From IMG/VR virus record IMGVR_UViG_3300044844_000428: a stretch of DNA of 64,000 nucleotides; one strand, 5' to 3'. The position numbers were made by a program, and so were the translations under genes. The notes under the pieces were generated by a model. It did not search any database, was not told where the DNA came from, and saw only the letters and a list, made by a program, of their open reading frames with translations. Positions 1 to 64,000 of this stretch are shown here, piece after piece. Numbering within the stretch: position 1 is the stretch's first letter; each line of letters begins with the position of its first letter. The stretch comes from a virus.

Positions 1-84
1 TCTACACCTTGAATCAATCCAGTGTATTCTGGTTTCTGTTTTAACACTAATACGTTCTTACCAAGTACCTGCATTTTTATTTCC

Positions 85-348
85 TTATTTATTGTAGTCA
101 TTAAATGAACCAGTTAACAAGTTCATTCGGAATTCTTCGATCATCCAAAGAGCAGTTTTTGAATCAACTCCATTAGATACCGTCAATAGTAATCCATCTT
201 TGGTATATGCTAACGTGAGAGCCAAATCTATTTCATCTCTAAGGTCAGCCATTTGTTCATAGTATTCGTCATCTAGTTGCTTTTGGAATTCAGCATCAGA
301 TGGTTTTTCTTTGTCTTTTTTGCTTACCAATTGTATTAAATCGCTCAT
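85..348 (-). CDS. hypothetical protein
   Basis: 87-aa ORF in a packed minus-strand gene run. Confidence 0.7.
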   Translation of the reverse strand: MSDLIQLVSKKDKEKPSDAEFQKQLDDEYYEQMADLRDEIDLALTLAYTKDGLLLTVSNGVDSKTALWMIEEFRMNLLTGSFNDYNK

Positions 349-503
349 TTCAGTTCCTTAGCATTTTGTAGTTTACAATGACCAACACATTTTGATGCAG
401 TTTTACCAAAAGCACAACACCAATCATTATACTTTATTAATCTTGAATCTTTAGGATGTCCTGCAATGTGATGGAATTTACATCCTTTGCAGTGACTAGT
501 CAT
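345..503 (-). CDS. small Cys/His-rich protein (52 aa, not in ORF track)
   Basis: Translated by hand: MTSHCKGCKFHH...WCCAFGKTASKCVGHCKL; stop overlaps next start (ATGA). Confidence 0.6.
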   Translation of the reverse strand: MTSHCKGCKFHHIAGHPKDSRLIKYNDWCCAFGKTASKCVGHCKLQNAKELK

Positions 504-597
504 GAGAACACCCTTTTAAGTTTGAAAACGATTTCAGTAAGGAATACCATAACTATAGTATATAGTATAGTCTTTTCTAATAATCTGATTATAAAGG

Positions 598-783
598 TCA
601 TAGCATTGATTCCGCTTTACGTTTTAGTTTAGCATCCCATCTTACCAAGTATTCTTCAAGTTTATCGGCATCCCAAACTCCATCTTTTGAAGGTGGGATA
701 TAACCAGAATATTCCGCCATCTCAACCTGGACTTTTGAACAACCAAGTCTCTCCATTATCTCTTTTATTGATACGGTTTTCAT
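598..783 (-). CDS. small protein, possible HTH DNA-binding
   Basis: MKTVSIKEIMERLGCSK resembles excisionase/MerR-type HTH N-termini. Confidence 0.45.
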   Translation of the reverse strand: MKTVSIKEIMERLGCSKVQVEMAEYSGYIPPSKDGVWDADKLEEYLVRWDAKLKRKAESML

Positions 784-1186
784 TGTACTCCTTGAACAGA
801 TTAATTATGATTTCAGATGCCTGAATAGCATCCTCTTTATCTAAATACAGCAATCCATTTTTAAACATCCAATTATCAAATGCATCTTCAGACCAAGTAT
901 AACCAGTATATCCATTAGGTCCCATATTTGGAAAGTAATATGGAGTTCCATGATAAGGTTTTTCAGTTTCAGGAAATCCAAATGGTCTAGTAAGTTCTTT
1001 TACTAAATTATCATCCCAATTGCGCCAACACATACCTTGCTCATTATAGTTATCGTAAGTTCTTTCTGTACAAGTAAGAGTGGTTCCTATAAAGTTATAA
1101 CCAGAACTAATGGTATAATCTGTTGCTACAATAGCAACCTTAGTACCACTGTCAGTTACGTAAGTTTTTCCAATTTCAATTTTCAT
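722..1186 (-). CDS. hypothetical protein
   Basis: 154-aa ORF in early gene run. Confidence 0.6.
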   Translation of the reverse strand: MKIEIGKTYVTDSGTKVAIVATDYTISSGYNFIGTTLTCTERTYDNYNEQGMCWRNWDDNLVKELTRPFGFPETEKPYHGTPYYFPNMGPNGYTGYTWSEDAFDNWMFKNGLLYLDKEDAIQASEIIINLFKEYNENRINKRDNGETWLFKSPG

Positions 1187-2626
1187 AGTTTAGTATAGTT
1201 GTGTTTGCTGATTGAATTATGACAATGGACACCATTAATCCAAGTAGGATCTTTGTATAGTCCATCATTATGTTGTTTGTTTTGAACATCAATCAAATGA
1301 GCAACAGCATTTGCTTCTTTGATTTGAGTAAGCACTTGATTGAATTGCATATTATCCACCATTGTTTCTAAGTCTTGTCTGTACTTGATATTACTATTGA
1401 TAATGTAATTAATTACCGTTGGATTTATTTTCATTCTTGAGTTCCTTTCCTAAGTCATGTTCAACCAAACATTTATCTATTTCCATTCTAAATATTTCAT
1501 ACTTCAGTCGTTTTACTTCATCTTCAAGTCGGAACAATTGGTCGTATTTGACTTGTAAATTGCAGTACAATCTTGATTGTTCTTCTCTAAGTTTGTTAAT
1601 TATATCAGACATCGCATTTGGCTCTTAACATCATATTGACAAAGTACTTTCTAACTCGAGTATAATCAACCATCATCTCGATTATTAGAATGATAAAGAA
1701 TGCTGCAACAACAAAGAATCCAGAAGTTGCAATGTAGAAAAAGAATGGCAGTATAGAAACTGCTAATAGTACATCAATAAAATAGATAAAATTCTTTCCG
1801 TTCATTATTTTCTCTCCAATGAATCAACCATTCCCCAAGCTCCAATCATAATACCAACAAAAGAAATTGTAAGTTCTGTTGGCATATCAACTATTCCTTC
1901 TAGATTGACAGCAGAAAAAATAATAAACAAAGCAAGTATAAATCTTATTTGGCCTTTCACGTTATTCTCCGAGTTTGTTTTAATATCTATCATAATAATT
2001 CTCCAAATTCAAAATCGCCATAATCGTCAAGTGCTTCTAATAATCCATCAAAATCTTCTTCAGGACCAAATAAATCCGCAAGTTCAAGTACTATTCCAAG
2101 TTCAATGCCATAATCTTCTGACAAATGATTTAAATAATTATTTCTATTGGTATAACCATTTTCTTTATAAATGCTCATTTTAATTCTCCGCTGATGACAT
2201 GTATGAAATAATGTTTTTAACTTCATCAACAGGAATTCCTATTTCATACGTTATTTCTTTTATTGACATTCCGCCGAAGTACATATTAAGAACTAATTGT
2301 TCATAATCATGATTTTTCATTCTTACCATTTGTTCAGTTACTTCAGGTTGACTAAAAAATTTATCAAATTCCGCTTGAGGATCATACATTTTACCAGTTA
2401 CTTTATCTTGAACGACCATGGTAATCTCCTAAATTGTTTTATAATGGACAGGTCTTTCATATCTACCAGTAGTATTGCTACGATAGATTGATATTGACAA
2501 AAAGTTAATGATTATAGAAACACTTTCACCATAGTTGATGTTTAGATTTGTTGGCCAAAATTGTGTTAAACCTTCAGCTTCAAGTGCTTCATTAAGAGTT
2601 TCAAAATATGTAGGTTCTGTTTTCAT
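1183..2626 (-). other. run of small early hypothetical ORFs (1183-1434, 1409-1612, 1605-1805 membrane, 1805-1993 membrane, 1990-2229, 2180-2419, 2429-2626)
   Basis: Abutting or overlapping minus-strand ORFs downstream of the early promoter at 2647-2687; two are hydrophobic. Confidence 0.6.
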
Positions 2627-2646
2627 GATATAAATCCTCTATTAGT

Positions 2647-2687
2647 TGGTATGAGTCTATTATATCATGGTTTCAGTAATAGTACAC
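2647..2687 (-). promoter_or_regulatory. early sigma70-type promoter cassette
   Basis: GTGTAC-N17-TATAAT followed by AGACTCATACC, shared with copies near 17961, 18244, 49003, 51012. Confidence 0.75.
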
Positions 2688-2722
2688 AAAAGAATGCAAA
2701 ATAATCAAATTATTTTCGGGGC

Positions 2723-2753
2723 AATAAAAAGCCAGTACAGAGACTGGCTTTAT
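2723..2753 (-). terminator. intrinsic terminator after RNA ligase
   Basis: GCCAGT/ACTGGC hairpin with U-tract on the minus strand. Confidence 0.75.
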
Positions 2754-2767
2754 CGTTACACCAAAAG

Positions 2768-3814
2768 TTACTTTTCGTTCAATAAGAACTTCTGAGAGAT
2801 TGCTTTGAATGAGAATTGACCATCAGTTCGTTTGAATACCAGACCTTCTCTAACTTTAGCATTAATCGATTCACCTTCAGCCATCTTCAATATGTCTTCA
2901 ATATTTCCATGCGGTAAAGGACCGACGTAATAAGTAGGAGCTTTGTCTCCTGTATAACCTAATTCTCGCAATTCATCAATACGGATCATTCTATCGGCAA
3001 AATCAAGATAGCATTGGTTATCAATGTCAAAAATATCGAAAATGAACAACTTATGATAATCAAATCCTTCTTTATTACCTTGAATACCAGGTCCCATTAA
3101 TTCACCTTGGACCGCAATATTCTCATTAAGTGCAATCAATGCTTTCAGTAATCCAGTCGACTTAGCAATCTCAACGAATGAATTGCCTTCTTGCTCAAGT
3201 TTCAAATCTAAATTTCTTGAACAGACACCTACCAAACCAGCATTATGATAAACTGTGCATGACGAGCCATCTAACTTCAAAGACACTTCAAAATGCCTTT
3301 GGTGGAAAAATTCATGGTCAATTTCTTCTACCAAATTCTGGCATCTTTCTTGGTCAGTCTTGCGGATAAATGCAGGAAAATTACCTTTCATCTGACCACG
3401 AAGATTTGCAGGAATAGGAGCTTCCCATTTCTGAACATTCAAAAAATCAGATACATCTATAGTTTCTGCTGAGTCTGGCAAATGACTATTATATTCAGTA
3501 GAGTCCAAAAGATTCATTGGTAATAGTAATCCTTGAGACACTTGACCTTTCAACTTGATAGTTCTTAATCGTTCACCTTTAACACCATTATACTCTTTAG
3601 GTTCTTTACCTTTAGATAAGAATGGAGCAATATCATGAGGAATCCAAGAATCGATTTCAGCATAGAGTACTAAATCACCTACATTATATTTTCCCACTTG
3701 GTCAACTACCCACCAACCTTTAACTCTGTATGCACAAATCAAATCAGCACCAGTAATGGATTTGATTTCAACTACTGGATTGATAGTAACCATTTTTCTA
3801 AATTCTACAGGCAT
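2768..3814 (-). CDS. RNA ligase, Rnl2/DRB0094-like, with N-terminal OB-like domain
   Basis: KLDGSS adenylation motif, GELMG, FDIF, REGLVFK, FKAIS; start at 3814 has a GGAG RBS. Confidence 0.88.
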   Translation of the reverse strand: MPVEFRKMVTINPVVEIKSITGADLICAYRVKGWWVVDQVGKYNVGDLVLYAEIDSWIPHDIAPFLSKGKEPKEYNGVKGERLRTIKLKGQVSQGLLLPMNLLDSTEYNSHLPDSAETIDVSDFLNVQKWEAPIPANLRGQMKGNFPAFIRKTDQERCQNLVEEIDHEFFHQRHFEVSLKLDGSSCTVYHNAGLVGVCSRNLDLKLEQEGNSFVEIAKSTGLLKALIALNENIAVQGELMGPGIQGNKEGFDYHKLFIFDIFDIDNQCYLDFADRMIRIDELRELGYTGDKAPTYYVGPLPHGNIEDILKMAEGESINAKVREGLVFKRTDGQFSFKAISQKFLLNEK

Positions 3815-3825
3815 ATAAGTTCTCC

Positions 3826-4122
3826 TCAAATATCAACTAAAATTTTAACTTCGTCCCAACCAATCCATTCCCAATCCGGTTTAACAATGATTTTGTATCT
3901 TGTAGAAGTACCTTGTTCTATACATTTCTGGTTTAGATTATCCACAAGTACCAAAGCATTGCAAAGTGACTTTGCAGATTCAACACCTTTCTTTGTGTTG
4001 GTATTAACAATAAGATATTCATCTAATTTTTCAAATTGCGCCATAATAACCTCATAAAGTATTGACAATATCATTATATCATATAATACAGTCTTGTAAA
4101 CATTAATGCAGAGTTTGTCCAT
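3826..4122 (-). CDS. hypothetical protein
   Basis: ORF track; true start probably internal MAQFE. Confidence 0.55.
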   Translation of the reverse strand: MDKLCINVYKTVLYDIMILSILYEVIMAQFEKLDEYLIVNTNTKKGVESAKSLCNALVLVDNLNQKCIEQGTSTRYKIIVKPDWEWIGWDEVKILVDI

Positions 4123-4287
4123 TTCTCATAACAGCACAGACACCGGCAAGGTATTGTTTTAATGTCTCATTAGCAATCATATCTGCAAAAGTTTCTAATG
4201 GGATTTTCAAGTCCTCATCCGATGTGATAACACCATCATTACTAACTTTAAATCCAGCTCTTTCAGCATATTCATATAACCAATACA

Positions 4288-4464
4288 TTATCTACTCCAA
4301 TTATCATTCCAACGATGACTATGTTGGTACTCGTGCCAATGGTTATTATGATTGGGATACAATACAACAGTGCCTGGATAATAACTATATCCGCGATAAG
4401 AAGTGGGATATACTGCACATCCAGTAAGTAAGCAGCAAACAAACGTAAAGTATAAATTCTTCAT
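4288..4464 (-). CDS. small putative lipoprotein (58 aa, not in ORF track)
   Basis: MKNLYFTFVCCLLTGC signal peptide with LTGC lipobox; His/Trp/Asn-rich tail. Confidence 0.6.
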   Translation of the reverse strand: MKNLYFTFVCCLLTGCAVYPTSYRGYSYYPGTVVLYPNHNNHWHEYQHSHRWNDNWSR

Positions 4465-4477
4465 GTTTCATAAATCC

Positions 4478-4951
4478 TCAGCGTGAATAGTAGTTTACAG
4501 TAAAGTCATCAAATTCTCTAATATTGTACTTTTCAAATTCTGACGGAACATAAAAAGTAATATCACCTTTGACTTCTAACTTCATTCTTGATACAATAGC
4601 AATCCTACAATAAGCTATAAGAGCAAGATATATCTCACCTCCACCACAAATCATAAAACTTACTGTTGGATTACATTGAGCATAAGTCAAGAAATTATCA
4701 ATTGTCATGGTAGTAAATCCTGCTAATTTATAATTAGGATCTCTACTTAATACAATACAGTCACGCCCAGGTAATTTGCCAGTAGTTTCAGCAGTAATCC
4801 TACCCATAACTATAGTAGAACCCATTGTCGTATTTTTGAAGTGTTTAAGTTCTTCTCTGCAATGCCAAAGCATACCAGGAGTGTATGAGTCTCCAATAAC
4901 ACCGAATTTTGCTACTGCGGCAATTAAATATAAATTATCAAATGGCTTCAC
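4478..4951 (-). CDS. frd: dihydrofolate reductase
   Basis: GVIG..LWH, FKNTTMGSTIVMGRIT, LPGRDCIVLSR, ICGGGEIY. Confidence 0.9.
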   Translation of the reverse strand: MKPFDNLYLIAAVAKFGVIGDSYTPGMLWHCREELKHFKNTTMGSTIVMGRITAETTGKLPGRDCIVLSRDPNYKLAGFTTMTIDNFLTYAQCNPTVSFMICGGGEIYLALIAYCRIAIVSRMKLEVKGDITFYVPSEFEKYNIREFDDFTVNYYSR

Positions 4952-5937
4952 ACTGCAACCTCAGCTTTAATAGATCCAAGTGACCTGTAATCTTTAATTG
5001 TATAACTATATTCATTAATCTCATCAATAGAATTATAATGGTCATTGAATACCAACGTAGGTAATGCATATTCTGCAAGATTCCGCGATAGTAGTTCTTT
5101 TGTTTGGTTGATATGATTCTTATATAGATGAACATCACCAAATGAGATAATCAAATTCTCTGGTAACATATTTGTCAAATTGCCGAGTATTTCAGTGAAC
5201 AACGCATAACTAGCAATATTGTAGGGAACGCCTAAAAATATATCAGCACTTCTTTGGTATAAATGACAAGATAATCCATACTTAGGAACACCAACATTGT
5301 TCATTAGATTCTCATAGTCCCTATCATAACCAAGTCCAAAATGAGTACCAAAATATTTCTGGACATACAGAACTGCACGCTCGTTGAAAGACAATTGTCT
5401 GACACCAAACTGTACAAAAGCATGACAAGGCGCCAAAGCCATCTTACCTGATTCTACATTTTCCTGAGGCGTCAATTCTTCGCTTGGCAAATCAGCAACA
5501 TTCCATGCTGATATGATATGACGACGACTAAATGGTCTTTCTTTAAGACCACGGATAAGATTTTCAATTTGATCAATACCATCCATAGATTCTGTTGGCA
5601 TATTTGGAATAGGAACCGCACCCCAGTTACGCCACTGTTTACCGTAGATTGGACCTAAGTCACCCGATGGGGTTGACCATTCTTCCCAAATGGTTGGTTT
5701 ATCATTGCCATTCAATTTTCTTAAATCTTCATTATTTGTATACCCATTCAAGAACCACAATAGTTCGTTTGAGATTGTCTTGAATGAAGTAAACTTGCCA
5801 GTGAGCAATGGAAATCCAGATTGAAGATTGAATTTAAGTTGCTCACCGAAAAGTGAAAGAGTGCCAACTCCTGTCCTATCATTAGTTGGATTACCAGTTT
5901 CCATGATTTTCTGAAGAAGATCGTAATATTGTTTCAT
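4948..5937 (-). CDS. td: thymidylate synthase ThyA
   Basis: DRTGVGT, ELLWFL, GPIYGKQWR, MALAPCH, YQRSADIFLGVPYNIASY, DVHLYKNH. Confidence 0.97.
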   Translation of the reverse strand: MKQYYDLLQKIMETGNPTNDRTGVGTLSLFGEQLKFNLQSGFPLLTGKFTSFKTISNELLWFLNGYTNNEDLRKLNGNDKPTIWEEWSTPSGDLGPIYGKQWRNWGAVPIPNMPTESMDGIDQIENLIRGLKERPFSRRHIISAWNVADLPSEELTPQENVESGKMALAPCHAFVQFGVRQLSFNERAVLYVQKYFGTHFGLGYDRDYENLMNNVGVPKYGLSCHLYQRSADIFLGVPYNIASYALFTEILGNLTNMLPENLIISFGDVHLYKNHINQTKELLSRNLAEYALPTLVFNDHYNSIDEINEYSYTIKDYRSLGSIKAEVAV

Positions 5938-7126
5938 AGATGCTTTACCTGTGCAAAATCTAAAAGTATTTTTACTTTTTCTACTGGAATAATCAAATCA
6001 CCATAATCGTCAGTAGTTCCTGATGCTATTGCTTTAACAATTAGTTCCAAGTCTATGTATCTCACCCAATAACCATCATCTGATTCTTCCATCAAATGGA
6101 TACCAGCATTAAGTTTAAATCTTCTCATACTCCCTCGCCATATAGTTTTTTAATTTCATCGTACCGTGATAATGGCCATACAGTTTCGAACTCGTCATTA
6201 TCTGTTTTGTTAAGACAAAATTTAAGCACCTCAGCATAATATTTACCTGCGCGTTCTTCTGGCACTTGTTCAGCAACTTCAATTGCCAATTCTGCATTAG
6301 TAAAAACTCCAACCACGTAAGAATGTCTTTCACGGTCACCGAATCTATAAGCTGTTACGACATATACATTAGCCATTAGTATTCTCCAAGTTTAAGTTCA
6401 TTAGAAATATTATCAAACCAACAAGTATCACTACCATGAGGATCTAACTTCTCTGGTATGAACAAATGTTCCCATCTTCTAGATTCATTGGACGTAACTT
6501 TAACTTGTGCATCCTGAGGAAGAGTTTGTAGATACGTCATGAATTCAGCTACAGTAGTCATTATTTTACTCCAAAATGGTTTCTAATTCTTTTTGCGCAT
6601 TCATCCACAACAAATCCATCCACTGGACCATAGTGTTCAGTTCCTGTTACAGACGAGCATTGACTGATACATTCTTGTATAATCAATTCAGCAAACTTTT
6701 CAACGTCCCGAGTCAAGTTAGAAGTATTCCATCCATCATCATCAAGTAGTTTAACTTGGTAAGCAAGTTCTTTAATTTTATCTTTCATAATTTGGTTCCA
6801 ATGGCTCTTTCAGCTTCAAGTTGGTTCAATTTAAAATTTTCGAGTATTTCAGCAAGAGTCTGTTCTAATACATTCATTTTATTCTCCTAGCAATCATTAG
6901 AACATTTACGGATTTCTTCGAGTGTATAGACTCCGCCATTGACGATAACCATCAAGCCAATTTTAGTATTAAATACCTTGAAATATGAATGCTTAGTTGA
7001 TTGATAGATGATTCCACTGGTAAGTACGGCGCCAATGAGTAATCCATATATTGCAAATAGGATATTGGTTTTGAAAGCAGGATTTGCTTTGGTGATTTTT
7101 GATAGCATGATTAAGTTCCTCGTCAA
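5934..7126 (-). other. run of small hypothetical ORFs (5934-6128, 6125-6376, 6376-6561, 6561-6788, 6887-7108 membrane)
   Basis: Abutting ORFs downstream of the promoter at about 7140-7168. Confidence 0.6.
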
Positions 7127-7180
7127 GTTAAGATGGTACTATTATATCATATAGTACCATCTTGTACATTATTATTTTAG

Positions 7181-7235
7181 TATAAATACAATAATGGAAC
7201 TGCATAGGGATATGCATGGACAAGGATGTTCAAAC
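7181..7235 (+). ncRNA. candidate late sRNA with CsrA/RsmA-type GGA sites
   Basis: TATAAATA at 7181-7188, then four A(N)GGA motifs, two in hairpin loops (TGCATA-GGGA-TATGCA; ACA-AGGA-TGT). Confidence 0.5.
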
Positions 7236-7676
7236 TAAATCTACGAATAACCCAACTTCTTCAAACATAGCTTTTGATTTAAGCCAAGAGTCATACCAAT
7301 TAGGTTTAGACATTAGACATTCTTTACTTACGTAAATCTCACTAATTCCAACTTGAATAATTCCCTTGGCGCATTCAAGACATACTGGAAGTCCATACAC
7401 ATATATTGCTGCTCCATCTAATGATGTTCCTGTATATGAAGCATTATAGATTAGATTCTTTTCAGCATGTACAATATAGTCATACTTAATTTCACGATTT
7501 TCTAATCTCTCAATAGTATCAGATATTCCTCTTGGAAAACCATTGAACCCAGTAGCTAAGATTTGTTTTTTGCTTCCTACTGCAACTGCACCGACTTTAG
7601 TACTGGGGTCTTTGGACCATAAGGACACAGCTTTCGCCATGTCCATGAATCTATTATTCCATTTGTTTTCCATCAT
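7230..7676 (-). CDS. cd: dCMP deaminase
   Basis: SKDPSTKVGA, GFNGFPRG, VHAEKN, PVCLECAK zinc motifs. Confidence 0.95.
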   Translation of the reverse strand: MMENKWNNRFMDMAKAVSLWSKDPSTKVGAVAVGSKKQILATGFNGFPRGISDTIERLENREIKYDYIVHAEKNLIYNASYTGTSLDGAAIYVYGLPVCLECAKGIIQVGISEIYVSKECLMSKPNWYDSWLKSKAMFEEVGLFVDLV

Positions 7677-7942
7677 TATCTGCGTTCGTAAATATACACA
7701 TCAGATCTTTCAGAGTGCTGAATTTTGATGTTATAGAACCATGTTGGTTGGTTATAATAGTAAGGAGCTGCGGGATTATCATGGCCTAGTCTACCACGAA
7801 GAACTACTCTTTGTTTGACTTTACGAAGATGGTTTGTTTCATTAATATATTGGCGTAACTGTTCAACAAATACTCGGTCAACTGGGTTGGTCATTTTGAC
7901 AGTGGTAACATAATTTTTAGAAGATCTTGGTTTGCTGCTCAT
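7676..7942 (-). CDS. hypothetical protein
   Basis: 88-aa ORF with its own upstream promoter (about 7996-8024). Confidence 0.65.
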   Translation of the reverse strand: MSSKPRSSKNYVTTVKMTNPVDRVFVEQLRQYINETNHLRKVKQRVVLRGRLGHDNPAAPYYYNQPTWFYNIKIQHSERSDVYIYERR

Positions 7943-8026
7943 AATATAAAATTCCTGTGTTAATTTATGATTACCATTATTAGTAACCTGAAGCTATTAT
8001 ATCACACCGATTATAAAAGTACACTA

Positions 8027-8695
8027 TTATTTTATCAAATGGAAATGTTTTTCATAAACATGAAGCGATGTTGCATTCCAGATAATATCACCGATTTCGC
8101 ATTGTACTCCACTCTCATTAAGACATTCATGCAATTCAGTATGGACGTGCTGTTGCCAATATAAGTCATTTTTATATCCAAAAATTGCATCATTTGACCT
8201 CATTTGTACGAATGCGTGAAGTTTATTATTTCTAATAAGATATTGAACTGTATTGGTGCAAATAAAATCAGACATTCCCATGGTTTCAAATTCGGCCCAA
8301 ATAGAAGGCCGGGTATAAATCATTATTGCTCTTCTAGAGAATCTATTTCTTACTAATTCTTGAAGTACGTTCTGGAATTGATAATGGTTTTCTCTTGAAT
8401 AAACACACCAACCATAATTAGAATTTATCATTCCATTTGCATCGGCAACCTGTTTCCACACTGCTGGAGTTTCACCTGGAATGTCATTAACGTTAAGAGA
8501 CATAGATTTGTACCATTCTATTTCTCTTTTAGCATAGTCTTCATTAAGAGTTCCAAAGATAGCAGGTTCACTAGCAATAAATGATGTTCCGACAATTTCA
8601 ACCATTTTGCAACCGGTCTTGTCTATTACAAATTCGTCATTTTCCAATAGTGACTTAAATTCATTTCTAATATCTTTTACGGAGTATTGTTCCAT
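8027..8695 (-). CDS. 42: dCMP hydroxymethylase (T4 gp42 ortholog)
   Basis: Near-colinear with T4 gp42: DKTG, REIEWYKS, DIPGETP, INSNYGW, SRRAIMIYTRPS, SDFICTNTVQYLIR, MRSND..FGYKND (Asp specifying cytosine), SLHVY. Confidence 0.95.
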   Translation of the reverse strand: MEQYSVKDIRNEFKSLLENDEFVIDKTGCKMVEIVGTSFIASEPAIFGTLNEDYAKREIEWYKSMSLNVNDIPGETPAVWKQVADANGMINSNYGWCVYSRENHYQFQNVLQELVRNRFSRRAIMIYTRPSIWAEFETMGMSDFICTNTVQYLIRNNKLHAFVQMRSNDAIFGYKNDLYWQQHVHTELHECLNESGVQCEIGDIIWNATSLHVYEKHFHLIK

Positions 8696-9108
8696 TATTT
8701 GTTCACTCCAATAATATTGCCAACGGGTTGTGTTCTGAATTTAGTAGGAATTAAGGCACGATTTTGTTGACCCGTCTTATTGAAAATATCTCTATCAGGT
8801 TGTTGACCATCGATTTCACCTCTCATGTATGAAACTAAGAATGATAAGTAATTGATTCCATCGATAGCAGAATCCTCTATAGATTCAAAATTGACAGATC
8901 CACCCGCTTCCATTGTTTCAATAACAGAAAACATTCGTAAGACTTTAGCATTAATAGTATCTAAAATACTATTGATTCCGTGAGGATAGTAATCTGCCTG
9001 CCTTACTCTTGATGCAGAATTCTGGTAATCATTACCTTTCTTAATTTGAAGAGCAATTGCTTCTTCTAATACTTCAACAGATTTACGTTTTGCTTCAGTC
9101 ATATTCAC
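8695..9108 (-). CDS. nucleotide-modification-associated alpha-helical protein (Nmad1/DUF1599-like, MazG fold)
   Basis: KKGNDY...K.LR...ESIEDSAIDGINY pattern; adjacent to gp42. Confidence 0.75.
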   Translation of the reverse strand: MNMTEAKRKSVEVLEEAIALQIKKGNDYQNSASRVRQADYYPHGINSILDTINAKVLRMFSVIETMEAGGSVNFESIEDSAIDGINYLSFLVSYMRGEIDGQQPDRDIFNKTGQQNRALIPTKFRTQPVGNIIGVNK

Positions 9109-9647
9109 TCCAGGGTTTTAATAATAATATTGTCATTATTGAATCGATGGTCATAATACCATCCTTCATTAAATTTTGATTGCTTGAAATTATCTGAGAA
9201 TTTCTTTGCATTAATAATCATGTAAAAATCTATTAAGTAAGAATCAACATTAGTTGCCATTGTAGCAGTTACCAAATAGTCTAGTGTTTGACAGTGCTTA
9301 AGAAATGTATTAATATTAGACTTTTGATATGTAAAATAGGAATTGTTAAAAGCATGTTTTTTTACTTCAAATTTCAAATCGTCCTTAATAACATCATATT
9401 TGTAAGACTCAGGATTAGTCTTATCGAATTTTAAAGGATTGCGTTGTCCATCAATAACATTAGCAAGAGCATACTCGATAGCAGTATACGCGCAGTGTTC
9501 ATACACTTGTTCAAATGATCTTTCCTTTCTCATGAAAGGTTTTTCAAAAATACTAGAAGCCATCAAATGGACATCATTATGAATAGTATCTTTGTTAATC
9601 TCAACTGTTCCAGCATCTTTTAGCATTAATGCTATTTTTCTAATCAT
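9105..9647 (-). CDS. denB: endonuclease IV-like (DenB) PD-(D/E)xK nuclease
   Basis: AIEYALA..NP.SYKYDV..KFEVKKH and C-terminal QSKFNEGWY align by eye with T4 DenB (YAEFFVA..DPYTYAWDV..RVEVKTH; KSNYNGWY). Confidence 0.7.
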   Translation of the reverse strand: MIRKIALMLKDAGTVEINKDTIHNDVHLMASSIFEKPFMRKERSFEQVYEHCAYTAIEYALANVIDGQRNPLKFDKTNPESYKYDVIKDDLKFEVKKHAFNNSYFTYQKSNINTFLKHCQTLDYLVTATMATNVDSYLIDFYMIINAKKFSDNFKQSKFNEGWYYDHRFNNDNIIIKTLE

Positions 9648-9696
9648 ATAATTCTCATAAATTAATATTATAACTTAATTTCTATATTTGTACACA

Positions 9697-10689
9697 TTAG
9701 TTAATATTCCTATAAGCATATTCTATTGCTCTAGATGACTCGGTATGAAGAGGACGCTTAGAATAACAGTTAGAAGTATTTCTATCTAATTGTCGGATTA
9801 ATTCTTCCAATTGCACAGCATTCAATGGATACTTTCTTCTTATAGCATTACAAGCAATACTTGTCATGATTTTATACATCATCGCATATCTTCCAGAACC
9901 ATCGGTATGTGCTATAGAACTATACTCGTCAATCATTTTTTTATTTACGAACGGACAATCCTCATAAGAAGACCATGAATAATTCTTATGCGAGATTTCC
10001 TCAAGCATATCTGCTCTTTGAGCTAGTATCATTTTTTGAATATCTGACGGCATCTGTTCTAATATACTCAGAGGTCCTCGCGGTTGCTCATACTGATGAT
10101 TGAACATTAATCTATCAGGGTCTATAATCTCACCAATATTAGTAAAGATAAAATTATAAGCATTAGGATAAATCGCAGGCACGTAATACATTCTGGAAAG
10201 ATCCTTTGTTTGACCATCACCAAGATCGTCAAACTCTCTATTCAAGGCAAACCAAAAATGTTTTATCTTTTCCTTTTTAACAGAACCAGTTAATGGAAAT
10301 ACTAGTCTAAATTTAGGATGTTCTACCGTTGACCCTGATGTAGAATAGCATACAAAATAGGTCTTTCCATATTTCTCACTTAACTCTTCTTTAAGGTTTC
10401 CTTTAAAGACATGGTTATCAATATCAAGTGCAGCCCAACCAGACCATTCTACAACAGCATCATTAGAACGAGTTGTTCCTTCTCTATAAGAAGCTGGTGT
10501 GATTAAGGGAGAAGCCTTAACACCTTTAGGCGCTCTGAATTCTCCCTTCTTCAGTTTATAACCTGGAAGTTTTGACATGCCATATAGCATTTTCTCAAAA
10601 GACTCCCAGGTGTTATGGCTTACTTGACGGTGAGTTTTGTTGTCGTATATCGATGCAAAGGCCGTCAGAGAATACATATCAATCCGCAA
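9697..10689 (-). CDS. AEP-family primase/primase-polymerase
   Basis: AALDID, YSTSGS, KFRLVFPL, DLSRMYYVP motifs plus helical C-terminal domain; start probably MYSLT. Confidence 0.72.
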   Translation of the reverse strand: MRIDMYSLTAFASIYDNKTHRQVSHNTWESFEKMLYGMSKLPGYKLKKGEFRAPKGVKASPLITPASYREGTTRSNDAVVEWSGWAALDIDNHVFKGNLKEELSEKYGKTYFVCYSTSGSTVEHPKFRLVFPLTGSVKKEKIKHFWFALNREFDDLGDGQTKDLSRMYYVPAIYPNAYNFIFTNIGEIIDPDRLMFNHQYEQPRGPLSILEQMPSDIQKMILAQRADMLEEISHKNYSWSSYEDCPFVNKKMIDEYSSIAHTDGSGRYAMMYKIMTSIACNAIRRKYPLNAVQLEELIRQLDRNTSNCYSKRPLHTESSRAIEYAYRNIN

Positions 10690-11095
10690 ACACTATATCT
10701 AATAAACCAACATTATCTACATGTGATGGAGCAACCCAACCTTCTGGTTTAATTAGATCAGGTAATCCAAAAGGATTGGGTCTACCTTCCTTAATTCCTA
10801 CTTCTTTAACAATATTAGCATCATACACTCTTTGCCAGGCTTTAACAGAGTCAACCTGGTACACATCTAATGTACCTACTGCGAATACTATTAGATCTAT
10901 TAAGGCATCTACCGCATCATCAGCAGTTTCAGCGTGTTTAAGTTCATCTAATTCTTCCTGCAAACAGCCAATTCTAAAATCCAGAAATGCTGTTAATCTT
11001 TCTTTATCAAACTTATTAACTGCGGTGTTAACACCAAACTTAACGTGCATGTCAGAAATATCTTTTACAAAATTTGTACTCATATTAAACTCCAA
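10679..11095 (-). CDS. MazG-like NTP pyrophosphatase (dCTPase/dUTPase candidate)
   Basis: LQEELDEL...DALIDLIVF...ANIVK...KPEGW..P. Confidence 0.85.
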   Translation of the reverse strand: MEFNMSTNFVKDISDMHVKFGVNTAVNKFDKERLTAFLDFRIGCLQEELDELKHAETADDAVDALIDLIVFAVGTLDVYQVDSVKAWQRVYDANIVKEVGIKEGRPNPFGLPDLIKPEGWVAPSHVDNVGLLDIVFAD

Positions 11096-11133
11096 AAAAT
11101 TAATTATAATTCAAAATGCCATATTTGTAAACA

Positions 11134-11289
11134 TTATTTCTTTTTGCTTCCATCACCTCTAGCGCCACAAATTGTACATGCCTTTGCAATACCCTTATCT
11201 TGAGTCCATACTCGTTGACCTTTCCCATAAGTTTCAGTTTGGTATTTTGCAGCAGGTGTATTATCTGGGCAGTTGCAAGATTTGATCAT
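11134..11289 (-). CDS. small Zn-ribbon-like protein (51 aa, not in ORF track)
   Basis: MIKSCNC...CTICG; GGAG RBS upstream. Confidence 0.6.
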   Translation of the reverse strand: MIKSCNCPDNTPAAKYQTETYGKGQRVWTQDKGIAKACTICGARGDGSKKK

Positions 11290-11343
11290 TTTAAACTCCT
11301 AATAAGAATTGTGATAATTTGATTAATAAGACATGAATGCTAT

Positions 11344-11901
11344 CTAAGCGTTTTCTACTGTCTTTTGTTTCTGTACTCGTTTTTTTCCAGAGACTGGTGG
11401 GTTCGATTCTGACTTTGGGATTGGTGCTGGTTTGACCTCCTTATTCTTTACAGAATTTCTATATTCGGTTTCATCAATACCATGCGGCCAAATGAAGAAT
11501 CCTGCATCGACTACTTTGTCTAGTGTAATGTTAGGATAGAGATCTGGTATAGTCTGGTCCTTAATAGCTAATACTAATTTTGATTCTAATGGATGTAATT
11601 CTTCTAAGAGTTGAATGAACAGCTGTTCGCGTCTTAGTTTATTCAAATCTGCTTTCATGAATCTTTCAAACTTTTTAATCTCCATCCAGAGATTTGCCCT
11701 TGCCATACCGACAGGAGCAGCATCTTCTCTGTAAGGTGGAGTTCCTTCAGGCAAAAGCCACTTACCTTTTGGAATAAACCCATAACCAAATAGCATTTTA
11801 AGGCCTTCATTACTGCAATTCTGCTTTAATAATGCAAGAGTATCACCATCATTAAATCGTTGTAACATTTCTGGTACGCTTTCACGTTTATTCAATTCCA
11901 T
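11344..11901 (-). CDS. conserved T4-like hypothetical protein (DUF6433-like)
   Basis: LPEGTPPY, RREQLFIQLLEELHP; typically next to rnh in T4-like phages. Confidence 0.7.
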   Translation of the reverse strand: MELNKRESVPEMLQRFNDGDTLALLKQNCSNEGLKMLFGYGFIPKGKWLLPEGTPPYREDAAPVGMARANLWMEIKKFERFMKADLNKLRREQLFIQLLEELHPLESKLVLAIKDQTIPDLYPNITLDKVVDAGFFIWPHGIDETEYRNSVKNKEVKPAPIPKSESNPPVSGKKRVQKQKTVENA

Positions 11902-11916
11902 AATTTTCCTTTGTTG

Positions 11917-12810
11917 TTAGAAACTATCAATATCGTTTAGTAGTAGTCTCATTCTGTTTTTGACTAAGTAGTTAAATATTTCACTCTTATTACCTTTAGC
12001 AGGTTCATTAAAGGCCTTCAGTATAGACTCTTCAATATCTATTGGAATTTTATCAAATGAGATTAACAATTCATTTCGATGCCAATTTCTGATTTCGTCT
12101 TCTGTTTTGCAAGCTCCAATTCCGTGTTTTATGAATTCTTCCAATCTAGGTTTAGTCATTGACTTTTGTCTAATCTTGTCAATAAAACTATTATCAACAC
12201 TTAGTATATTGGGAATTCCGTCGCTAGCATCTCCCTTTGCAATATGTTCATTAATAAAGTCCAGTACCTTTGGAGGTTTCTCGACATACTTCTTAAACAT
12301 TGGACTATATTGTTTAATATTGGAATACTTATGCAATTGCTTAAAGTCCTTATCAGAACTTATAATAAGAGTTCTTTTAGGAATAGGTTCAATGCCTTCA
12401 GACATTAAATCATTAGTCTGAGTCCATTTTGATAGACAAGCAATAATGTCATCAGCTTCTGCTCTTTCAATCCTAATGACTTTATAAGGAAAATACTTTT
12501 GTAAGTCTTCTCTCGTTTCAGACAAAATCTCAAATACAAATTTCCAATCTAGTTTAGAATCGTCTCTAGCTTTTTTTCTTGCTGCTTTATAAGGAGCAAA
12601 TTCAGATTTTCTCCAATAATTAAATCCGTCGCAGGCTAATACTACATCATTACCAAATTCAGATTCAAATTTTTTCTTATTGGAAAGGATACTAGTAAGA
12701 ATTGCGTGTCTAATAATATCCTTATTCTTTTCTACATCATCTGAAGTGAGATCCTTTTCAAACATAAAGATAGATGCCAATGCCACTTGTGAATAGTCGA
12801 TAATAATCAA
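11917..12810 (-). CDS. rnh: RNase H / 5'-3' exonuclease
   Basis: IIDYSQ, YWRK..YKAAR, EADDIIA, SSDKDFKQL, GDASDGIPN. Confidence 0.95.
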   Translation of the reverse strand: MIIIDYSQVALASIFMFEKDLTSDDVEKNKDIIRHAILTSILSNKKKFESEFGNDVVLACDGFNYWRKSEFAPYKAARKKARDDSKLDWKFVFEILSETREDLQKYFPYKVIRIERAEADDIIACLSKWTQTNDLMSEGIEPIPKRTLIISSDKDFKQLHKYSNIKQYSPMFKKYVEKPPKVLDFINEHIAKGDASDGIPNILSVDNSFIDKIRQKSMTKPRLEEFIKHGIGACKTEDEIRNWHRNELLISFDKIPIDIEESILKAFNEPAKGNKSEIFNYLVKNRMRLLLNDIDSF

Positions 12811-12822
12811 TATGTTCTCCAG

Positions 12823-13959
12823 TTATGAAAAGATTTTTAAAATAATAATATTAGCATTTGTTCTGCCATTTGGCTTCTGAGGACGAGTTGTTAATTCAGA
12901 AAATTTAATAGCAAAGTCCTTTTTATTTCCGATGAATTCCTTAATCACTTCAGGCTTTCTGATACTCTTGACCAATGAAGTTTCTACGTCAAATCCACTA
13001 ATGGATGTTCCATGTACCGATAGCTTTTGGTCCTTTACTGCTTTATAATTAAACAGTTTACGATTAACGGTATCATATAGCCACACTTCCTGGCATTCTA
13101 CTAACTTAATAGGATTTTCAGATTTGATATTAAGTTCTTCAAATTTTGGAAGATATTTAAGATTCTTTACTAATTCTCCAGGTGATTTCTGTTTAATCAC
13201 TTTTGGCTTTCTGATGCTAACAACATGTTGAGAACACGATGATATTAAATCCTTTAGCATTTTTAAGAAATGTTTCAATTGTGCCGTCTTGACATGCGAA
13301 TATGCTTCATTTAATTGATCACAGGATCCTTCTAGTGCTTCTTCAATCTCCATTATTAGTGGCTTATATAAAGGAGGAACCTGTTTAGCAGCTGATCCAC
13401 TAATAGTCTTTACCGAATTTTTGAATTCGAATGTTCTAGGATATCCAGATTTTATAAACTCATCTATCTCACCATCAATTTCACAAGCAAACTGAATTGC
13501 TTCTAATTTATTCTTATCAATAGTAACTATCGGTTTAGACTTAGGAGCAATGCCATTCTCTTTTATTTCTTTAGGAGTAGTAGCAATTTTTTCTAATTGA
13601 GAAATTCTATCGCTAATGAATTTTAATTCTTTGTCATCGAGATATTGTCCATTGTCTCTTAAGCGAATTAACACTCCTAGTTGTCTAAATAGAGAGTCGT
13701 CTAGGTTTGACAATAACAACCTTTGTTTCTTATCTTCAATTGATGCTAGAGTCCATTTCTTTTTGTCTATGTTTGATGCATAAACATTAAACCAATTTAA
13801 AGCATGCATCAAATCTAGTCTGTAATTCAGAAATGATATTTGTGGTTCTCCGACGCCTTTGAACTTTGCGTCTACTCTGTCTATAAGAGATCTACGTTTT
13901 AAGGCTTGTTTTTCAGCCTTTGACGATGAGGTTGGTTTTAGTGATATGGTCTTTCCCAT
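12823..13959 (-). CDS. conserved hypothetical protein
   Basis: Long ORF; start moved to MGKT because the promoter at 13990-14018 overlaps the track start. Confidence 0.7.
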   Translation of the reverse strand: MGKTISLKPTSSSKAEKQALKRRSLIDRVDAKFKGVGEPQISFLNYRLDLMHALNWFNVYASNIDKKKWTLASIEDKKQRLLLSNLDDSLFRQLGVLIRLRDNGQYLDDKELKFISDRISQLEKIATTPKEIKENGIAPKSKPIVTIDKNKLEAIQFACEIDGEIDEFIKSGYPRTFEFKNSVKTISGSAAKQVPPLYKPLIMEIEEALEGSCDQLNEAYSHVKTAQLKHFLKMLKDLISSCSQHVVSIRKPKVIKQKSPGELVKNLKYLPKFEELNIKSENPIKLVECQEVWLYDTVNRKLFNYKAVKDQKLSVHGTSISGFDVETSLVKSIRKPEVIKEFIGNKKDFAIKFSELTTRPQKPNGRTNANIIILKIFS

Positions 13960-14019
13960 GGTTGATCTCGGTAAGTTTAATAAAGGTCTATTATAACACA
14001 TCCTTGTGTTATGTACACA

Positions 14020-14271
14020 CTATTTTACAATAGATTCGTATAATAGTGCAAGCTCTTCTTGTTCGTTCTCAACTTCAGTATAATTCTGCTTATGGAATAT
14101 TTGCGCCATTTTACGAAGAATTTTCTTGTCAATTTCAAAGTCTTCAGAAAGTGCTTGAATAGTTTCGTTAATAAGATCGCGTTCCGCTGAAATCCGAGTA
14201 TATGAATTGGAAATTTCAGATAACATAGTACGGATTTTTTCTTGGTCTTTTGGATTTGAAATGGTTGTCAT
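14020..14271 (-). CDS. dsbA: dsDNA-binding protein DsbA-like
   Basis: EISNSYTRISAERDLI...LRKMAQIFHKQNY..VENE; upstream of rnh as in T4. Confidence 0.75.
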   Translation of the reverse strand: MTTISNPKDQEKIRTMLSEISNSYTRISAERDLINETIQALSEDFEIDKKILRKMAQIFHKQNYTEVENEQEELALLYESIVK

Positions 14272-14283
14272 AATATATTCCTA

Positions 14284-14685
14284 TTAGTCAGATGAGCAAG
14301 ATGAAGATGAGTCAGAACATGAAGATGAATCAGAACTATAAGCACAATCATAAGAAGTTGCAAATGATGAACTGCTAATAATATTATTAGTGATGTATGG
14401 ATTGGGTATCACGGTTGAAACTATATTAGCATTAGTAACTACGTTAGAATAGTCAAAGGAACCTGAAGTAACTTTAGCAGTAGTAGCAGGATACTTAAGA
14501 TGTTGTGTAATATCTTCTTGTAGTAGATGAATATTATTACTAAATCTAATGCTTCTCTCTTCAAGTAGAACAATTCTATCCTCTAGATTTTTATTCTCGC
14601 GTTTTAGATTGTCGTACTTAACATGCAGATTAGCAAGGTTGTTTGCTAATTCTTGTATCTTTTTTTCGTTAGTAAACCAGACCAT
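14284..14685 (-). CDS. coiled-coil protein with Ser/Asp/Cys-rich tail
   Basis: C-terminal SSDSSSCSDSSSSCSSD. Confidence 0.6.
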   Translation of the reverse strand: MVWFTNEKKIQELANNLANLHVKYDNLKRENKNLEDRIVLLEERSIRFSNNIHLLQEDITQHLKYPATTAKVTSGSFDYSNVVTNANIVSTVIPNPYITNNIISSSSFATSYDCAYSSDSSSCSDSSSSCSSD

Positions 14686-14763
14686 ATTATAATCCTTTCA
14701 GTGTGTAGATAGTTAACCAGATTCCAGTAGCAATAGTAGCACCAGTTACCAAGTATAATAAAA

Positions 14764-15033
14764 TCATTGTGGTTCTCCATTGATAAAATTTACATTAGCA
14801 AAATTGAATGAGCGCCATCCGTCATTCTCAATGTCGTATACTGCAATAGCATCAGTTGTCGATTCTTTACGTTCTTTCTGTTCAGTAGATTCACGAATCG
14901 GCAATTTGTCAGGATCCAATGTTCCTACCAATATTCTGTCAGTTCCATCCTTTTTCGTAAAGTTAATAGTAACTTCTGATATTTTTAATTGGTTAATCAA
15001 ATCTTCTTTAGTCATTTTCATTCTCCATTTCAC
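14764..15033 (-). CDS. SH3-like (WYL_2/DUF2693-like) protein
   Basis: FTKKDGTDR..GTL...YDIENDGWRSF. Confidence 0.75.
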   Translation of the reverse strand: MKWRMKMTKEDLINQLKISEVTINFTKKDGTDRILVGTLDPDKLPIRESTEQKERKESTTDAIAVYDIENDGWRSFNFANVNFINGEPQ

Positions 15034-15301
15034 GTTTCAATAATTTAGTTAGAGACTTTTGGTCTCTCTTATAATCAGTTTTCAATCTAACAACTTTATG
15101 TCGATATTTTGGGTCCGACAATTCTGCCTTTACCCAGTTATGTTTATAATCGACTATTTCTTCCACCGCGTCCATCTATTACATCTCCCATGAAAGTACA
15201 TCTTTTTGTTTCTTCCTACTAATAGTTTATATAATCTATTAACATTTATCTTTCGTTTGGGAATCCTATCAACCCTATTACCAAGCATTTTTAACAGTAT
15301 G

Positions 15302-15670
15302 TCAAATTTCTTCATTCATAACCTTAATATAATAATCAGCCAATTGTAAAATTAATTCCTTTACAGATTCTTCAGTTACTGTAATGTAAGGATCAAATTC
15401 CAACCCGTATAATCTATCTCCATTGTCGTAATTACCTATTGCATATTTAGAACTAACTTCTGACTTACCTATTTTTCTAACAATGGTATCCAATCCATGT
15501 GATCTTTTAACGACTTCATGCTTTCCAAATGATTCACCTTCAGAAAATTCACCATAATGTTTCTGTAACATCATTAGAAAGATTGGAATATGTTTAAGCT
15601 TAACAGCAATGCTATCGTCTTCATCAATAATATTGATTCGTTTCTTTGATGGGTGAGTTTCAATAATCAT
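15302..15670 (-). CDS. hypothetical protein
   Basis: 122-aa ORF after ligase. Confidence 0.6.
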   Translation of the reverse strand: MIIETHPSKKRINIIDEDDSIAVKLKHIPIFLMMLQKHYGEFSEGESFGKHEVVKRSHGLDTIVRKIGKSEVSSKYAIGNYDNGDRLYGLEFDPYITVTEESVKELILQLADYYIKVMNEEI

Positions 15671-15678
15671 AATAGATC

Positions 15679-16962
15679 CTATTTAATGTGGTTTATTGTA
15701 TCAGCAGTATCACGGTCAAAGCGAATTTCCAAATATCGTGGCAAGAATAATGACCAAGTATCAGAACCTTTTGATTTGATTTTGGCGTTGTATTTCACAT
15801 CAATGATTTTACCAATGAAATCCGTACGGATTCTATCTTCATCAGTCAATCCTGAACCAACGTTTACCATTAATTCACCATCTTCAGATTCACAAATCAA
15901 AGAACCAATCTGACCTTCATATTTACCATTACCATGTTGAATACCTACTACGTGTAAGGATGCGGTTTCTTCACCTTTAAATTTAATCTGAGTTTGAGAT
16001 CGTTTTGGTTCCCAGATGTTGTCAGTATTTTTAAGGATGATACCTTCATATCCTTTGGAATAATAATTTTCATAGACAATTTTAGCTTCATCTAAAGATC
16101 TGACCTCTATACTTGGAACTATATTGATTTTGCCGCGAAGATTCAGACTGATAAGACGATTATATCTGTGTACATAAATCATTGAATCTTTACCAGCAAT
16201 CCAATTATCATACGAGATAATATCCCATACTGTCATAGTAACTAACTTAGCTTCTTCTTCGCTTATAGTACCTTTATTCGCTTTATTAAGAATGCCATTA
16301 CCAGTTTGTCTATCGACTACCTTGCTATCTTTAGTAACCAACAGTTCACCATCAAAAACAACATCTAATCCACGAGCAGCATCAATGAATTCTTGTTCAA
16401 GATTACCAAGCAAATCAAAGGTTTTTCCATTGCGTGAATAGAAAGTTACTGTATTGTCTTTAACAACTGCATTACATCGCAATCCATCCATTTTTAATTG
16501 AGCCATAGCAGGGTATTTTATCTTTGCTAAAACTTTATCACTCAATGGAGAGCAAAGCATAACATCAAAGGTAGGAATTAAATCTTTCCATATTTTATTA
16601 ACAGTAGGAATACCAATTCCGCAACCTAAATCTTTCTTAATGATGCATTCAATAACGAATGCATCTCTTGCAGAAACTGATGAAAGTATATTTGACAAAA
16701 ATTCAATAGCTTTATTTCCAGTAACTTTTCTATCAGCTAAGTCATTTAGTTGTTCAAGAGCTTCTTTTAAGTCTAAATTTCCTGACGTAGAATACGCTGG
16801 AATTTTCCTTTGATAATAATTGATGTGAGGAGCAAATGTTCTAGTAAGTACGGATCTCAAAAGGTCATTATTGACGTTTGCTTCTAAAATGGTTTCTTTT
16901 CCTAGTCGGGAATTGGTAGATCTTAACTGCTCAATAATAGAATAAATCATAATATTTTCCAA
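15679..16962 (-). CDS. 30: ATP-dependent DNA ligase
   Basis: KMDGLR, FDGEL, EGIILK, IKFK, LFLPRY; start probably 16950. Confidence 0.96.
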   Translation of the reverse strand: MENIMIYSIIEQLRSTNSRLGKETILEANVNNDLLRSVLTRTFAPHINYYQRKIPAYSTSGNLDLKEALEQLNDLADRKVTGNKAIEFLSNILSSVSARDAFVIECIIKKDLGCGIGIPTVNKIWKDLIPTFDVMLCSPLSDKVLAKIKYPAMAQLKMDGLRCNAVVKDNTVTFYSRNGKTFDLLGNLEQEFIDAARGLDVVFDGELLVTKDSKVVDRQTGNGILNKANKGTISEEEAKLVTMTVWDIISYDNWIAGKDSMIYVHRYNRLISLNLRGKINIVPSIEVRSLDEAKIVYENYYSKGYEGIILKNTDNIWEPKRSQTQIKFKGEETASLHVVGIQHGNGKYEGQIGSLICESEDGELMVNVGSGLTDEDRIRTDFIGKIIDVKYNAKIKSKGSDTWSLFLPRYLEIRFDRDTADTINHIK

Positions 16963-16995
16963 GTTGTTTAAAATTACATTATATCACAAATTTTG

Positions 16996-17331
16996 TTATT
17001 GTACACATTTTAAATCTTCAGGAATCTCTGGTGTTGTTTTGTATTCCCACCATTCCGAACCATCGTATTCACCTCGTTCCATCCATGAACCGTCATCAAA
17101 CCATACTGTGCCATGTAAATGCTGGCCGCCATGTCCATTGTTATAGTCAAAATCCAATTCTTCTAAAAATGACAAGAATTCATCCAATTCAAATCCTATT
17201 GGCAGAGAAGAATAGGAATGAGATTCCTTATAATGACTTTCGTATGTTACCAATGCGCACTTTACAGATACCGAATACCTTTTTGCAATATTGTCAAGTT
17301 CTTTTACAAGTTCTTTCTTTGCATTTATCAT
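16996..17331 (-). CDS. hypothetical phage protein
   Basis: GTVWFDDGSWMERGEYDGSEWW motif. Confidence 0.65.
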   Translation of the reverse strand: MINAKKELVKELDNIAKRYSVSVKCALVTYESHYKESHSYSSLPIGFELDEFLSFLEELDFDYNNGHGGQHLHGTVWFDDGSWMERGEYDGSEWWEYKTTPEIPEDLKCVQ

Positions 17332-17679
17332 TTAAGCCACCAATCTATAGTCATCAATGTATTCGTCATCACGATTCACTTCCAAATCATCTAAGTATGT
17401 TCCATCGAATTCTGTTCCGAATACCATTTCTTTGAAATTTTCCATAATGAATTTAGTACAGAAGTCAGAGAATGATAAGTCATGATTTGAATATGTGTAA
17501 TAGTGTTCAACACATCTTCTAATACGCGATGCTTCATTGTCAAGATCATCAAGATTTTTATATTCCACCTTATTTGATCTTGAAAAGGCAATAGTCTTGT
17601 ATGCTTTTTCAAGTTCATACGGAGTGGTTTGACGCGTAGTCGGCATCGCAGATACAAATTTCTTTTCACCTTTTCTCAT
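17332..17679 (-). CDS. hypothetical protein
   Basis: 115-aa ORF. Confidence 0.6.
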   Translation of the reverse strand: MRKGEKKFVSAMPTTRQTTPYELEKAYKTIAFSRSNKVEYKNLDDLDNEASRIRRCVEHYYTYSNHDLSFSDFCTKFIMENFKEMVFGTEFDGTYLDDLEVNRDDEYIDDYRLVA

Positions 17680-17705
17680 AGTATTCCACGCCTCGTGTTG
17701 GTGGT

Positions 17706-17933
17706 TTATGCTTCAATGCCGATACTGGCAAATTCAGCAATAACATCTTCTGAATATTTTTCAGAAGATAAGGTACCAATAATACTATTCTCTATATAAG
17801 AATCCAGCAAGTCCTGATTATCATAATCTTGGAAATCAAGACCATTCTCTATCATCGTTAGCCTGGCATTGTGTTCAGCGGCCATTACTATTAAAATGGC
17901 CTCGTTGTCTTTTAATGCTTTATAGTTTTTCAT
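17706..17933 (-). CDS. hypothetical early protein
   Basis: Start MKNYK follows the GAGG RBS in the repeated cassette. Confidence 0.65.
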   Translation of the reverse strand: MKNYKALKDNEAILIVMAAEHNARLTMIENGLDFQDYDNQDLLDSYIENSIIGTLSSEKYSEDVIAEFASIGIEA

Positions 17934-17938
17934 AATTA

Positions 17939-18289
17939 AATTCCTCATTGGTTATTTGGTATGAGTCTATTATATCAAGATTTCAATAATAGTACACTAT
18001 TATTTTATTTAATTTCACATCTTTGTGATAAGATATCCATCTGTGCTTTGGTAAGATTCATACTTTTCAGAAGATTGCTGAATGAAGATTCATAATAACC
18101 AGTAACATAAGCATAGTTCACCGTTTTATCAATATTCCAACTAGCGTTTTGAGATGATTCTTTTGCATTTTCAAACAAAGTATCTAGAAGGGTTTGGATC
18201 CGTTGTTCTTTATTCATGTGTAATTCCTCATTGGTTATTTGGTATGAGTCTATTATATCAAGATTTCAATAATAGTGTACTATTATTTT
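17939..18289 (-). repeat. 68-bp direct repeat (17939-18006, 18222-18289) = promoter+RBS cassettes flanking ORF 18005-18217
   Basis: 66 of 68 positions identical by eye. Confidence 0.9.
18005..18217 (-). CDS. hypothetical early protein
   Basis: Lies between the two cassette repeats. Confidence 0.7.
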   Translation of the reverse strand: MNKEQRIQTLLDTLFENAKESSQNASWNIDKTVNYAYVTGYYESSFSNLLKSMNLTKAQMDILSQRCEIK

Positions 18290-18296
18290 CACCGGA

Positions 18297-18323
18297 CAAT
18301 AAAAAGCCGGCAATTATACCGGC
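18297..18323 (-). terminator. intrinsic terminator
   Basis: GCCGG/CCGGC hairpin with U-tract on the minus strand. Confidence 0.7.
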
Positions 18324-18347
18324 AAATTTTTCAGCATTTATATTCTT

Positions 18348-18848
18348 CTATTTGTAAACTAAATACTGCACATCATTCATTATAATTCGGTGTGAAAAAG
18401 TAAGCCCTAGTTTATTTGCTAATTTTATTGAAGCAAAGTTAAGTTCATCTACATGATATATGATAGGACCATAGTGTTCCATGAACAGTTTACAAGCCTC
18501 ATAAGCAATACCTTTATTTCTGTATTCTTTAAGAATGATAATGGAACCAATCTTATAATACTCAAAATCCTCAACCTCAAAGTTGAATTTTTCTTCTTCT
18601 GTGAATGTGTTTCTTGGAAATGATAATCCTACTGGAATGTCATTGTATTTGATCACCATCATTGGCATTTGAGTTTCATCCAACAATCGTTCTAGTAATC
18701 TTTTCCTGAGTCTAAATTCCAGAACTCTGTCTGGTATATATTGTATTCTATCAAACCAGTCTCTACCAGTAAATTCAGATTCAAAAAATTCTCTATAGAT
18801 TGGTAGAAACTTCGGATCATAATCATAAGTAAATTCTATGGAAACCAT
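18348..18848 (-). CDS. GNAT-family acetyltransferase
   Basis: ILKEYRNKGIA motif A; NFASIKLANKLGL motif B. Confidence 0.8.
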   Translation of the reverse strand: MVSIEFTYDYDPKFLPIYREFFESEFTGRDWFDRIQYIPDRVLEFRLRKRLLERLLDETQMPMMVIKYNDIPVGLSFPRNTFTEEEKFNFEVEDFEYYKIGSIIILKEYRNKGIAYEACKLFMEHYGPIIYHVDELNFASIKLANKLGLTFSHRIIMNDVQYLVYK

Positions 18849-19012
18849 AGGCTACTCCTTGATCTGCTTGCGTTCCTTGTCTTTCCGAATAGTTTCTTCA
18901 CTAAAGAAATCTGGGTGGTAATTTCCATCCTCATCCAGAATCTTTGCCTTATATAGCAATTCGAGTCTCTGCTCCTTTGTTAAAGGGTTTTGTTCCTTTA
19001 ATAGATTATTTA

Positions 19013-19444
19013 TCATTTGAACAAATTCTTTACATGGTTACGATGAATTTTTCCTCCGACAAAAGCATTATACCATTTTGTTGGCTGTAGTAGAACTTCA
19101 TTAACTATTTGCTCTTTCATTTCAAGATAAGAGCATTCACCCTTGGTTTGGCAGTAATGAAGAATCTCACGAGTAAAATTTTCTTCACCTAATGTCTTAA
19201 CATCGTGTTGTAATTCAATTGATGATGACCAGTATTTCATCCAGTCAGATTCAACTTTGGTTTTTACTTTTTTCTTTTTCTTTTCACCAGATTTCAATAC
19301 TACAGTCTTAATAGACGTTTTGGAAAACTTTGCTAGTTTCTTTCCGATATATTGTCTACCATCAATCTTGTTAGATATTAAGTAGACAAAGCCTTCGCAC
19401 TCTGGCAATTCGGTTACTAATTTTCCATTATGAGTCCAACTCAT
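19013..19444 (-). CDS. short GIY-YIG endonuclease
   Basis: GFVYLI...QYIGKK, YWSSS, FTREIL, LE, WYN. Confidence 0.8.
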   Translation of the reverse strand: MSWTHNGKLVTELPECEGFVYLISNKIDGRQYIGKKLAKFSKTSIKTVVLKSGEKKKKKVKTKVESDWMKYWSSSIELQHDVKTLGEENFTREILHYCQTKGECSYLEMKEQIVNEVLLQPTKWYNAFVGGKIHRNHVKNLFK

Positions 19445-19590
19445 TCGTCATCCGTGTCGTCTTCATCTCTAAAGATTGGACTAGCACAGACTGGACAATA
19501 GACAACATCATTTTTTTCAACGCCATCTGTTCGTATTGTTATAATTCCTTGTGTCTCACATGAGTCACAGTCAAAGATTTGCTTTACCAT
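19441..19590 (-). CDS. small Zn-ribbon protein (49 aa, not in ORF track)
   Basis: CDSC...YCPVC with acidic tail. Confidence 0.7.
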   Translation of the reverse strand: MVKQIFDCDSCETQGIITIRTDGVEKNDVVYCPVCASPIFRDEDDTDDE

Positions 19591-19604
19591 TTTTCACATC
19601 CCTG

Positions 19605-20027
19605 TTAGTTTATAGAACACCAAGATTCTTTTTTCTCTCCAAAATATGCTCTTGCATATCCGTTCTTTATTAATTCCTCTGACAGTGATTTGCCATCAAG
19701 AATAACATCTCCCAATACTCGTCCACCATATTTATCCCATTCTTTAATAGAAATTTGTTGGACTTTAGCTTCTGATACTAAGTGCTTAGTGAATTCCGAC
19801 GCAGATTTACCTTTTGCCGCTTCATCAGCACATTTAGCACGGAATCCTTTTTCTGGTGTATCAACTCCAAACACTCGAATTGATAAGACAGGTTTCAATG
19901 GCTTTGGTAAGAATTCAGCTTTGAATTCGACAGTATCACCATCAATAACCCTAGTAATAGGATAGTTGTAAACCTCGGCCGAAACCGAGGTGCTGATTAA
20001 TGTTAATAGTAATAATAATTTCTTCAT
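19605..20027 (-). CDS. thermonuclease (SNase family) with signal peptide
   Basis: RVIDGDT, IRVFGVDTPE, DKYGGRVLG; hydrophobic N-terminus. Confidence 0.9.
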   Translation of the reverse strand: MKKLLLLLTLISTSVSAEVYNYPITRVIDGDTVEFKAEFLPKPLKPVLSIRVFGVDTPEKGFRAKCADEAAKGKSASEFTKHLVSEAKVQQISIKEWDKYGGRVLGDVILDGKSLSEELIKNGYARAYFGEKKESWCSIN

Positions 20028-20028
20028 A

Positions 20029-22755
20029 TTATCCGTGACAGGCTACACATTCGCCTTTATTAGTTTGAACTCCGCTTTCAGATCTAATATAATAAAGACT
20101 CTTAATATACGGATCCTTGAAAGCCATTTTATGTACTTCACTAATATACTGTTCAGTCTCATCTGAGCTAAAAAATAAATTAATGCTTTGAGCTTGATCT
20201 ATATATCTTTGACGACTTGATGCTAATCTAATAATATGCATTTGGTCAATTTCAAATGCAGTCTTAAATACTAGTTTCTCATGGTCATCTAACCATTCAA
20301 CATGTTGTACCGATCCTTTCTTGTTGATAATATCCTTTACGGTATCATCAGAATAGACACCACGTTCTTTCATTAACTTTAATAGAGTTGGATTAACTCG
20401 GTCAATCTTTCCTGCTGCCGTGTTTTGAACATATGCATTTTTATAAATTGGCTCTATGCCTTGGCTAACAGAACCACAGATTAAAGCGGAACTGAGATTT
20501 GGCGCAACCGCAATTCTATGAGTGTTTCTAACTCCATAACCTTTGCACCATTCAGGTTCGCCAAATTGTGATGCCATCCATTGAGAAGCTTTTAATGATT
20601 CTTCATTGATGTGTTTAAAGATTTCAGTATTCTTTAATTGGGCTTCAAACGATTCAAAAGCAATATTATTATCTTGAAGATACGTATGGAATCCTAATAA
20701 ACCTAATCCAAGTGCTCTGCTTTTCTCTGCAAATCTAACAACCTTTTCCATTCCACGAGTGTTTTTTCCAATCTCTATTAGATCTTGGTTAACACAGTCA
20801 AGGAAAACTGTGGCATCAAATACTGCTGTTGTATTTTTCCATTCATCAAAAAGTGATGCATTCATTGATGATAATACACAACTAAAGGTATGTTCGTCAT
20901 CTGAGAATAATTGTATTTCCGAACAATTGTGAACCAAAATTCCGGAACACTCAAGATAATTTTGATCCTGAGTTGATGTAATAATATTAAAGTTATGATT
21001 ATCTTCTACAGTTAAATCATATACAGATTCAATACCAACATATTCTATTTTTGTTACACATAATGATGTAACAGAAAATTGCAATTTATGGTTTGGTTCT
21101 ACATAATCCTTCTTAATGTATTCTTCCGGTTCAATATTATTTGTTACCATCCATCTTAAGTTTACAATAGAACCACCGAATCTATTTTTGGAAAAACTAC
21201 TAGGCATTCTTGAATCCAATTTCCCAAGATTCCCAAAGGTTATAGCGGCACCGATATCATATAAAGATTTTGCATATTCATATATCTCAATATTGGTTAA
21301 TCCCAAATATCTCGAATTACCAGATAACGTCATTGATATACTTTTATTAGCCAAATATGCTTCTTCATCTCTTATTTTAAATGCTGCATTATTTTTACCT
21401 GAAACTTCAATTGAGGTTTTCAGTCGATGTTCAGATGCTTCTAATAATTGCAAATTCTCAATAGAATCATCCGCATTATTTTCTATATGATCGATATGAA
21501 AGCCATCCGGAACATCACCATAATTATAACGCCATATCAAAGAATGTTGTTTAGCATGTCCATTTGACATACTATTGATATGGCGATACTTTCTAGTATT
21601 ACCCAAAGAAGTATAGAACGGTTGAAGTGGTTTTCCTATTGATAATGATGCTTCAATATAAGTACCGTCTTTAAGAGCAATAGCATGATCTGGTGTACAT
21701 TTGAACGAAGATCCATCTGATAGAGTTACTTTTATAAGTTTTTTCTCGCCAGTCTTGAAAGCAATAGCAGGTTTTATTTCATTTACCCATATTTTCTTAT
21801 TGCTATTCCATCTTGAAGAATATACAGGAAATCTACCAACTCCATTTGATTCTATTGCTAATTGTTCTATAGATACGGCATTTCTGCCATCGGCAACAGC
21901 AACAAGAGTGTCACCGGAAAAACACAAGTTGCTTGCTTTTACTGTAAGACCCAAGTCTTTATACATTGCAGGATTTTGTTCGTTAACTTTATCAATGAAT
22001 TCAAAATAACCTTTTCCTGTAATCATTTTTAATTTCAATGCCTTTTGATATCTTTCAATAGCATCTTTATCTCCATCATCTAGTCTTTTAATAAAATCAT
22101 TACTAATATTCCAACCAATATTTGCATCATCTGGTTGTTTATTAATATAATTGACTAATTCATGGAAATCTGGATGATCAATTTCTATATAACCTGCCCA
22201 AGCTCCGCGTCTTTGACTTCCTTGGCTAATGTCTCTTGACATTTGAACAAAGTCTTTGAATACTGGAAGAACTCCAGACGAACTTCCTTTTATTCCAGAT
22301 ATTTTAGATCCTCTTGGTCTGATGTCACCTAAATAACCAGAAGTTCCAAATCCATTTTTTGATAATACCGCAGCTTCCTTTTGTGATTCATAAAATGAAT
22401 AGACAGAATCACTAATGAATCCGCCTGAGCATGATACAGGACATCCAATACCAGTTCCCATATTAGATAACACAGGCGTTGATGCTGCTAACCAACCATT
22501 CCATAATAAGTCAAAGAACTTTAATTCCCATGTTGCTGGATCATTAGTATATGTTGCCGCGTGTTTTGCTATTCTAGAATATACAGACTTCAAATCAGTA
22601 TATTTGTTTGAAAGATAATTTTCTTTTAGCATTTGCCATGCGGCAGTAGTGCACCAATGGGGAAGAGAACCATTCTCTTGTAGTAGTTTACGTTCTTCAC
22701 CTAATTCTTCATAGATTGATAATTCTCTTACCATTGAAATTTTCCTTCTGACCAA
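20029..22755 (-). CDS. nrdA: class I ribonucleotide reductase alpha subunit, intein-containing, no ATP cone
   Basis: PVSC, RRGAWA, SNL[intein]CSE, LGLGLLG, APNLSS, SLYYIR, ECVACHG; start probably MVRELS. Confidence 0.95.
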   Translation of the reverse strand: MVRRKISMVRELSIYEELGEERKLLQENGSLPHWCTTAAWQMLKENYLSNKYTDLKSVYSRIAKHAATYTNDPATWELKFFDLLWNGWLAASTPVLSNMGTGIGCPVSCSGGFISDSVYSFYESQKEAAVLSKNGFGTSGYLGDIRPRGSKISGIKGSSSGVLPVFKDFVQMSRDISQGSQRRGAWAGYIEIDHPDFHELVNYINKQPDDANIGWNISNDFIKRLDDGDKDAIERYQKALKLKMITGKGYFEFIDKVNEQNPAMYKDLGLTVKASNLCFSGDTLVAVADGRNAVSIEQLAIESNGVGRFPVYSSRWNSNKKIWVNEIKPAIAFKTGEKKLIKVTLSDGSSFKCTPDHAIALKDGTYIEASLSIGKPLQPFYTSLGNTRKYRHINSMSNGHAKQHSLIWRYNYGDVPDGFHIDHIENNADDSIENLQLLEASEHRLKTSIEVSGKNNAAFKIRDEEAYLANKSISMTLSGNSRYLGLTNIEIYEYAKSLYDIGAAITFGNLGKLDSRMPSSFSKNRFGGSIVNLRWMVTNNIEPEEYIKKDYVEPNHKLQFSVTSLCVTKIEYVGIESVYDLTVEDNHNFNIITSTQDQNYLECSGILVHNCSEIQLFSDDEHTFSCVLSSMNASLFDEWKNTTAVFDATVFLDCVNQDLIEIGKNTRGMEKVVRFAEKSRALGLGLLGFHTYLQDNNIAFESFEAQLKNTEIFKHINEESLKASQWMASQFGEPEWCKGYGVRNTHRIAVAPNLSSALICGSVSQGIEPIYKNAYVQNTAAGKIDRVNPTLLKLMKERGVYSDDTVKDIINKKGSVQHVEWLDDHEKLVFKTAFEIDQMHIIRLASSRQRYIDQAQSINLFFSSDETEQYISEVHKMAFKDPYIKSLYYIRSESGVQTNKGECVACHG
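20926..21924 (-). mobile_element. 333-aa intein with HNH endonuclease domain
   Basis: Begins CFSGDTLV, block B CTPDH, HNH-like HIDH..N..NLQLL..H, ends VYDLTVEDNHNF...VHN/C. Confidence 0.92.
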
Positions 22756-23720
22756 TTGCGACTATAATCATTACCTTGACTTGAAAAGAAGTCATGTAAA
22801 GTTGAGCTTTCAATATCTTTATAGAACCAAGTTTTAATTGGGTTATAAGATGGTTTAAATATTCCATTATATGAAAGATTTTCTAGACAAATATCTAATC
22901 TAGATTCAACAAAGTTTTTTAGTTGGGTGTTTGTTATTCCTTTAATATGACCCTTCTCAAAAATTTTATCAATAATAATTGATTCGTGCTCTAGAATAAC
23001 TCTTGCAGTTTCTATCAATTCTTCTTTGAGGCTAACTAATTCGATAGAGGTCAATTGTTCATCGGCGAAAGCTTCTGACTTTAATGTTCTGAATAACCAT
23101 GCGCCTGCTTGTGAATGTAAGGTTTCATCAATTGCTGAAAAATTTATTCCAGCATTTATATTGATGAGTTTATTTTTTCCTGCCGAGTTGAAATGTTTAA
23201 GAAATGCAAATGAACTATAAAGAATAGCTCCTTCAATCATTGAAAACACTCCAACCGATTTTAGGACATTGTACACAGAATCTTTTTTAGTAGTTCTTTT
23301 TGCAATCCAATTCATTCTATTGGCTAGTACTTCATCTTCTTTGTAAGAGTTATAAAAGTCAACATTATCTAATCCAAGAACCTCGTTGATTTTATTATAG
23401 AATGGAGCATGTACTCCTAATTCCATAAACGAGAAGGTAGAGGCCATTCTTTGAATATCTGGTCTAGGAAAGACTTTACTGACATAATTTTGCCAGTAAT
23501 CGTTACCAACATTTAATTCATATAGAGTGAATAATTTTAGTGTTGATATTACGCCATGATACTCTGCTTCTGTGCAATTCGTCTTCAGATCATGAAGATC
23601 CTTTTCTACTTCAATTTCATCTGGAAACCAAATTATTGATGCCTGTTGTTCTGAAAATTCTATAGCAGTTGGATAATCAGTAATATATTCACTCTTTGGG
23701 CTTAAGATTCTAATAGCCAT
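22728..23720 (-). CDS. nrdB: class I ribonucleotide reductase beta subunit
   Basis: WFPDEI, ELGVHAPFY, EGAILYSSF, DETLHS, DFF. Confidence 0.93.
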   Translation of the reverse strand: MAIRILSPKSEYITDYPTAIEFSEQQASIIWFPDEIEVEKDLHDLKTNCTEAEYHGVISTLKLFTLYELNVGNDYWQNYVSKVFPRPDIQRMASTFSFMELGVHAPFYNKINEVLGLDNVDFYNSYKEDEVLANRMNWIAKRTTKKDSVYNVLKSVGVFSMIEGAILYSSFAFLKHFNSAGKNKLININAGINFSAIDETLHSQAGAWLFRTLKSEAFADEQLTSIELVSLKEELIETARVILEHESIIIDKIFEKGHIKGITNTQLKNFVESRLDICLENLSYNGIFKPSYNPIKTWFYKDIESSTLHDFFSSQGNDYSRNWSEGKFQW

Positions 23721-23821
23721 GTATTCCCCTGTGTGTCATGTGATTCCTTACAATATGTAAATTATGTATGTTATTACTATGGAAGCAATTAATGGAATTA
23801 ATAGTTGATGCAACAAAAGTT

Positions 23822-24136
23822 TCATTTTACTCCGAACATTGATAAATCTGGTGAGATTGAGGATCCTTCTTTATAATTTTCCATTTCATATTTTGTATGC
23901 AAATTAGAATCCAAATCTTTAATGAATTCAGAAATAGATTTAGAAATTCCGCAGTTAAAACACTTATAAAGAAATTTGTGGTGTTTCATGTATATATTTC
24001 CGCGAGTCTTCTTTGGATTCTTTACAGAATCACCACAATAATTGCAAGAGAATCTCCAAGCAGAATCATTAACTTGTTTAAAATTTCTAAGTCTCGATGA
24101 CCCCAATAGGATATATTTTTTATCGGTTTTTATCAT
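23822..24136 (-). CDS. stand-alone gp61-type primase zinc-binding domain
   Basis: FSCNYCGDS..KKTRG...YKCFNCG...YEME; ends after 104 aa with no TOPRIM domain. Confidence 0.8.
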   Translation of the reverse strand: MIKTDKKYILLGSSRLRNFKQVNDSAWRFSCNYCGDSVKNPKKTRGNIYMKHHKFLYKCFNCGISKSISEFIKDLDSNLHTKYEMENYKEGSSISPDLSMFGVK

Positions 24137-24885
24137 AATGAATTTTCCAATTTTGTCAATTCTTCAATACTATTAAACGACTTTGTTGGGTACTCAGTAA
24201 TATAACAATTTGCTGGGTAATTAATATTTCTTAAATAATGAAGAATATGTAAGAAATTTAATTCTTTTGATTGAGTAATGTATTGTCCATTTTTCCATAA
24301 CACTTCATGCATTTTTTGAAGACTATCATATATTACAGCGTTATTGATATAGAATATAGACTGATCGTGGAATCCTTCCATATGAGTTTCTCCAAGTTTA
24401 GAGAAGTCTGCTGATAATGCGTTCATATTAGAATCAGTCAATATAGTAACGTAAGGATTCTTTTCAGTGCATACCGGAATTACTGCGCTTGAAAAGTTAT
24501 TACCAGTAGAACTTCCAACATCTTTCAATTCTTTGAATATCATTGGGCTATCAATATAAACATCGCCCCATACCAATATAGAATTGTTATATTGATGGAC
24601 ATTCTTATACATGGAAAGAATTGCATGTCCATCTCCTAGTCCCGAATTTATAGGAATTAGATTTATTTTAATATCAAATTCATTATTATCCAAAAATTCT
24701 TTAAAACTTTTTACTGCAGAATCTTTAATTACTAAATCTATAGAGTCAAATACTTCGGACTCTATAGCATTAGTAATAATTCTTTTTAAATTAGGAACTC
24801 CATTTACTGGATATAATACTTTTGGAACATTAATGTTTCCCATTCTTTTGCCGTTTCCAGCAGCTATAATAATTAAATTAATCAT
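24133..24885 (-). CDS. nucleotidyltransferase (GlmU/NTP_transf-like)
   Basis: IIAAGNGKRMG..PKVLYPV, GLGDGHA, VWGD, SFNS.EEL. Confidence 0.88.
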   Translation of the reverse strand: MINLIIIAAGNGKRMGNINVPKVLYPVNGVPNLKRIITNAIESEVFDSIDLVIKDSAVKSFKEFLDNNEFDIKINLIPINSGLGDGHAILSMYKNVHQYNNSILVWGDVYIDSPMIFKELKDVGSSTGNNFSSAVIPVCTEKNPYVTILTDSNMNALSADFSKLGETHMEGFHDQSIFYINNAVIYDSLQKMHEVLWKNGQYITQSKELNFLHILHYLRNINYPANCYITEYPTKSFNSIEELTKLENSL

Positions 24886-26590
24886 CTTTTCCCAATAGAA
24901 TTGCTAAGTACATGTTAGTATCTTTGACATCTTTAACTGGTATAAAATTGCAATGTCCACATTGTGATATTTGGTGGTCATTGCCAGATTCACCTTCATC
25001 ACCAATATAAGTAAAATCATTAACGAATAGAGTTTCTGTTGCTAAAATTTTATCCAAGTTTGGTTTTGTAATGTCAATCGTTGTTCTTCCAGACATTCTA
25101 ATTAATAGATCGTATTTGCTTAGTTTAGATTCTAATAATAATTTAATGCTATGTCTGTATTCAGGAGATATTGGTTTGATAGAAATCATTACCTTTCCAC
25201 GTATTTGGATTTTAGTAATATCAATTCCACAGTCTACAATATCTGCCGTAATATATTCTATATCATTTTTAGAGAAAAGTAAATCATTATCTAGGCATTT
25301 TTCGAATTGCGGAATTCCTTCTTTATTAAATTTGTATAGATTAACACCACCATCTGCTAATGCTTTAATATTAGAAAAATTTCCATGCAAAGCATTGATA
25401 GTATTTCCAGTAGATATCCAAACATTATTAGTCTTATTATAAAGTTCTTGAACTCTTTTGACATTGGATTTAGATACTTTAGAGTGCTGCGAGCCTCTAG
25501 CAACAATAGTATCATCATAATCGAAAACGTATTGGTCACTAATCTTTGGGTAATTATAATAGTGGTCAAAAATAGTTTTTACCAATGCCTTTCCGTCGTG
25601 TTTACCCTGATTAAGTAAGAAAGCTGAGATTTTTTGATACGAATCCGGGATTAATAAAGGGTCACCATCTAAAGCAGAAATGATAGTAGTATCTTTTGGT
25701 AAATAATCCATAAGAATATTAATCAATTCGTCACCAGATACACCTTTCATATCAGCATCTTGACTAGCATTAAGAATTAAATATTTCTTTGCTTTCGATT
25801 CTGATATAGTTTCAGAGAATCCAATAGATTTATATGTTGGAATAAGAGATGACCACTGCGTCCCAGATGAAAAAATTATAATGTCTGCTGATAATATTAC
25901 AGATTTCGAAAGTTCTGATAATTCTGGAATTACTGGCTTATTATGGTTATCAACAAAGAAACAATCTACGATTTTATCATCGGGATTATTCCATGATACT
26001 ATATCAGCTTCGTCATGTATAATATAACCAGATTGTGTTTTAGCCATAAGATACATCGGAGAATCAGTATTAGAAATTACACTATTCTCTGGAATGTCTA
26101 ATATTCCTTCAAATACTTTTCCTGCAGAATCCAATGAATAGTTATGTTTCTTTGCTATTCCAGAATAAATGATATTAGAAATTGAAAAGTCAATATAATC
26201 TATCTGTGGCGATAACTGGCTATCAAAGAATTGATTCACTCCAGAAGCTAATACACCTCTATAAAACATATCAATGTCTAGTTTATGGATTCTGTCTAAA
26301 AGCACCGATTGGACTTCATCGGCAGAAATAGTTATTCTGTCATTTAGGAATTCATACAATTTTTCTGATATACTATTTTCCAGTTTTGCTCTTAGCATTT
26401 GATTCTTTCTTAAATCGGACGGACCCATAATTTTTCCATCCATAACTTTTCTGCATTCTCCAGTAGAAAGACCGTTATCCGCTAAGTTTGTAATGACTGT
26501 ATAGTCTAATACATCTTTACCAAAAGTTTCATATAGACCTTTCTGCAATTGAACTGAACCAGTTCCACCTGAAAATATTACGATTTTCAT
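24878..26590 (-). CDS. CofD/YvcK-family transferase fused to type IIB HAD (PMM-like) domain
   Basis: N: FSGGTGS, DNGLSTG, GPSDLRK, ADIIIFSSGTQWSSLIP; C: FDYDDT, STGN, GRTTIDIT..DK, IGDEGESGND. Confidence 0.85.
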   Translation of the reverse strand: MKIVIFSGGTGSVQLQKGLYETFGKDVLDYTVITNLADNGLSTGECRKVMDGKIMGPSDLRKNQMLRAKLENSISEKLYEFLNDRITISADEVQSVLLDRIHKLDIDMFYRGVLASGVNQFFDSQLSPQIDYIDFSISNIIYSGIAKKHNYSLDSAGKVFEGILDIPENSVISNTDSPMYLMAKTQSGYIIHDEADIVSWNNPDDKIVDCFFVDNHNKPVIPELSELSKSVILSADIIIFSSGTQWSSLIPTYKSIGFSETISESKAKKYLILNASQDADMKGVSGDELINILMDYLPKDTTIISALDGDPLLIPDSYQKISAFLLNQGKHDGKALVKTIFDHYYNYPKISDQYVFDYDDTIVARGSQHSKVSKSNVKRVQELYNKTNNVWISTGNTINALHGNFSNIKALADGGVNLYKFNKEGIPQFEKCLDNDLLFSKNDIEYITADIVDCGIDITKIQIRGKVMISIKPISPEYRHSIKLLLESKLSKYDLLIRMSGRTTIDITKPNLDKILATETLFVNDFTYIGDEGESGNDHQISQCGHCNFIPVKDVKDTNMYLAILLGKDD

Positions 26591-27399
26591 AATATACCCT
26601 TATTTTTTTCTGCAATAAAAATATAACATTCTGCAATCTTTGGATTTAGAAATGCTATCGTACTTGCCGCGAATCCTTGCGAAATACCTTTTAATTGGTT
26701 ATATAGAGCCATATTGTTAGAACTCAAATGCTTTTTAAAATATCTGGCTTTACCTAACCACCCATTGACTCTTCTGATACTTAATCCATTAGTGGTTATC
26801 ATATCATGCATTTCGTCCAAAGTAAACTCTTGAATGTGATTCTCTGGCCATACAAATTCTTGACCTTCGTCCTTTTTTGGATTAGGAGATGATATGACAA
26901 TAAATCCTCTATCTGATACCAATTCAGATGCTTCTTTTATAAGTTTCAATGCAGTTTCTTTTGGAATATGTTCTAGAATTTCCTGCAACAGAATTACGTC
27001 ATATTTGTCATGATGCTTAATGTCATGAAATGAAGTAGTATTTAGATCACATTGAATGACTTTGTATTTGTTGACAGATTCTCTTCCAGTTGGGGTATTT
27101 GCTTCATCTACAACAGATTGTTCATATTCTAAACCTAAGTAATCCACTCTGGGACGCAATAAACTTTCAAAACTTTTAGACCAAAATTGATAGAATGTTT
27201 TATTGCCACACCCAACATCTAATATAGTAACATAATCTTCAGTATTTTTTCTTTTGATTTTGGTAATTTCTGTGCATGTTGAAGTATATCTGCTAATGAA
27301 TGCAATATGCCATGCACTGGAAAATTTTATTTTACCAAGGAATCCATTTTTAAAAAATACTGCTGAACTGTCATCAAATACGTCTTTTTCTTGTTCCAT
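26587..27399 (-). CDS. class I SAM-dependent methyltransferase
   Basis: ILDVGCG, YLGLE, DVILLQEILEHI, VISSPN, HIQEFT. Confidence 0.9.
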   Translation of the reverse strand: MEQEKDVFDDSSAVFFKNGFLGKIKFSSAWHIAFISRYTSTCTEITKIKRKNTEDYVTILDVGCGNKTFYQFWSKSFESLLRPRVDYLGLEYEQSVVDEANTPTGRESVNKYKVIQCDLNTTSFHDIKHHDKYDVILLQEILEHIPKETALKLIKEASELVSDRGFIVISSPNPKKDEGQEFVWPENHIQEFTLDEMHDMITTNGLSIRRVNGWLGKARYFKKHLSSNNMALYNQLKGISQGFAASTIAFLNPKIAECYIFIAEKNKGIL

Positions 27400-27400
27400 A

Positions 27401-28507
27401 TTATACCTCCAAAAGTTTTACAAAGTTTAAACAATATTCTGATTTATTAAAATCTACACATGAATGTTGAAGTTCTATTAGTGATTCGTAATCAGAATCT
27501 GACAATGATTTGAATCTATCTGTGAATTGATTTCTGTCATTGATATATAGCAAATTGGAAAGTTCAGTATTGTTTCCAAAAATTCTTTTATTCTTATCAA
27601 ATTCGTTATCAATGAATAACAAAGTTCCCGCCATAATAGATTCATATACTCTTTGAGAGATCATTTCAAAATCTGGGTATTGATTATCACCAATAGCAAT
27701 ATGCGTTTTAGAAGAAGACATTTTCTGAATCATATTATTATAATCAACTGGAGGAAGAAACTTTGGCGGACGTAATCCAGTTACTCTTTTCTCATTAAAG
27801 TCCGTAATTTTAATTTTACCGAATACTTCTACCGAAATATCTTCTGGGAGTCCAAAATAGAATTCTATTAATTTCTTTTCTCTTCTACCAGATCTAAAGG
27901 TTCCTCCATAAGACAAATCAACAGTCTTTCCTAGAATAGAAGTTTCTCTTGGTTTCATCATTGGGAATTTTTGGAAATCATATTGCACAATAGATTCTAC
28001 AGGATATCCATTTTTCTCAAATAGTGCTTTATTTTTTTCTAAATTGTATGATTGCGAAATCACATTAATAGGCTTTGTAATATTAATATCTTCCTTATTC
28101 CAATTTGAAGCCCAGAGTTTCTTCTCAATAGAAGGCCAGATTTGTTTTAGAGATAAATTCGGGTCACAGTACAAGTAAATGATTTTTCCATTAAAGTTGT
28201 TTATTGCTTTATAATTAAGAATCTGTGGTCTGTCTTCTTGGCCACCAAAGAAATTAACAGCACCATTAATGACTACTAATGCATCGTATACATTACTGGT
28301 AATATTCTCATAATGGTCTTCAATATTAAACACGTTGACTGATCTGTTTTGTTGATCTGAAGACAATACCTTAGTATAACAGTCAACTTCACATCCACCT
28401 TCAACCATCATTTCTATTAAAGAAGCAGCTTCACCTGATCCTCCGCTTGATCCGACCTTTTGGCCAAAAACAATTCTTGCACCTAATTTCAATACTGCTA
28501 ATTTCAT
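27401..28507 (-). CDS. bgt: DNA beta-glucosyltransferase-like (T4 Bgt, GT-B)
   Basis: YDALVVINGAVNFFGG, YLYCDP (catalytic Asp equivalent), YGGTFRSGRREKKLIEF, IGD..Y, RVYE, IDNEFD all match T4 Bgt. Confidence 0.92.
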   Translation of the reverse strand: MKLAVLKLGARIVFGQKVGSSGGSGEAASLIEMMVEGGCEVDCYTKVLSSDQQNRSVNVFNIEDHYENITSNVYDALVVINGAVNFFGGQEDRPQILNYKAINNFNGKIIYLYCDPNLSLKQIWPSIEKKLWASNWNKEDINITKPINVISQSYNLEKNKALFEKNGYPVESIVQYDFQKFPMMKPRETSILGKTVDLSYGGTFRSGRREKKLIEFYFGLPEDISVEVFGKIKITDFNEKRVTGLRPPKFLPPVDYNNMIQKMSSSKTHIAIGDNQYPDFEMISQRVYESIMAGTLLFIDNEFDKNKRIFGNNTELSNLLYINDRNQFTDRFKSLSDSDYESLIELQHSCVDFNKSEYCLNFVKLLEV

Positions 28508-28538
28508 AGATCACCCTTTGTAGTAGAATAAAGATTAT

Positions 28539-28567
28539 ATTATATCATATTTTTGATATTTGTACAC
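28539..28567 (-). promoter_or_regulatory. promoter of the bgt operon
   Basis: GTGTAC-N17-TATAAT. Confidence 0.7.
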
Positions 28568-28637
28568 ACTATTTAGCAAATTTTACTCGTGACACAGCAT
28601 CACCTATAAAGTGATAACTGTTGAATTATTTTAGGGA

Positions 28638-28700
28638 ATAATGTTTACTTTTGACTGGGTTTGATGTATAATAAATTAACTGGTCTTATCAATACTAATT
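28638..28700 (+). repeat. antisense promoter-like element, copy 1 (copy 2 at 55597-55660)
   Basis: ATAATGTTTACTTTTGAC...TGATGTATAAT...TTAACTGGT.TTATCAATACTAATT shared. Confidence 0.85.
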
Positions 28701-28702
28701 TA

Positions 28703-29140
28703 TTATTTGAATAGTTTCAATATATCTGAATGGTCAATAAGGTATCCAATTACTAAACTTCCACCAATAACTATCCATTTCCATGTTTCTAATGCAGAAA
28801 GTCTATCAGAAATATCTTCTCTATATTCATCTGATTTTTCTTCATGTTCTTTAAGTTTAGATTCAATACGAGATTCCATATCATCTAACTTGTCAACAAT
28901 CTCTTTAGTAGTTTCTTCCATTTTCTTGTATAGATCCTTGACATCAGTTGTAGTTTCTTTATTATTATTCTCAAGATTGTTTAGTCTGTTGTCGTGTACT
29001 ATTAATAATCTTGATACTTCTGACGATGCTTTAGCAATTTCTGCAACTGTATTGTCTATCTTATAAACGACATTTTGGAGAACTGCCACCTCAGTTACCA
29101 GTCTATTGAGGTCATTACAGGGTGAATTGTGGTCACTCAT
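28703..29140 (-). CDS. coiled-coil protein with C-terminal TM helix, holin-like candidate
   Basis: Long coiled coil then WKWIVIGGSLVIGYLI; follows spanins. Confidence 0.5.
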   Translation of the reverse strand: MSDHNSPCNDLNRLVTEVAVLQNVVYKIDNTVAEIAKASSEVSRLLIVHDNRLNNLENNNKETTTDVKDLYKKMEETTKEIVDKLDDMESRIESKLKEHEEKSDEYREDISDRLSALETWKWIVIGGSLVIGYLIDHSDILKLFK

Positions 29141-29714
29141 TGTTCAAATCCTTTTGTTTTCTAATCCAATCTTGGAGTGATTTAAGTTGTTCTACTACTT
29201 GATAGTATGTACCGTAGTTTCCACTGACGGATTCAACAAGGGCAGAGAGTTTAATATCGGAGGGTCCTTCATGAGAAGTTCTGGAGGATTCGGGAACTTT
29301 GTTTTCTGCGGCAGCGTTGAGCAACTCGATAGCACCAGTATTGATACTACACTTAGCATCAGATTCTTTAGTAATATATTCAGGAACTTTCTTAATGATA
29401 ACATGAGTTTTGCCTTCCACTATTTTGACTTTTTCTATATATTCAGTAACAACTTTTGTCGTTACTTCAGCAGTTTTGGTTTCTAGTTGTGCAATCTGGA
29501 TTTGCATTTCCTTGATTTTTACTTGCCAGTTTGCTTCGTTTACCGAAACTCCTATCGCAAATGAATTCAGGCATAGTAACATGCCTAACCCAGAATACAG
29601 AGCCATCTTGTAATGAGCAGGAATTGGTATCAATACACCTAGAACAAGTCCTAAGAATGAGATGCCACTAAGAAGGTAGGTTAACCACTCAGGAATTAGA
29701 TTCAGTAGGAACAT
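29133..29714 (-). CDS. i-spanin (Rz-like)
   Basis: N-terminal TM segments, coiled coil, single periplasmic Cys, LQDWIR C-terminus. Confidence 0.75.
   Translation of the reverse strand: MFLLNLIPEWLTYLLSGISFLGLVLGVLIPIPAHYKMALYSGLGMLLCLNSFAIGVSVNEANWQVKIKEMQIQIAQLETKTAEVTTKVVTEYIEKVKIVEGKTHVIIKKVPEYITKESDAKCSINTGAIELLNAAAENKVPESSRTSHEGPSDIKLSALVESVSGNYGTYYQVVEQLKSLQDWIRKQKDLNNE
29195..29404 (-). CDS. o-spanin (Rz1-like lipoprotein) embedded in the i-spanin
   Basis: Lipobox LSSC then Pro-rich FPNPPELLMKDPP, alternate frame inside 29133-29714. Confidence 0.75.
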   Translation of the reverse strand: MLSLRKFLNILLKNLMLSVVSILVLSSCSTLPQKTKFPNPPELLMKDPPILNSLPLLNPSVETTVHTIK

Positions 29715-30195
29715 TAGCTTTTCTCTTAATGATTTTTTTAGTTCCTAATTTATATTCTGGATTAGCAACACCTGAAGTATTATTAGCAGGAAGTACTCCA
29801 CCTTCTTCATCGAGGAATTTCTTAACGAGGATTTCTTCCTCGACCAATATGATATTCTTTTGGTCGATGGTTTCAAGTAATGTAGTAAATCTTGATTCTA
29901 AATTTGAATTGTCATTATGTTGGTATGATTCTTTGATTAGGAAATAAGCAGCAATAAGATTCTTGGTGTATTTGTCTCCACCAGGTAACTTATTGAGTAA
30001 TCTTTTAAGATTGAATACTAGACGTTGAAGATACGTGTAAGCATCCTTTTCTTCTGGAGTAGTAAGTTGGTTTTGTTTTTTGAGGATTTTACCCTTAGCA
30101 TCTATAATACCCAACTTGAATGCATCTGATTCTTCAAATGGAGTGACTAACATTGAAAGTATTCTATAGGCTAGTAGATTGTCAATAATTCTCAT
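29689..30195 (-). CDS. conserved T4-like hypothetical protein
   Basis: LVTPF..DAFKLGIID.KG, AYT..RLVFNLKRLL. Confidence 0.7.
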   Translation of the reverse strand: MRIIDNLLAYRILSMLVTPFEESDAFKLGIIDAKGKILKKQNQLTTPEEKDAYTYLQRLVFNLKRLLNKLPGGDKYTKNLIAAYFLIKESYQHNDNSNLESRFTTLLETIDQKNIILVEEEILVKKFLDEEGGVLPANNTSGVANPEYKLGTKKIIKRKANVPTESNS

Positions 30196-30542
30196 TATAG
30201 TTTCCGAAGTACAGATATTATAGTTGGATCCAGATGACCTAAATCTTGTTCTGGTATTCTGTTAAGATACAATAAGAATGGCAATAACATATCACCATAA
30301 CTATCATCTATTTTAAAAAGTAACATTTTGGTAGCATTATCACCAAATACATTGTACAGAACAATTATATGATTCAGAATCAATCGTTCTCTCAGTGTAT
30401 CTTGTTCAACGTACCGCTTGAATAATTTATTTATATAATCGAATCTACATAGGTCCGATTCGAATTCTCTAATGGAAAAGCACTGAGGGTTTTCATAGCA
30501 ATTCATTGCAAATTGTATAAAATTCTCAGTGCTTAATTTCAT
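30195..30542 (-). CDS. conserved T4-like hypothetical protein
   Basis: YENPQC..EF..DL, LILNHIIVLYNVFG. Confidence 0.7.
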   Translation of the reverse strand: MKLSTENFIQFAMNCYENPQCFSIREFESDLCRFDYINKLFKRYVEQDTLRERLILNHIIVLYNVFGDNATKMLLFKIDDSYGDMLLPFLLYLNRIPEQDLGHLDPTIISVLRKL

Positions 30543-30543
30543 C

Positions 30544-31128
30544 TTATGCTACAGTAAGTTTGACTGCGGGTGATGTTTCACTTACAGCATTAGTAGCCGA
30601 AACAATAACACGATATTTGAATCCGTTTAGACCAGTTGTTGCACTGATTGCTAATGTAGCAGTAGTAGCACCAGTATAAACACCAGTATTAGTTATATCA
30701 ACATATACATTGCCATTAGTAGTAGTTGATCTTTGCCATTGATAAGACAATGCACCGCCGCCAGAACTGATTGCAGCAACAACTGCAAATGTAGTAGCAG
30801 CGGGAGCTGTTACAGAACGTGCAACTGGTTTAGTTGTTAAAGTAATATCATAAGTTCCCGCAGTGTCGATACCAGCATCATTAGCACGGTCGCCAGCGGC
30901 AACTGCAGTAACAGACATTGGAATTAAGCATTCTGCTTTGTGACGGATTGCTCCAGCCGCATTTTTATACTGTTCATATAACCACCAGCCTGGACCAGTA
31001 ATGCCTTTTGCTTTTGTATCTGCATCAGCGGCTTCAGTATTATCAATGAAGATTGCTTTTGCACGTTGTTCTTCGTTTAAATATTTTGGGACACTGGCAT
31101 CAGCATCCGTTTTTCCCCATAAACTCAT
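30544..31128 (-). CDS. virion protein with C-terminal Ig-like domain
   Basis: MSLWGKTD, PGWWLY; LSYQWQ...GATTATL..YRVIVS...LTV. Confidence 0.75.
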   Translation of the reverse strand: MSLWGKTDADASVPKYLNEEQRAKAIFIDNTEAADADTKAKGITGPGWWLYEQYKNAAGAIRHKAECLIPMSVTAVAAGDRANDAGIDTAGTYDITLTTKPVARSVTAPAATTFAVVAAISSGGGALSYQWQRSTTTNGNVYVDITNTGVYTGATTATLAISATTGLNGFKYRVIVSATNAVSETSPAVKLTVA

Positions 31129-31161
31129 TGTTATCTCCTTATTAGTTTGTAAATATATTTA

Positions 31162-32547
31162 TTAGTAAATTTCTCGCCATTGGATACCACACCAAACATC
31201 TGCTGCCGCTCCTATAGATTGAGCACATACTACATAGATTTCACTATCTGTACAATCAAAATTTTGTGTTATAAAATTTCTTTTTGCTGCAGTCGGATTA
31301 CTTTCAGATCCAGTACCAGTACCTTTAGCACTACCACCAGGGCTTGAAGTACCAACAAATCCATTATCTACAACATCACCACCAGATATTGCTGTTCCTA
31401 ATATAGTATATTCAACTGCACTTTCTGACGAAACGCTTGTCCAAGTAGGACTACTTAAAGTTATTGATGATAGACCTGAAAGTTTTATTAGTTTCCAATA
31501 TACTGGATTCTGTTCAGCATAAACATTAACATTTCCCATTCTTAACATCACACGATTAGGATAACCTTTAAATGTTGATTTTAATCTTATTGCTACGATT
31601 GGATAATTTGCGCCTAACGGAACATTCTGAGATGCAGTGCCTGAATCGATTGCCCAATCTATACCTGATTCTGCATATCCACCTTCGGAAACAACAGTTG
31701 AACAAATTTGGTCAAAAGAACCACCAGTAGTTGTACCTGTATTTTTTATTTCACATCTAACTGGTAAATTTGGATTACTCATATAGACTACAGGTAAGTA
31801 ATTACTGTTGTAAAATTCATGTGCAACAATCATATTACCGTTATGAACAAAACCGCATCTTACTCTACCAACACCTAGCCACTGAAAATCAATGAAAAAG
31901 ATTTGTGTCTTAGTAATATCGAGAGTCCACGATCCAGATACTCCGCTGTTAGTACCATCTGTAGAAGTGCCAACAATTGTCGTATTACAAGTATCAACAT
32001 TCCATTGAGCTTGAGTAACTCTTCTAGCATCGCTAGGAGTTCCGGTAGTGTCTGTTCTTATAACAAAACTTAAAGTACCGTCGCCAGCTTGTTCAAAATA
32101 GATTCCATTTCTGTCGTCAAAATAACCAGTCCGTTTAACTACATTAGCAATAGGACTATAGAAGTTAATTGTTGACTTTATTAGTTGACTTTTACCTGGC
32201 ATGTAGTTGTGATACTGTTTTGTCTGGTGTATAGCATAACTTGAACTATTTGATGTTGTCGTTAACCTTGCAGATGCTTGATTTGCATTATGAGTAATCG
32301 TTCCACCATTAGATACAATATTCAGAAAGTTTTGATCTATACCATAAGTATGTTTATAATCACCTAAAGTAAATGCTTCAGATATTCTTAATCTACCAAA
32401 AGCATCAGCCCCTCCCGTAGAAGGTGTCATCGATACTGGAAATCTATTGGTATCAGATACTACAGATCCATCATTATATACTTCAGTTGATATAGGATTT
32501 CCAACATCATTTTTAATTTCTTGATTGTTTGTAAAAAGGTAACTCAC
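31162..32547 (-). CDS. virion structural/fiber-associated protein
   Basis: DAFGRLRIS, YMPGKSQ, WLGVGRVRCGF, NLPVRCEI; beta-rich. Confidence 0.65.
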   Translation of the reverse strand: MSYLFTNNQEIKNDVGNPISTEVYNDGSVVSDTNRFPVSMTPSTGGADAFGRLRISEAFTLGDYKHTYGIDQNFLNIVSNGGTITHNANQASARLTTTSNSSSYAIHQTKQYHNYMPGKSQLIKSTINFYSPIANVVKRTGYFDDRNGIYFEQAGDGTLSFVIRTDTTGTPSDARRVTQAQWNVDTCNTTIVGTSTDGTNSGVSGSWTLDITKTQIFFIDFQWLGVGRVRCGFVHNGNMIVAHEFYNSNYLPVVYMSNPNLPVRCEIKNTGTTTGGSFDQICSTVVSEGGYAESGIDWAIDSGTASQNVPLGANYPIVAIRLKSTFKGYPNRVMLRMGNVNVYAEQNPVYWKLIKLSGLSSITLSSPTWTSVSSESAVEYTILGTAISGGDVVDNGFVGTSSPGGSAKGTGTGSESNPTAAKRNFITQNFDCTDSEIYVVCAQSIGAAADVWCGIQWREIY

Positions 32548-33284
32548 ACTATTCTCCAGCCATTTCTATAAAGTAATTGAATTGCACCATTGTCTAATTG
32601 AATAATGAAACCGGTTGGATCATTATCAACAGTTCCTAATACAGTTATTGGATTAACTGAAGCATTACCAGATTCATCTTTAATTATCAACATTCGACCA
32701 GAACTTGGATTACTAGGTAAAGTAATAGTAGTTGGTCCGTTATAGGTAACACCAACATAATAATCATCAGATGAGATAGTATATGTATAAGTCGTTACAT
32801 TATTAGTAGTATAAACTATATCATGTGGATTGACTTCAGCAAACTCAAATTTCTTTAAGGTTGCATTGTATCTCAGATATCTACCATCATAGATTGAACT
32901 TCTTACAATGTCATCAAGATAACTAAGATTCACTTCACCACCACCAGGACCAGCAAGAGAAATCTTACCCATCCATTGCTCTATGAATTTTAACTTATCT
33001 CTAATTTGTCTAACGTCATTATCAACAGGACTAACTTCTGGTTGTTGATAAGATTGTTCGTTGAATAATTTAGTTAGTTCTGGTGTTAAAACAGATTCTG
33101 GTGATTCCTCCATAACAAGCTCTGGTTCAATATAAACTTCTTCAAGCGTATGAAACTTGAATGGATTTGATTCCTTTACCCGTTCTGATATTTCAATCAA
33201 TCTATTTTCTTTTTCAGATTGTTCTTGTATCTTTGCCAATTTGGCATCAGACATCAATTTTAGGAAATCACCAAATTCTGCCAT
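32544..33284 (-). CDS. fiber-like structural protein
   Basis: GGGEVNL..LDD; DYYVGV...ITLP...IIKDESGNAS.NPIT. Confidence 0.65.
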   Translation of the reverse strand: MAEFGDFLKLMSDAKLAKIQEQSEKENRLIEISERVKESNPFKFHTLEEVYIEPELVMEESPESVLTPELTKLFNEQSYQQPEVSPVDNDVRQIRDKLKFIEQWMGKISLAGPGGGEVNLSYLDDIVRSSIYDGRYLRYNATLKKFEFAEVNPHDIVYTTNNVTTYTYTISSDDYYVGVTYNGPTTITLPSNPSSGRMLIIKDESGNASVNPITVLGTVDNDPTGFIIQLDNGAIQLLYRNGWRIV

Positions 33285-33288
33285 TTGA

Positions 33289-33471
33289 TTACCCTTTGTT
33301 TAAATGTTTGAAGTATCCAATACGCTTTTCTTGCTTATTGATCCATTCTTCGGAAGGTTTCCCCTCACCTTTATAATAGGCAAGAGGTTTACCGGATTTC
33401 TTAGAAACAATTGCCCACTTGCCGTCTACTTGTTTCAATACTTCTTCAAGATATTCTTTGAAGGTAATCAT
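33289..33471 (-). CDS. small putative internal head protein (paralog A)
   Basis: MITFKEYLEE N-terminus. Confidence 0.7.
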   Translation of the reverse strand: MITFKEYLEEVLKQVDGKWAIVSKKSGKPLAYYKGEGKPSEEWINKQEKRIGYFKHLNKG

Positions 33472-33656
33472 TACTTTTCAACCGTAATTGGTGGAACGTA
33501 TTCTTCTTTTTTATTCTGAGAAGTAAACCATCTGTCAGTATGCTTGTGTTGACCTTTATAATAGGCAAGAACCTTGCCGGTCTTCTTAGAAGTCATGGCA
33601 AGTTTCCCGTTGACAAGTTTCATTTCTTCAGTAATGAATTCTTTGAAGGTAATCAT
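33471..33656 (-). CDS. small putative internal head protein (paralog B)
   Basis: MITFKEFITEE; shares SKK.GK.LAYYKG with paralog A. Confidence 0.7.
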   Translation of the reverse strand: MITFKEFITEEMKLVNGKLAMTSKKTGKVLAYYKGQHKHTDRWFTSQNKKEEYVPPITVEK

Positions 33657-34657
33657 TTGCTCAATTGGTCTTTAATTTTGTCAATGTGTTCTTTTTTCGC
33701 GTCAAGATATACTTTGCTTCCTCCTGCTCTTGCAAAAGTCCGAAGTTTTATCCCATTTGTAGCTTTAGTTCCTTTTGGAATAGATGAATTATGAGCATCA
33801 ACTGCAGCTTTTATTTTATCCATATGATCAGAGTCATTAACAGTTATGACATGACGGGTACCTGCAGTTTCTTCCGCGCTTGGGCCCGCATTATCAATTT
33901 TATTTTTTTCTCTTTGTTTTAATGATGTATCTAAATGATGTTGAGCAAGTTCTGCCTGTTTATTATGGAATTCAGCGTTTTTTTGCATACTTCCAGAATC
34001 TTTTAATTCAAATGAGCCGTGTTTTGCTTGATTTTTATGATAATTAATAGCTTTCTTAAAATGATCTTCCAAATCTTTTCTTACTGCACTATGCATACGG
34101 TCTTTCATCATGTCTTTATTTGCAAATTGAGGTTCTCCAACCATACTTTTTGGTTCTAATCCTTCACCAAGTTGTTCTAATGATTCTTTAAACTCTTTAA
34201 AGTTTTTGATTCCTTTCTTTTTACGAAGTAATGCAAAATCTTGAGCATCTACTTTACCGTTATCATTAGCATCCAATTTCTTATGATTAGGATGTGCAAA
34301 TTTTTCGTCCATTACATCTTCTTTTAAGTGCCCAGCACTGTGTGCTTGCTTATAAATTTTACGTGCGCTTTCATACCCTGTAATTTTATCTATAGGATAT
34401 TTCGAGTGATGTTTAGGATCTATCAATCCTTTTATTTCAGATTTTGCTTTACTAATAATTTCTGAAGATTGGACTTTAGGATCCCCATGCGAAACCATTT
34501 TAGAGTAAGCCATATCACTTCCTGCCTTTCTATCATCATTGCCCGAAGTGTTGTGTACTTTATCTTTATAACTTTTAAGAGTTGCTGTTGATAACTCATT
34601 CATAGTAATATAAGTTTCTTGGATTGATTGTAATGCTTCTAATTCTGATGTGTACAT
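33653..34657 (-). CDS. putative internal head protein
   Basis: NELSTATLKSY module, LDANDNGKVDAQDF EF-hand-like segment. Confidence 0.6.
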   Translation of the reverse strand: MYTSELEALQSIQETYITMNELSTATLKSYKDKVHNTSGNDDRKAGSDMAYSKMVSHGDPKVQSSEIISKAKSEIKGLIDPKHHSKYPIDKITGYESARKIYKQAHSAGHLKEDVMDEKFAHPNHKKLDANDNGKVDAQDFALLRKKKGIKNFKEFKESLEQLGEGLEPKSMVGEPQFANKDMMKDRMHSAVRKDLEDHFKKAINYHKNQAKHGSFELKDSGSMQKNAEFHNKQAELAQHHLDTSLKQREKNKIDNAGPSAEETAGTRHVITVNDSDHMDKIKAAVDAHNSSIPKGTKATNGIKLRTFARAGGSKVYLDAKKEHIDKIKDQLSK

Positions 34658-35104
34658 TTAGTTCTCCTTAATTAATTTATGGGTTTTTGCATTTTTGATT
34701 GATAATTTGTCCATAGCAACTAATATGTTATCAATTCCATGGTCACGCATCCAGGCATAACGATGTCTACCATTAATAAACATGACATTACCATTCTCAT
34801 CTACAGATACTTCACTAGCTTCAATACTTTTTGTTGGATGATTATCAATGACTACTCCAGGGGCAAGTTCCTGTTTTCCACCTATTACGAATAATTCAAA
34901 ATTTTTATATCTATCCTTAATTGAACCAATGCCGCCCTTTCCTATATAATATGTTGGGTTGTTTTTAAACGCCTCATCAAATTTAGCAGTGTTTATAGCA
35001 ACAAGTTTATCACCTTTGGCTCTGTCAGGAATAGTAATTGTAACAAGTTTACCATTTATCCTAACTTGGTTAGATTCATTGATATAAGTTTTAAAGGATA
35101 TCAT
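34658..35104 (-). CDS. ParB/Srx-like domain protein with CTS-like start
   Basis: MISFKTYINE; FINGRHRYAW. Confidence 0.6.
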   Translation of the reverse strand: MISFKTYINESNQVRINGKLVTITIPDRAKGDKLVAINTAKFDEAFKNNPTYYIGKGGIGSIKDRYKNFELFVIGGKQELAPGVVIDNHPTKSIEASEVSVDENGNVMFINGRHRYAWMRDHGIDNILVAMDKLSIKNAKTHKLIKEN

Positions 35105-35117
35105 TTTATAATAATTC

Positions 35118-35555
35118 CTATTTCAATATCGATTTAAGCATCCACTGGTGCTTTTTATGTGCCGTTAAACGGTCTGCTAAGAAATTAGCATAACCTTGTT
35201 CATTTACTTCCTGTGATACTTGAAATGCAGATTCCAACGATTCAATCATCAACACATTAGCTTCATATAGATTAACCAACATAGCATTTACATTGTCTGG
35301 TTTAACCATATCTTCATTAATTGTTTTGTATCTAGTCAATTCAGTCAAACTAATAGGAGCATAAGCATCAAAAGTTCTAATGAATTCAGCTAATGTATCT
35401 ATAGCACCATAAGTGGCAGCATAGAAATCACCAAAGAAATCATGGAATTGTGGAAAATAGAAAGATTCTACATTCCAATGATATGAAGCACTTTTAAAGT
35501 ATAGTACAAAGTTGTTAGCAAATACTATTCTTGAGGTTGCAATTAACTTATCCAT
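35118..35555 (-). CDS. dps: Dps ferritin-like protein
   Basis: YHWNV, QFHDFFGDFY, IDTLAEFIR, HKKHQWML. Confidence 0.9.
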   Translation of the reverse strand: MDKLIATSRIVFANNFVLYFKSASYHWNVESFYFPQFHDFFGDFYAATYGAIDTLAEFIRTFDAYAPISLTELTRYKTINEDMVKPDNVNAMLVNLYEANVLMIESLESAFQVSQEVNEQGYANFLADRLTAHKKHQWMLKSILK

Positions 35556-35557
35556 GT

Positions 35558-37252
35558 TTAGTCTCTGTTGATTGGATGAAGACGAGCATTTTCAATTTTT
35601 CTAATTTTAGGCACTAACTTCATTGCGGCTTTATCGATTAGTTTCTTTTTCTTAGCCACGATTCTTTCAATACGTTCTTTTTCTTGGACGGTCAATTGAC
35701 TCAAAGGTTTCCTTGCAAGTTTTGCTTTAAGTGCATTGATTGCGGCATTACGCGCTCGATGATTAATTCTTTGCGGACTAGAACGAGTATGCAAAGCAAT
35801 CTTCATCTTACGCATACGTTTACCTTGAGACTGTTTGAATCTTATAGCAGCTTTGATGCGTTCCATTCTTGATAATACTTCAGTAAGATATGATTCGTTC
35901 ATTCCATCTAGTTCTTTAACATGAGCAACATGGTTACCTTCATCGTCAACTACATGGAGTTCATCATCGTCATAGGTACTTAGAATATCTTCATCAGACA
36001 CTTTATCAACCATATCATCCAATTCGTCATCTGACATTTCAGAATCGTCTTCTTCAGAATCTTCATGTAATTTATATTTGATTTTCATTCTGCGTAAAGA
36101 GTCTTTATCTCCATTTGGTTCTATAGTACTTCCTACTCTACCATGGCCTTTACTTTCATCGTCAAAATCACTTTGAGTATTTTTTGAATCATCGGAATCT
36201 TGATCTTCTGGACCGCCATTATCATCTTCATCACCATCGTTTGGGTGAACTTGGTCTGGATTAGTAACTCTTTTTACTTTGGGTGAACTTACTAATTTGG
36301 ATGAATCTTCTTTTACTAATGCCGGCATAAGTTTCTTATCATACATGATTCCTGCTTCAGTGGCAGTATTCAGCATATTTTTAAGAATCTTTAATGAATC
36401 AGATTTTAATGGATTCTTTGAAAGTGTTTTGAGTGCCTTATTGATAAGTTCTTCTGGTGATGAAGAATCAGAATCAACACCAAGAGTACCAGCAACAATC
36501 TTGGCAATTTTTAGTTTGTCTGAACTTGAGTATGTCATTTCTTGTATTTTTCCTGCTGAATAAGAATCTTGGCTTCCATAATCGGATACTACTAATTCCA
36601 TTTTGTGATATGAATTCATTAAGTAATCTTCGTGATGAAGATAGACACCCAATCTTTTAAGAATATCCACGGCTACTTGTTGAGCTCTTTGGAATGTATG
36701 GAAATCGTCTATAGATAATGAACCCGATACGATGCTTTTTTGAATACCAAATGCTTGGTCAGTTGCCTTAATGGCATTAAGCAATGCTACGGGATCAATG
36801 TTCGGTGTTTGAGTTAATTTCGTGTATTCAAAGATTGCTTCTTTACTTATATCAAAATTCTTAGTAGTAAATCCTTTATATGTAACTTGGTTTGTTGTGA
36901 CATTACCAAAATCTTCTTTTAAAAGATTACTAGTTTCTTCATCAACCATCTTAACTTCTACAAGCCATTTGCGTTGTATATTACCATCAGAATCTGTAAC
37001 TGTAAGGTAATTGCTACCTCTACTAAGTATTTCCAAATATGTATCATTGGATTCAACTATATCTCCCACATTAAAGATTTCTCCGCGAAAGTATTGCTCA
37101 CGAATAGTATCTAATTCAGTGGTTTTTTCAAATTCGATATTTGGATTAGAATGCTTTGAATATGGAGAATTATCCAAAGACTCAATGAGATCAACCTTTT
37201 TAAAATCTATCTTATTAGTCTTTGGATTAAATAATGATTGGTATGTTTTCAT
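35558..37252 (-). CDS. large putative prohead/internal protein
   Basis: MKTYQS start, IREQY..GEIFNVGD, acidic middle, basic C-terminus; late promoter upstream. Confidence 0.6.
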   Translation of the reverse strand: MKTYQSLFNPKTNKIDFKKVDLIESLDNSPYSKHSNPNIEFEKTTELDTIREQYFRGEIFNVGDIVESNDTYLEILSRGSNYLTVTDSDGNIQRKWLVEVKMVDEETSNLLKEDFGNVTTNQVTYKGFTTKNFDISKEAIFEYTKLTQTPNIDPVALLNAIKATDQAFGIQKSIVSGSLSIDDFHTFQRAQQVAVDILKRLGVYLHHEDYLMNSYHKMELVVSDYGSQDSYSAGKIQEMTYSSSDKLKIAKIVAGTLGVDSDSSSPEELINKALKTLSKNPLKSDSLKILKNMLNTATEAGIMYDKKLMPALVKEDSSKLVSSPKVKRVTNPDQVHPNDGDEDDNGGPEDQDSDDSKNTQSDFDDESKGHGRVGSTIEPNGDKDSLRRMKIKYKLHEDSEEDDSEMSDDELDDMVDKVSDEDILSTYDDDELHVVDDEGNHVAHVKELDGMNESYLTEVLSRMERIKAAIRFKQSQGKRMRKMKIALHTRSSPQRINHRARNAAINALKAKLARKPLSQLTVQEKERIERIVAKKKKLIDKAAMKLVPKIRKIENARLHPINRD

Positions 37253-37280
37253 TTGGGTTCCATCTATAACAGTAATAATC

Positions 37281-37288
37281 TATTTATA
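37281..37288 (-). promoter_or_regulatory. T4-type late promoter
   Basis: TATAAATA about 30 nt upstream of 37252. Confidence 0.75.
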
Positions 37289-37310
37289 AATTTTTAGAAC
37301 CCAAATAATA

Positions 37311-37802
37311 TTAACAATTCCATTTTTTGAGGGCTAATGCTTTTCTAGTTGGATTTCCGTCTTTATCTTTCATAGGTCCATCAACTCCGCTCATGCGAGC
37401 ACAAAATGATTTTCTTCGTTTTGCGGCCTTACTTCCAGGTTTCAGTTTTGAAGGTGGAGTAGTAACAGCAGTTTGTAGATGACCACCAGTTTTTCTATTA
37501 TAGGCATCAACTCCTTTTTGAGTTAATCCGCCAGTAGAACTTTTATGACCTTTTGCGTCAATAGCATATTCTAGTAGTTCTTCATCAGTAAATTCTTCAA
37601 AGTTTTCCCAAAAGATTTCAGAATCGATTCCGTGTTCTAATGATAGTTCTTCAATTACTTCTTCAATTAAATCAAACTGTTCTTCTAGACTTTCGGGAAT
37701 ACAATTAGGGACCTTTTTTCCATTTTTCTTTTTCATTCCATATTGTTCATATCCTTTCCAACATGGGTCTTGTTCTGCAATAAAACTTTTATACGTTTTC
37801 AT
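37311..37802 (-). CDS. putative internal head protein (DUF6321-like C-terminus)
   Basis: MKTYKSFIAE; CWKGY..VPNC; GGLT.KG...RRKSFCARM...KWNC. Confidence 0.7.
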   Translation of the reverse strand: MKTYKSFIAEQDPCWKGYEQYGMKKKNGKKVPNCIPESLEEQFDLIEEVIEELSLEHGIDSEIFWENFEEFTDEELLEYAIDAKGHKSSTGGLTQKGVDAYNRKTGGHLQTAVTTPPSKLKPGSKAAKRRKSFCARMSGVDGPMKDKDGNPTRKALALKKWNC

Positions 37803-37841
37803 TTGGATTCCATTTCGACAATAATAAATTATTTATCAATT

Positions 37842-39218
37842 TTAGAATACAAATCCTGAGGTATCTTTTTCTTGTTTGTTAGATCTTGCTACAAATGGAG
37901 TGTGATTAGAAATTCCAGTTTGAGCTTCTGATTCAACATCAAATATCCTCATTTTATTTCTGTCTATTCCTACCATGAATTTGCTGTAATAACTTGGATC
38001 ATTATAACGATTCTTTAATTGCTTAATCATTATTTGACCAAGATTTGTTAATTCTTCTGTAGAAATTAATGCTAGCATCAAATCGCATGTCTGAGGAAGA
38101 CCAATACTTTCAGAAGTATTGGTCAAATCCAAATCTGAACTATTGATACCTTCTCTATTAGATTGAGTAGCACTAACAAGTGGAACATTATACTCTACTG
38201 CCAATCCTCGTAATTCTTCAGCAATTGCTTTCACATAAGAATAACTGTTTACGCCTGCTCCATATTTCATTCGCTGTGAAGAACAAATGTTTAAGTAATC
38301 AACAAAGATTATATCTGGAGAGAAACTTTTCTTTGATTTTAATTCTTCAATCAATGCTCTAAAATGGCCGGTATGAGCAGTAGATGTCGGATATTCTTTA
38401 ATGATTAATGTGCCATGAGACTTCTGTTTAAGCTTATTAACACGAGAAGAGAAAATATTCTGTTCTATAGTCTTTAATTCTGACATTCCAAGATTTAGAA
38501 GATTAGCATCAATGCGTTCAGCAATTCTTTCTTCTGCCATTTCCATAGTAATGTATAACACATTCTTACTTTGCATTAGAGCTGCAGCAGCAAAATGGCA
38601 CATCACCAAAGATTTCCCAACACCAGTTCCCGCAAGTAATATATTGAGAGATTTTCTTGCTAGACCACCATTAGTAATTTTGTTTAGTATATCAATATCA
38701 AACGGAATCTTTTCTTCTACTCTTCTATAATATTCAAATCTAGAGTCAGAATCTTCGAAGAAATCATGGCCAACATTAGTATCAAAACAAATACTAAGAG
38801 CTTCTGATAATAAGGTTGGAATTGCTTCCTGAGTATATTTTTTATCTTTGCCATCAATGATTTGCATTGAAGAAATGATTGCATTGAATACTGCCCTGTT
38901 TTTGCAAAATTTCTCGGTTTCTTCAATAAGCCATTCGTCATTTGTTGGTTGATTCTCTAATGACTTAATTAAGTATTCAACTTCTACTAAAGTTTGGTCA
39001 TTGACATCCTGACGGTTTGATGCTTGAATTGACAGGATTTCCTGAGTTGGCATCTTATTGAACTGATCAACAAAAGACAGAATTTCTTCAGTTACAATAA
39101 TTTCAGGTCTTTCTTTAAAATATTCTCTTTTAATAAATGGAAGAACTTTTTGACTATATTCAGCGTTATGAATTAAATTAGATAAAATAGTAGTTTCTAT
39201 CTTACTCATCAATGCCAC
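37842..39218 (-). CDS. 41: replicative helicase
   Basis: LAGTGVGKS, ITMEMAEE, VDYLNI, SATQSNR, KQLKNRY. Confidence 0.97.
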   Translation of the reverse strand: MALMSKIETTILSNLIHNAEYSQKVLPFIKREYFKERPEIIVTEEILSFVDQFNKMPTQEILSIQASNRQDVNDQTLVEVEYLIKSLENQPTNDEWLIEETEKFCKNRAVFNAIISSMQIIDGKDKKYTQEAIPTLLSEALSICFDTNVGHDFFEDSDSRFEYYRRVEEKIPFDIDILNKITNGGLARKSLNILLAGTGVGKSLVMCHFAAAALMQSKNVLYITMEMAEERIAERIDANLLNLGMSELKTIEQNIFSSRVNKLKQKSHGTLIIKEYPTSTAHTGHFRALIEELKSKKSFSPDIIFVDYLNICSSQRMKYGAGVNSYSYVKAIAEELRGLAVEYNVPLVSATQSNREGINSSDLDLTNTSESIGLPQTCDLMLALISTEELTNLGQIMIKQLKNRYNDPSYYSKFMVGIDRNKMRIFDVESEAQTGISNHTPFVARSNKQEKDTSGFVF

Positions 39219-39492
39219 CTTTGAAAACAGTAGTTTTGTCTTTAAGAGATTCTTCTAAAATTTGTACTAATATATCACCCAAGCAATTTTTGAAATCTTC
39301 CTTATTATCATCAGAGATATATCCTTGATGAAGAGTATATTCGAAATTAAGGATTGGTTCATTAGGATCTGGAAATTCTACCTTTCCAAATGAAAATATA
39401 GAGCCTTTGAATTTATCTTCTAGAATTTCTAATGCAACAACTTCTGTTCCAGAAGCATCAAAGTAGTTATATGTTTCGAATTTAGTAGTCAT
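39202..39492 (-). CDS. 40: gp40-like head vertex assembly protein
   Basis: Position between uvsX and 41; FSFGKV, LNFEY, GDILVQIL. Confidence 0.65.
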   Translation of the reverse strand: MTTKFETYNYFDASGTEVVALEILEDKFKGSIFSFGKVEFPDPNEPILNFEYTLHQGYISDDNKEDFKNCLGDILVQILEESLKDKTTVFKGGIDE

Positions 39493-39561
39493 AATATTCT
39501 CAAAATGTTATTATATCATAAAAATAGAGAGTGTACACACTAGCATACACTCTCAACACTG

Positions 39562-40659
39562 TTAAACTAATTCAGAAATTTCTTCCAAATCCTCTAATTC
39601 AACCTTTGATAATTCTGATTCAATTACTGAATCAGATAGCATTTCCGATTCAGTCAATTTATAAGATTCTTTTATCCATTGCTGGAAATCCTTTTTTGCT
39701 AATATAGGAAGCCAGAATTCTTTATTGATAGTATCTTTTAATCTATATCTTTTATCTTCAAGCTCACCAGTAATTTTATCTACTCTAGAATACCAACCAT
39801 TATTTGGCTTAATGACATGACCAGATTCTAATGCCATTTCTAATAATCCTGACCATTTAGAAACACCACCTTCAAATAGAACACTAATTGGAATTTTTGA
39901 TTTTTCTCTTACATATCTTGATTTTTCTACATTGATGATAAAGTTATAACCAATGACTTCTGTTCCTTCTTTTTCTTGTTGTCTTCCAAGAATAAAAATA
40001 TTATCAGCAGATAAGTAAACACCAGTTCCACCAGAAACTACAGGTTTGCTGTAAAGCTCCTGGGTCATATAGATGTGGTTAACTGCTACCATTGGAATGT
40101 CTAATCTATTAAGATATGGTGTAATCATTCTAAAAATTGATTTCATTTGTTTAGCTCTAGACATATCTTGTACTGATTTTCCATCAATAGCATCTTCCAT
40201 TTCTTTTTTGGAAGACATATTACCTAGAGAGTCAATGATAAAAATTACCCTATCTCCTCTATCAAGTCCTTCTAATTGTTTAATGACATCAAATTTGAAT
40301 TCTTCCATATTCATTACAGGAACATGAAGAATTCTATTTGTATCAATATTAAGAGAACTAAAATATGCAGTTGGAGTTCCAAATTCGCAATCATAAAAAA
40401 TCATAATTGCTTCAGGATATTTGTCCATGTAAGCTTTAGCCATGATTAATGAAAACATCGATTTGAAATGTTTACTTGGACCACACCATAATGTCAGACC
40501 AGGAACAAAACCTCCATCCAATTCTCCAGATAATGCAACATTTAATGCAGGAATCTGAGTTTGAATCATATCCTTTTTATTAAAATATTTTGATGCACTC
40601 AATACAGAAGAATCTTTAATGGTACAAGTCTTTTTAATTTTTGCTAATAATTCTGACAT
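39562..40659 (-). CDS. uvsX: RecA-like recombinase
   Basis: GPSKHFKS, FYDCEFG, IDSLGNM, SGGTG.YLSAD, EKSRYVREKSK. Confidence 0.97.
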   Translation of the reverse strand: MSELLAKIKKTCTIKDSSVLSASKYFNKKDMIQTQIPALNVALSGELDGGFVPGLTLWCGPSKHFKSMFSLIMAKAYMDKYPEAIMIFYDCEFGTPTAYFSSLNIDTNRILHVPVMNMEEFKFDVIKQLEGLDRGDRVIFIIDSLGNMSSKKEMEDAIDGKSVQDMSRAKQMKSIFRMITPYLNRLDIPMVAVNHIYMTQELYSKPVVSGGTGVYLSADNIFILGRQQEKEGTEVIGYNFIINVEKSRYVREKSKIPISVLFEGGVSKWSGLLEMALESGHVIKPNNGWYSRVDKITGELEDKRYRLKDTINKEFWLPILAKKDFQQWIKESYKLTESEMLSDSVIESELSKVELEDLEEISELV

Positions 40660-40719
40660 AATATTTCCTTTTTAAATAATAAAATAATATTATACACTAT
40701 ATCGATTATAATGTACACA

Positions 40720-43206
40720 TTAGAAGAATGCATCTAAAGTCGATTGCTCTTTTAAATTCCAACCAATAGCATCGACAATCTTTTCTAATGGATTCAAGAA
40801 CACTTTTTCAAACTGAGTGTTGTAGTCAATATACTTATGTAATCCGAATTCCATTGGTAATTCAGTAGGGAATCCAATAACATCTTCTTTAATAGTATTT
40901 GGGAGTTTCAAATAAACATATTTTAATTTGTCTCCTGCGCCTATTAAAGGATACTTCTGATCAAGTTTCATATCTTTAACAACTTTATTGTATAATAAAC
41001 CTCCTCTGACATAAATCGGACAGCCTTTAGAATAAATAGTTTTGTCATTAGAAAATTTTATCATTCCGTTAACTGTACTTGGAATAGCAATATCTTCTAC
41101 TGCTAATGTTTTAAATTCCTGTCTAGTGTCTTCAATGAATCTTATGAGGTCCAAATTAGTGTCATTAAAAATAATATCAATAGTTGACTTCAATTTTTCT
41201 CTTATGGCAGTTGGAGTCGATGACTTTACAATCTCAATGCCCATAATTTTCATTTTTGGTTTATCATACTGAACACCTTCAGAGTTATGAACTCTTAATG
41301 CATATCTTTTCTTAGCCGTCCACAAACCTTTATCAGCAAGTACTTCTCGTTTCATTTGCATCTTTTGTTCATAGGCATTCATGTACTCTGCTAACTCGAT
41401 ATATGATTTTTCTATTAACGGAGTTAAGACTTTGCCACAGAATGAATCCATGAATTTGATTTTATCTTCTGTCGATTTTTCACCTTGAGTTGTTTCGACC
41501 AAAGTTTCCAATGATACGTACACAGAATCGGTATCCGAAGCAATAATATAATCAGTGTTATTTGTTTTCAAAGCTGAATTCAAATATTTGTTAATTCTGT
41601 TTGCTATCCATTTTATCGAGAACTGTCCAGATGATGTTATGGATTCTGCCATTCTCAAATCATAATATCGGAAGTATGGCATTCCAATAGCTCCGTATGC
41701 ACTGTTTAGTGTTTCCTTTAGAGCTAGTTGCAAGTTATTAAGTCTTGAAATTTCTTTTGATAGTTCCTTATTGTTCTTATCACTCTCGTATTGCTGTTCA
41801 TGCTTTAACATTTGTTTCTTATGCATAGAACGATTTGCATACATAGTGTCCATCAACTCTGGTAGGAATCCGCGCTTATCTTTAGAATAGCACCAACCAT
41901 TAGCAGTAATTGCATAATCAACTTTTGGAAGTTCAATTTTGTCTAATAAATTATCAATAGTGAATGACAATTTCGTAGTTGTTAATGTTTCTGGGCTGAT
42001 ATTGTATTGCATTATTAGATGAGGATATAATGATGCCAAATCGAATGACGCGATCCATTTATGAATGCCAGTAATAGGGGTCTTTACATAGGCACCCATT
42101 AATTCTCCTTTAACATTTCGGTCCATGTTAGGAATAATAATGTTCTTATTAATAAGATAGTGATAGATTGTAGAGTCCCATAGTCTAACCGGACTAAATG
42201 CTTCTTGATAATTAATCTTGGCAGTATATGCCATTGTGAGTTGTAACTCGATAAACTTTAATTGCTCATCCAATTTATCAATAAGCAATACGTCATGATA
42301 ATTGTAATCAGTATATGTAGTCCAGTCATTAGAGTAAAATTCCTTGAAAGTATTCCATTGGCTATGATCCAGTTTTCTTTCACCAAGTTCTACAAATGCT
42401 ATATGGTCTAGTCTGTATGACTCCTGGTTCTTTTTAGAATATTTCTTATAGAGTTCAATATAGTCTAAAGATGACACTCCAAGTATTTCATAAGTCTGTT
42501 GTTCTACGTTATTAACCTTTTTAGAACGTTCATTGACTATATTCCATGGAGAAAGTTTTTTAACATAATCTTCTCCTATAGTTCTTAGTAGTCTATTAAT
42601 AATGTACGGAATATCAAAGTTGTCAATATTCCAACCCGTAATAATGTCAGGGATTCTTTGTTGCCAATGAGTCACAAATTGCTGAAGTAATTGATTTTCG
42701 TCTTTACAAAGAACAAAATCTGCTTTATGTTTTCCTTCATAAGGTCTAGATCCAAATATTTTTGTAGATTTAGTTTTAAGATCTCTGACAGTAATTAGTA
42801 GAATTTCTTCATTAGCATATTTTGGATGAGGAAAACCAGATTCTTCATTTGCAGTTTCTATATCGATAGCAATGATTTTTAATAAGTCAGAATCAAACTT
42901 TATATCGGTTTTGTAATTTTCTTCAATATATTGATATGCATAGTTTGTTTGTCCATACACAGGCATCGCATTTTCATAAGTTTTTATGAAATCTTTACAA
43001 TCATTTATGGTACCTGGTTTTATTTCGTATAATTCTACTCCATGTAAAGACTTGAATGAAGAAGATTCTGAAGATTTTCCTGATGTGGTATATAAGGTAG
43101 GGTAAAAATCGATTTTCTGCTTTTGTGGCAATCCATCTCTAATAGATCTGACAAGTATTTTATTACCATATTGGATTGTATTTGTATAAAATTCGTTAAT
43201 CATCAT
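40720..43206 (-). CDS. 43: family B DNA polymerase (unsplit)
   Basis: DIET, GWNIDNFD, SFDLASLYP, LNSAYG, SDTDS, KKRYAL. Confidence 0.98.
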   Translation of the reverse strand: MMINEFYTNTIQYGNKILVRSIRDGLPQKQKIDFYPTLYTTSGKSSESSSFKSLHGVELYEIKPGTINDCKDFIKTYENAMPVYGQTNYAYQYIEENYKTDIKFDSDLLKIIAIDIETANEESGFPHPKYANEEILLITVRDLKTKSTKIFGSRPYEGKHKADFVLCKDENQLLQQFVTHWQQRIPDIITGWNIDNFDIPYIINRLLRTIGEDYVKKLSPWNIVNERSKKVNNVEQQTYEILGVSSLDYIELYKKYSKKNQESYRLDHIAFVELGERKLDHSQWNTFKEFYSNDWTTYTDYNYHDVLLIDKLDEQLKFIELQLTMAYTAKINYQEAFSPVRLWDSTIYHYLINKNIIIPNMDRNVKGELMGAYVKTPITGIHKWIASFDLASLYPHLIMQYNISPETLTTTKLSFTIDNLLDKIELPKVDYAITANGWCYSKDKRGFLPELMDTMYANRSMHKKQMLKHEQQYESDKNNKELSKEISRLNNLQLALKETLNSAYGAIGMPYFRYYDLRMAESITSSGQFSIKWIANRINKYLNSALKTNNTDYIIASDTDSVYVSLETLVETTQGEKSTEDKIKFMDSFCGKVLTPLIEKSYIELAEYMNAYEQKMQMKREVLADKGLWTAKKRYALRVHNSEGVQYDKPKMKIMGIEIVKSSTPTAIREKLKSTIDIIFNDTNLDLIRFIEDTRQEFKTLAVEDIAIPSTVNGMIKFSNDKTIYSKGCPIYVRGGLLYNKVVKDMKLDQKYPLIGAGDKLKYVYLKLPNTIKEDVIGFPTELPMEFGLHKYIDYNTQFEKVFLNPLEKIVDAIGWNLKEQSTLDAFF

Positions 43207-43262
43207 TTTTCCTCATGATATAAAAAGGGCTATTATATCATTAATAGCCCTCTGTGTACATA

Positions 43263-43823
43263 TTAGTTTGGGTGAAGCAGTTGCAATGCGTCGTAAGCAA
43301 TGTCGTGTATTGGATTATGTTTATCTACCCAGTCAATGTTAAAGTCTTCGCAATTGACTTTGCAGTATCCATTGACAGAAGATTCTGATAGTATATCAAT
43401 TCCAGTCCTAATGTCTCTGTAATGGTTATATCTTGCTAATGGTTCTAATTTTGCAGATCGGCATAAACTATCAATTACCATTTGATCAAGACTTCCTCTT
43501 ACCCAAATAATCTTAGTAGGATTAGTATCATTACTCAAGTATTCTCTTAATAAAGAAATTCCTTGTTCTACAGTAAGATCATCGGGCTTTGGTTTAAATG
43601 ATACTTCTCTTGCCGCATCAGATTGAGTATTCCACCATGACAGAGTGTCTTTAGATATAGTTCTTTTATATTTTTGAACTTGTTCTTTTGCATCAAATTT
43701 TACAAATACTGCCTTTTTCAATAAACTTGACCAAGTATCATTTTCGTCAAAGTATACCATTGATGCTGATAATACTACGGCAGTTGATTCAATATCAAGA
43801 GTTTCAATATCCAATACTAACAT
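43263..43823 (-). CDS. dexA: 3'-5' exonuclease DexA-like
   Basis: LDIETL, WVRGSLD, RDIRT, HNPIHDIAYD. Confidence 0.85.
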   Translation of the reverse strand: MLVLDIETLDIESTAVVLSASMVYFDENDTWSSLLKKAVFVKFDAKEQVQKYKRTISKDTLSWWNTQSDAAREVSFKPKPDDLTVEQGISLLREYLSNDTNPTKIIWVRGSLDQMVIDSLCRSAKLEPLARYNHYRDIRTGIDILSESSVNGYCKVNCEDFNIDWVDKHNPIHDIAYDALQLLHPN

Positions 43824-43837
43824 TCTATTTCTCCAAT

Positions 43838-44143
43838 CTAAACGATAATTTTTTGATTAGGAGGAGTGATGATTAGAGACTCTTCAAACTTTGATTTATA
43901 TTCATCAGCAAGACCTTGGGCAGGAATACAAATAGAAGCAATAGCATGTTTATTAAGAGTGATATTTGATTCTGCATAAGGTTGGAAAGCGGCAATCATA
44001 AGACCAATCTTGCCAGATTCTGTCATTTGAGTTGCAATTTGAGCGGGGTTTTCTAGTTCGTAAGTTGTATCAGTTTCTGAAGTAATGATAGAAATAACTT
44101 CATCACCTGATAATAGACGAAATGCGAGGATTGTTTGTGTCAT
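43838..44143 (-). CDS. Sm-like fold conserved protein
   Basis: RLLSGDEVIS...LENP...IITP. Confidence 0.65.
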   Translation of the reverse strand: MTQTILAFRLLSGDEVISIITSETDTTYELENPAQIATQMTESGKIGLMIAAFQPYAESNITLNKHAIASICIPAQGLADEYKSKFEESLIITPPNQKIIV

Positions 44144-44155
44144 AATATATCCATA

Positions 44156-44186
44156 AAGAAAAAAAAGGGGGATAACGAGTCCCCCT
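44156..44186 (-). terminator. terminator after hsp20
   Basis: AGGGGGA/TCCCCCT hairpin with long U-tract. Confidence 0.8.
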
Positions 44187-44193
44187 ATAAAAT

Positions 44194-44646
44194 TTAACCT
44201 AACAACAAATTATTGGAAGTATTGATTTCAAGTTTACGAGGACGGAGTTCCTCTGGGATGATATGGTCAAGAAAGATACGCAACATACCATCATTAAGTT
44301 TGATCTCAGATACTACCACATTTTCAGCAATTGTAAAAGTTCTAGTAAATGCTCTTGATGCCAATCCTTTATACAAGTAAACACTATCATCTGGTTCCGC
44401 GGATTTACCAGTCACAGTCAGTGTTCTGTTATAAAGTTCCACATCAATATCATTACGGCTAAAACCAGCAACAGCAATCTCAATTATGTAAGAATTATCA
44501 CCAACCGTTTTAATATTATACGGAGGATAAGACTTCTGATTTTTAAGATTTTCAGTGGCTTTTCTAATTGCTTCTGAATGTGTATCAAATCCTACAAAGA
44601 ATTTTAAGAGTTCTTTATCGAATTGAACTAATTGATTTGCTAACAT
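44194..44646 (-). CDS. small heat-shock protein (IbpA-like)
   Basis: YPPYNI, EIAVAGF, YLYKGLASRAFTRTF, GMLRI, PEELRPRK. Confidence 0.95.
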   Translation of the reverse strand: MLANQLVQFDKELLKFFVGFDTHSEAIRKATENLKNQKSYPPYNIKTVGDNSYIIEIAVAGFSRNDIDVELYNRTLTVTGKSAEPDDSVYLYKGLASRAFTRTFTIAENVVVSEIKLNDGMLRIFLDHIIPEELRPRKLEINTSNNLLLG

Positions 44647-44740
44647 AATGTTCTCCTTTTCAGCGAGATTTTAGTAATAATCACTCCGAAGACGTGATTT
44701 GTTTTTGATGGGTTTTAATGTTCCCCATCAGAACAAACAA
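44647..44740 (-). promoter_or_regulatory. ROSE-like RNA thermometer in hsp20 leader
   Basis: UCUCGCU-GAAA-AGGAGA hairpin sequestering the SD, preceded by two hairpins. Confidence 0.65.
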
Positions 44741-44741
44741 C

Positions 44742-44930
44742 TTATTCTGTTGGCTCTTCTGCTGGCAACAGTTCTTTAATCTGTGCCTCACCTTGAGCAT
44801 AAATTTTGCCAATTAATGCATTAATTTCATCAAATGGATATTTGCCTAGAATTGCTAGTAATTTATTTACATCAGTGATTGTTAAGACGATGTTCAATTC
44901 TGTAGTATTTTCATCTAAAGGTTGTGTCAT
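44742..44930 (-). CDS. small hypothetical protein
   Basis: 62 aa, LGKYPF..V..LI.KI pattern. Confidence 0.65.
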   Translation of the reverse strand: MTQPLDENTTELNIVLTITDVNKLLAILGKYPFDEINALIGKIYAQGEAQIKELLPAEEPTE

Positions 44931-44990
44931 ATTATATTCCAGTTTGTTAATAAAAAATAATTATATCATACAAATAACGAATTGTAAACA

Positions 44991-45407
44991 TTATTTGGAT
45001 GGTTTTCTAACACCAATATTATATTTCGGAGTTAATGTCCATTCTGATTTTTCTTGGTATGTTAAAATTTTAATAGACGATAATGAAGCTCTCTTAATAA
45101 CTTTATTAGCATCAATAACTTTTAACAGATTCCAATCTTGTAATAATATAGCAATTGCATTTCTTCTTTCGATATCATCTTGAGAAATATTAGATTCCTT
45201 TCCGTCAAGAGCAAATAATTCTTTGAAATGAACTAAATAATATCTTCCTTGTTTGTGTAGTATGTGGCATGACTGATATAATATATTGTCCTTTTTTGAA
45301 GCAACCCCAATACGTGACAGAGTTTCTTTTATTTTTAAAAAACTGTCTGGCTCAGGTATGGCAATCTCTAACATATTATCGGTCAAGTTGTCATAGTTTT
45401 CAATCAT
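44991..45407 (-). CDS. regA: translational repressor RegA
   Basis: FLKIKETLSRIGVAS, LYQSCHILHKQGRYYLVHFKELF. Confidence 0.97.
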   Translation of the reverse strand: MIENYDNLTDNMLEIAIPEPDSFLKIKETLSRIGVASKKDNILYQSCHILHKQGRYYLVHFKELFALDGKESNISQDDIERRNAIAILLQDWNLLKVIDANKVIKRASLSSIKILTYQEKSEWTLTPKYNIGVRKPSK

Positions 45408-45787
45408 TTTCGACCACCTGTATATTGTTTCTCTTTTATGAACTTGATCTGTTCACTGCTTAGCATATCCAAAACATCTTTACCTCTCTGTTTAGAATAT
45501 CCATAATATGAACAGACTGCATCTAAGTTATCAGATTTTGATTCCTTTTCAGCCCACTTCGAGAAACGCTTTTTCCTTGCAATGATATTTATATAATAGT
45601 CGAATTGTTGTTTGTTTGTCAATTGAGGATACCTATTCATTTCTGAAGCAAACATGATAGTATCAACAAAGTATGACAGACTTCTATTTACCAAAAATGA
45701 ATTGTAATCCTTTTCAGATTGTGGATCATTAAACAAGTATTCCTTAGTATAATTTATAGCATTAACAAATTCAAATGGCTTAGTCAT
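45404..45787 (-). CDS. 62: clamp loader small subunit
   Basis: YNSFLVNRSLS, EMN, RKKRFSKW, YYGYS. Confidence 0.93.
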   Translation of the reverse strand: MTKPFEFVNAINYTKEYLFNDPQSEKDYNSFLVNRSLSYFVDTIMFASEMNRYPQLTNKQQFDYYINIIARKKRFSKWAEKESKSDNLDAVCSYYGYSKQRGKDVLDMLSSEQIKFIKEKQYTGGRK

Positions 45788-45795
45788 AATATATC

Positions 45796-46746
45796 CTATT
45801 TAAACCTACAGGTTGCCATAATTTCAGTCAAACATGCCATTGTGTTAATTTCACGGTCAATGGCAAATGCATTACGATATCCCCATTCACCAAGAATTAG
45901 AACGACTTCAGGAATGCTAGGTTGTTCCAAATAGTCAATTGCTTTGTCATATAGTTTTCTATAAATTTCACTAGGTTCCGAGTCAGTATTACTGCTTACC
46001 CATTTACGAACCTCAGTGAAGTTCTTTTCTTTTAATAATTTAACAAGATTAGAAAAATTATCATCAGAAAGATTCACTAATAATCCAACGTCAATTTTAC
46101 CTGATACAGAATACCTTTGAAGTTCATTCAATATTCTTCTATAATCTGGAAAGTGTTTGATGACCAATTCAGATACAACCTTAGCATCAAATTCAACATT
46201 TTCTGATTTTAAGATTTGTGTTACTCTTTTAAAGAATAATGCAGCTATTAATTGTTTATCTTTATTAGAAATTTTAAACTCAATGCATGTGCATCTGCTG
46301 TGAAGTGGTTCAATAATTCTATCTTTGAAATTACAAGTGAATATGAATCTGCAATTAGCAGAGAATTCTTCCATAAATGAACGTAACGCCGGTTGGACAG
46401 AATTGGGATTCATATAATCAGCTTCATCAATAATGATTACCTTTTTAGAATCAGTAAGAGATACAGTTGAAGCAAAACTTCGAATAGTACCTCTTAATAC
46501 TTCAATTGATCTTCCTTCATCTGATCCATTAATGACAATATATTCAGCACCAATTTCATTACATAGAGCTTTTGCTATTGTTGTTTTACCAACGCCAGCA
46601 GTTCCTGATAAAAGAAAATTTGGAAGTTGTGATTTGCTTACAAATTCTTTAAATGTCGTTTTGAGAGATTCAGGAAGAATGCAGTCTTCTATATTTTGAG
46701 GACGGTATTTTTCTACCCATAAGAATTGATTGTCAATAGTGTTCAT
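45796..46746 (-). CDS. 44: clamp loader large subunit
   Basis: WVEKYRP, GVGKTT, IIDEAD, LHSRC, FPDYRR. Confidence 0.97.
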   Translation of the reverse strand: MNTIDNQFLWVEKYRPQNIEDCILPESLKTTFKEFVSKSQLPNFLLSGTAGVGKTTIAKALCNEIGAEYIVINGSDEGRSIEVLRGTIRSFASTVSLTDSKKVIIIDEADYMNPNSVQPALRSFMEEFSANCRFIFTCNFKDRIIEPLHSRCTCIEFKISNKDKQLIAALFFKRVTQILKSENVEFDAKVVSELVIKHFPDYRRILNELQRYSVSGKIDVGLLVNLSDDNFSNLVKLLKEKNFTEVRKWVSSNTDSEPSEIYRKLYDKAIDYLEQPSIPEVVLILGEWGYRNAFAIDREINTMACLTEIMATCRFK

Positions 46747-46761
46747 TATATAAAGTTCCTA

Positions 46762-47424
46762 TTAGATATTAAAAGTAGAATCTGCCTCGATACCGACATA
46801 ATAGACCAAATCAGATGTTGTTGAAGAGAATCTTGATACTCTTTTAGAAGAAATAGAAACTTGATATTCTCCTGGGATAAATTTTAGCATGTCAACTTTA
46901 ACATTAACTTTGAATTCTAAGTCTGTATTGCCAAGTTCCAATTCAAAAGAATTTGAAGTGTCATTTTTCTTATCAGCAACTACAATTTTGACTTGACCAT
47001 CTTGACCAACAAATGACACATCAGACGCTTTTAATACTGATGCAGTTTTACTGATAAGTGATAAATTTTCAGCAGTGAGTAATAACTGAATCTCTGCTTC
47101 TGGAAAATTGATGTCCTTTTTTGGAACTTCAAGAACTGATTCATCAGCAGCATAATATTTTATGGAATTATTTTCTTCAAAGATTTTAACATATTTTTCA
47201 TTAAATTCTAATTCAGGATTTTGAAATAATGATAATACACTAAGGAACTCTGATAGATCGTAAATGCCAAATTCAATAGGGAATGTGTCAGATACTGTTG
47301 CTGTTGATAATAGAGTGTTTTGGATTGTTCTGGTTTTTAGAATATTTCCAGGAGAAAATAAAATATTTTGATTAATACTACTATAATTTTTTAATACAGA
47401 TAACGTGTCTTTGCTAAGTTTCAT
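46762..47424 (-). CDS. 45: sliding clamp
   Basis: MKLSKDTLSVLKNYSSIN, FGIYDLSEFL. Confidence 0.96.
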   Translation of the reverse strand: MKLSKDTLSVLKNYSSINQNILFSPGNILKTRTIQNTLLSTATVSDTFPIEFGIYDLSEFLSVLSLFQNPELEFNEKYVKIFEENNSIKYYAADESVLEVPKKDINFPEAEIQLLLTAENLSLISKTASVLKASDVSFVGQDGQVKIVVADKKNDTSNSFELELGNTDLEFKVNVKVDMLKFIPGEYQVSISSKRVSRFSSTTSDLVYYVGIEADSTFNI

Positions 47425-47481
47425 AATAACTCCATAATTAATAAAATGATATTATATCACAGTTTGCTTAAATTTTAAACA

Positions 47482-47886
47482 TTATTCCTTTGAATATTTT
47501 ACTACATGTTCATAAAGGAACATTAAATTGCAGATAGCATGAGCAATATGATGAAGTTGAGATTCGGAATCTAATTCCTCACCTTCACGATATTCCCATT
47601 GGTGTCTTTGCGCAGCATTAAAATATCTGCGTTTAGCATCTGGTACATGAATCCAGTTATCAGGTTCATATTTATGAGCACCATAAGTCATTACTCTGGC
47701 AGTTTCAGTAAGTGCTAATGGTGGAATAAGACCAAACTCTGGTTTACCACCATCAAATTTTCTTCCACCAGTAGTAGCTGTTTGCGATGCTTTTACATCA
47801 TTTAATTTTGAAACATATTTCTGATCATATTCAAATTGAGTCATTCTTGCTCCTCTGTCATAGTCATCTGAAAATGCTAAACTCAT
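47482..47886 (-). CDS. dATP/dGTP diphosphohydrolase-like (DUF5664)
   Basis: GRKFDGGKP, VMTYGAHKY..NW, DSESQLHHIAHA.CNLMFL; start MSLAF. Confidence 0.85.
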   Translation of the reverse strand: MSLAFSDDYDRGARMTQFEYDQKYVSKLNDVKASQTATTGGRKFDGGKPEFGLIPPLALTETARVMTYGAHKYEPDNWIHVPDAKRRYFNAAQRHQWEYREGEELDSESQLHHIAHAICNLMFLYEHVVKYSKE

Positions 47887-47887
47887 A

Positions 47888-48597
47888 TCATCTTCCTCGT
47901 TGAGGTAGAACCGTATAAGATTTTTCCGGGTCCACGTTGTTAACATTCTTAATTTTCATCCGTTTTGTCTTATATGGCGAAGTCCATTTTGTGCCATCAT
48001 ATGTTGGTGAATATTCAAAACAATTCCATTGTCCATCAGCATCCTTTGCTATATATCGAGCCCAATATGGGTAAATCTCAACGGAAGTTGTCATCGTAAA
48101 ATTCCATAATGATAATTGTAAAGATAATAATGGCAGCAATCATCGTAGTATTAGTAATCATTTTTGTAGTCTCCTAATTCGTAATCTTCATAAATGTAAA
48201 GGCGATATGGAAATTGCACATTACCAGCATTGCAATAATTTCCACTATAGAATCGATCAACAACTCCAGTTACTAATTTGATGCCATATTCCTGTTCGAA
48301 TTTTATCTTATCTTCATATAGAACATCGGTAAAGTTACCTTCAATATAAATTGGCAGTTTTGCTTTATAATATGACCAAGCTCCAAGATATTCATTTGCA
48401 TGATAGAATTGAAATAAATTAGATTCTTTTACTAGTTCTTCATAATCATTATTGTTCTTAATGGTTAAGGTGTAACCACTTTTAGGTTCAAGTTCACGAT
48501 AAGTAGTATTGGACAAAATATTTTTATGTTCAGTAAAATAATTACCACTAAAATAATCCTGAACTTCAATAATTTCTGGAAAGTTTTCAATTCTCAT
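47888..48597 (-). other. two hypothetical ORFs (47888-48139, 48151-48597)
   Basis: ORF track, packed run. Confidence 0.55.
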
Positions 48598-48992
48598 TAT
48601 TCAACTCCTAAATCAACAGTACGAATTTTTCTACAAATGTGGAGTTCTGTCATTGGTCCATAACTAATTCCCATTGTAGATCTTCCCCATATTTGGTCAT
48701 ATAGGTATTTAGTACTCGACCAATGAGCTCCTAATGAAAATTCTTCTTCTGGAAGAGTGTCAAAAATGAAATCCCATTCTTCAATAGTTGGTAAACGATA
48801 GTCATAATGACGTTCTTCATCTAATGTTCCTGTTAGTATCAATGGTCTATCAATGCAAGTTTTCCAAGTTTCAGAATATTCAGTTTCTTTACAAGCAAGA
48901 ATTATGTGCGATTGTTTGCCATTTGGGTATGAAAATTTTCCGACATATATTTCGTCTTTATAATATGTAGTCATGATGTAGTTCCTCTTCAA
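48597..48992 (-). CDS. DUF1566-like protein
   Basis: YRLPTIEE...HWSST motifs. Confidence 0.55.
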   Translation of the reverse strand: MKRNYIMTTYYKDEIYVGKFSYPNGKQSHIILACKETEYSETWKTCIDRPLILTGTLDEERHYDYRLPTIEEWDFIFDTLPEEEFSLGAHWSSTKYLYDQIWGRSTMGISYGPMTELHICRKIRTVDLGVE

Positions 48993-49042
48993 GTTTATTT
49001 AGTATGAGTCTATTATATACATGTTCCGTGAATATGTACACT

Positions 49043-49333
49043 TTATTTTTCAGTTTGTCCGGTTATTTTTAGCCATAGATTATGAACATAGATTGATGAA
49101 ACTAATCCTAAAGCACCTCCAATGATATAACATGCGGATTCTGCTAGTCCAGCATTTGGTGTTGCTTTGTATAAGAATAATTGTAAAGAACCTACCATTA
49201 ATGCGGTGCAGAATGACGGTAGTACTTCCTTATTTTTGACTAATTGTGATTGAACTCCTAATAACATTATTATGAAAAACGATGAGAAGAAGAGTGTAAC
49301 CATTGAAACTATTTGATCTGAAATGCACAACAT
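49043..49333 (-). CDS. small membrane protein
   Basis: Three hydrophobic segments. Confidence 0.65.
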   Translation of the reverse strand: MLCISDQIVSMVTLFFSSFFIIMLLGVQSQLVKNKEVLPSFCTALMVGSLQLFLYKATPNAGLAESACYIIGGALGLVSSIYVHNLWLKITGQTEK

Positions 49334-49341
49334 ATATGTCC

Positions 49342-49776
49342 TTAAATCTTTTTTCCAATAGTTTTAGCATCTGTTTCATCAGTGATATACTGATAACTTC
49401 CCTTATTATATGCTATTCCTATTCTTTTGGAATTACGAATAATTTTTTCTGCAGTATCACCCGTAATTTTTCCTTGTGTTACTTTTTCTACCATTGAATT
49501 TTTACCTAGACTAGCTTTAGAATTTCCTATCAATGATGGTATATTATCTTTAGTTGCCCAACAAGGTCTTCCAACTATTATTGCTTTGTTAGATGCTTTA
49601 GGTTTAGGAGTTTTACCAAAAACCCAATTAGTATATTCGTCAAACGTCATTTTCAATTTTGGTTGGCCTCTGTATTGTTTATTAAAGTCCATCCAATCCT
49701 GTTTTAATTTGGCTTCTTTTGATAATTTCTTATTCATTATAATTCCCATTTGAGTTAGTATGGTATCATTATACAC
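49342..49776 (-). CDS. conserved hypothetical protein
   Basis: IAYNKGSYQYIT; start probably MNKKL. Confidence 0.65.
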   Translation of the reverse strand: MYNDTILTQMGIIMNKKLSKEAKLKQDWMDFNKQYRGQPKLKMTFDEYTNWVFGKTPKPKASNKAIIVGRPCWATKDNIPSLIGNSKASLGKNSMVEKVTQGKITGDTAEKIIRNSKRIGIAYNKGSYQYITDETDAKTIGKKI

Positions 49777-49796
49777 TAATTTTCCAGATTGTACAC

Positions 49797-49824
49797 AAAA
49801 AAAAGCTCAATATTTAATTGAGCT
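49797..49824 (-). terminator. terminator of the tRNA cluster
   Basis: AGCTCAA/TTGAGCT hairpin with U8. Confidence 0.75.
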
Positions 49825-49850
49825 ATAGTGTGTCACCTTAGGAGAGTGAT

Positions 49851-49924
49851 TGGAGCGGGATAAGGGAATCAAACCCTTACTAGGAGATTGGAAATCTGCT
49901 GTTCTATCATTAAACTAATCCCGC
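49851..49924 (-). tRNA. tRNA-Gly(TCC)
   Basis: Cloverleaf folded by hand, encoded CCA; A19/U56 and C28:C42 deviations. Confidence 0.85.
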
Positions 49925-49982
49925 AATATAAAGGGCGTATTCTGTTTTTAACGTGGGCCACGCCTAGCACCATTTCTACATT

Positions 49983-50058
49983 TGGAGCCACTGAAAGGAA
50001 TCGAACCCTCAACCCCCTGATTACAAGTCAGGTGCTCTACCAATTGAGCTACAGTGGC
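49983..50058 (-). tRNA. tRNA-Thr(TGT)
   Basis: Canonical cloverleaf, CCA. Confidence 0.95.
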
Positions 50059-50075
50059 ATTTAAAATTTATTAGG

Positions 50076-50149
50076 GGTGACTAGTGGGACTTGAACCCAC
50101 AAAATCTCGAATCACAATCGAGGACGTCTACCAATTCCGTCATAGTCAC
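50076..50149 (-). tRNA. tRNA-His(GTG)
   Basis: Cloverleaf, C73, no encoded CCA, T at -1. Confidence 0.9.
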
Positions 50150-50170
50150 ACCTAATAAATCTTTGTAAAG

Positions 50171-50254
50171 TGGTGGAGATCCCTGGATTCGAACCAGGTG
50201 CCCTTTGGGCACGGGTTTACAGCCCGCTGCAGTCGCCTATGCCGCTCGACCTCC
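50171..50254 (-). tRNA. tRNA-Tyr(GTA)
   Basis: Long variable arm, CCA; G8/C14. Confidence 0.9.
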
Positions 50255-50263
50255 ATTATTTCG

Positions 50264-50271
50264 TATTTATA
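50264..50271 (-). promoter_or_regulatory. late promoter inside tRNA cluster
   Basis: TATAAATA 10 nt upstream of tRNA-Tyr. Confidence 0.55.
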
Positions 50272-50273
50272 AT

Positions 50274-50348
50274 TGGACTCCATGATCGGATTTGAACCGA
50301 TACCACAAGGTTTTGCAGACCTGCACACTACCATTATGCTACATGGAG
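50274..50348 (-). tRNA. tRNA-Cys(GCA)
   Basis: Cloverleaf, U73, CCA. Confidence 0.9.
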
Positions 50349-50354
50349 AAATTA

Positions 50355-50489
50355 TAATGTGCTTGTCTTTCCAAGCTGTCACCAGTCCACTCATTGTGCA
50401 CAAGCTGGTTTGGTGCACTCCTATCTTATTTAATTCCCGATAGGCTAAGGAGAAACAAGAACCCCGACCCTTACGGTTAGGCTTGTATT
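50355..50489 (-). ncRNA. candidate structured RNA between tRNAs
   Basis: GC-rich with several hairpins; no tRNA fold. Confidence 0.4.
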
Positions 50490-50565
50490 TGGTGCCCCCA
50501 CCAGGACTTGAACCTGGAACCTACCGATTATGAGTCGGGTGCTCTACCAATTGAGCTAAAGGGGC
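50490..50565 (-). tRNA. tRNA-CAT, probably Ile2 (lysidine type)
   Basis: Anticodon CAT, C4-G69/C5-G68, paired 1-72, resembles enterobacterial ileX. Confidence 0.8.
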
Positions 50566-50572
50566 GTGTTAA

Positions 50573-50764
50573 TTATACAAATTTTAATTTATAGTCCAAA
50601 GTTTTCATTGCTTTTTTAGCGTGTTTCATTGCTTCAGTTTTTGTTCTTCCATTAAAAAACGATATTTTCATGGAGTAACCATCATCAGTAGGAACGTATA
50701 CCTTAACAACGAAAAAGCTTTTTGGCAATTTTGTTTCAGAAACTTCAGCTTTTATACTTTTCAT
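50573..50764 (-). CDS. small basic protein (paralog 1)
   Basis: KVYVP...FNGRTKTEA. Confidence 0.7.
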   Translation of the reverse strand: MKSIKAEVSETKLPKSFFVVKVYVPTDDGYSMKISFFNGRTKTEAMKHAKKAMKTLDYKLKFV

Positions 50765-50782
50765 ATGTATTTACTCAATTCT

Positions 50783-50983
50783 CTAAATAAATTTTATCTT
50801 GAAGCCTTTAACTTTTAAAGTATTTCTTGCCTTTTGTTTTGCTTCAGTTTTGGTATTACCATTGAAGTACATCTTATCCATTGAGATACAACCTTCGATT
50901 GGAATATAAACTTTTGCAGTGAACGATTTACCCATATAACTTTTTACTTCTAAAACTTCAGCTTCTACAGTTTGGGTTTTCAT
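50783..50983 (-). CDS. small basic protein (paralog 2)
   Basis: KVYIP...FNGNTKTEA; cassette promoter at 51012-51050. Confidence 0.7.
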   Translation of the reverse strand: MKTQTVEAEVLEVKSYMGKSFTAKVYIPIEGCISMDKMYFNGNTKTEAKQKARNTLKVKGFKIKFI

Positions 50984-51058
50984 AATTTAATTCCTCATCA
51001 ATGTTATTTAATATGAGTCTATTATACTATATCATTGTTGCAAAGTAAACATTTATTT

Positions 51059-52771
51059 TCAAATAATTACACTAAAATCATTTCTTTTTTCTACCGTTAA
51101 TACTCTGTCAAATTTATCCACTATTTGATCTATATTGTGGCTAATAACGAACACATTACAAATATCACCAAGTTGAGTCAATAAATTTATAATGAAATCT
51201 GTACCATTAACATCAAGACTACCATCTAATACCTCATCCAGTAATAATAGATTAGTATTTGCAGAGTTCTTAAGTTTTGCTATTTCTCTCCATGCAAACA
51301 GTAATGCCAAATCTATGCGATTCTTTTCACCTTCAGAAAAGCTAGAATATGTAAAATCGTCGCGGTGTCTGGATTTTATAGTTTCTGAGAATGTTTCATC
51401 AAGTTCAAATTTAACATAAAAATCCATTGCAGAAAGGTACTTATTTATTAGTGTATTCATTACTGGTAAGTATTCACGAATAACTGCAGATTTTATACCA
51501 GTATCTTTTAAAAGAATTGATGATATGTCTTCAATATTTCTTCTTTCTTGTAGAGAAGTTTTTTGTTTAACATTTTCCATAGCAATGTTTGCTAATTCTT
51601 TTAATTTTAATTTCTCTTTATCTATATCACCCTTGTCTAATTGGAGGTTATCAATGTCAGATTGTAGTGATCTGTTTTGAGAAGTTAATATTTCTAATTT
51701 TGAATTGTAAGTATATATTTCATTTCTCAATTGACGAATTTTATTATCTATTTGCTCTATTTCTTTTTGTCTTTGAACATAACTAGTAATCTCTGAAGTT
51801 ATGCTTTCAATTTCTGATTTGTTCATTTCATATTCTAAGACTAGATTGTCCTTTATGGAAAATTTATGTTCATGAGGGATTTCTTGTGAACACTGAGGAC
51901 AGTTTTCATTATTGTCAAAGAATTTTATAGTCTTATCCAATAGATCATTATTATGAGTATGAGTTCTTAATAAAGATTTAGCATGTGATATGACTTCAGT
52001 GAGTGTATTTGCATCGGATATGCTCATTACTAATGAATCAACTTCAGATTCAATTTTTGATATAGATTCATTAGTATCGTTAATCTCAGTAATATTACTA
52101 TCTATTCTTGTTCTGATACTATCAACATGTTTATTTTTGCTAGTTTCTAAATTCTTTATTATGGACTTTTGGCTTTCAATTTCAGACTTTGATCTATTAA
52201 TAGTATTGTCTACTAATTCCAATTCTCTTTTAGTGGTTTGGATCTTTTCTTTTAGTAGAGAATTCATAGTACTAAAAATACGGATGTCAAGAATATCTTC
52301 TATGACTTCTCTTCTGTTCCCTGTTGATAATTGCATGAAAGGAACGAATGATGATGAACCAAGGATTACCACTTGAGTGAATGCTCGATAATTCATTTTA
52401 AGAATTTGTTGTTCAAGGATTAGTTGATAATCTTTTAATGCCGCATCTTGTGTTAATAATTCTTCATTTTTGTATATTTCAAAAATGTTTGGTTTTATTC
52501 CACGAATTACTTTGTAAGAACTTCCATTGGTATCAAATTCTACTGAAACTTTAGTATTTTTTCCATTGATAGAATTTATCAATTGGTTCTTACTGATGCT
52601 TCTGAATGATTTCCCGAATAACACGAAAGTTAATGCATCAAGAACTGTTGATTTTCCATTACCATTTTTTCCTATAATAAGAGTAGTGTTATGACTATCT
52701 AATTGGATTCTGTTAGGAACATTACCGGTAGATAATAAATTTGACCATTCTATTGACTTGAACTGTATCAT
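51059..52771 (-). CDS. 46: recombination endonuclease ATPase subunit (Rad50-like)
   Basis: GKNGNGKST, CPQC hook, FSEGEK, LLLDEVLDGSLD, VISH. Confidence 0.97.
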   Translation of the reverse strand: MIQFKSIEWSNLLSTGNVPNRIQLDSHNTTLIIGKNGNGKSTVLDALTFVLFGKSFRSISKNQLINSINGKNTKVSVEFDTNGSSYKVIRGIKPNIFEIYKNEELLTQDAALKDYQLILEQQILKMNYRAFTQVVILGSSSFVPFMQLSTGNRREVIEDILDIRIFSTMNSLLKEKIQTTKRELELVDNTINRSKSEIESQKSIIKNLETSKNKHVDSIRTRIDSNITEINDTNESISKIESEVDSLVMSISDANTLTEVISHAKSLLRTHTHNNDLLDKTIKFFDNNENCPQCSQEIPHEHKFSIKDNLVLEYEMNKSEIESITSEITSYVQRQKEIEQIDNKIRQLRNEIYTYNSKLEILTSQNRSLQSDIDNLQLDKGDIDKEKLKLKELANIAMENVKQKTSLQERRNIEDISSILLKDTGIKSAVIREYLPVMNTLINKYLSAMDFYVKFELDETFSETIKSRHRDDFTYSSFSEGEKNRIDLALLFAWREIAKLKNSANTNLLLLDEVLDGSLDVNGTDFIINLLTQLGDICNVFVISHNIDQIVDKFDRVLTVEKRNDFSVII

Positions 52772-53829
52772 AATGACTCCTGAGCTTCCAAATATAATGT
52801 TCTAAGAAATAGTTTAATATCAGACTTGTTAGATTCATCGGCAATAGAATCAATATAATTTTCTAATACATCAAGAGTATTTTCTATATTGATGGATTCT
52901 GAATCAATATCTCCTTCAGAGAAATCTGAAAGGTCTTCCAGTATTTTTAGTTCGTGAATATTAGAGTCATATAACTTGTTAATAAATTGGTCAAATTTAT
53001 AAAAGTCAGTTTTCTTTACTACTATGATTTTGATATACTTTTGACGAAACTGTTCAATATCAATCTTACCATAGTCTATCAATTCATCATTGTATTCATG
53101 GCGTAGGAACATAGTATATGGGTTCTCGATGAATTCAATTTGTCTAGTTACTGTATCAAATACATGGAACCCCTTTTGGTCGTTCAAGTCGGCATAGGTG
53201 TTTTCGTATGGAGTTCCAACATAAAGAATATTATCTTTATCAGACCTTGTATGAAAGTGTCCAGATAATACCTTTTCATACTTTGCAAATATATTAGTAC
53301 GTATTCCATCGTGAGATTCCATACCTTTCTGCATTGAGAATCCTTGAATTTCAAAATGACCAAAGCATAAATCTGAGTTACTATTAAGCATAAACTCAAA
53401 TGTATCTAACTCATTATCTTTACATATCCAAGGTATAACATCAATGGTCGTATCATCAAACATAACCTTAGTAGGTTTGTCATACATATGAACATTATCA
53501 AATTCACCAAGCAACAATCCCGTTGAGTTTATTGATAAGGATTCTCTGTAATACAAATCGTGGTTGCCGAGAAGGGTATGGAAAGCAATTCCTGCTTCCT
53601 GCAACGGTTTGAATAAAAACCTCTTACTCTCGGCCAATGAAAGAAAATCTATAGAACGTCTCTTGTCAAAAAGGTCTCCTAGTTGGAATACAGTTTTGAT
53701 GTCATTATCCGCTAGATATGGCATAAATACGTTAGTATAAAATTTATCAAAATACGAGATAAATTTAGGATTCGCATTACGAATTCCGAGGTGGCTATCG
53801 CCGAGTATACAGATTTTAATTGGATTCAC
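52768..53829 (-). CDS. 47: recombination endonuclease nuclease subunit (Mre11-like)
   Basis: GDSHLG, LGDLFD, GNHD, GHFE, SGHFH. Confidence 0.96.
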   Translation of the reverse strand: MNPIKICILGDSHLGIRNANPKFISYFDKFYTNVFMPYLADNDIKTVFQLGDLFDKRRSIDFLSLAESKRFLFKPLQEAGIAFHTLLGNHDLYYRESLSINSTGLLLGEFDNVHMYDKPTKVMFDDTTIDVIPWICKDNELDTFEFMLNSNSDLCFGHFEIQGFSMQKGMESHDGIRTNIFAKYEKVLSGHFHTRSDKDNILYVGTPYENTYADLNDQKGFHVFDTVTRQIEFIENPYTMFLRHEYNDELIDYGKIDIEQFRQKYIKIIVVKKTDFYKFDQFINKLYDSNIHELKILEDLSDFSEGDIDSESINIENTLDVLENYIDSIADESNKSDIKLFLRTLYLEAQESL

Positions 53830-53902
53830 CTTTATGATTTATGTTACTTTACTTATTATACTATAGAGTTATCTAAAAGTAAATAGCAGAGATTTCAATT
53901 AT

Positions 53903-53910
53903 TATAAATA
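53903..53910 (+). promoter_or_regulatory. late promoter for homing endonuclease
   Basis: TATAAATA, AGGAG RBS before 53970. Confidence 0.7.
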
Positions 53911-53969
53911 GTTATAGGTCACGATACTAGACATATCTACCTATTCTAAAACTTTCAAGGAGTATCAGC

Positions 53970-54764
53970 ATGAATATTTATACCTCAATAATTCCAACTC
54001 GTCTTTATATTAAGCAACATTCAATAACCAAAAAGAAATATTTTGGCAAGACTACTAGAGACCCATACAAATATAATGGTTCTGGCGAATATTGGTCCAA
54101 ACATATCAAGAAGCATGGCAAAAGATTTGTAGAAACTATCTGGATATCAGATTTGTATTATGATACATCTATCTCGGACTATGCTCTTCATTTCTCAGTC
54201 GAAAATGATATAGTTAATTCTAAAGAATGGGCTAATCAAAAACCAGAAAATGGGTTAGATGGGGGTGCTATGTCTAAAGATTCAGCAGCAAAATTATCGA
54301 CATCTTGGGCAAATAAATTAGAGGCAGAAAAACATATTATTATATCAAAACGTATATCCACTAGAAACGCTAAATCGGAAGAGGAATTATTAGCATCAAA
54401 TATGTTGATGAAACTAAGCATAGCCTCCAGAACTCCTGAGCAAGAACAAACTAGAAAATTGAAAGAAAAAATTACCAAGGATTCTAAGTCTATAGAAGAA
54501 AAACAAGCATCATTACAAAAACAAGTAGATTCTTATAATTCTAGAACGATAGAACAAAAACTAGAAACTAAAATAAAGAAACAACATAAACGAGACAATA
54601 AATCTTCTCAAGAACTGAAAGAAATAGAATTAAAAAAGAAAGAAACTAGAAAGAAAAACGGAACTGGAGGTAAAATTCCGTTCCTTTCTATGATCCATAA
54701 TAAAAAAACCTACGATAAAGGAAATTTATCAAAATGGTATCCAGAATTCAAACAGTTCTATTGA
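53970..54764 (+). CDS. free-standing GIY-YIG-like (Seg-type) homing endonuclease
   Basis: RLYIKQH...KYFGKT, Y.GSG.YW, WAN..PENGLDGG; repetitive basic C-terminus; antisense insertion between 55 and 47. Confidence 0.75.
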   Translation: MNIYTSIIPTRLYIKQHSITKKKYFGKTTRDPYKYNGSGEYWSKHIKKHGKRFVETIWISDLYYDTSISDYALHFSVENDIVNSKEWANQKPENGLDGGAMSKDSAAKLSTSWANKLEAEKHIIISKRISTRNAKSEEELLASNMLMKLSIASRTPEQEQTRKLKEKITKDSKSIEEKQASLQKQVDSYNSRTIEQKLETKIKKQHKRDNKSSQELKEIELKKKETRKKNGTGGKIPFLSMIHNKKTYDKGNLSKWYPEFKQFY

Positions 54765-54773
54765 ATGCAATCT

Positions 54774-55316
54774 TCATACTAATTCTCCGTATAATGAATC
54801 AAGAGTAGAAGTGCTTAATAATTTCTCTTTTAATACTTTATCTTTTTTTAATACTTCTGGCTGTTCAACATTAGAAAATTGTTGTAAGAATTCTCTGTAA
54901 GAATTCACAAATTCTACGTCGTCATCATGCCCCTGCAGATCTAAGACTTTATTTCCAACAGATTGTATAATTTTGTGTTTAAGAAGAAATTGATGTTTTT
55001 CTTTTGCAATTCTTCTAAGATAAGCAAAATAGACTATTTGAGTAAAGTATGCAAATGGATTAGAATATTTTTCGTGATCGAATTTATCAAAGTATAGTAT
55101 GCAGTTTTCAATAGCATCAGAAATCATTTCGTCTTTGAATGAATAACCATTAAAATTGCCTTTTGCTGCTAATTTTGAGGCGATTAGTAAGATACATTCA
55201 CCAAGGTATTCAGTAATGACTGGTTTAGGAAGACCCTGTTCCTCTGATAATTTTAATAGTTGTTTTCTTTCTACAATAGCTTCATAGAAGGCTTTGTTGT
55301 CTATATAATCTGCCAT
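54774..55316 (-). CDS. 55: late sigma factor
   Basis: YIDNKAF, NFNGYSFKDEMISDAIENC, NPFAYFTQI, RRIAKEK. Confidence 0.96.
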   Translation of the reverse strand: MADYIDNKAFYEAIVERKQLLKLSEEQGLPKPVITEYLGECILLIASKLAAKGNFNGYSFKDEMISDAIENCILYFDKFDHEKYSNPFAYFTQIVYFAYLRRIAKEKHQFLLKHKIIQSVGNKVLDLQGHDDDVEFVNSYREFLQQFSNVEQPEVLKKDKVLKEKLLSTSTLDSLYGELV

Positions 55317-55596
55317 GATATAACTCCAATTAGTTTTGTATTCTTTATTATATAATGCAAACACACATTTGTAAACATTATGATTTTCGTAAGATAGTCA
55401 GAACCGTGTGTTTTTCATGAAATTACTAGTAATAGAATCATTGACTTAGGGACTAGTTTTTCATGATTTTCTTGAAGATGATGGAATATATGTCTTATTT
55501 TTAAAAAAGCTTGTCTGGTTGACCCGTTCTGAATAAATCCATTACATATCATTAACTTATATTAAAGTTACCATTTTCATTAAAAATAATTATTTC

Positions 55597-55660
55597 ATAA
55601 TGTTTACTTTTGACCAGAAGTGATGTATAATTCTATTAACTGGTTTTATCAATACTAATT
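55597..55660 (+). repeat. antisense promoter-like element, copy 2
   Basis: Homologous to 28638-28700. Confidence 0.85.
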
Positions 55661-57143
55661 AAAGATTAATATTAATAATTTTCATATCAAATTCTTCATT
55701 TGTATAAGTCTTAATTCTTTCTGCTAAATGACCTAAAGTATGATTAGATTTTGATTTATAAGAAAAGTTATCAGCAATGTCATACAGATTACAACTATTC
55801 TTTCCTTCTTTTAATCTTAGTCCTCTACCAATGGATTGTAAATTTCTAATTTTTGATTTTGAAGGACTAGAGAAGATAATATTTTCTATTGATGGCATAT
55901 TTACACCAGTAGACATTGTTCCAAAACTTGCAAGAATAATAGCATTAGATTCTTTTTCAGCAGTATGTCTTATTAGTTCTCTTTCTTCTGTAGCAGTTTC
56001 ACCACTTATATAATAAACTTTTCTATTGTTGTCTATTTTTTCATTAATCATTTTTTGTAATACTTTTCCGTGTTTCTCAACAAATTGGAAAAGTATTAGA
56101 GTATTTCCTGACTGTTGTAATGCTAAATTGACTATGAATTTATTACGTTTTTCATTTGAAATAATATAGTCCATTTCTGCTTGGTATTTAGCAGAGCACA
56201 TAATCTTTCTAATTTCTTCAGGGTATTTTAACAACAAACATTTTATAGAAAGATTGACTACTCGGTTTGAATCCATTAATTCTTTAGTAGTAATTACTCG
56301 GTGAACTGGACCAAGTATTCCTTCTAATTGAAGTTGTGAAATTTGTGTATTGTCTATTGTACCAGTAGTTCCAATTCTATACTTTACATCTGTCATTTTT
56401 TCAAACATTGAAGTTTGACTTGTAGCCTTTGCTAAATGTGCTTCATCTGAAATTACTACGTCAAATTGATTACACCATTCTTTGGACAATTTAAATGTTG
56501 ATTGCCATGTTGTTAATAGTACGTTTTTTTTGAAATCCTTAGACAGCCCTGAATATAATTTTTGACAGTTGTTCTCAGTTGACCAACCATTATGAGAAGA
56601 ATAATCCACAAAATCTGAGTATAATTGTTCTACTAATGACGTATTAGGAACGATTATTAGACACTTTAAATTCTTTGCAGTGAACCATCTTATTAGAGTG
56701 TAAATGATTGCTGATTTTCCACTTGAAGTAGGGCTTATTAGTAATGTTCTGCATTCATTCAATGCCTTATGTATTGCATTGAATTGATAATCGCGTAATT
56801 CTATTGGCTTATTCTTTGAATGAAGTTTCAATAATTTAGCAAAATCTTCTACATGATTTAGCTTTATTCCATTGTCGTAAGTAATTCCGTCATCAATTTG
56901 TAATTCATAATCATTTCTTTCTGCAAATTCTTTTACATAATTTATTAGTCCAGCATATAGGGTTTTTGTTTGAGTATTATAAAGTCTGCAATATCCATCC
57001 CATATTTTGGCTTTAAATTTGGGCATGTACTTTGCTCCAGGAACCGCAAATTTAAAAAACTCTGAAAGTTCCTGTTCAACTCCTCTGTCAGAGAATATTC
57101 TAATAAAGGCTTCATTGTATTTTTCGACTTTAATAATTGTCAT
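55659..57143 (-). CDS. uvsW: RNA-DNA/DNA helicase
   Basis: SPTSSGKS, DEAH, GTTGT, LQSIGRGLR. Confidence 0.96.
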   Translation of the reverse strand: MTIIKVEKYNEAFIRIFSDRGVEQELSEFFKFAVPGAKYMPKFKAKIWDGYCRLYNTQTKTLYAGLINYVKEFAERNDYELQIDDGITYDNGIKLNHVEDFAKLLKLHSKNKPIELRDYQFNAIHKALNECRTLLISPTSSGKSAIIYTLIRWFTAKNLKCLIIVPNTSLVEQLYSDFVDYSSHNGWSTENNCQKLYSGLSKDFKKNVLLTTWQSTFKLSKEWCNQFDVVISDEAHLAKATSQTSMFEKMTDVKYRIGTTGTIDNTQISQLQLEGILGPVHRVITTKELMDSNRVVNLSIKCLLLKYPEEIRKIMCSAKYQAEMDYIISNEKRNKFIVNLALQQSGNTLILFQFVEKHGKVLQKMINEKIDNNRKVYYISGETATEERELIRHTAEKESNAIILASFGTMSTGVNMPSIENIIFSSPSKSKIRNLQSIGRGLRLKEGKNSCNLYDIADNFSYKSKSNHTLGHLAERIKTYTNEEFDMKIININL

Positions 57144-57580
57144 TATGCACCAGCTAGAAATTGTTTGAAACCAATAGAATTTTTAATTGACCATGTTCTA
57201 TCAGAAATTGATTTTAGAATCGATTCTAAAAGATAAATCATAGTATCAATATATTCTATTTTTAATTTCATATTAGCAATTTCAGTATCACCTTCTAGCA
57301 ATTGTTCCATTTCATTTTTTAATGGTTTTGCATATTGCCATTGTTCCCATCCTAAATCTATTAATTCTTGACGAGATAATTCACCACGATAATAACGAAA
57401 TTTAGTTTTCTTTAATACAACAAAATCATTTTTAATTTTACTTAATCTAAGTTTGGCGTCAATTAGTAGTCTAATATATTTAGAATGAAGTTTTGCAGTT
57501 TTTACAGATTCCGTATCTAGGTGGTCGTTATTGATTTCACAGTCAATTTCCCAATTTGCTTGGATTTCATCAAGTGTCAT
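57143..57580 (-). CDS. uvsY: recombination mediator
   Basis: LHSKY, YYRG, RTWSIKN.I..KQF.AG. Confidence 0.92.
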   Translation of the reverse strand: MTLDEIQANWEIDCEINNDHLDTESVKTAKLHSKYIRLLIDAKLRLSKIKNDFVVLKKTKFRYYRGELSRQELIDLGWEQWQYAKPLKNEMEQLLEGDTEIANMKLKIEYIDTMIYLLESILKSISDRTWSIKNSIGFKQFLAGA

Positions 57581-57595
57581 AATATCTCCAATAAT

Positions 57596-58120
57596 TTACT
57601 CAAAAATAAAGTATGTGTACTCAAATGTAGCCGATGCAGTTATATATGTGACGTCCGTATTAGTTGTAGCAAAAGTTAATCCTGAAAGATTAGTAGGAAT
57701 CAAATCAACAAATCTTACTGTTTGGACCACCGTATTATTTGAACCTAAAATCTCAAGAGTACCGTCTGAAAAGTTTCTTGCTGAATCAGACATAACAAAC
57801 TTTGGATTTCTATTTTGAAATGAAGTGTACTGTTCATATTCTTGAGGATGACCTAATCCAGCAATCCAGTTAAAGATAGCAAGATAGTTTGCCATATTCT
57901 CATCAACTAGAAAATTAATAGTCAATGGTTCGAATTCCATTTTAGTACTAGGAAGTTTTATCTGAGTGAATGGAGTGTCCATATCCATTCTAGGAAGTGA
58001 TATGCCTGGCAATGGTACTTCTTGAGTAAAGTAAACCATTTCGGGTATTTTCTGAATAACAAATTGGAATCCATTAGGAGATAACGGATTTAGATTTTCT
58101 GGTATAAGAGAGATTGCCAT
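57596..58120 (-). CDS. 3: tail completion/sheath stabilizer
   Basis: NPLSPNGF, LPGISL, FLVDENMANY, FSDGTLEIL; late promoter at 58145-58152. Confidence 0.88.
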   Translation of the reverse strand: MAISLIPENLNPLSPNGFQFVIQKIPEMVYFTQEVPLPGISLPRMDMDTPFTQIKLPSTKMEFEPLTINFLVDENMANYLAIFNWIAGLGHPQEYEQYTSFQNRNPKFVMSDSARNFSDGTLEILGSNNTVVQTVRFVDLIPTNLSGLTFATTNTDVTYITASATFEYTYFIFE

Positions 58121-58219
58121 GATAGTTCCTTACGATGTTTGAACTATTTATATATTTACATTGTGGTAAGAATGGTGTATAATTATACTAATGGTGCTTT
58201 ATTGTTAAAGGAAATACTT

Positions 58220-59953
58220 ATGGATGACTTGAAAACGAGATTGATAGAATACAGAAAAACAGCAAATAATACATGGACAAAAAAAATTACAGATACTGAT
58301 CTGGAACAAGATTTACTTGAATATCCAAACTATTCAGAGCTACCCCCAAATCAAAAGGCAGCTGCTATTATTCTGGGTAGAATTCCGATATGTGAATGTG
58401 GTAATGCAGTATCATTTCAGGGTAAACGAAAAGAAACTATCAATGGAACTCCATTTGGAGGATGGTTGGAATTCTGTTCATCTAAATGCGCTAAATCATC
58501 TAATAAAACAATAGAAAAAAGAAAACAGACGTGTATCGATAGATTTGGAACTGACAGTTGGTCAAAGACTGATATTGCTAAAAAGACTATGAGTTTACCA
58601 TGGTCAGAAGAAAAGAAAGTAGCATATAATGCTACTGTATCAAAGACATGTATTGAAAAGTATGGTGTTGACCATTATAGTAAAACAGAAGAATATTTAG
58701 ATAAGCGGAATGCTACAGTACTTAGGCAAACTGATGGCAAATATACCAATCATTTTCAGAATGTTGACAAGATAAAAGAATCTAATCTTGAAAAGTATGG
58801 TGTTGACCATTATAACAAAACTGAATCTGGTAGAAATAATCTTAGAACTAATAATGGTATGTTTAATCATGACGTCGCTATTAGATCAAAATTTAACAAG
58901 ATGAAATCTAAGTATTCTGAAGAACTATTGGAAATACTTATCAATAAAGATAATATAAGATTCAAATCATTCATTGATAGTATTGTTACATCGAATCAAT
59001 ATAAACATAGACACCAAATTGCAGAACACTTGAATTTAAGTTATTCTTATCTTAATGCTATATTTAGAGAGTATGGAATGCAAAATGAGTATCTAACACT
59101 AGGAACTTCAATCTCATTTAAAGAACAAGAAGTATTCGAGTATGTACAATCATTAGGTTTTACTATTAAGAGAAGCGATAGAACAATACTTGATGGTAAG
59201 GAAATAGATATACTTATTGAACAAAAGAAACTTGGAATAGAATTTAATGGGTTATATTATCATTCTGAGTATAGTGGAGGAAAAGATAGTAGATATCATC
59301 TTGATAAAACTGAACTATGTGAATTAAAAGGTTACCAACTTTTGCATATATTTGAAAATGAATGGAATGATTCTAGTAAGAATAAAATATGGAAATCCAT
59401 TATCAAATCAAAATTAGGTCTTATTACTAATAGAATATTTGCTAGAAAATGTACTGTCGTTGAACTAACACCAAAAGAAAGCAGAAAGTTCTTTGATGCA
59501 AATCATTTATCTGGATTCGTGGGAGCAAGTTTACATGTTGGACTATATTATAATGATACCTTGGTTTCTGCTATATCTTATGGTAAATCCAGATTCTCAA
59601 ATAATGAGAATGAAATTTATAGATTTGCTTCACTACTAGATTACCAAGTAGTTGGAGCATTGGGAAAATTAATATCAAAAATACCAAATGACAATTTAGT
59701 TTCTTTTGCAGATAGAAGAATATCAGGAGTAGATTCAGCATATTCTAAATTCTTTAATTTCAAGCATAAAGTTGGTCCAAATTGGTGGGGAATTGAATCT
59801 GGTAATCTTAAACATAGAATGAGTTATACTAAGAAGAATGTTAAGATGTTACTTGGTGAATTATATGATGAAAACTTATCAGTAAAAGATAATATGTTTG
59901 CCAATAAGATTGATATCATTCACGACTGCGGAAATTGGAAATTCTATAATTAA
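58220..59953 (+). CDS. Hef-like homing endonuclease (repeat region + PD-(D/E)xK/Vsr-like nuclease + C-terminal domain)
   Basis: CECG/FCSSKC, EKYGVDHY repeats, EIDILI...IEFNGLYYHSE, IFARKC, FADRR, IHDCG; own TTTACA-N17-TATAAT promoter. Confidence 0.75.
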   Translation: MDDLKTRLIEYRKTANNTWTKKITDTDLEQDLLEYPNYSELPPNQKAAAIILGRIPICECGNAVSFQGKRKETINGTPFGGWLEFCSSKCAKSSNKTIEKRKQTCIDRFGTDSWSKTDIAKKTMSLPWSEEKKVAYNATVSKTCIEKYGVDHYSKTEEYLDKRNATVLRQTDGKYTNHFQNVDKIKESNLEKYGVDHYNKTESGRNNLRTNNGMFNHDVAIRSKFNKMKSKYSEELLEILINKDNIRFKSFIDSIVTSNQYKHRHQIAEHLNLSYSYLNAIFREYGMQNEYLTLGTSISFKEQEVFEYVQSLGFTIKRSDRTILDGKEIDILIEQKKLGIEFNGLYYHSEYSGGKDSRYHLDKTELCELKGYQLLHIFENEWNDSSKNKIWKSIIKSKLGLITNRIFARKCTVVELTPKESRKFFDANHLSGFVGASLHVGLYYNDTLVSAISYGKSRFSNNENEIYRFASLLDYQVVGALGKLISKIPNDNLVSFADRRISGVDSAYSKFFNFKHKVGPNWWGIESGNLKHRMSYTKKNVKMLLGELYDENLSVKDNMFANKIDIIHDCGNWKFYN

Positions 59954-59963
59954 ATTTCAGACA

Positions 59964-59992
59964 TAAGAAAGGGGCCGTTAAGCCCCTTTTCT
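59964..59992. terminator. bidirectional terminator
   Basis: GGGGC/GCCCC hairpin with A- and T-tracts between convergent genes. Confidence 0.8.
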
Positions 59993-60019
59993 ACAACAAC
60001 AAAAGTTGTTATAAATCAA

Positions 60020-61363
60020 CTACATAAGATTTGCTACCGCGACCTTGCGATAATATGAGTTTGCATTAGCATACAAACCATTTGGATCTTGTGGACCTGT
60101 ATAATCAGCTACGGCAAATGGATTGCTAGCAATACCATAACGTGTTTTGAAGCCAATTTTTGGTTGGAATGTATTAGGATCAGTTGCACGAACTAATTGC
60201 AATGGTACATATGGGCAGTAGAACATACCAGCATCAAATGCTGAACTACCTTTATAACCAGCAACAAAGAATTGTGTAGCTGAACTGTTTGCTGCATATG
60301 GATCAACATAAACTTTATAACGACCGTTTAAGATACCAGCAAAAGTTGTTGAAGTATCATCAACATTCAATGAAGTAGATAATGCAGGAGCATAATCAAG
60401 TACACCAGCCATAGCAAGTGCAGATGCTACGTCAGCAGAAGTGATGATGAAGTTAGCTTTACCACGACGTGTTAATTGGCCAACAGCATTTGCTTCACGT
60501 TCAATTTGGAACAATAAACCTTTGAATTTTTCAACTGACCAACGACCATTTGAATCGATATCAAGATCGAATGAACCAGCAACAGCAGTACCAGTTTGAG
60601 CACCAACTTTAGCAGAGATATAAACGCGACGAACAACTTCACGGTTGATTTCAGCAAGAATTTCTTGAGTTAAGATGTTGCTCAATTCAGCAGCAGCATC
60701 TAAACCATGAACTGATTTAAGATCTTGTGCTAATTCATCTGTGTATTCTGCTTTCAACGCGCGGGTTTGAGCAGTAACAGATGTTTTTTCGATTGAGAAT
60801 GCCATTTCAGCAAAAGTAGTTGCTTCACCTTCAGCAGTAGTCATACCATAACCTGTAGTAGCGTTAAAGATGTCTGTTAATGCCGATTGTGTACCAGAAG
60901 CGGGAGTACCAGTACCGTCAAACAATGAAGCTGAACCAGAGAATTGAGTGTTTGCTTCGTTAACCAACGCTTCAGCACCATTTTGTGATGTGTAACGCGA
61001 TTTCATAGCAAAGATCAAACCAGTAGGTTGAGTCATTGGTTGAACACCACAGATATCATAAGCAATCATTTGTGGCATTGCACGACGTACTAATGAGATT
61101 AATACTGGATCGTAACCTTGAACAGCTGCAGTAGTTGCACCAGCAGCCCAACCAGCAGAACCTAAAGCGATAGATGAACCACCAGCGTTAGCGTGTGTTT
61201 CATACAAGCCCATGCTCATTGAACCTTCTTCACGCATTGCTTTTTCTTGGTTTTCTAATAATACCGCAGTAACTTCTTTACGGTAGTTGTCTTTGATAGG
61301 ACTTAAAGATTCGTGCTCTAAGATAGGAGCCCATTTTTTTACTAATTCAGGACGAGTTTGCAT
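60020..61363 (-). CDS. 23: major capsid protein
   Basis: KWAPILEH, GVQPMTQPTGLIFAM, RALKAEY..ELAQDLK.VHG, YCPYVPL, FQPKIGFKTRYG. Confidence 0.98.
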   Translation of the reverse strand: MQTRPELVKKWAPILEHESLSPIKDNYRKEVTAVLLENQEKAMREEGSMSMGLYETHANAGGSSIALGSAGWAAGATTAAVQGYDPVLISLVRRAMPQMIAYDICGVQPMTQPTGLIFAMKSRYTSQNGAEALVNEANTQFSGSASLFDGTGTPASGTQSALTDIFNATTGYGMTTAEGEATTFAEMAFSIEKTSVTAQTRALKAEYTDELAQDLKSVHGLDAAAELSNILTQEILAEINREVVRRVYISAKVGAQTGTAVAGSFDLDIDSNGRWSVEKFKGLLFQIEREANAVGQLTRRGKANFIITSADVASALAMAGVLDYAPALSTSLNVDDTSTTFAGILNGRYKVYVDPYAANSSATQFFVAGYKGSSAFDAGMFYCPYVPLQLVRATDPNTFQPKIGFKTRYGIASNPFAVADYTGPQDPNGLYANANSYYRKVAVANLM

Positions 61364-61381
61364 TTTTGTAATTTCCTTATT

Positions 61382-62860
61382 TTAAAGTTTAATTCTGTTA
61401 AAAGTTTCTAAATATTGAGCTACATTTGGATCAATGTTTTGTACACTTTCAGTAAGTTGTACTGGTGAATCAGTTACGATAGATTGTACTGTACCAGCAG
61501 TGGGTTTTTTACCAAAGTAATTTTCTTTGATGATTTGCAATTTAGAAGAATATGTGTCTGAATCTTCAAAAGATAATTCTTCAGCAAGAGATTTGAATTT
61601 CTCTACTTCAGTATCAGTCATTGTTTTGCAGAATTCTTCTGTAATTGTATTTCTTTCTACATAATTGATGTACTTAGACATCTCAACATTCGATTCCAAA
61701 GATTCATCAAGTTTAGATTCCAAAATAGCTACTGATTCTTGTAATTCAGCAACAAGATCAAGTTTTTCATCTGGAACTTCAATATAATGCTCTTGGAATA
61801 AATTTTTCATTCCACTAACAAATCCTTCAAGAATGTCATTTTTAATGCCGGTTGTAACGGCAAGTTCATTATCATTCATCCACTGCTCAACAACATAGTT
61901 GAGGTATCCATCAACTTTTTCAACAATTTCTTCTTTAGCACCTTCATAGTATTCTACGAGGCGGTCTTGGAATTCTTCTTCTAATGATTCAACTTCTTGA
62001 GTCACTCTTGACATTACAGCAGCTTCAAAGATTGCAGTAGCTTTTTCTCTGAATTCTTCTGTAAGGTTTTCGCCATTCATTAAAGCATCAACATCGGCAT
62101 CGATATCTTCTTTAGTCAATCTATCGACTGCTCTATTAATACCAACCTTACGTTTTTTATTCATACTAGCTGCGTGTTCATATTCTTTACTTCTTGTGGG
62201 ATCAGTAACAGTTACACCCTTAACAAAACCCGCAAGACCAACATCAGATGTTGCTTTCTTGACATAAGAACCCAAAGTTTTCTTTGATAATTCATCAAGT
62301 TGCTCATAATCTTCTGACATCATAAAGTCTTCTAATTCTTCAATTGAAAAATCTTCAAGATCTTCTTTAGTCAATTTGTTGACTGCTTTAGCAATACCTT
62401 TTTGTCTCGTATGTATTTTTCTTCCATGATATGCTGAATTTTCGATATCTCCTCTTTCAAGAGAACCGACCATATTAATACCATGAGATGAAAGTTTATC
62501 AGATGCTTTCTTGACATAAGAACCCAAAGTTTTCTTTGACAATTCGTCAAGTTGTTCTTCATCAAGATCATCAATATCTTCGTTGACATTAGTATTTAGA
62601 ACTTTTTTAGTTTTTCTTTTGAATGTATCGTGTGGTTCATTGTGCTGTTGACCAGAACGATGTAATGACCAACCTGGACCTTTAGGTCTTTCGCCTACTG
62701 GAACCTTGACTTTTTCCACATCTAATGCTTCATCAAGATCTTCTTCAGAATCTTCATCATCTTCTTTATCAGACTCTTTCATTTTGGTTTTGCATGCTTC
62801 AGCCATTTGCAATGCTTCAGATTCTCTTAATAAATCTGCAATTTTATCTTCTATAGACAT
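61382..62860 (-). CDS. 22: prohead core scaffold protein with N-terminal insertion
   Basis: EEFREKATAIFEAAV, YLNYVVEQWM, LF.EHYIEVP. Confidence 0.92.
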   Translation of the reverse strand: MSIEDKIADLLRESEALQMAEACKTKMKESDKEDDEDSEEDLDEALDVEKVKVPVGERPKGPGWSLHRSGQQHNEPHDTFKRKTKKVLNTNVNEDIDDLDEEQLDELSKKTLGSYVKKASDKLSSHGINMVGSLERGDIENSAYHGRKIHTRQKGIAKAVNKLTKEDLEDFSIEELEDFMMSEDYEQLDELSKKTLGSYVKKATSDVGLAGFVKGVTVTDPTRSKEYEHAASMNKKRKVGINRAVDRLTKEDIDADVDALMNGENLTEEFREKATAIFEAAVMSRVTQEVESLEEEFQDRLVEYYEGAKEEIVEKVDGYLNYVVEQWMNDNELAVTTGIKNDILEGFVSGMKNLFQEHYIEVPDEKLDLVAELQESVAILESKLDESLESNVEMSKYINYVERNTITEEFCKTMTDTEVEKFKSLAEELSFEDSDTYSSKLQIIKENYFGKKPTAGTVQSIVTDSPVQLTESVQNIDPNVAQYLETFNRIKL

Positions 62861-62879
62861 CGTGTCTCCCTTGTTATAG

Positions 62880-63521
62880 TTACTTAATACGTGTTAAGAA
62901 ATTTTGAAATTCTTTCAGTGATACTTCATTTATTAAACTAGATTTGGCACCTGAAATTGCTTTGCGAGCATCATCAATATGGCGTTCTGTAAAGATACCA
63001 TTAACGTAAACCCATTCTTTACCTTCCATGATACCATTAACCCAACAATCAATACCACTTGGTTCGTGGACAATATCCACTGTATTCAATTTATAGTCTG
63101 ACTGGACTTCATTGATATTACCTTTACGAACTACTGAACCAAGTCCTCTTGAAGATACTCCTAACTTAACACCTTCTTCTAAGAAGTTCTGAGCAATCTT
63201 ACCCATAGGGGTATCAAGGATTTTAGCTTTACCAACAATGTCATTACCATCAAATCTCAATTCAGTAATCAAGTGAGATACTTTATCAAGATTAAGAGAA
63301 GGAGAGTCTGGATGACCAAGTTCGCCAAGTGAGCGTTTTTCTTTTATAGAAGATTGGTATTTTTTGAGTTCTGATTCCATAATAGACTTAGGATAAGTTC
63401 TTCCATTTCTATTAGGTGTATCGGCTTGCATAAAAACACCACTGATGTAATGGGATTTCTTTGTGCCATCTGATTCGACCAGATATTGCACATCCATTAC
63501 TTGTTCTGTGATTAATTTCAT
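62880..63521 (-). CDS. 21: prohead protease
   Basis: GVFMQA..NRNGR.Y, GELGHP, GVSSRGLGS. Confidence 0.96.
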   Translation of the reverse strand: MKLITEQVMDVQYLVESDGTKKSHYISGVFMQADTPNRNGRTYPKSIMESELKKYQSSIKEKRSLGELGHPDSPSLNLDKVSHLITELRFDGNDIVGKAKILDTPMGKIAQNFLEEGVKLGVSSRGLGSVVRKGNINEVQSDYKLNTVDIVHEPSGIDCWVNGIMEGKEWVYVNGIFTERHIDDARKAISGAKSSLINEVSLKEFQNFLTRIK

Positions 63522-63529
63522 ATCTGTCC

Positions 63530-63937
63530 TTAGATTGATTGGATAGTACTTAATTGATCTGTATTTTTATAACCAGAAACCTTTTTAAGTCTAACCCAAA
63601 GTTCCATATTGCCAGTACCAGTAACAGTAAACACTAATGGATATGTATTATTGATTGGATCGTTAGCAAATCCAGCTTCTGATAAATTGATACTACCAAT
63701 AGTATTAGATTGGAAGGTATATGACCTTACAGAATTTCTATCAATAGCAATAGTACAATCAGCATTGCCAGACCAAAATAGATTAGCAATATTAACTTTC
63801 TGAGTAGCACCATTCAGTGCTTCGTTTACTGCAAGGATATCCGTTGTCAAGTTAAGTGTTGCTGAACCAGCAGTGCCTGCAACTTTAACAACAACATCGC
63901 TATAGGTTTTTGATACAACTGTTATAGTTACAGCCAT
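63530..63937 (-). CDS. hypothetical head-region protein
   Basis: Beta-rich ORF upstream of gp21. Confidence 0.6.
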   Translation of the reverse strand: MAVTITVVSKTYSDVVVKVAGTAGSATLNLTTDILAVNEALNGATQKVNIANLFWSGNADCTIAIDRNSVRSYTFQSNTIGSINLSEAGFANDPINNTYPLVFTVTGTGNMELWVRLKKVSGYKNTDQLSTIQSI

Positions 63938-64000
63938 CTTTTATTCCTTAATTGTTTCTTGAATAACACTAAAGAAGTTATCTTTAGATTCATTCATAAA

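Follow-up and report, generated by a model that had tools for sequence, protein, structure and literature searches.

A conserved 52-bp non-coding block beside the cd gene of a freshwater T4-like phage: a possible late antisense RNA with a CsrA-type site at its 5′ end

In an uncultured freshwater T4-like phage, we identified a block immediately downstream of the dCMP deaminase gene cd, at positions 7181-7232 of the 64,000 nucleotides analysed here (hereafter, the window). Judged from its alignment among relatives, this block is a clearly selected, tiny non-coding element. The best explanation of the block, to which we assign a probability of about 0.35, is a late RNA antisense to cd whose 5′ end would constitute one CsrA-type dimer site. 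The major capsid protein and the DNA polymerase of the phage are 50-60% identical to those of cyanomyoviruses, and the metagenomes that contain its DNA come from lakes and freshwater (19 studies); no RNA run was present among the public runs listed for the phage locus.

Nearly all genes of the window lie on the minus strand, as do all the neighbours of 7181-7235. The gene cd (7230-7676, minus strand), to which the putative late RNA would be antisense, is separated by a 103-nt spacer from a small hydrophobic ORF (6887-7108, minus strand; ATG start at 7108). At least five different neighbours can stand beside cd, this ORF among them. Two separate elements are found in this spacer: the early promoter that drives the small ORF, located at 7141-7168, and the GGA block at 7181-7232.

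The original prediction described, within 7181-7235, a plus-strand late promoter followed by four A-N-GGA motifs, one of them in a hairpin loop and another close to the CsrA consensus; reading the sequence directly, we found every one of these features where it had been placed. The T4-type (gp55) late promoter core, TATAAATA, occupies 7181-7188 on the plus strand, with an invariant ATAAATA and a first base that is T or C in relatives. The first A-N-GGA motif, ATGGA (7194-7198), lies at the predicted RNA 5′ end and is single-stranded, being unpaired in 10 of 10 variant folds. The second, AGGGA (7206-7210), has its GGA within the loop of hairpin 1 (7202-7215), which is composed of a GCATA/TATGC stem, invariant in the 10 variants, and an N-GGA tetraloop (GGGA in the window). 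Here TGCATA (7201-7206) pairs with TATGCA (7211-7216), the added T-A pair 7201/7216 being specific to the window. The third motif, ATGGA (7216-7220), is not conserved, since its GGAC is GAAC in half of the variants (5/10). The fourth, AAGGA (7222-7226), has its GGA within the loop of hairpin 2 (7218-7231), of the form G(G/A)ACA-AGGA-(U/C/A)GUUC, in which ACAAGGA and GUUCA are invariant and the 3′ arm overlaps the cd stop codon. Inside hairpin 2, ACAAGGAUGU (7220-7229) matches the CsrA SELEX core, and GGACAAGGATGT at 7218-7229 coincides with RUACARGGAUGU at 11 of 12 positions, that is, with the one mismatch that had been claimed.

As to how often such motifs arise by chance, TATAAATA by itself is not enriched in the window (8 found versus 12.9 expected), and four GGAs in 31 nt are not rare in 64 kb, for which an analytic Poisson estimate gives about 0.4 clusters on the plus strand and about 4 on both strands. 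The sequence ACARGGATGT was found three times against 0.2 expected; the other two copies are part of a promoter spacer and of an ordinary ribosome-binding site. Because TATAAATA and the four-GGA cluster are each unremarkable in DNA of this length, the weight of the observation comes from conservation. The same two figures, together with the loss of one of the four motifs in relatives, are what can be said for chance or neutral hitch-hiking, by which the block would be an AT-rich spacer with meaningless motifs. We consider this highly improbable, and it is already disfavoured by the alignment: 37 of the 52 columns of the non-coding block (71%) are invariant, versus 229 of 447 (51%) in the neighbouring cd coding DNA of the matching lineages, whose proteins diverge by 25-30%, and the variable sites are restricted to positions that the proposed model leaves free.

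The relatives were reached through the cd protein (70-75% identical) and provided 10 distinct variants from about five lineages (alignment A4); nucleotide searches of the phage collection, in near and distant modes, gave no match. No change was seen across the 10 variants in ATAAATA, ACAAGGA-N-GU, the two 5-bp stems or three of the four GGAs. On the plus strand, the pattern reads [T/C]ATAAATA, 5-6 variable bases, A-N-GGA, 3-4 bases, GCAUA[N-GGA]UAUGC, 1-2 bases and G(G/A)ACA[AGGA](U/C/A)GUUC, the final bases of the block being the complement of the cd stop codon. Variation is found at the first base of the promoter, in the spacer before the first GGA, at the N of each A-N-GGA, in the flanks and in the linker between the hairpins, as well as at one stem position (A-U to G.U) and at the base after the GGA of hairpin 2 (U, C or A). 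Thus, the first GGA is kept in four contexts (AUGGAAC, ACGGAAC, ACGGAUC and (G/A)AGGGAUA), and in the loop of hairpin 1 the first base is G, A or T and the GGA is fixed. Two variants with identical cd proteins, L265 and L266, differ in this loop base. Conservation stops exactly at the upstream border of ATAAATA. The original prediction depended on its motifs recurring in related phages. The promoter, the hairpin, three GGAs and ACAAGGA-N-GU do recur, so the comparison does not overturn it; the motif at 7216-7220 has to be given up.

The block is fused to the cd stop codon in front of five different downstream contexts, namely, a membrane ORF, a 'MAYF' ORF, a 2OG-Fe oxygenase gene, a 134-aa ORF and a reverse-strand NUMOD3 endonuclease gene. 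The last of these, a homing-endonuclease gene, lies at 3573-4289 (minus strand) of L266, directly beside the block and on the strand opposite to cd; the cd protein of L266 has three different neighbours, depending on the contig. The block is absent from lineages that combine a cd protein of at most 69% identity with an overlap between the cd stop codon and the following gene. In T4, where cd likewise overlaps the next gene, a pattern search found no such element. A covariance model (R1) revealed no second copy in the window, where the block is therefore single-copy, and gave no match on 154 loci from more distant cd lineages. Pattern scans of IMG/VR returned nothing beyond two variants already known, and additional metagenome DNA contigs contributed one new variant only (7201 T>C), plus insertions at 7126-7164.

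No conserved ORF was found on either strand of the block. The plus-strand ORF that begins at a conserved ATG was discarded as a coding candidate, since it comprises 8, 8, 34, 23 or 21 codons and its length is thus not conserved. A minus-strand mini-ORF starting at an ATG in hairpin 1 was also rejected, given its non-synonymous changes and the frame shift in L265. The indels of the block, found in two variants (L101 and L265), are of 1 nt and hence not multiples of three.

The late-promoter claim fits the gene content of the phage and the alignment: the window encodes a gp55-like late sigma factor (54774-55364, minus strand; phrog_234, E = 3.5e-50), and all 10 variants keep [T/C]ATAAATA with no conservation of what lies upstream. 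Promoters of this type consist of a -10 element and need no -35 element. A gp45-like clamp, part of the late machinery, is encoded at 46762-47424, and a gp44-like clamp loader at 45796-46746. TATAAATA is also found 25 nt before the tail-tube gene. In cyanophage S-PM2, NATAAATA has been described as the late-promoter form, and ATAAATA is the core of T4 and cyanophage late promoters (PMC2984593). This heptamer is avoided about threefold in the window, with 17 copies found versus 48.5 ± 7.8 expected and only four on the plus strand, a scarcity that is consistent with selection against stray late promoters. Because the word is so strongly avoided, a surviving copy has weight, and an invariant copy at the very edge of the block is unlikely to be accidental. 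The other plus-strand ATAAATA sites, at 41032 and 53723, are without GGA hairpins. From the geometry of T4 late promoters, we infer a transcription start at about 7194, the position of the first A-N-GGA. Taken together with the folds described below, we regard the block as rather likely to be a late plus-strand RNA element. A plus-strand sigma-70-like promoter match, TGTACA-18-TACAAT, is specific to the window.

Elsewhere in the window, TATAAATA also occurs at 50264-50271 on the minus strand, between the genes for tRNA-Cys and tRNA-Tyr. A sequence similar to the beginning of the putative block RNA, AATAATGGAGG, comes after it, and this copy may be a late promoter within the tRNA cluster.

Predicted folds bear on the strand. 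For each of the 10 variants, the minimum-energy fold of the plus-strand RNA consists of two hairpins, hairpin 1 included, with a GGA in either loop and the first GGA unpaired (-6.9 to -10.1 kcal/mol). The consensus fold of the plus-strand RNA retains both hairpins versus one for the minus-strand RNA. The latter forms both hairpins in only 5 of 10 variants, and its hairpin 2 has an internal AxC mismatch in five. This discrimination comes from one G/A column: the second pair of hairpin 2 is A-U or G.U in the plus-strand RNA and A-U or AxC in the minus-strand RNA. The loop-closing pair of hairpin 2, in contrast, favours the minus strand in four variants, where it is G.U on the minus and AxC on the plus strand. 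Single-RNA fold z-scores are modest (-0.3 to -2.8). As the stems do not vary among the 10 variants, none of their pairs offers a compensatory double change, and the two-hairpin structure remains a prediction from folding.

These observations must be weighed against a sense-strand function, in which the block would be a minus-strand element of the 3′ end of the cd unit and the late-promoter match a coincidence. Candidates for such an element are a Rho entry (rut) site, rich in C and poor in G with UCC at regular spacing, an RNase E site (GU/AUUU behind a hairpin), hairpins that protect the 3′ end and an anti-SD sequence. Transcription of the region along with cd is certain, and the block is the border of a conserved module. 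Its sense strand has 13 C versus 5 G in 50 nt, though C is the rarer base on that strand genome-wide; GUAUUUAU fits an RNase E site; and hairpin 1 is possible on both strands, to which the G.U closing pair of hairpin 2 in the sense RNA of four variants can be added. In the window only, UCCUUGUC (7219-7226), just past the cd stop codon, can pair with GACGAGGA (7117-7124), the ribosome-binding site of the next ORF. However, relatives have other genes downstream, so that this anti-SD pairing is not maintained. Furthermore, rut sites prefer unstructured RNA and are rarely conserved base by base, hairpin 2 has an internal AxC mismatch in 5 of 10 sense RNAs and is missing from their consensus fold, and no terminator-like site was found. 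A sense-strand element would also leave unexplained the invariant ATAAATA at the end of the block, in a genome that purges this word. On balance, we consider a sense-strand function unlikely.

If the block is read from the plus strand, its RNA would necessarily run into cd. The claim that it would be antisense to the 3′ end of cd holds by geometry, as the cd stop codon falls within hairpin 2 and no terminator precedes cd. On the plus strand, no terminator-like site was found within about 600 nt, and the sole one is located at 7872-7887, about 680 nt downstream. The next 440 nt of the plus strand contain four GGAs, which is the background density. An Rfam search over 6000-8500 (E ≤ 10) yielded no family match save a chance hit to U4atac. 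The proposal of a sponge of the CsrB/Rsm kind did not survive these results: with three conserved sites only, no terminator, no Rfam match and a background density of GGA downstream, the block is not a multi-site sponge like CsrB or RsmZ.

What the block resembles, as far as sequence and predicted structure go, is a single high-affinity CsrA dimer site: it has two hairpins with GGA in the loop, spaced by 16 nt, and one further GGA. A GGA in a hairpin loop with the ACA..GGA..GU context is present in 10 of 10 variants. The variable base of the phage block corresponds to a free position of the RsmE consensus, A/UCANGGANGU/A. Among the ligands obtained by SELEX with CsrA, ACA and GGA were 100% conserved, with GGA in the loop of a hairpin (PMC4347634). 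Selection in the phage block acts on the loop sequence and not on pairing alone, which argues for recognition by a protein rather than for mere antisense pairing or 5′ stabilisation. From this likeness, we tentatively infer CsrA as the partner of the putative RNA, an identity that is possible but doubtful.

Whether the host offers such a protein bears on this identification. Gammaproteobacteria, put forward in the original prediction as the likely hosts, are one plausible host class, and CsrA was present in 104 of 121 sampled members (sensu GTDB), a tally that includes two genomes flagged as unpublished (G045 and G123) and becomes 102 of 119 without them. The cellular homologues closest to the phage cd (loci L185-L249; 59-63% identity) belong to SUP05/Thioglobus/Ruthia-type gammaproteobacterial genomes, including complete chromosomes, and the likeness of the sequences may reflect gene exchange between phage and host. 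A scan of genome contigs for clues to the host gave just these cellular cd homologues of SUP05/Thioglobus-type genomes. No csrA gene was found in three partial relatives of the phage, and a crude scan for its motif gave none in the window either.

The late promoter and its RNA could also be real and CsrA uninvolved, with an antisense transcript that shuts down or processes the cd/hmC-precursor operon. In that case, the GGA hairpins would serve to stabilise the 5′ end, as SD-like sites for binding the 30S subunit or as the site of an unknown phage protein. This explanation shares all the evidence on promoter and conservation, and the overlap with the 3′ end of cd comes with it by necessity; an antisense RNA has a precedent in a T4-like phage, CfrI of S-PM2 (PMC2984593), and the host may lack CsrA. 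Nevertheless, pairing or stabilisation alone would not fix the loop GGA and yet leave the adjoining loop base free, four-base loops are ill-suited to pairing with 16S rRNA, and no candidate phage protein is known. We hold an antisense transcript of this kind, free of CsrA, to be somewhat improbable.

Under the preferred explanation, a CsrA-type dimer site at the 5′ end of a late antisense RNA, the gp55-dependent promoter [T/C]ATAAATA would start the RNA at about 7194 on the plus strand. Its first ~38 nt would form a module consisting of a single-stranded A-N-GGA followed by two 5-bp hairpins with N-GGA and AGGA tetraloops, the second of which would carry ACA-A-GGA-N-GU, and the RNA would continue antisense into cd. 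Abundant late in infection, this RNA would bind one dimer of a CsrA-family host protein, i.e., one that recognises GGA hairpins. It would serve either as a small decoy, lifting CsrA control at this late stage, or as an antisense RNA that is itself controlled by CsrA. The most far-reaching version, in which this clade of freshwater T4-like phages makes a late leader RNA that captures a host CsrA/RsmA dimer and so reprogrammes host translation, in addition to being antisense to cd, we consider unlikely as a whole.

The putative RNA shares with CsrB, CsrC, RsmX, RsmY and RsmZ the GGA in the loops of short hairpins, one ACA..GGA..GU site and the proposed titration of the regulator. These sRNAs, in contrast, have 5-22 sites and a Rho-independent terminator and are under GacA/UvrY control, whereas the block has three conserved sites and neither terminator nor Rfam match, would be transcribed from a phage late promoter and would continue as a putative antisense transcript. 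It is closer to single CsrA dimer sites such as the SELEX ligand RUACARGGAUGU, which likewise has invariant ACA and GGA (PMC4347634). The leaders of CsrA-controlled mRNAs offer a further comparison, since the 16 nt between the two GGA hairpins of the block is a spacing that one dimer can bridge. The glgC and pgaA mRNAs have such two-site leaders, and McaS is a small sRNA that binds CsrA. Unlike leaders bound by CsrA, the block is phage-borne and controls no Shine-Dalgarno sequence or ORF. Rho termination, too, can be controlled through CsrA bound to a leader (PMC4052769).

Among phage RNAs, CfrI of cyanophage S-PM2, a T4-like phage, is similar in being a non-coding antisense RNA that extends over the end of a metabolic gene, beside a spot that a homing-endonuclease gene can occupy (PMC2984593). 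There is no relation in sequence or structure, CfrI has no GGA hairpins, and it has been seen experimentally, whereas the block RNA is predicted from sequence. In T4, late promoters stand beside hairpins at the ribosome-binding sites of I-TevI and other late-translated genes, where TATAAATA is likewise directly upstream of SD-like GGA hairpins (PMC2988022). These hairpins gate translation of the ORF downstream, while the block is not followed by a conserved ORF. Phages do interfere with the Csr system, as shown by the csrA homologues present in about 1.2% of their genomes (PMC7366521); these genes act through a protein, whereas the block is proposed to act as a decoy RNA. In the literature searched, no phage RNA that binds or titrates CsrA was found.

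If the proposal is true, the block would specify an RNA decoy of the global regulator Csr/Rsm, the first one to be encoded by a phage. Should it bind CsrA, lytic phages would be seen to use a 40-nt RNA against a global regulator that acts after transcription, and its pattern would provide both a sequence signature for decoys in metagenomes and a hint on the host of an abundant lake phage. Even without CsrA, the conservation pattern predicts a start at about 7194 and a GGA-dependent function.

The changing neighbourhood of cd suggests one more possibility, a site acting at the DNA level on the edge of a hyperplastic region, either as a recombination or homing-endonuclease target or as a protein-binding site. 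The block does border the spot where neighbours are swapped, and in L266 it is adjoined by the NUMOD3 homing-endonuclease gene. Gene conversion, however, would also homogenise the adjacent 3′ coding DNA of cd, yet this is less conserved than the block, and the real break points are located in the early-promoter repeats at 7126-7164, outside it. A DNA-level site is, thus, very unlikely.

The early promoter of the spacer, a strong one that takes up half of the intergenic region and was overlooked in the original prediction, is of the sigma-70 type (7141-7168, minus strand), with a -35 element TGTACA at 7168-7163 and an extended -10 element TGATATAAT at 7149-7141. The window has 15 copies of TGATATAAT, where 3.3 would be expected. 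Fourteen copies belong to the minus strand, and the majority share a (G/T)T(G/T)TAC -35 element and a gene start 40-60 nt downstream. They define an early-promoter family, (G/T)T(G/T)TAC-N14-TGATATAAT, often with AATAATA upstream, of which minus-strand examples are located at 2667, 4081, 7149, 8004, 16986, 17977, 18260, 28547, 39518, 43240, 44968 and 47459. A role of the TATTTATA word as an UP element of the early promoter was rejected, since it stands at varying distances from the early -35 element (12 to 33 nt) and the early promoter is missing altogether at this place in two lineages. Another early-promoter spacer contains a hairpin, AACACA-AGGA-TGTGTT (13998-14014, minus strand), which shares the ACAAGGATGT word with the GGA block and would stay untranscribed from the promoter that holds it.

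The -10 element of the promoter beside cd lies in the loop of a 13-bp inverted repeat (7130-7163), and this 13-bp hairpin accounts for most of the fold z-score of -5.4 obtained for 7110-7250. The segment 7126-7164 is an insertion-deletion hot spot that is without insert in the window. In a 98%-identical record (G001; L001 2030-2400) and in a contig of run X6, it holds an insert of about 320-343 nt with one ORF (MAYFNN...) and a promoter copy on each side; in a contig of run X16, 912 nt are inserted at the early-promoter site. These inserts look like gene shuffling through recombination between promoter repeats and resemble the PeSL cassettes of T4-type phages.

Follow-up and report, generated by a model that had tools for sequence, protein, structure and literature searches.

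A coupled run of genes in a viral genome sequence (IMG/VR record IMGVR_UViG_3300044844_000428; the window is the whole stretch of 64,000 nucleotides analysed) encodes a homolog of the T4 DNA β-glucosyltransferase (Bgt), a class I SAM methyltransferase, a 570-aa fusion protein and a nucleotidyltransferase. Bgt, the fusion protein and the nucleotidyltransferase constitute a conserved phage module. From the observed gene content, folds, motifs and co-inheritance we infer substrates and products by which the fusion protein and the nucleotidyltransferase (the “cassette”) probably, on a modest balance of the evidence, form a phage-encoded nucleotide-hexose supply line that feeds a dedicated Bgt clade acting on hmC DNA. 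In agreement with the original prediction, which knew of no characterized example, a literature search yielded no description of Bgt combined with this cassette.

Organization of the bgt Operon

The four genes occupy positions 24133-28507 on the minus strand (Table 1). In the order of transcription, bgt and the methyltransferase gene are separated by 1 nt, the methyltransferase and fusion genes overlap by 4 nt, and the fusion and nucleotidyltransferase genes overlap by 8 nt; the ORF coordinates thus bear out the tight coupling and the junction types described in the original prediction. The count of four genes did not hold, since a further gene, for a zinc-ribbon protein, shares 4 nt with the end of the nucleotidyltransferase gene and is also translationally coupled, extending the run to five genes. 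A homolog of this 104-aa protein is found upstream of bgt in another locus (L007), and the protein probably lies outside the sugar module.

A sigma-70-like promoter candidate is located in the 195-nt gap upstream of bgt. The single promoter proposed earlier stands with respect to motif and placement but not to significance, as the number of promoter-like sites of that grade in the region (39) is within the range of shuffled sequences (34.4 ± 5.0) and shows no excess. The site is a plausible operon promoter, as a candidate only. No terminator-like site was found in 23500-29200.

Table 1. Genes, domains and promoter candidate of the module and the hmC acceptor gene in the window.
Feature	Position	Strand	Evidence
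Zinc-ribbon protein, 104 aa, primase N-terminal-like	23822-24136	-	phrog_451 and phrog_47 primase N-terminal matches
Sugar-1-phosphate nucleotidyltransferase, 250 aa, GlmU N-domain/RmlA-like	24133-24885	-	PF12804, IspD, GlmU models, fold
Fusion protein, 570 aa	24878-26590	-	
C-terminal HAD-IIB domain, phosphomannomutase/α-phosphoglucomutase-like, residues ~350-570	24881-25543	-	Motifs, domain profile
N-terminal YvcK/GlmR (UPF0052)-like domain, CofD superfamily, residues ~1-340	25571-26590	-	PF01933, family profile, Foldseek
Class I SAM-dependent methyltransferase, 270 aa, UbiG/Hen1-like O-methyltransferase features	26587-27399	-	Methyltransf_31/23/12/25/11 above cut-offs
DNA β-glucosyltransferase homolog (Bgt), 368 aa, cassette-linked clade	27401-28507	-	PF09198, phrog_7922, PDB 1BGT
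Sigma-70-like promoter candidate: TGTACA, 16 nt with extended -10 TG, TATAAT	28539-28566	-	10/12 consensus matches
dCMP hydroxymethylase, gp42 homolog, source of the hmC acceptor	8027-8695	-	E 2.9e-79 to T4 gp42 structures

The hmC Acceptor and the Bgt Glucosyltransferase

The close gp42 homolog noted earlier is confirmed by its match to structures of the T4 dCMP hydroxymethylase (PDB 1B5E and others). Because it keeps Asp at the equivalents of ThyA-D169 and ThyA-N177, the residue signature of PMC13326640 predicts hmC rather than 5-hydroxycytosine as the base of the window phage. Bgt is recognized by PF09198 (102.7 bits; cut-off 27), phrog_7922 (E 6e-61) and the T4 Bgt structure 1BGT (E 9e-42), and shares only 28.5% identity with the T4 enzyme. 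The equivalents of T4 E22, D100, R191, R195, Y261, R269 and E272 are conserved, including the catalytic Asp and the UDP-binding Arg and Glu residues (Asp100, Arg191, Arg195, Arg269, Glu272) that had been read from the sequence before. Clade-specific changes comprise T99C and I101P beside the catalytic Asp, as well as M240Y.

The Cassette Enzymes and the Methyltransferase

The fusion protein (model mean pLDDT 94) matches the CofD profile PF01933 with 77.2 bits (cut-off 30) over residues 3-332; the HAD match in that search is weak, and the presence of a HAD domain is confirmed by the family profile. By sequence profile and predicted fold, the N-terminal domain is closer to YvcK/GlmR (UPF0052) than to CofD: the UPF0052 structures 2PPV, 2Q7X, 2HZB and 2O2Z match at E 5e-25 to 7e-18 versus 0.22 for CofD 3C3D, and Foldseek TM-scores reach 0.76-0.78 to YvcK/GlmR versus 0.62-0.68 to CofD/FbiA. 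The earlier label “CofD/YvcK” therefore holds for the superfamily, with YvcK/GlmR as the nearer relative. YvcK/GlmR proteins are UDP-GlcNAc-binding proteins and accessory uridyltransferases of Firmicutes that help to provide precursors of the cell wall (PMC10128056). The G-G-T-G and D-N-G-x-S-T-G motifs are common to the N-domain and S. epidermidis 2PPV, and the proposed catalytic residues of GlmR are partly kept (D40 corresponds to D38, D41 is changed to N39 and N198 to T252). The N-domain differs from YvcK/GlmR by this Thr, a TIGR01826 score of 60.8 that is far under the cut-off of 196, the fused HAD domain and the lack of a yvcJ-glmR-whiA operon. With CofC/CofD (FbiD/FbiA) of coenzyme F420 synthesis it has PF01933 in common, and its constant pairing with a nucleotidyltransferase gene fits their activate-then-transfer logic; yet YvcK is the better fold match, the sequence match to CofD reaches only E 0.22, and the neighbours are glycosyltransferases rather than F420 genes.

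The C-terminal domain is a HAD-IIB domain of the eukaryote-type phosphomannomutase (PMM)/α-phosphoglucomutase (α-PGM) kind with all catalytic motifs, and the PMM-like HAD of the original prediction is thereby substantiated by sequence and fold. Its profile retrieves PMM 7MYV at 1.4e-16 and α-PGM 4BND at 8e-13, and trehalose-6-phosphate phosphatases and Cof-type phosphatases gave far weaker matches. Among 44 homologs, D357-x-D359-x-T361, G395-N396, K514 and G530-D531-E532...G536-N537-D538 are invariant. Besides all four HAD motifs, the domain resembles eukaryote-type PMM and Lactococcus α-PGM in its cap architecture, where two arginines of PMM have aligned counterparts in R464 and R479; the loop bearing the third PMM arginine is deleted, and a conserved Lys, K472, lies nearby. 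In contrast to PMM and α-PGM, the domain is joined to a YvcK-like domain, and it may act as a mutase or as a bisphosphatase.

The nucleotidyltransferase matches PF12804 and IspD at or above cut-offs and NCBIfam GlmU models at 1e-11, with an invariant AAGxGxR...PK signature. Its model (mean pLDDT 94) gives Foldseek TMq values of 0.75-0.84 to GlmU, and VIA-align superimposes 236 residues on GlmU 2QKX (Z 26.8, rmsd 2.2 Å), followed by the Glc-1-P thymidylyltransferase 4ECM (Z 25.1) and UDP-glucose pyrophosphorylase (Z 24.4), versus Z ~17 for small MobA/CobY-type enzymes. The model thus indicates a full GlmU/RmlA-like sugar-1-phosphate enzyme that is not CofC-like; the gene call made earlier is retained, and the analogy with CofC is weak.

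The methyltransferase, which matches UbiG and Hen1 weakly, has conserved LDVGCG, QEILEH and SSPNPK motifs. Homologs in or near the module occur only in L046, L052, L079, L091, L108 and the P0026 contig. The gene was correctly called, but it is an occasional, accessory add-on in a minority of modules and not part of the core.

Distribution and Co-Inheritance

The cassette is carried by hundreds of uncultured phages and also occurs in bacterial polysaccharide loci. The order Bgt, optional methyltransferase, fusion, nucleotidyltransferase is found in all four diverse metagenome contigs and in L091, and the cultured Ralstonia phage RsoM2USA has the same order across its genome ends; apart from RsoM2USA and one uncultured phage, no fusion homologs were found in the phage collection. 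Bgt lies within 6 kb in 32 of 39 IMG/VR loci retrieved through the fusion. Conversely, among 68 Bgt loci the fusion adjoins 37 of the 39 whose identity to the window Bgt is 39% or more, versus none of the 29 below, and so the predicted co-occurrence of the accessory genes with DNA-modification genes is strong. In the Bgt tree the cassette clade (support 0.86) comprises 31 distinct sequences, of which 29 adjoin the fusion, one is ~6 kb away and one is without it, whereas the fusion is beside none of the 28 sequences in two cassette-free clades (13 and 15 sequences, support 1.0). The exception is a complete 154-kb phage genome (G002; L118) that has a cassette-clade Bgt and in which no fusion or nucleotidyltransferase homolog was found, which implies that this Bgt can work without the cassette.

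The link to DNA modification is not exclusive. In bacterial polysaccharide loci GT2 enzymes flank the fusion and nucleotidyltransferase genes, and in L029, L032 and L037 the three form a triplet in the order GT2, fusion, nucleotidyltransferase; hence, the pair is not specific to DNA modification. These envelope loci, together with the part played by GlmR/YvcK in cell-wall precursor supply (PMC10128056), would suit accessory genes that alter host sugar-nucleotide pools or the envelope, e.g., for takeover or superinfection exclusion, and lie near bgt by chance. We regard this as very improbable, given the sharp partition of Bgt loci by identity, the translational coupling inside the operon, the conservation of the arrangement from roughly 140-kb T4-like to 340-460-kb jumbo phages, and the loci L069, L070 and L075, where Bgt is replaced by TAGT (PF20691), a TET-associated DNA glycosyltransferase.

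The three activities are also differently distributed among genes: L043 has the CofD-like domain fused to the nucleotidyltransferase, and in L042 the CofD-like, HAD and nucleotidyltransferase functions are each encoded by a gene of their own. Such differing fusions are typical of consecutive steps in one metabolic pathway, and in phages and bacteria alike the CofD-like domain invariably has the nucleotidyltransferase as its neighbour.

The least novel form of donor synthesis is a cassette that duplicates host Pgm and GalU and secures full hmC glucosylation where the UDP-glucose pool of the host is small. The adduct would be ordinary β-glucosyl-hmC and the methyltransferase unrelated to the sugar. 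T4 relies on host UDP-glucose for glucosylation, E22, D100 and every T4 UDP contact are retained in the window Bgt, the top matches of the cassette enzymes include α-PGM 4BND and UDP-glucose pyrophosphorylases, G002 manages without the cassette, and most modules have no methyltransferase. However, whereas a host-dependent supplement should be spread irregularly over phages with Bgt, the cassette follows one deep Bgt clade; bacterial copies belong to polysaccharide loci, a setting in which the encoded sugar routes are usually not housekeeping ones; the substitutions next to the catalytic Asp are clade-specific; and a simple duplication of Pgm and GalU would leave the conserved YvcK-like domain without a function. 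This case is possible but doubtful, and its probability is a share of that of donor synthesis, not an addition to it.

Relation to Known DNA Modification Systems

Like T4, the window phage combines a close gp42 homolog (E 3e-79) with a Bgt that has the catalytic Asp and UDP contacts, and its neighbourhood encodes a DenB-like nuclease, MazG-like hydrolases, dCMP deaminase, ThyA and DHFR. Unlike T4-type phages, which have none of these functions beside bgt, it couples mutase-like, nucleotidyltransferase and YvcK-like functions to a bgt of a separate clade.

The arabinosyltransferases of RB69 and DLP3 are fed by a phage-encoded UDP-arabinose route whose enzymes include a HAD phosphatase and a nucleotidyltransferase (PMC13326640). 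There, too, a phage nucleotide-sugar pathway with a HAD enzyme and a sugar-1-phosphate nucleotidyltransferase supplies a DNA glycosyltransferase acting at cytosine C5. Yet their base is 5-hydroxycytosine, made via a D169N thymidylate synthase homolog, and they use an arabinose-5-phosphate isomerase and a kinase domain but no Bgt, whereas the window phage has a homolog that retains D169 (hmC type), uses Bgt as its glycosyltransferase and carries a YvcK/CofD-like domain as the additional element. For TET-linked glycosyltransferases of TET/5mYOX clusters, adjustment of the sugar-nucleotide pool by partner enzymes, e.g., epimerases, has been proposed (PMC8256090; bioRxiv 2023.12.21.572611), and TAGT-family members adjoin the same cassette here; a CofD/YvcK-like, PMM-like or nucleotidyltransferase partner is mentioned in neither source.

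The hypermodification cluster of Bacillus phage SP-15 includes genes for a PMM, a uridylyltransferase, glycosyltransferases and a phosphotransferase, and the phage DNA bears glucosyl and phosphoglucuronolactone groups (PMC5977210), a precedent for phosphodiester chemistry on phage DNA; the base there is dihydroxypentyluracil and the phosphotransferase TagF-like. In a rival reading for the window phage, Bgt would place a hexose on hmC, the nucleotidyltransferase would make NDP-X (X being hexose-1-phosphate or another phospho-compound from the HAD domain), and the CofD-like N-domain would transfer phospho-X to a DNA-sugar hydroxyl under release of NMP, with the methyltransferase, where present, capping the product. 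CofD itself acts in this way with lactyl-diphospho-guanosine and the ribityl hydroxyl of FO. Membership in PF01933 and the fold match to CofD/FbiA, the invariable adjacency or direct fusion to the nucleotidyltransferase, the tight co-inheritance with one Bgt clade and the cassette-free genome, which fits an optional second decoration, agree with such a two-step hypermodification. It seems rather unlikely nonetheless: the N-domain is nearer to YvcK/GlmR, the nucleotidyltransferase is GlmU/RmlA-like, an enzyme that transfers groups to DNA or glycans would be an unusual fusion partner for a sugar-phosphate mutase, and one cassette would have to recognize DNA sugars behind two unrelated DNA glycosyltransferases in addition to bacterial envelope glycans.

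A Proposed Sugar Donor Pathway and Its Implications

Of the two alternatives raised in the original prediction, donor synthesis for Bgt is favoured over phosphodiester decoration because of the GlmU/RmlA-type fold, the PMM/α-PGM-like HAD domain and the bacterial polysaccharide loci; moreover, partners from families as unrelated as Bgt, TAGT and GT2 could most simply share a soluble nucleotide sugar. The close gp42 homology suggests that hm-dCMP is produced and that the phage DNA carries hmC. The HAD-IIB domain would then yield hexose-1-phosphate from hexose-6-phosphate or a hexose bisphosphate, and the nucleotidyltransferase would join it with an NTP, probably UTP in view of the retained UDP-contact residues of Bgt, to form the NDP-hexose whose sugar Bgt would move onto hmC in DNA. 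The YvcK/GlmR-like domain would belong to the same soluble pathway and might bind a nucleotide sugar to tune the mutase, act as an accessory nucleotidyltransferase as reported for Listeria GlmR, or phosphorylate the anomeric position, such that a kinase and phosphatase route drives flux. The methyltransferase would be an optional tailoring enzyme, most likely O-methylating the sugar on the donor or on DNA.

Several observations weigh against donor synthesis. A mutase and nucleotidyltransferase route needs no YvcK/CofD-like domain, yet no other partner of the nucleotidyltransferase is as constant, and their pairing, including the fusion in L043, mirrors the CofC/CofD logic. A cassette that acts after Bgt should be co-inherited with it just as well, and the partial retention of the proposed GlmR catalytic residues, cassette-free G002 and the phosphodiester precedent of SP-15 also count against it.

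DNA modified in either way might evade GmrSD and CRISPR. The DNA glucosyltransferase of a T4-like phage is thus linked to a conserved enzyme cassette, which, if donor synthesis is correct, makes the activated sugar for hmC DNA.

Genome Setting and Organization of the Operon

The AT-rich window (G+C content approximately 32%) encodes a T4-like phage with a gp43-type DNA polymerase, a gp23-type major head protein, a gp46-like SbcC protein and a gp41-like helicase. Four open reading frames (ORFs) at 24133-28507 on the minus strand code for a homolog of the T4 β-glucosyltransferase (Bgt), a methyltransferase, a fusion protein composed of a YvcK/GlmR-like N-domain of the CofD superfamily and a HAD-IIB C-domain, and a nucleotidyltransferase. 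The fusion and the nucleotidyltransferase are termed “cassette” here. A single nucleotide separates the four genes at the first junction, and they overlap by 4 nt at the second and by 8 nt at the third, in agreement with the tight coupling claimed in the original prediction; a fifth ORF follows. The prediction had also assigned a promoter to the operon. While a site of this kind is indeed present upstream of bgt, such sites are not more frequent in the region (39) than in shuffled sequence (34.4 ± 5.0), and the site at 28539-28566 is therefore regarded as a candidate and not as a finding.

Elsewhere in the window, the large subunit of ribonucleotide reductase (RNR) matches its family in two separate stretches and harbours HNH endonuclease matches at residues 387-456, consistent with an HNH-type intein. 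A homing/HNH endonuclease gene, among the few on the plus strand, directly adjoins the major head protein gene, and the local GC skew is inverted.

Features of the window and of loci identified by searches with the fusion or Bgt (L-numbers; positions are those of the respective locus)
Feature	Position	Strand	Remarks
Bgt, 368 aa	27401-28507	-	
Methyltransferase	26587-27399	-	
Fusion, 570 aa	24878-26590	-	
Nucleotidyltransferase	24133-24885	-	
Zinc-ribbon protein, 104 aa (fifth ORF)	23822-24136	-	Resembles N-terminus of DnaG/gp61-type primases; overlaps nucleotidyltransferase stop by 4 nt
Promoter candidate	28566-28539	-	TGTACA, 16 nt (with TG), TATAAT; within 195-nt gap upstream of bgt
Strong promoter-like site	24159-24132		TTGACA, 16 nt, TATGAT (11/12); near zinc-ribbon gene
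Second TS gene	4948-5937		
gp42 homolog (dCMP hydroxymethylase)	8027-8695		
MazG-like pyrophosphohydrolase-type gene	8695-9108	-	Flanks gp42 homolog
MazG-like pyrophosphohydrolase-type gene	9105-9647	-	Flanks gp42 homolog
AEP-type primase-like gene	9697-10689		phrog_9765, 4e-63
DenB-like endonuclease IV gene	10679-11095	-	Flanks gp42 homolog
RNR large subunit, 908 aa	20029-22755	-	
564-aa protein	35558-37252	-	Sole match weak: “cytidyltransferase” phrog_395, 7e-9, residues 36-108
Homing/HNH endonuclease, 604 aa	58139-59953	+	phrog_3339, 2e-98
Major head protein gene	60020-61363		
TAGT beside cassette	L069:5289-6140		PF20691; E 1e-24 to 2e-37 across the three TAGT genes
TAGT beside cassette	L070:5111-5992		PF20691
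TAGT beside cassette	L075:8433-9287		PF20691
CofD-like domain fused directly to nucleotidyltransferase, 751 aa	L043:6305-8560		Bacterial metagenome-assembled genome; no HAD match
CofD-like gene (664 aa), then separate HAD (PF00702/HAD_2) and nucleotidyltransferase genes	L042:7968-11393		Bacterial metagenome-assembled genome

The Acceptor Base

The gp42 homolog predicted outside the operon is confirmed, since its product matches T4 dCMP hydroxymethylase structures at an E-value of 2.9e-79. The protein carries Asp at the position of Escherichia coli ThyA N177, which confers dCMP specificity; the second TS gene of the window encodes Asn and represents an ordinary ThyA. Asp is also kept at the ThyA D169 position, and both Asp residues are likewise present in the cassette-linked TS homologs of RsoM2USA, a cultured Ralstonia jumbo phage, and of two further loci (L003, L008). 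The D169N change is the mark of 5-hydroxycytosine synthases (Lee et al., PMC13326640), and 5-hydroxycytosine as the acceptor was rejected because the TS homologs retain this Asp. Genes for a dCMP deaminase, a DenB-like nuclease, two MazG-like hydrolases and a DHFR are located in the vicinity of the gp42 homolog, and the MazG-like and DenB-like proteins may fill the place of T4 dCTPase and serve to degrade DNA that contains cytosine. Taken together, the gp42 homolog and the nearby genes fit a replacement of cytosine by hydroxymethylcytosine (hmC) as in T4.

A Bgt Clade Linked to the Cassette

Bgt matches PF09198 over the whole protein well above the curated cut-off (102.7 bits; cut-off 27), phrog_7922 (6e-61, residues 1-351) and the structures of T4 Bgt (E 9e-42). 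The catalytic Asp and the UDP-contacting Arg/Glu equivalents, which had been read from the sequence, are borne out by the alignment: T4 D100, R191, R195, R269 and E272 correspond to D115, R205, R209, R286 and E289, and these residues are kept in cassette-linked and cassette-free Bgt clades alike. The equivalents of T4 E22 and Y261 are conserved as well. Transfer of glucose from UDP-glucose to hmC in duplex DNA is a putative activity of the window's Bgt, which shares only 28.5% identity with T4 Bgt, falls into a separate clade and shows substitutions beside the catalytic Asp.

A neighbourhood check for co-occurrence of Bgt and CofD/YvcK-like proteins was positive from both sides. Bgt lies at most 6 kb upstream of the fusion in 32 of the 39 further IMG/VR loci found via the fusion. 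The reciprocal search from Bgt returned 68 loci. In 39 of these, Bgt shares ≥39% identity with the window's Bgt, and the fusion lies beside it in 37; the other 29 loci, whose Bgt is more distant, all lack an adjacent fusion. In a midpoint-rooted tree of 59 distinct Bgts, comprising only the sequences returned by the searches, the cassette-linked Bgts group together in a single clade (31 sequences, support 0.86). The fusion is adjacent in 29 of these, and in one Bgt locus from a 429-kb phage it is approximately 6 kb away. The Bgt of the complete genome G002 (locus L118; 154,347 bp, direct terminal repeats, 100% complete) is also nested in this clade. Homologs of neither the fusion nor the nucleotidyltransferase were found in this genome, from which the cassette has apparently been lost. 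Within the tree, the cassette is absent from the T4-type clade (15 sequences) and from an environmental clade (13 sequences). In members of the latter (L129-L147), which are cassette-free and whose Bgt is 29-34% identical to that of the window, bgt is immediately preceded by a divergent gp42-like gene (29-33% identity). The tie of the cassette to one deep Bgt clade and the substitutions flanking the catalytic Asp hint that the transferred sugar may be other than plain glucose.

The Cassette Enzymes and the Methyltransferase

The full length of the nucleotidyltransferase model (pLDDT 94) can be superimposed on the uridyltransferase domain of GlmU (2QKX; Z 26.8, rmsd 2.2 Å, 236/250 residues; TMq to GlmU 0.75-0.84). 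The model likewise superimposes on the glucose-1-phosphate thymidylyltransferase 4ECM (Z 25.1) and on a UDP-glucose pyrophosphorylase (24.4). Small MobA/CobY-type enzymes reach only Z ~17, and CofC itself is absent from the listed structures. The G-x-G-x-R...K signature is present (A8, A9, G10, G12, R14 and K22 invariant), and the two-lobed fold includes a sugar-binding lobe. Judged from the modelled fold, the enzyme is of the sugar-1-phosphate type rather than of the CofC type, and the analogy to CofC drawn in the original prediction was set aside. Alditol, inositol and phosphocholine enzymes score only 3-4 Z units lower.

The fusion was modelled with AlphaFold2 on 44 homologs (mean pLDDT 94, pTM 0.90). 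Its C-domain contains HAD motifs I-IV with Asp at +2, and D357, D359, T361, G395-N396, K514, D531 and D538 are invariant in the 44 sequences. By domain profile it resembles the eukaryote-type phosphomannomutases (PMM; 7MYV, 1.4e-16) and the α-phosphoglucomutase of Lactococcus (4BND, 8e-13). These relatives came out with the family profile; a phmmer search of the PDB with the window's HAD domain alone yielded chance hits only, and the single sequence scores 29.7 against TIGR01484, below the cut-off of 41.8. R464 and R479 align with two arginines by which the PMM cap binds the distal phosphate, whereas the PMM loop with the third arginine is deleted. The C-domain is a PMM/α-phosphoglucomutase-like HAD-IIB domain that may act as a mutase or as a phosphatase.

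The N-domain had been labelled CofD/YvcK, and of these two YvcK is the better match. The domain matches PF01933, which also takes in YvcK, with 77.2 bits (cut-off 30) and adopts the YvcK fold (TM 0.76-0.78 to the UPF0052/YvcK structures 2PPV and 2O2Z; profile E 5e-25 to 2PPV), and the GGTG and DNGxSTG motifs of the family align. The match to CofD is weaker: TM values to CofD/FbiA are 0.62-0.68, the profile E-value to CofD 3C3D is only 0.22, and the closest relatives in structure and sequence are thus UPF0052/YvcK proteins and not CofD/FbiA. The score for the YvcK/GlmR subfamily TIGR01826 (60.8 bits) is below the cut-off of 196. Members of the GlmR/YvcK family are UDP-GlcNAc-binding proteins with uridyltransferase activity, for which D40, D41 and N198 of GlmR are required (PMC10128056). 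Of these three residues, all mutated in that study, the phage N-domain keeps one: it has an invariant D38, but Asn at position 41, like staphylococcal YvcK, and an invariant Thr252 in place of N198. The domain may function as a sensor, as an accessory nucleotidyltransferase or as an anomeric kinase; a kinase of this type that supplies a bisphosphatase-like HAD domain would recall the heptose and arabinose routes.

The methyltransferase is a class I SAM-dependent enzyme above the cut-offs for PF13847, PF13489, PF08242, PF13649 and PF08241, with conserved LDVGCG (SAM motif I), QEILEH and SSPNPK sequences. Its nearest named relatives, to which the similarity is weak, are the O-methyltransferases UbiG and Hen1. 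The enzyme is rare in these modules (the window, L046, L052, L079, L091, L108 and the metagenome contig P0026), and close homologs also occur in phage contigs without a nearby cassette.

The Cassette beyond Bgt

The fusion family comprises at least 530 members in metagenomes. The order Bgt, optional methyltransferase, fusion, nucleotidyltransferase is found in all four diverse long contigs, two of which contain a gp42-like gene nearby. RsoM2USA encodes Bgt (48% identity), the fusion (41%) and the nucleotidyltransferase (35%), the latter being reached across the ends of the linear record; it has no methyltransferase. A megablast search with the operon gave no match in the phage collection, and tblastn of the fusion among 50,697 phage records retrieved only RsoM2USA and one uncultured phage. 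BFVD returned HAD matches only and no viral protein matching the YvcK-like domain, and an Atlas feature search returned nothing but generic CofD clusters.

Seven phage loci found via the fusion lack Bgt; in three of them, the neighbour gene codes for a TET-associated DNA glycosyltransferase (TAGT; PF20691), a family unrelated to Bgt. This adjacency argues that the cassette would serve a second, unrelated family of DNA glycosyltransferases. Two other loci (L077, L084) harbour 297-300-aa proteins upstream of the fusion that have neither a Pfam match nor BLAST similarity to TAGT, and no glycosyltransferase was identified there. A further 36 loci in bacterial assemblies, mostly metagenome-assembled genomes of gut Clostridia, contain adjacent fusion and nucleotidyltransferase genes (~30% identity) without Bgt. 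These loci are polysaccharide clusters with genes for Wzz and kinase, GT2, LicD, epimerase and flippase proteins, and a triplet of GT2, fusion and nucleotidyltransferase occurs in L029, L032 and L037.

Proposed Pathway

For a cassette that partners with Bgt as well as with TAGT and GT2 enzymes, and the three activities of which combine in varied fusion patterns, the simplest explanation is a soluble pathway, the product of which would be a nucleotide sugar. The HAD domain would convert a hexose phosphate into hexose-1-phosphate, the nucleotidyltransferase would yield the NDP-hexose, and Bgt would transfer the sugar to hmC. Phage-encoded donor synthesis has precedents in the UDP-arabinose route of RB69 and DLP3 (PMC13326640), in the PMM and the uridylyltransferase annotated in SP-15 (PMC5977210) and in the epimerases accompanying TET-linked glycosyltransferases (PMC8256090; bioRxiv 2023.12.21.572611).

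The main rival, put forward in the original prediction, is a CofD-style transferase, where the N-domain would transfer a phospho-linked group to the sugar on the DNA. We consider this unlikely, yet retain it because the N-domain is constantly paired with a nucleotidyltransferase, as is CofD with CofC, because the sugar on SP-15 DNA is phospho-linked, and because the cassette-free G002 implies that Bgt works without the cassette. In a more far-reaching reading, which we likewise judge improbable, the N-domain would be a new DNA-modifying phosphotransferase that uses the NDP-hexose to place hexose-1-phosphate or another phospho-group on the sugar added by Bgt or TAGT, followed by O-methylation in phages like this one. 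Many uncultured phages would then carry a phosphodiester-linked, methyl-capped glycan on cytosine. Literature searches retrieved no description of such a base modification, no link of CofD, YvcK or UPF0052 to phage DNA modification and nothing relevant on phosphomannomutase with phage hmC; the RsoM2USA publication contains no DNA-modification data.

Significance

Glycosylated hmC is a textbook counter-defence of phages, and recent work shows that phages diversify their DNA sugar through donor pathways of their own. The nucleotide-sugar pathway proposed here would be of this known kind, in which a phage glycosylates hmC with the help of a donor pathway that it encodes itself; the N-domain could prove more novel. 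To our knowledge, no member of the cassette has been studied to date. The cassette marks a whole Bgt clade that spans T4-like phages as well as 340-460-kb jumbo phages, and it is also found beside some TET-associated glycosyltransferases. Should its product be a non-host sugar, one would expect a widespread, new adduct on DNA and a new pair of enzymes for DNA labelling; if the CofD-like domain acts on DNA, the chemistry would be new. RsoM2USA, as a cultured carrier, puts the question within direct reach of testing. Either way, the cassette provides a testable pathway context for the poorly understood YvcK/CofD-like family, which is common to phages and bacterial polysaccharide loci.
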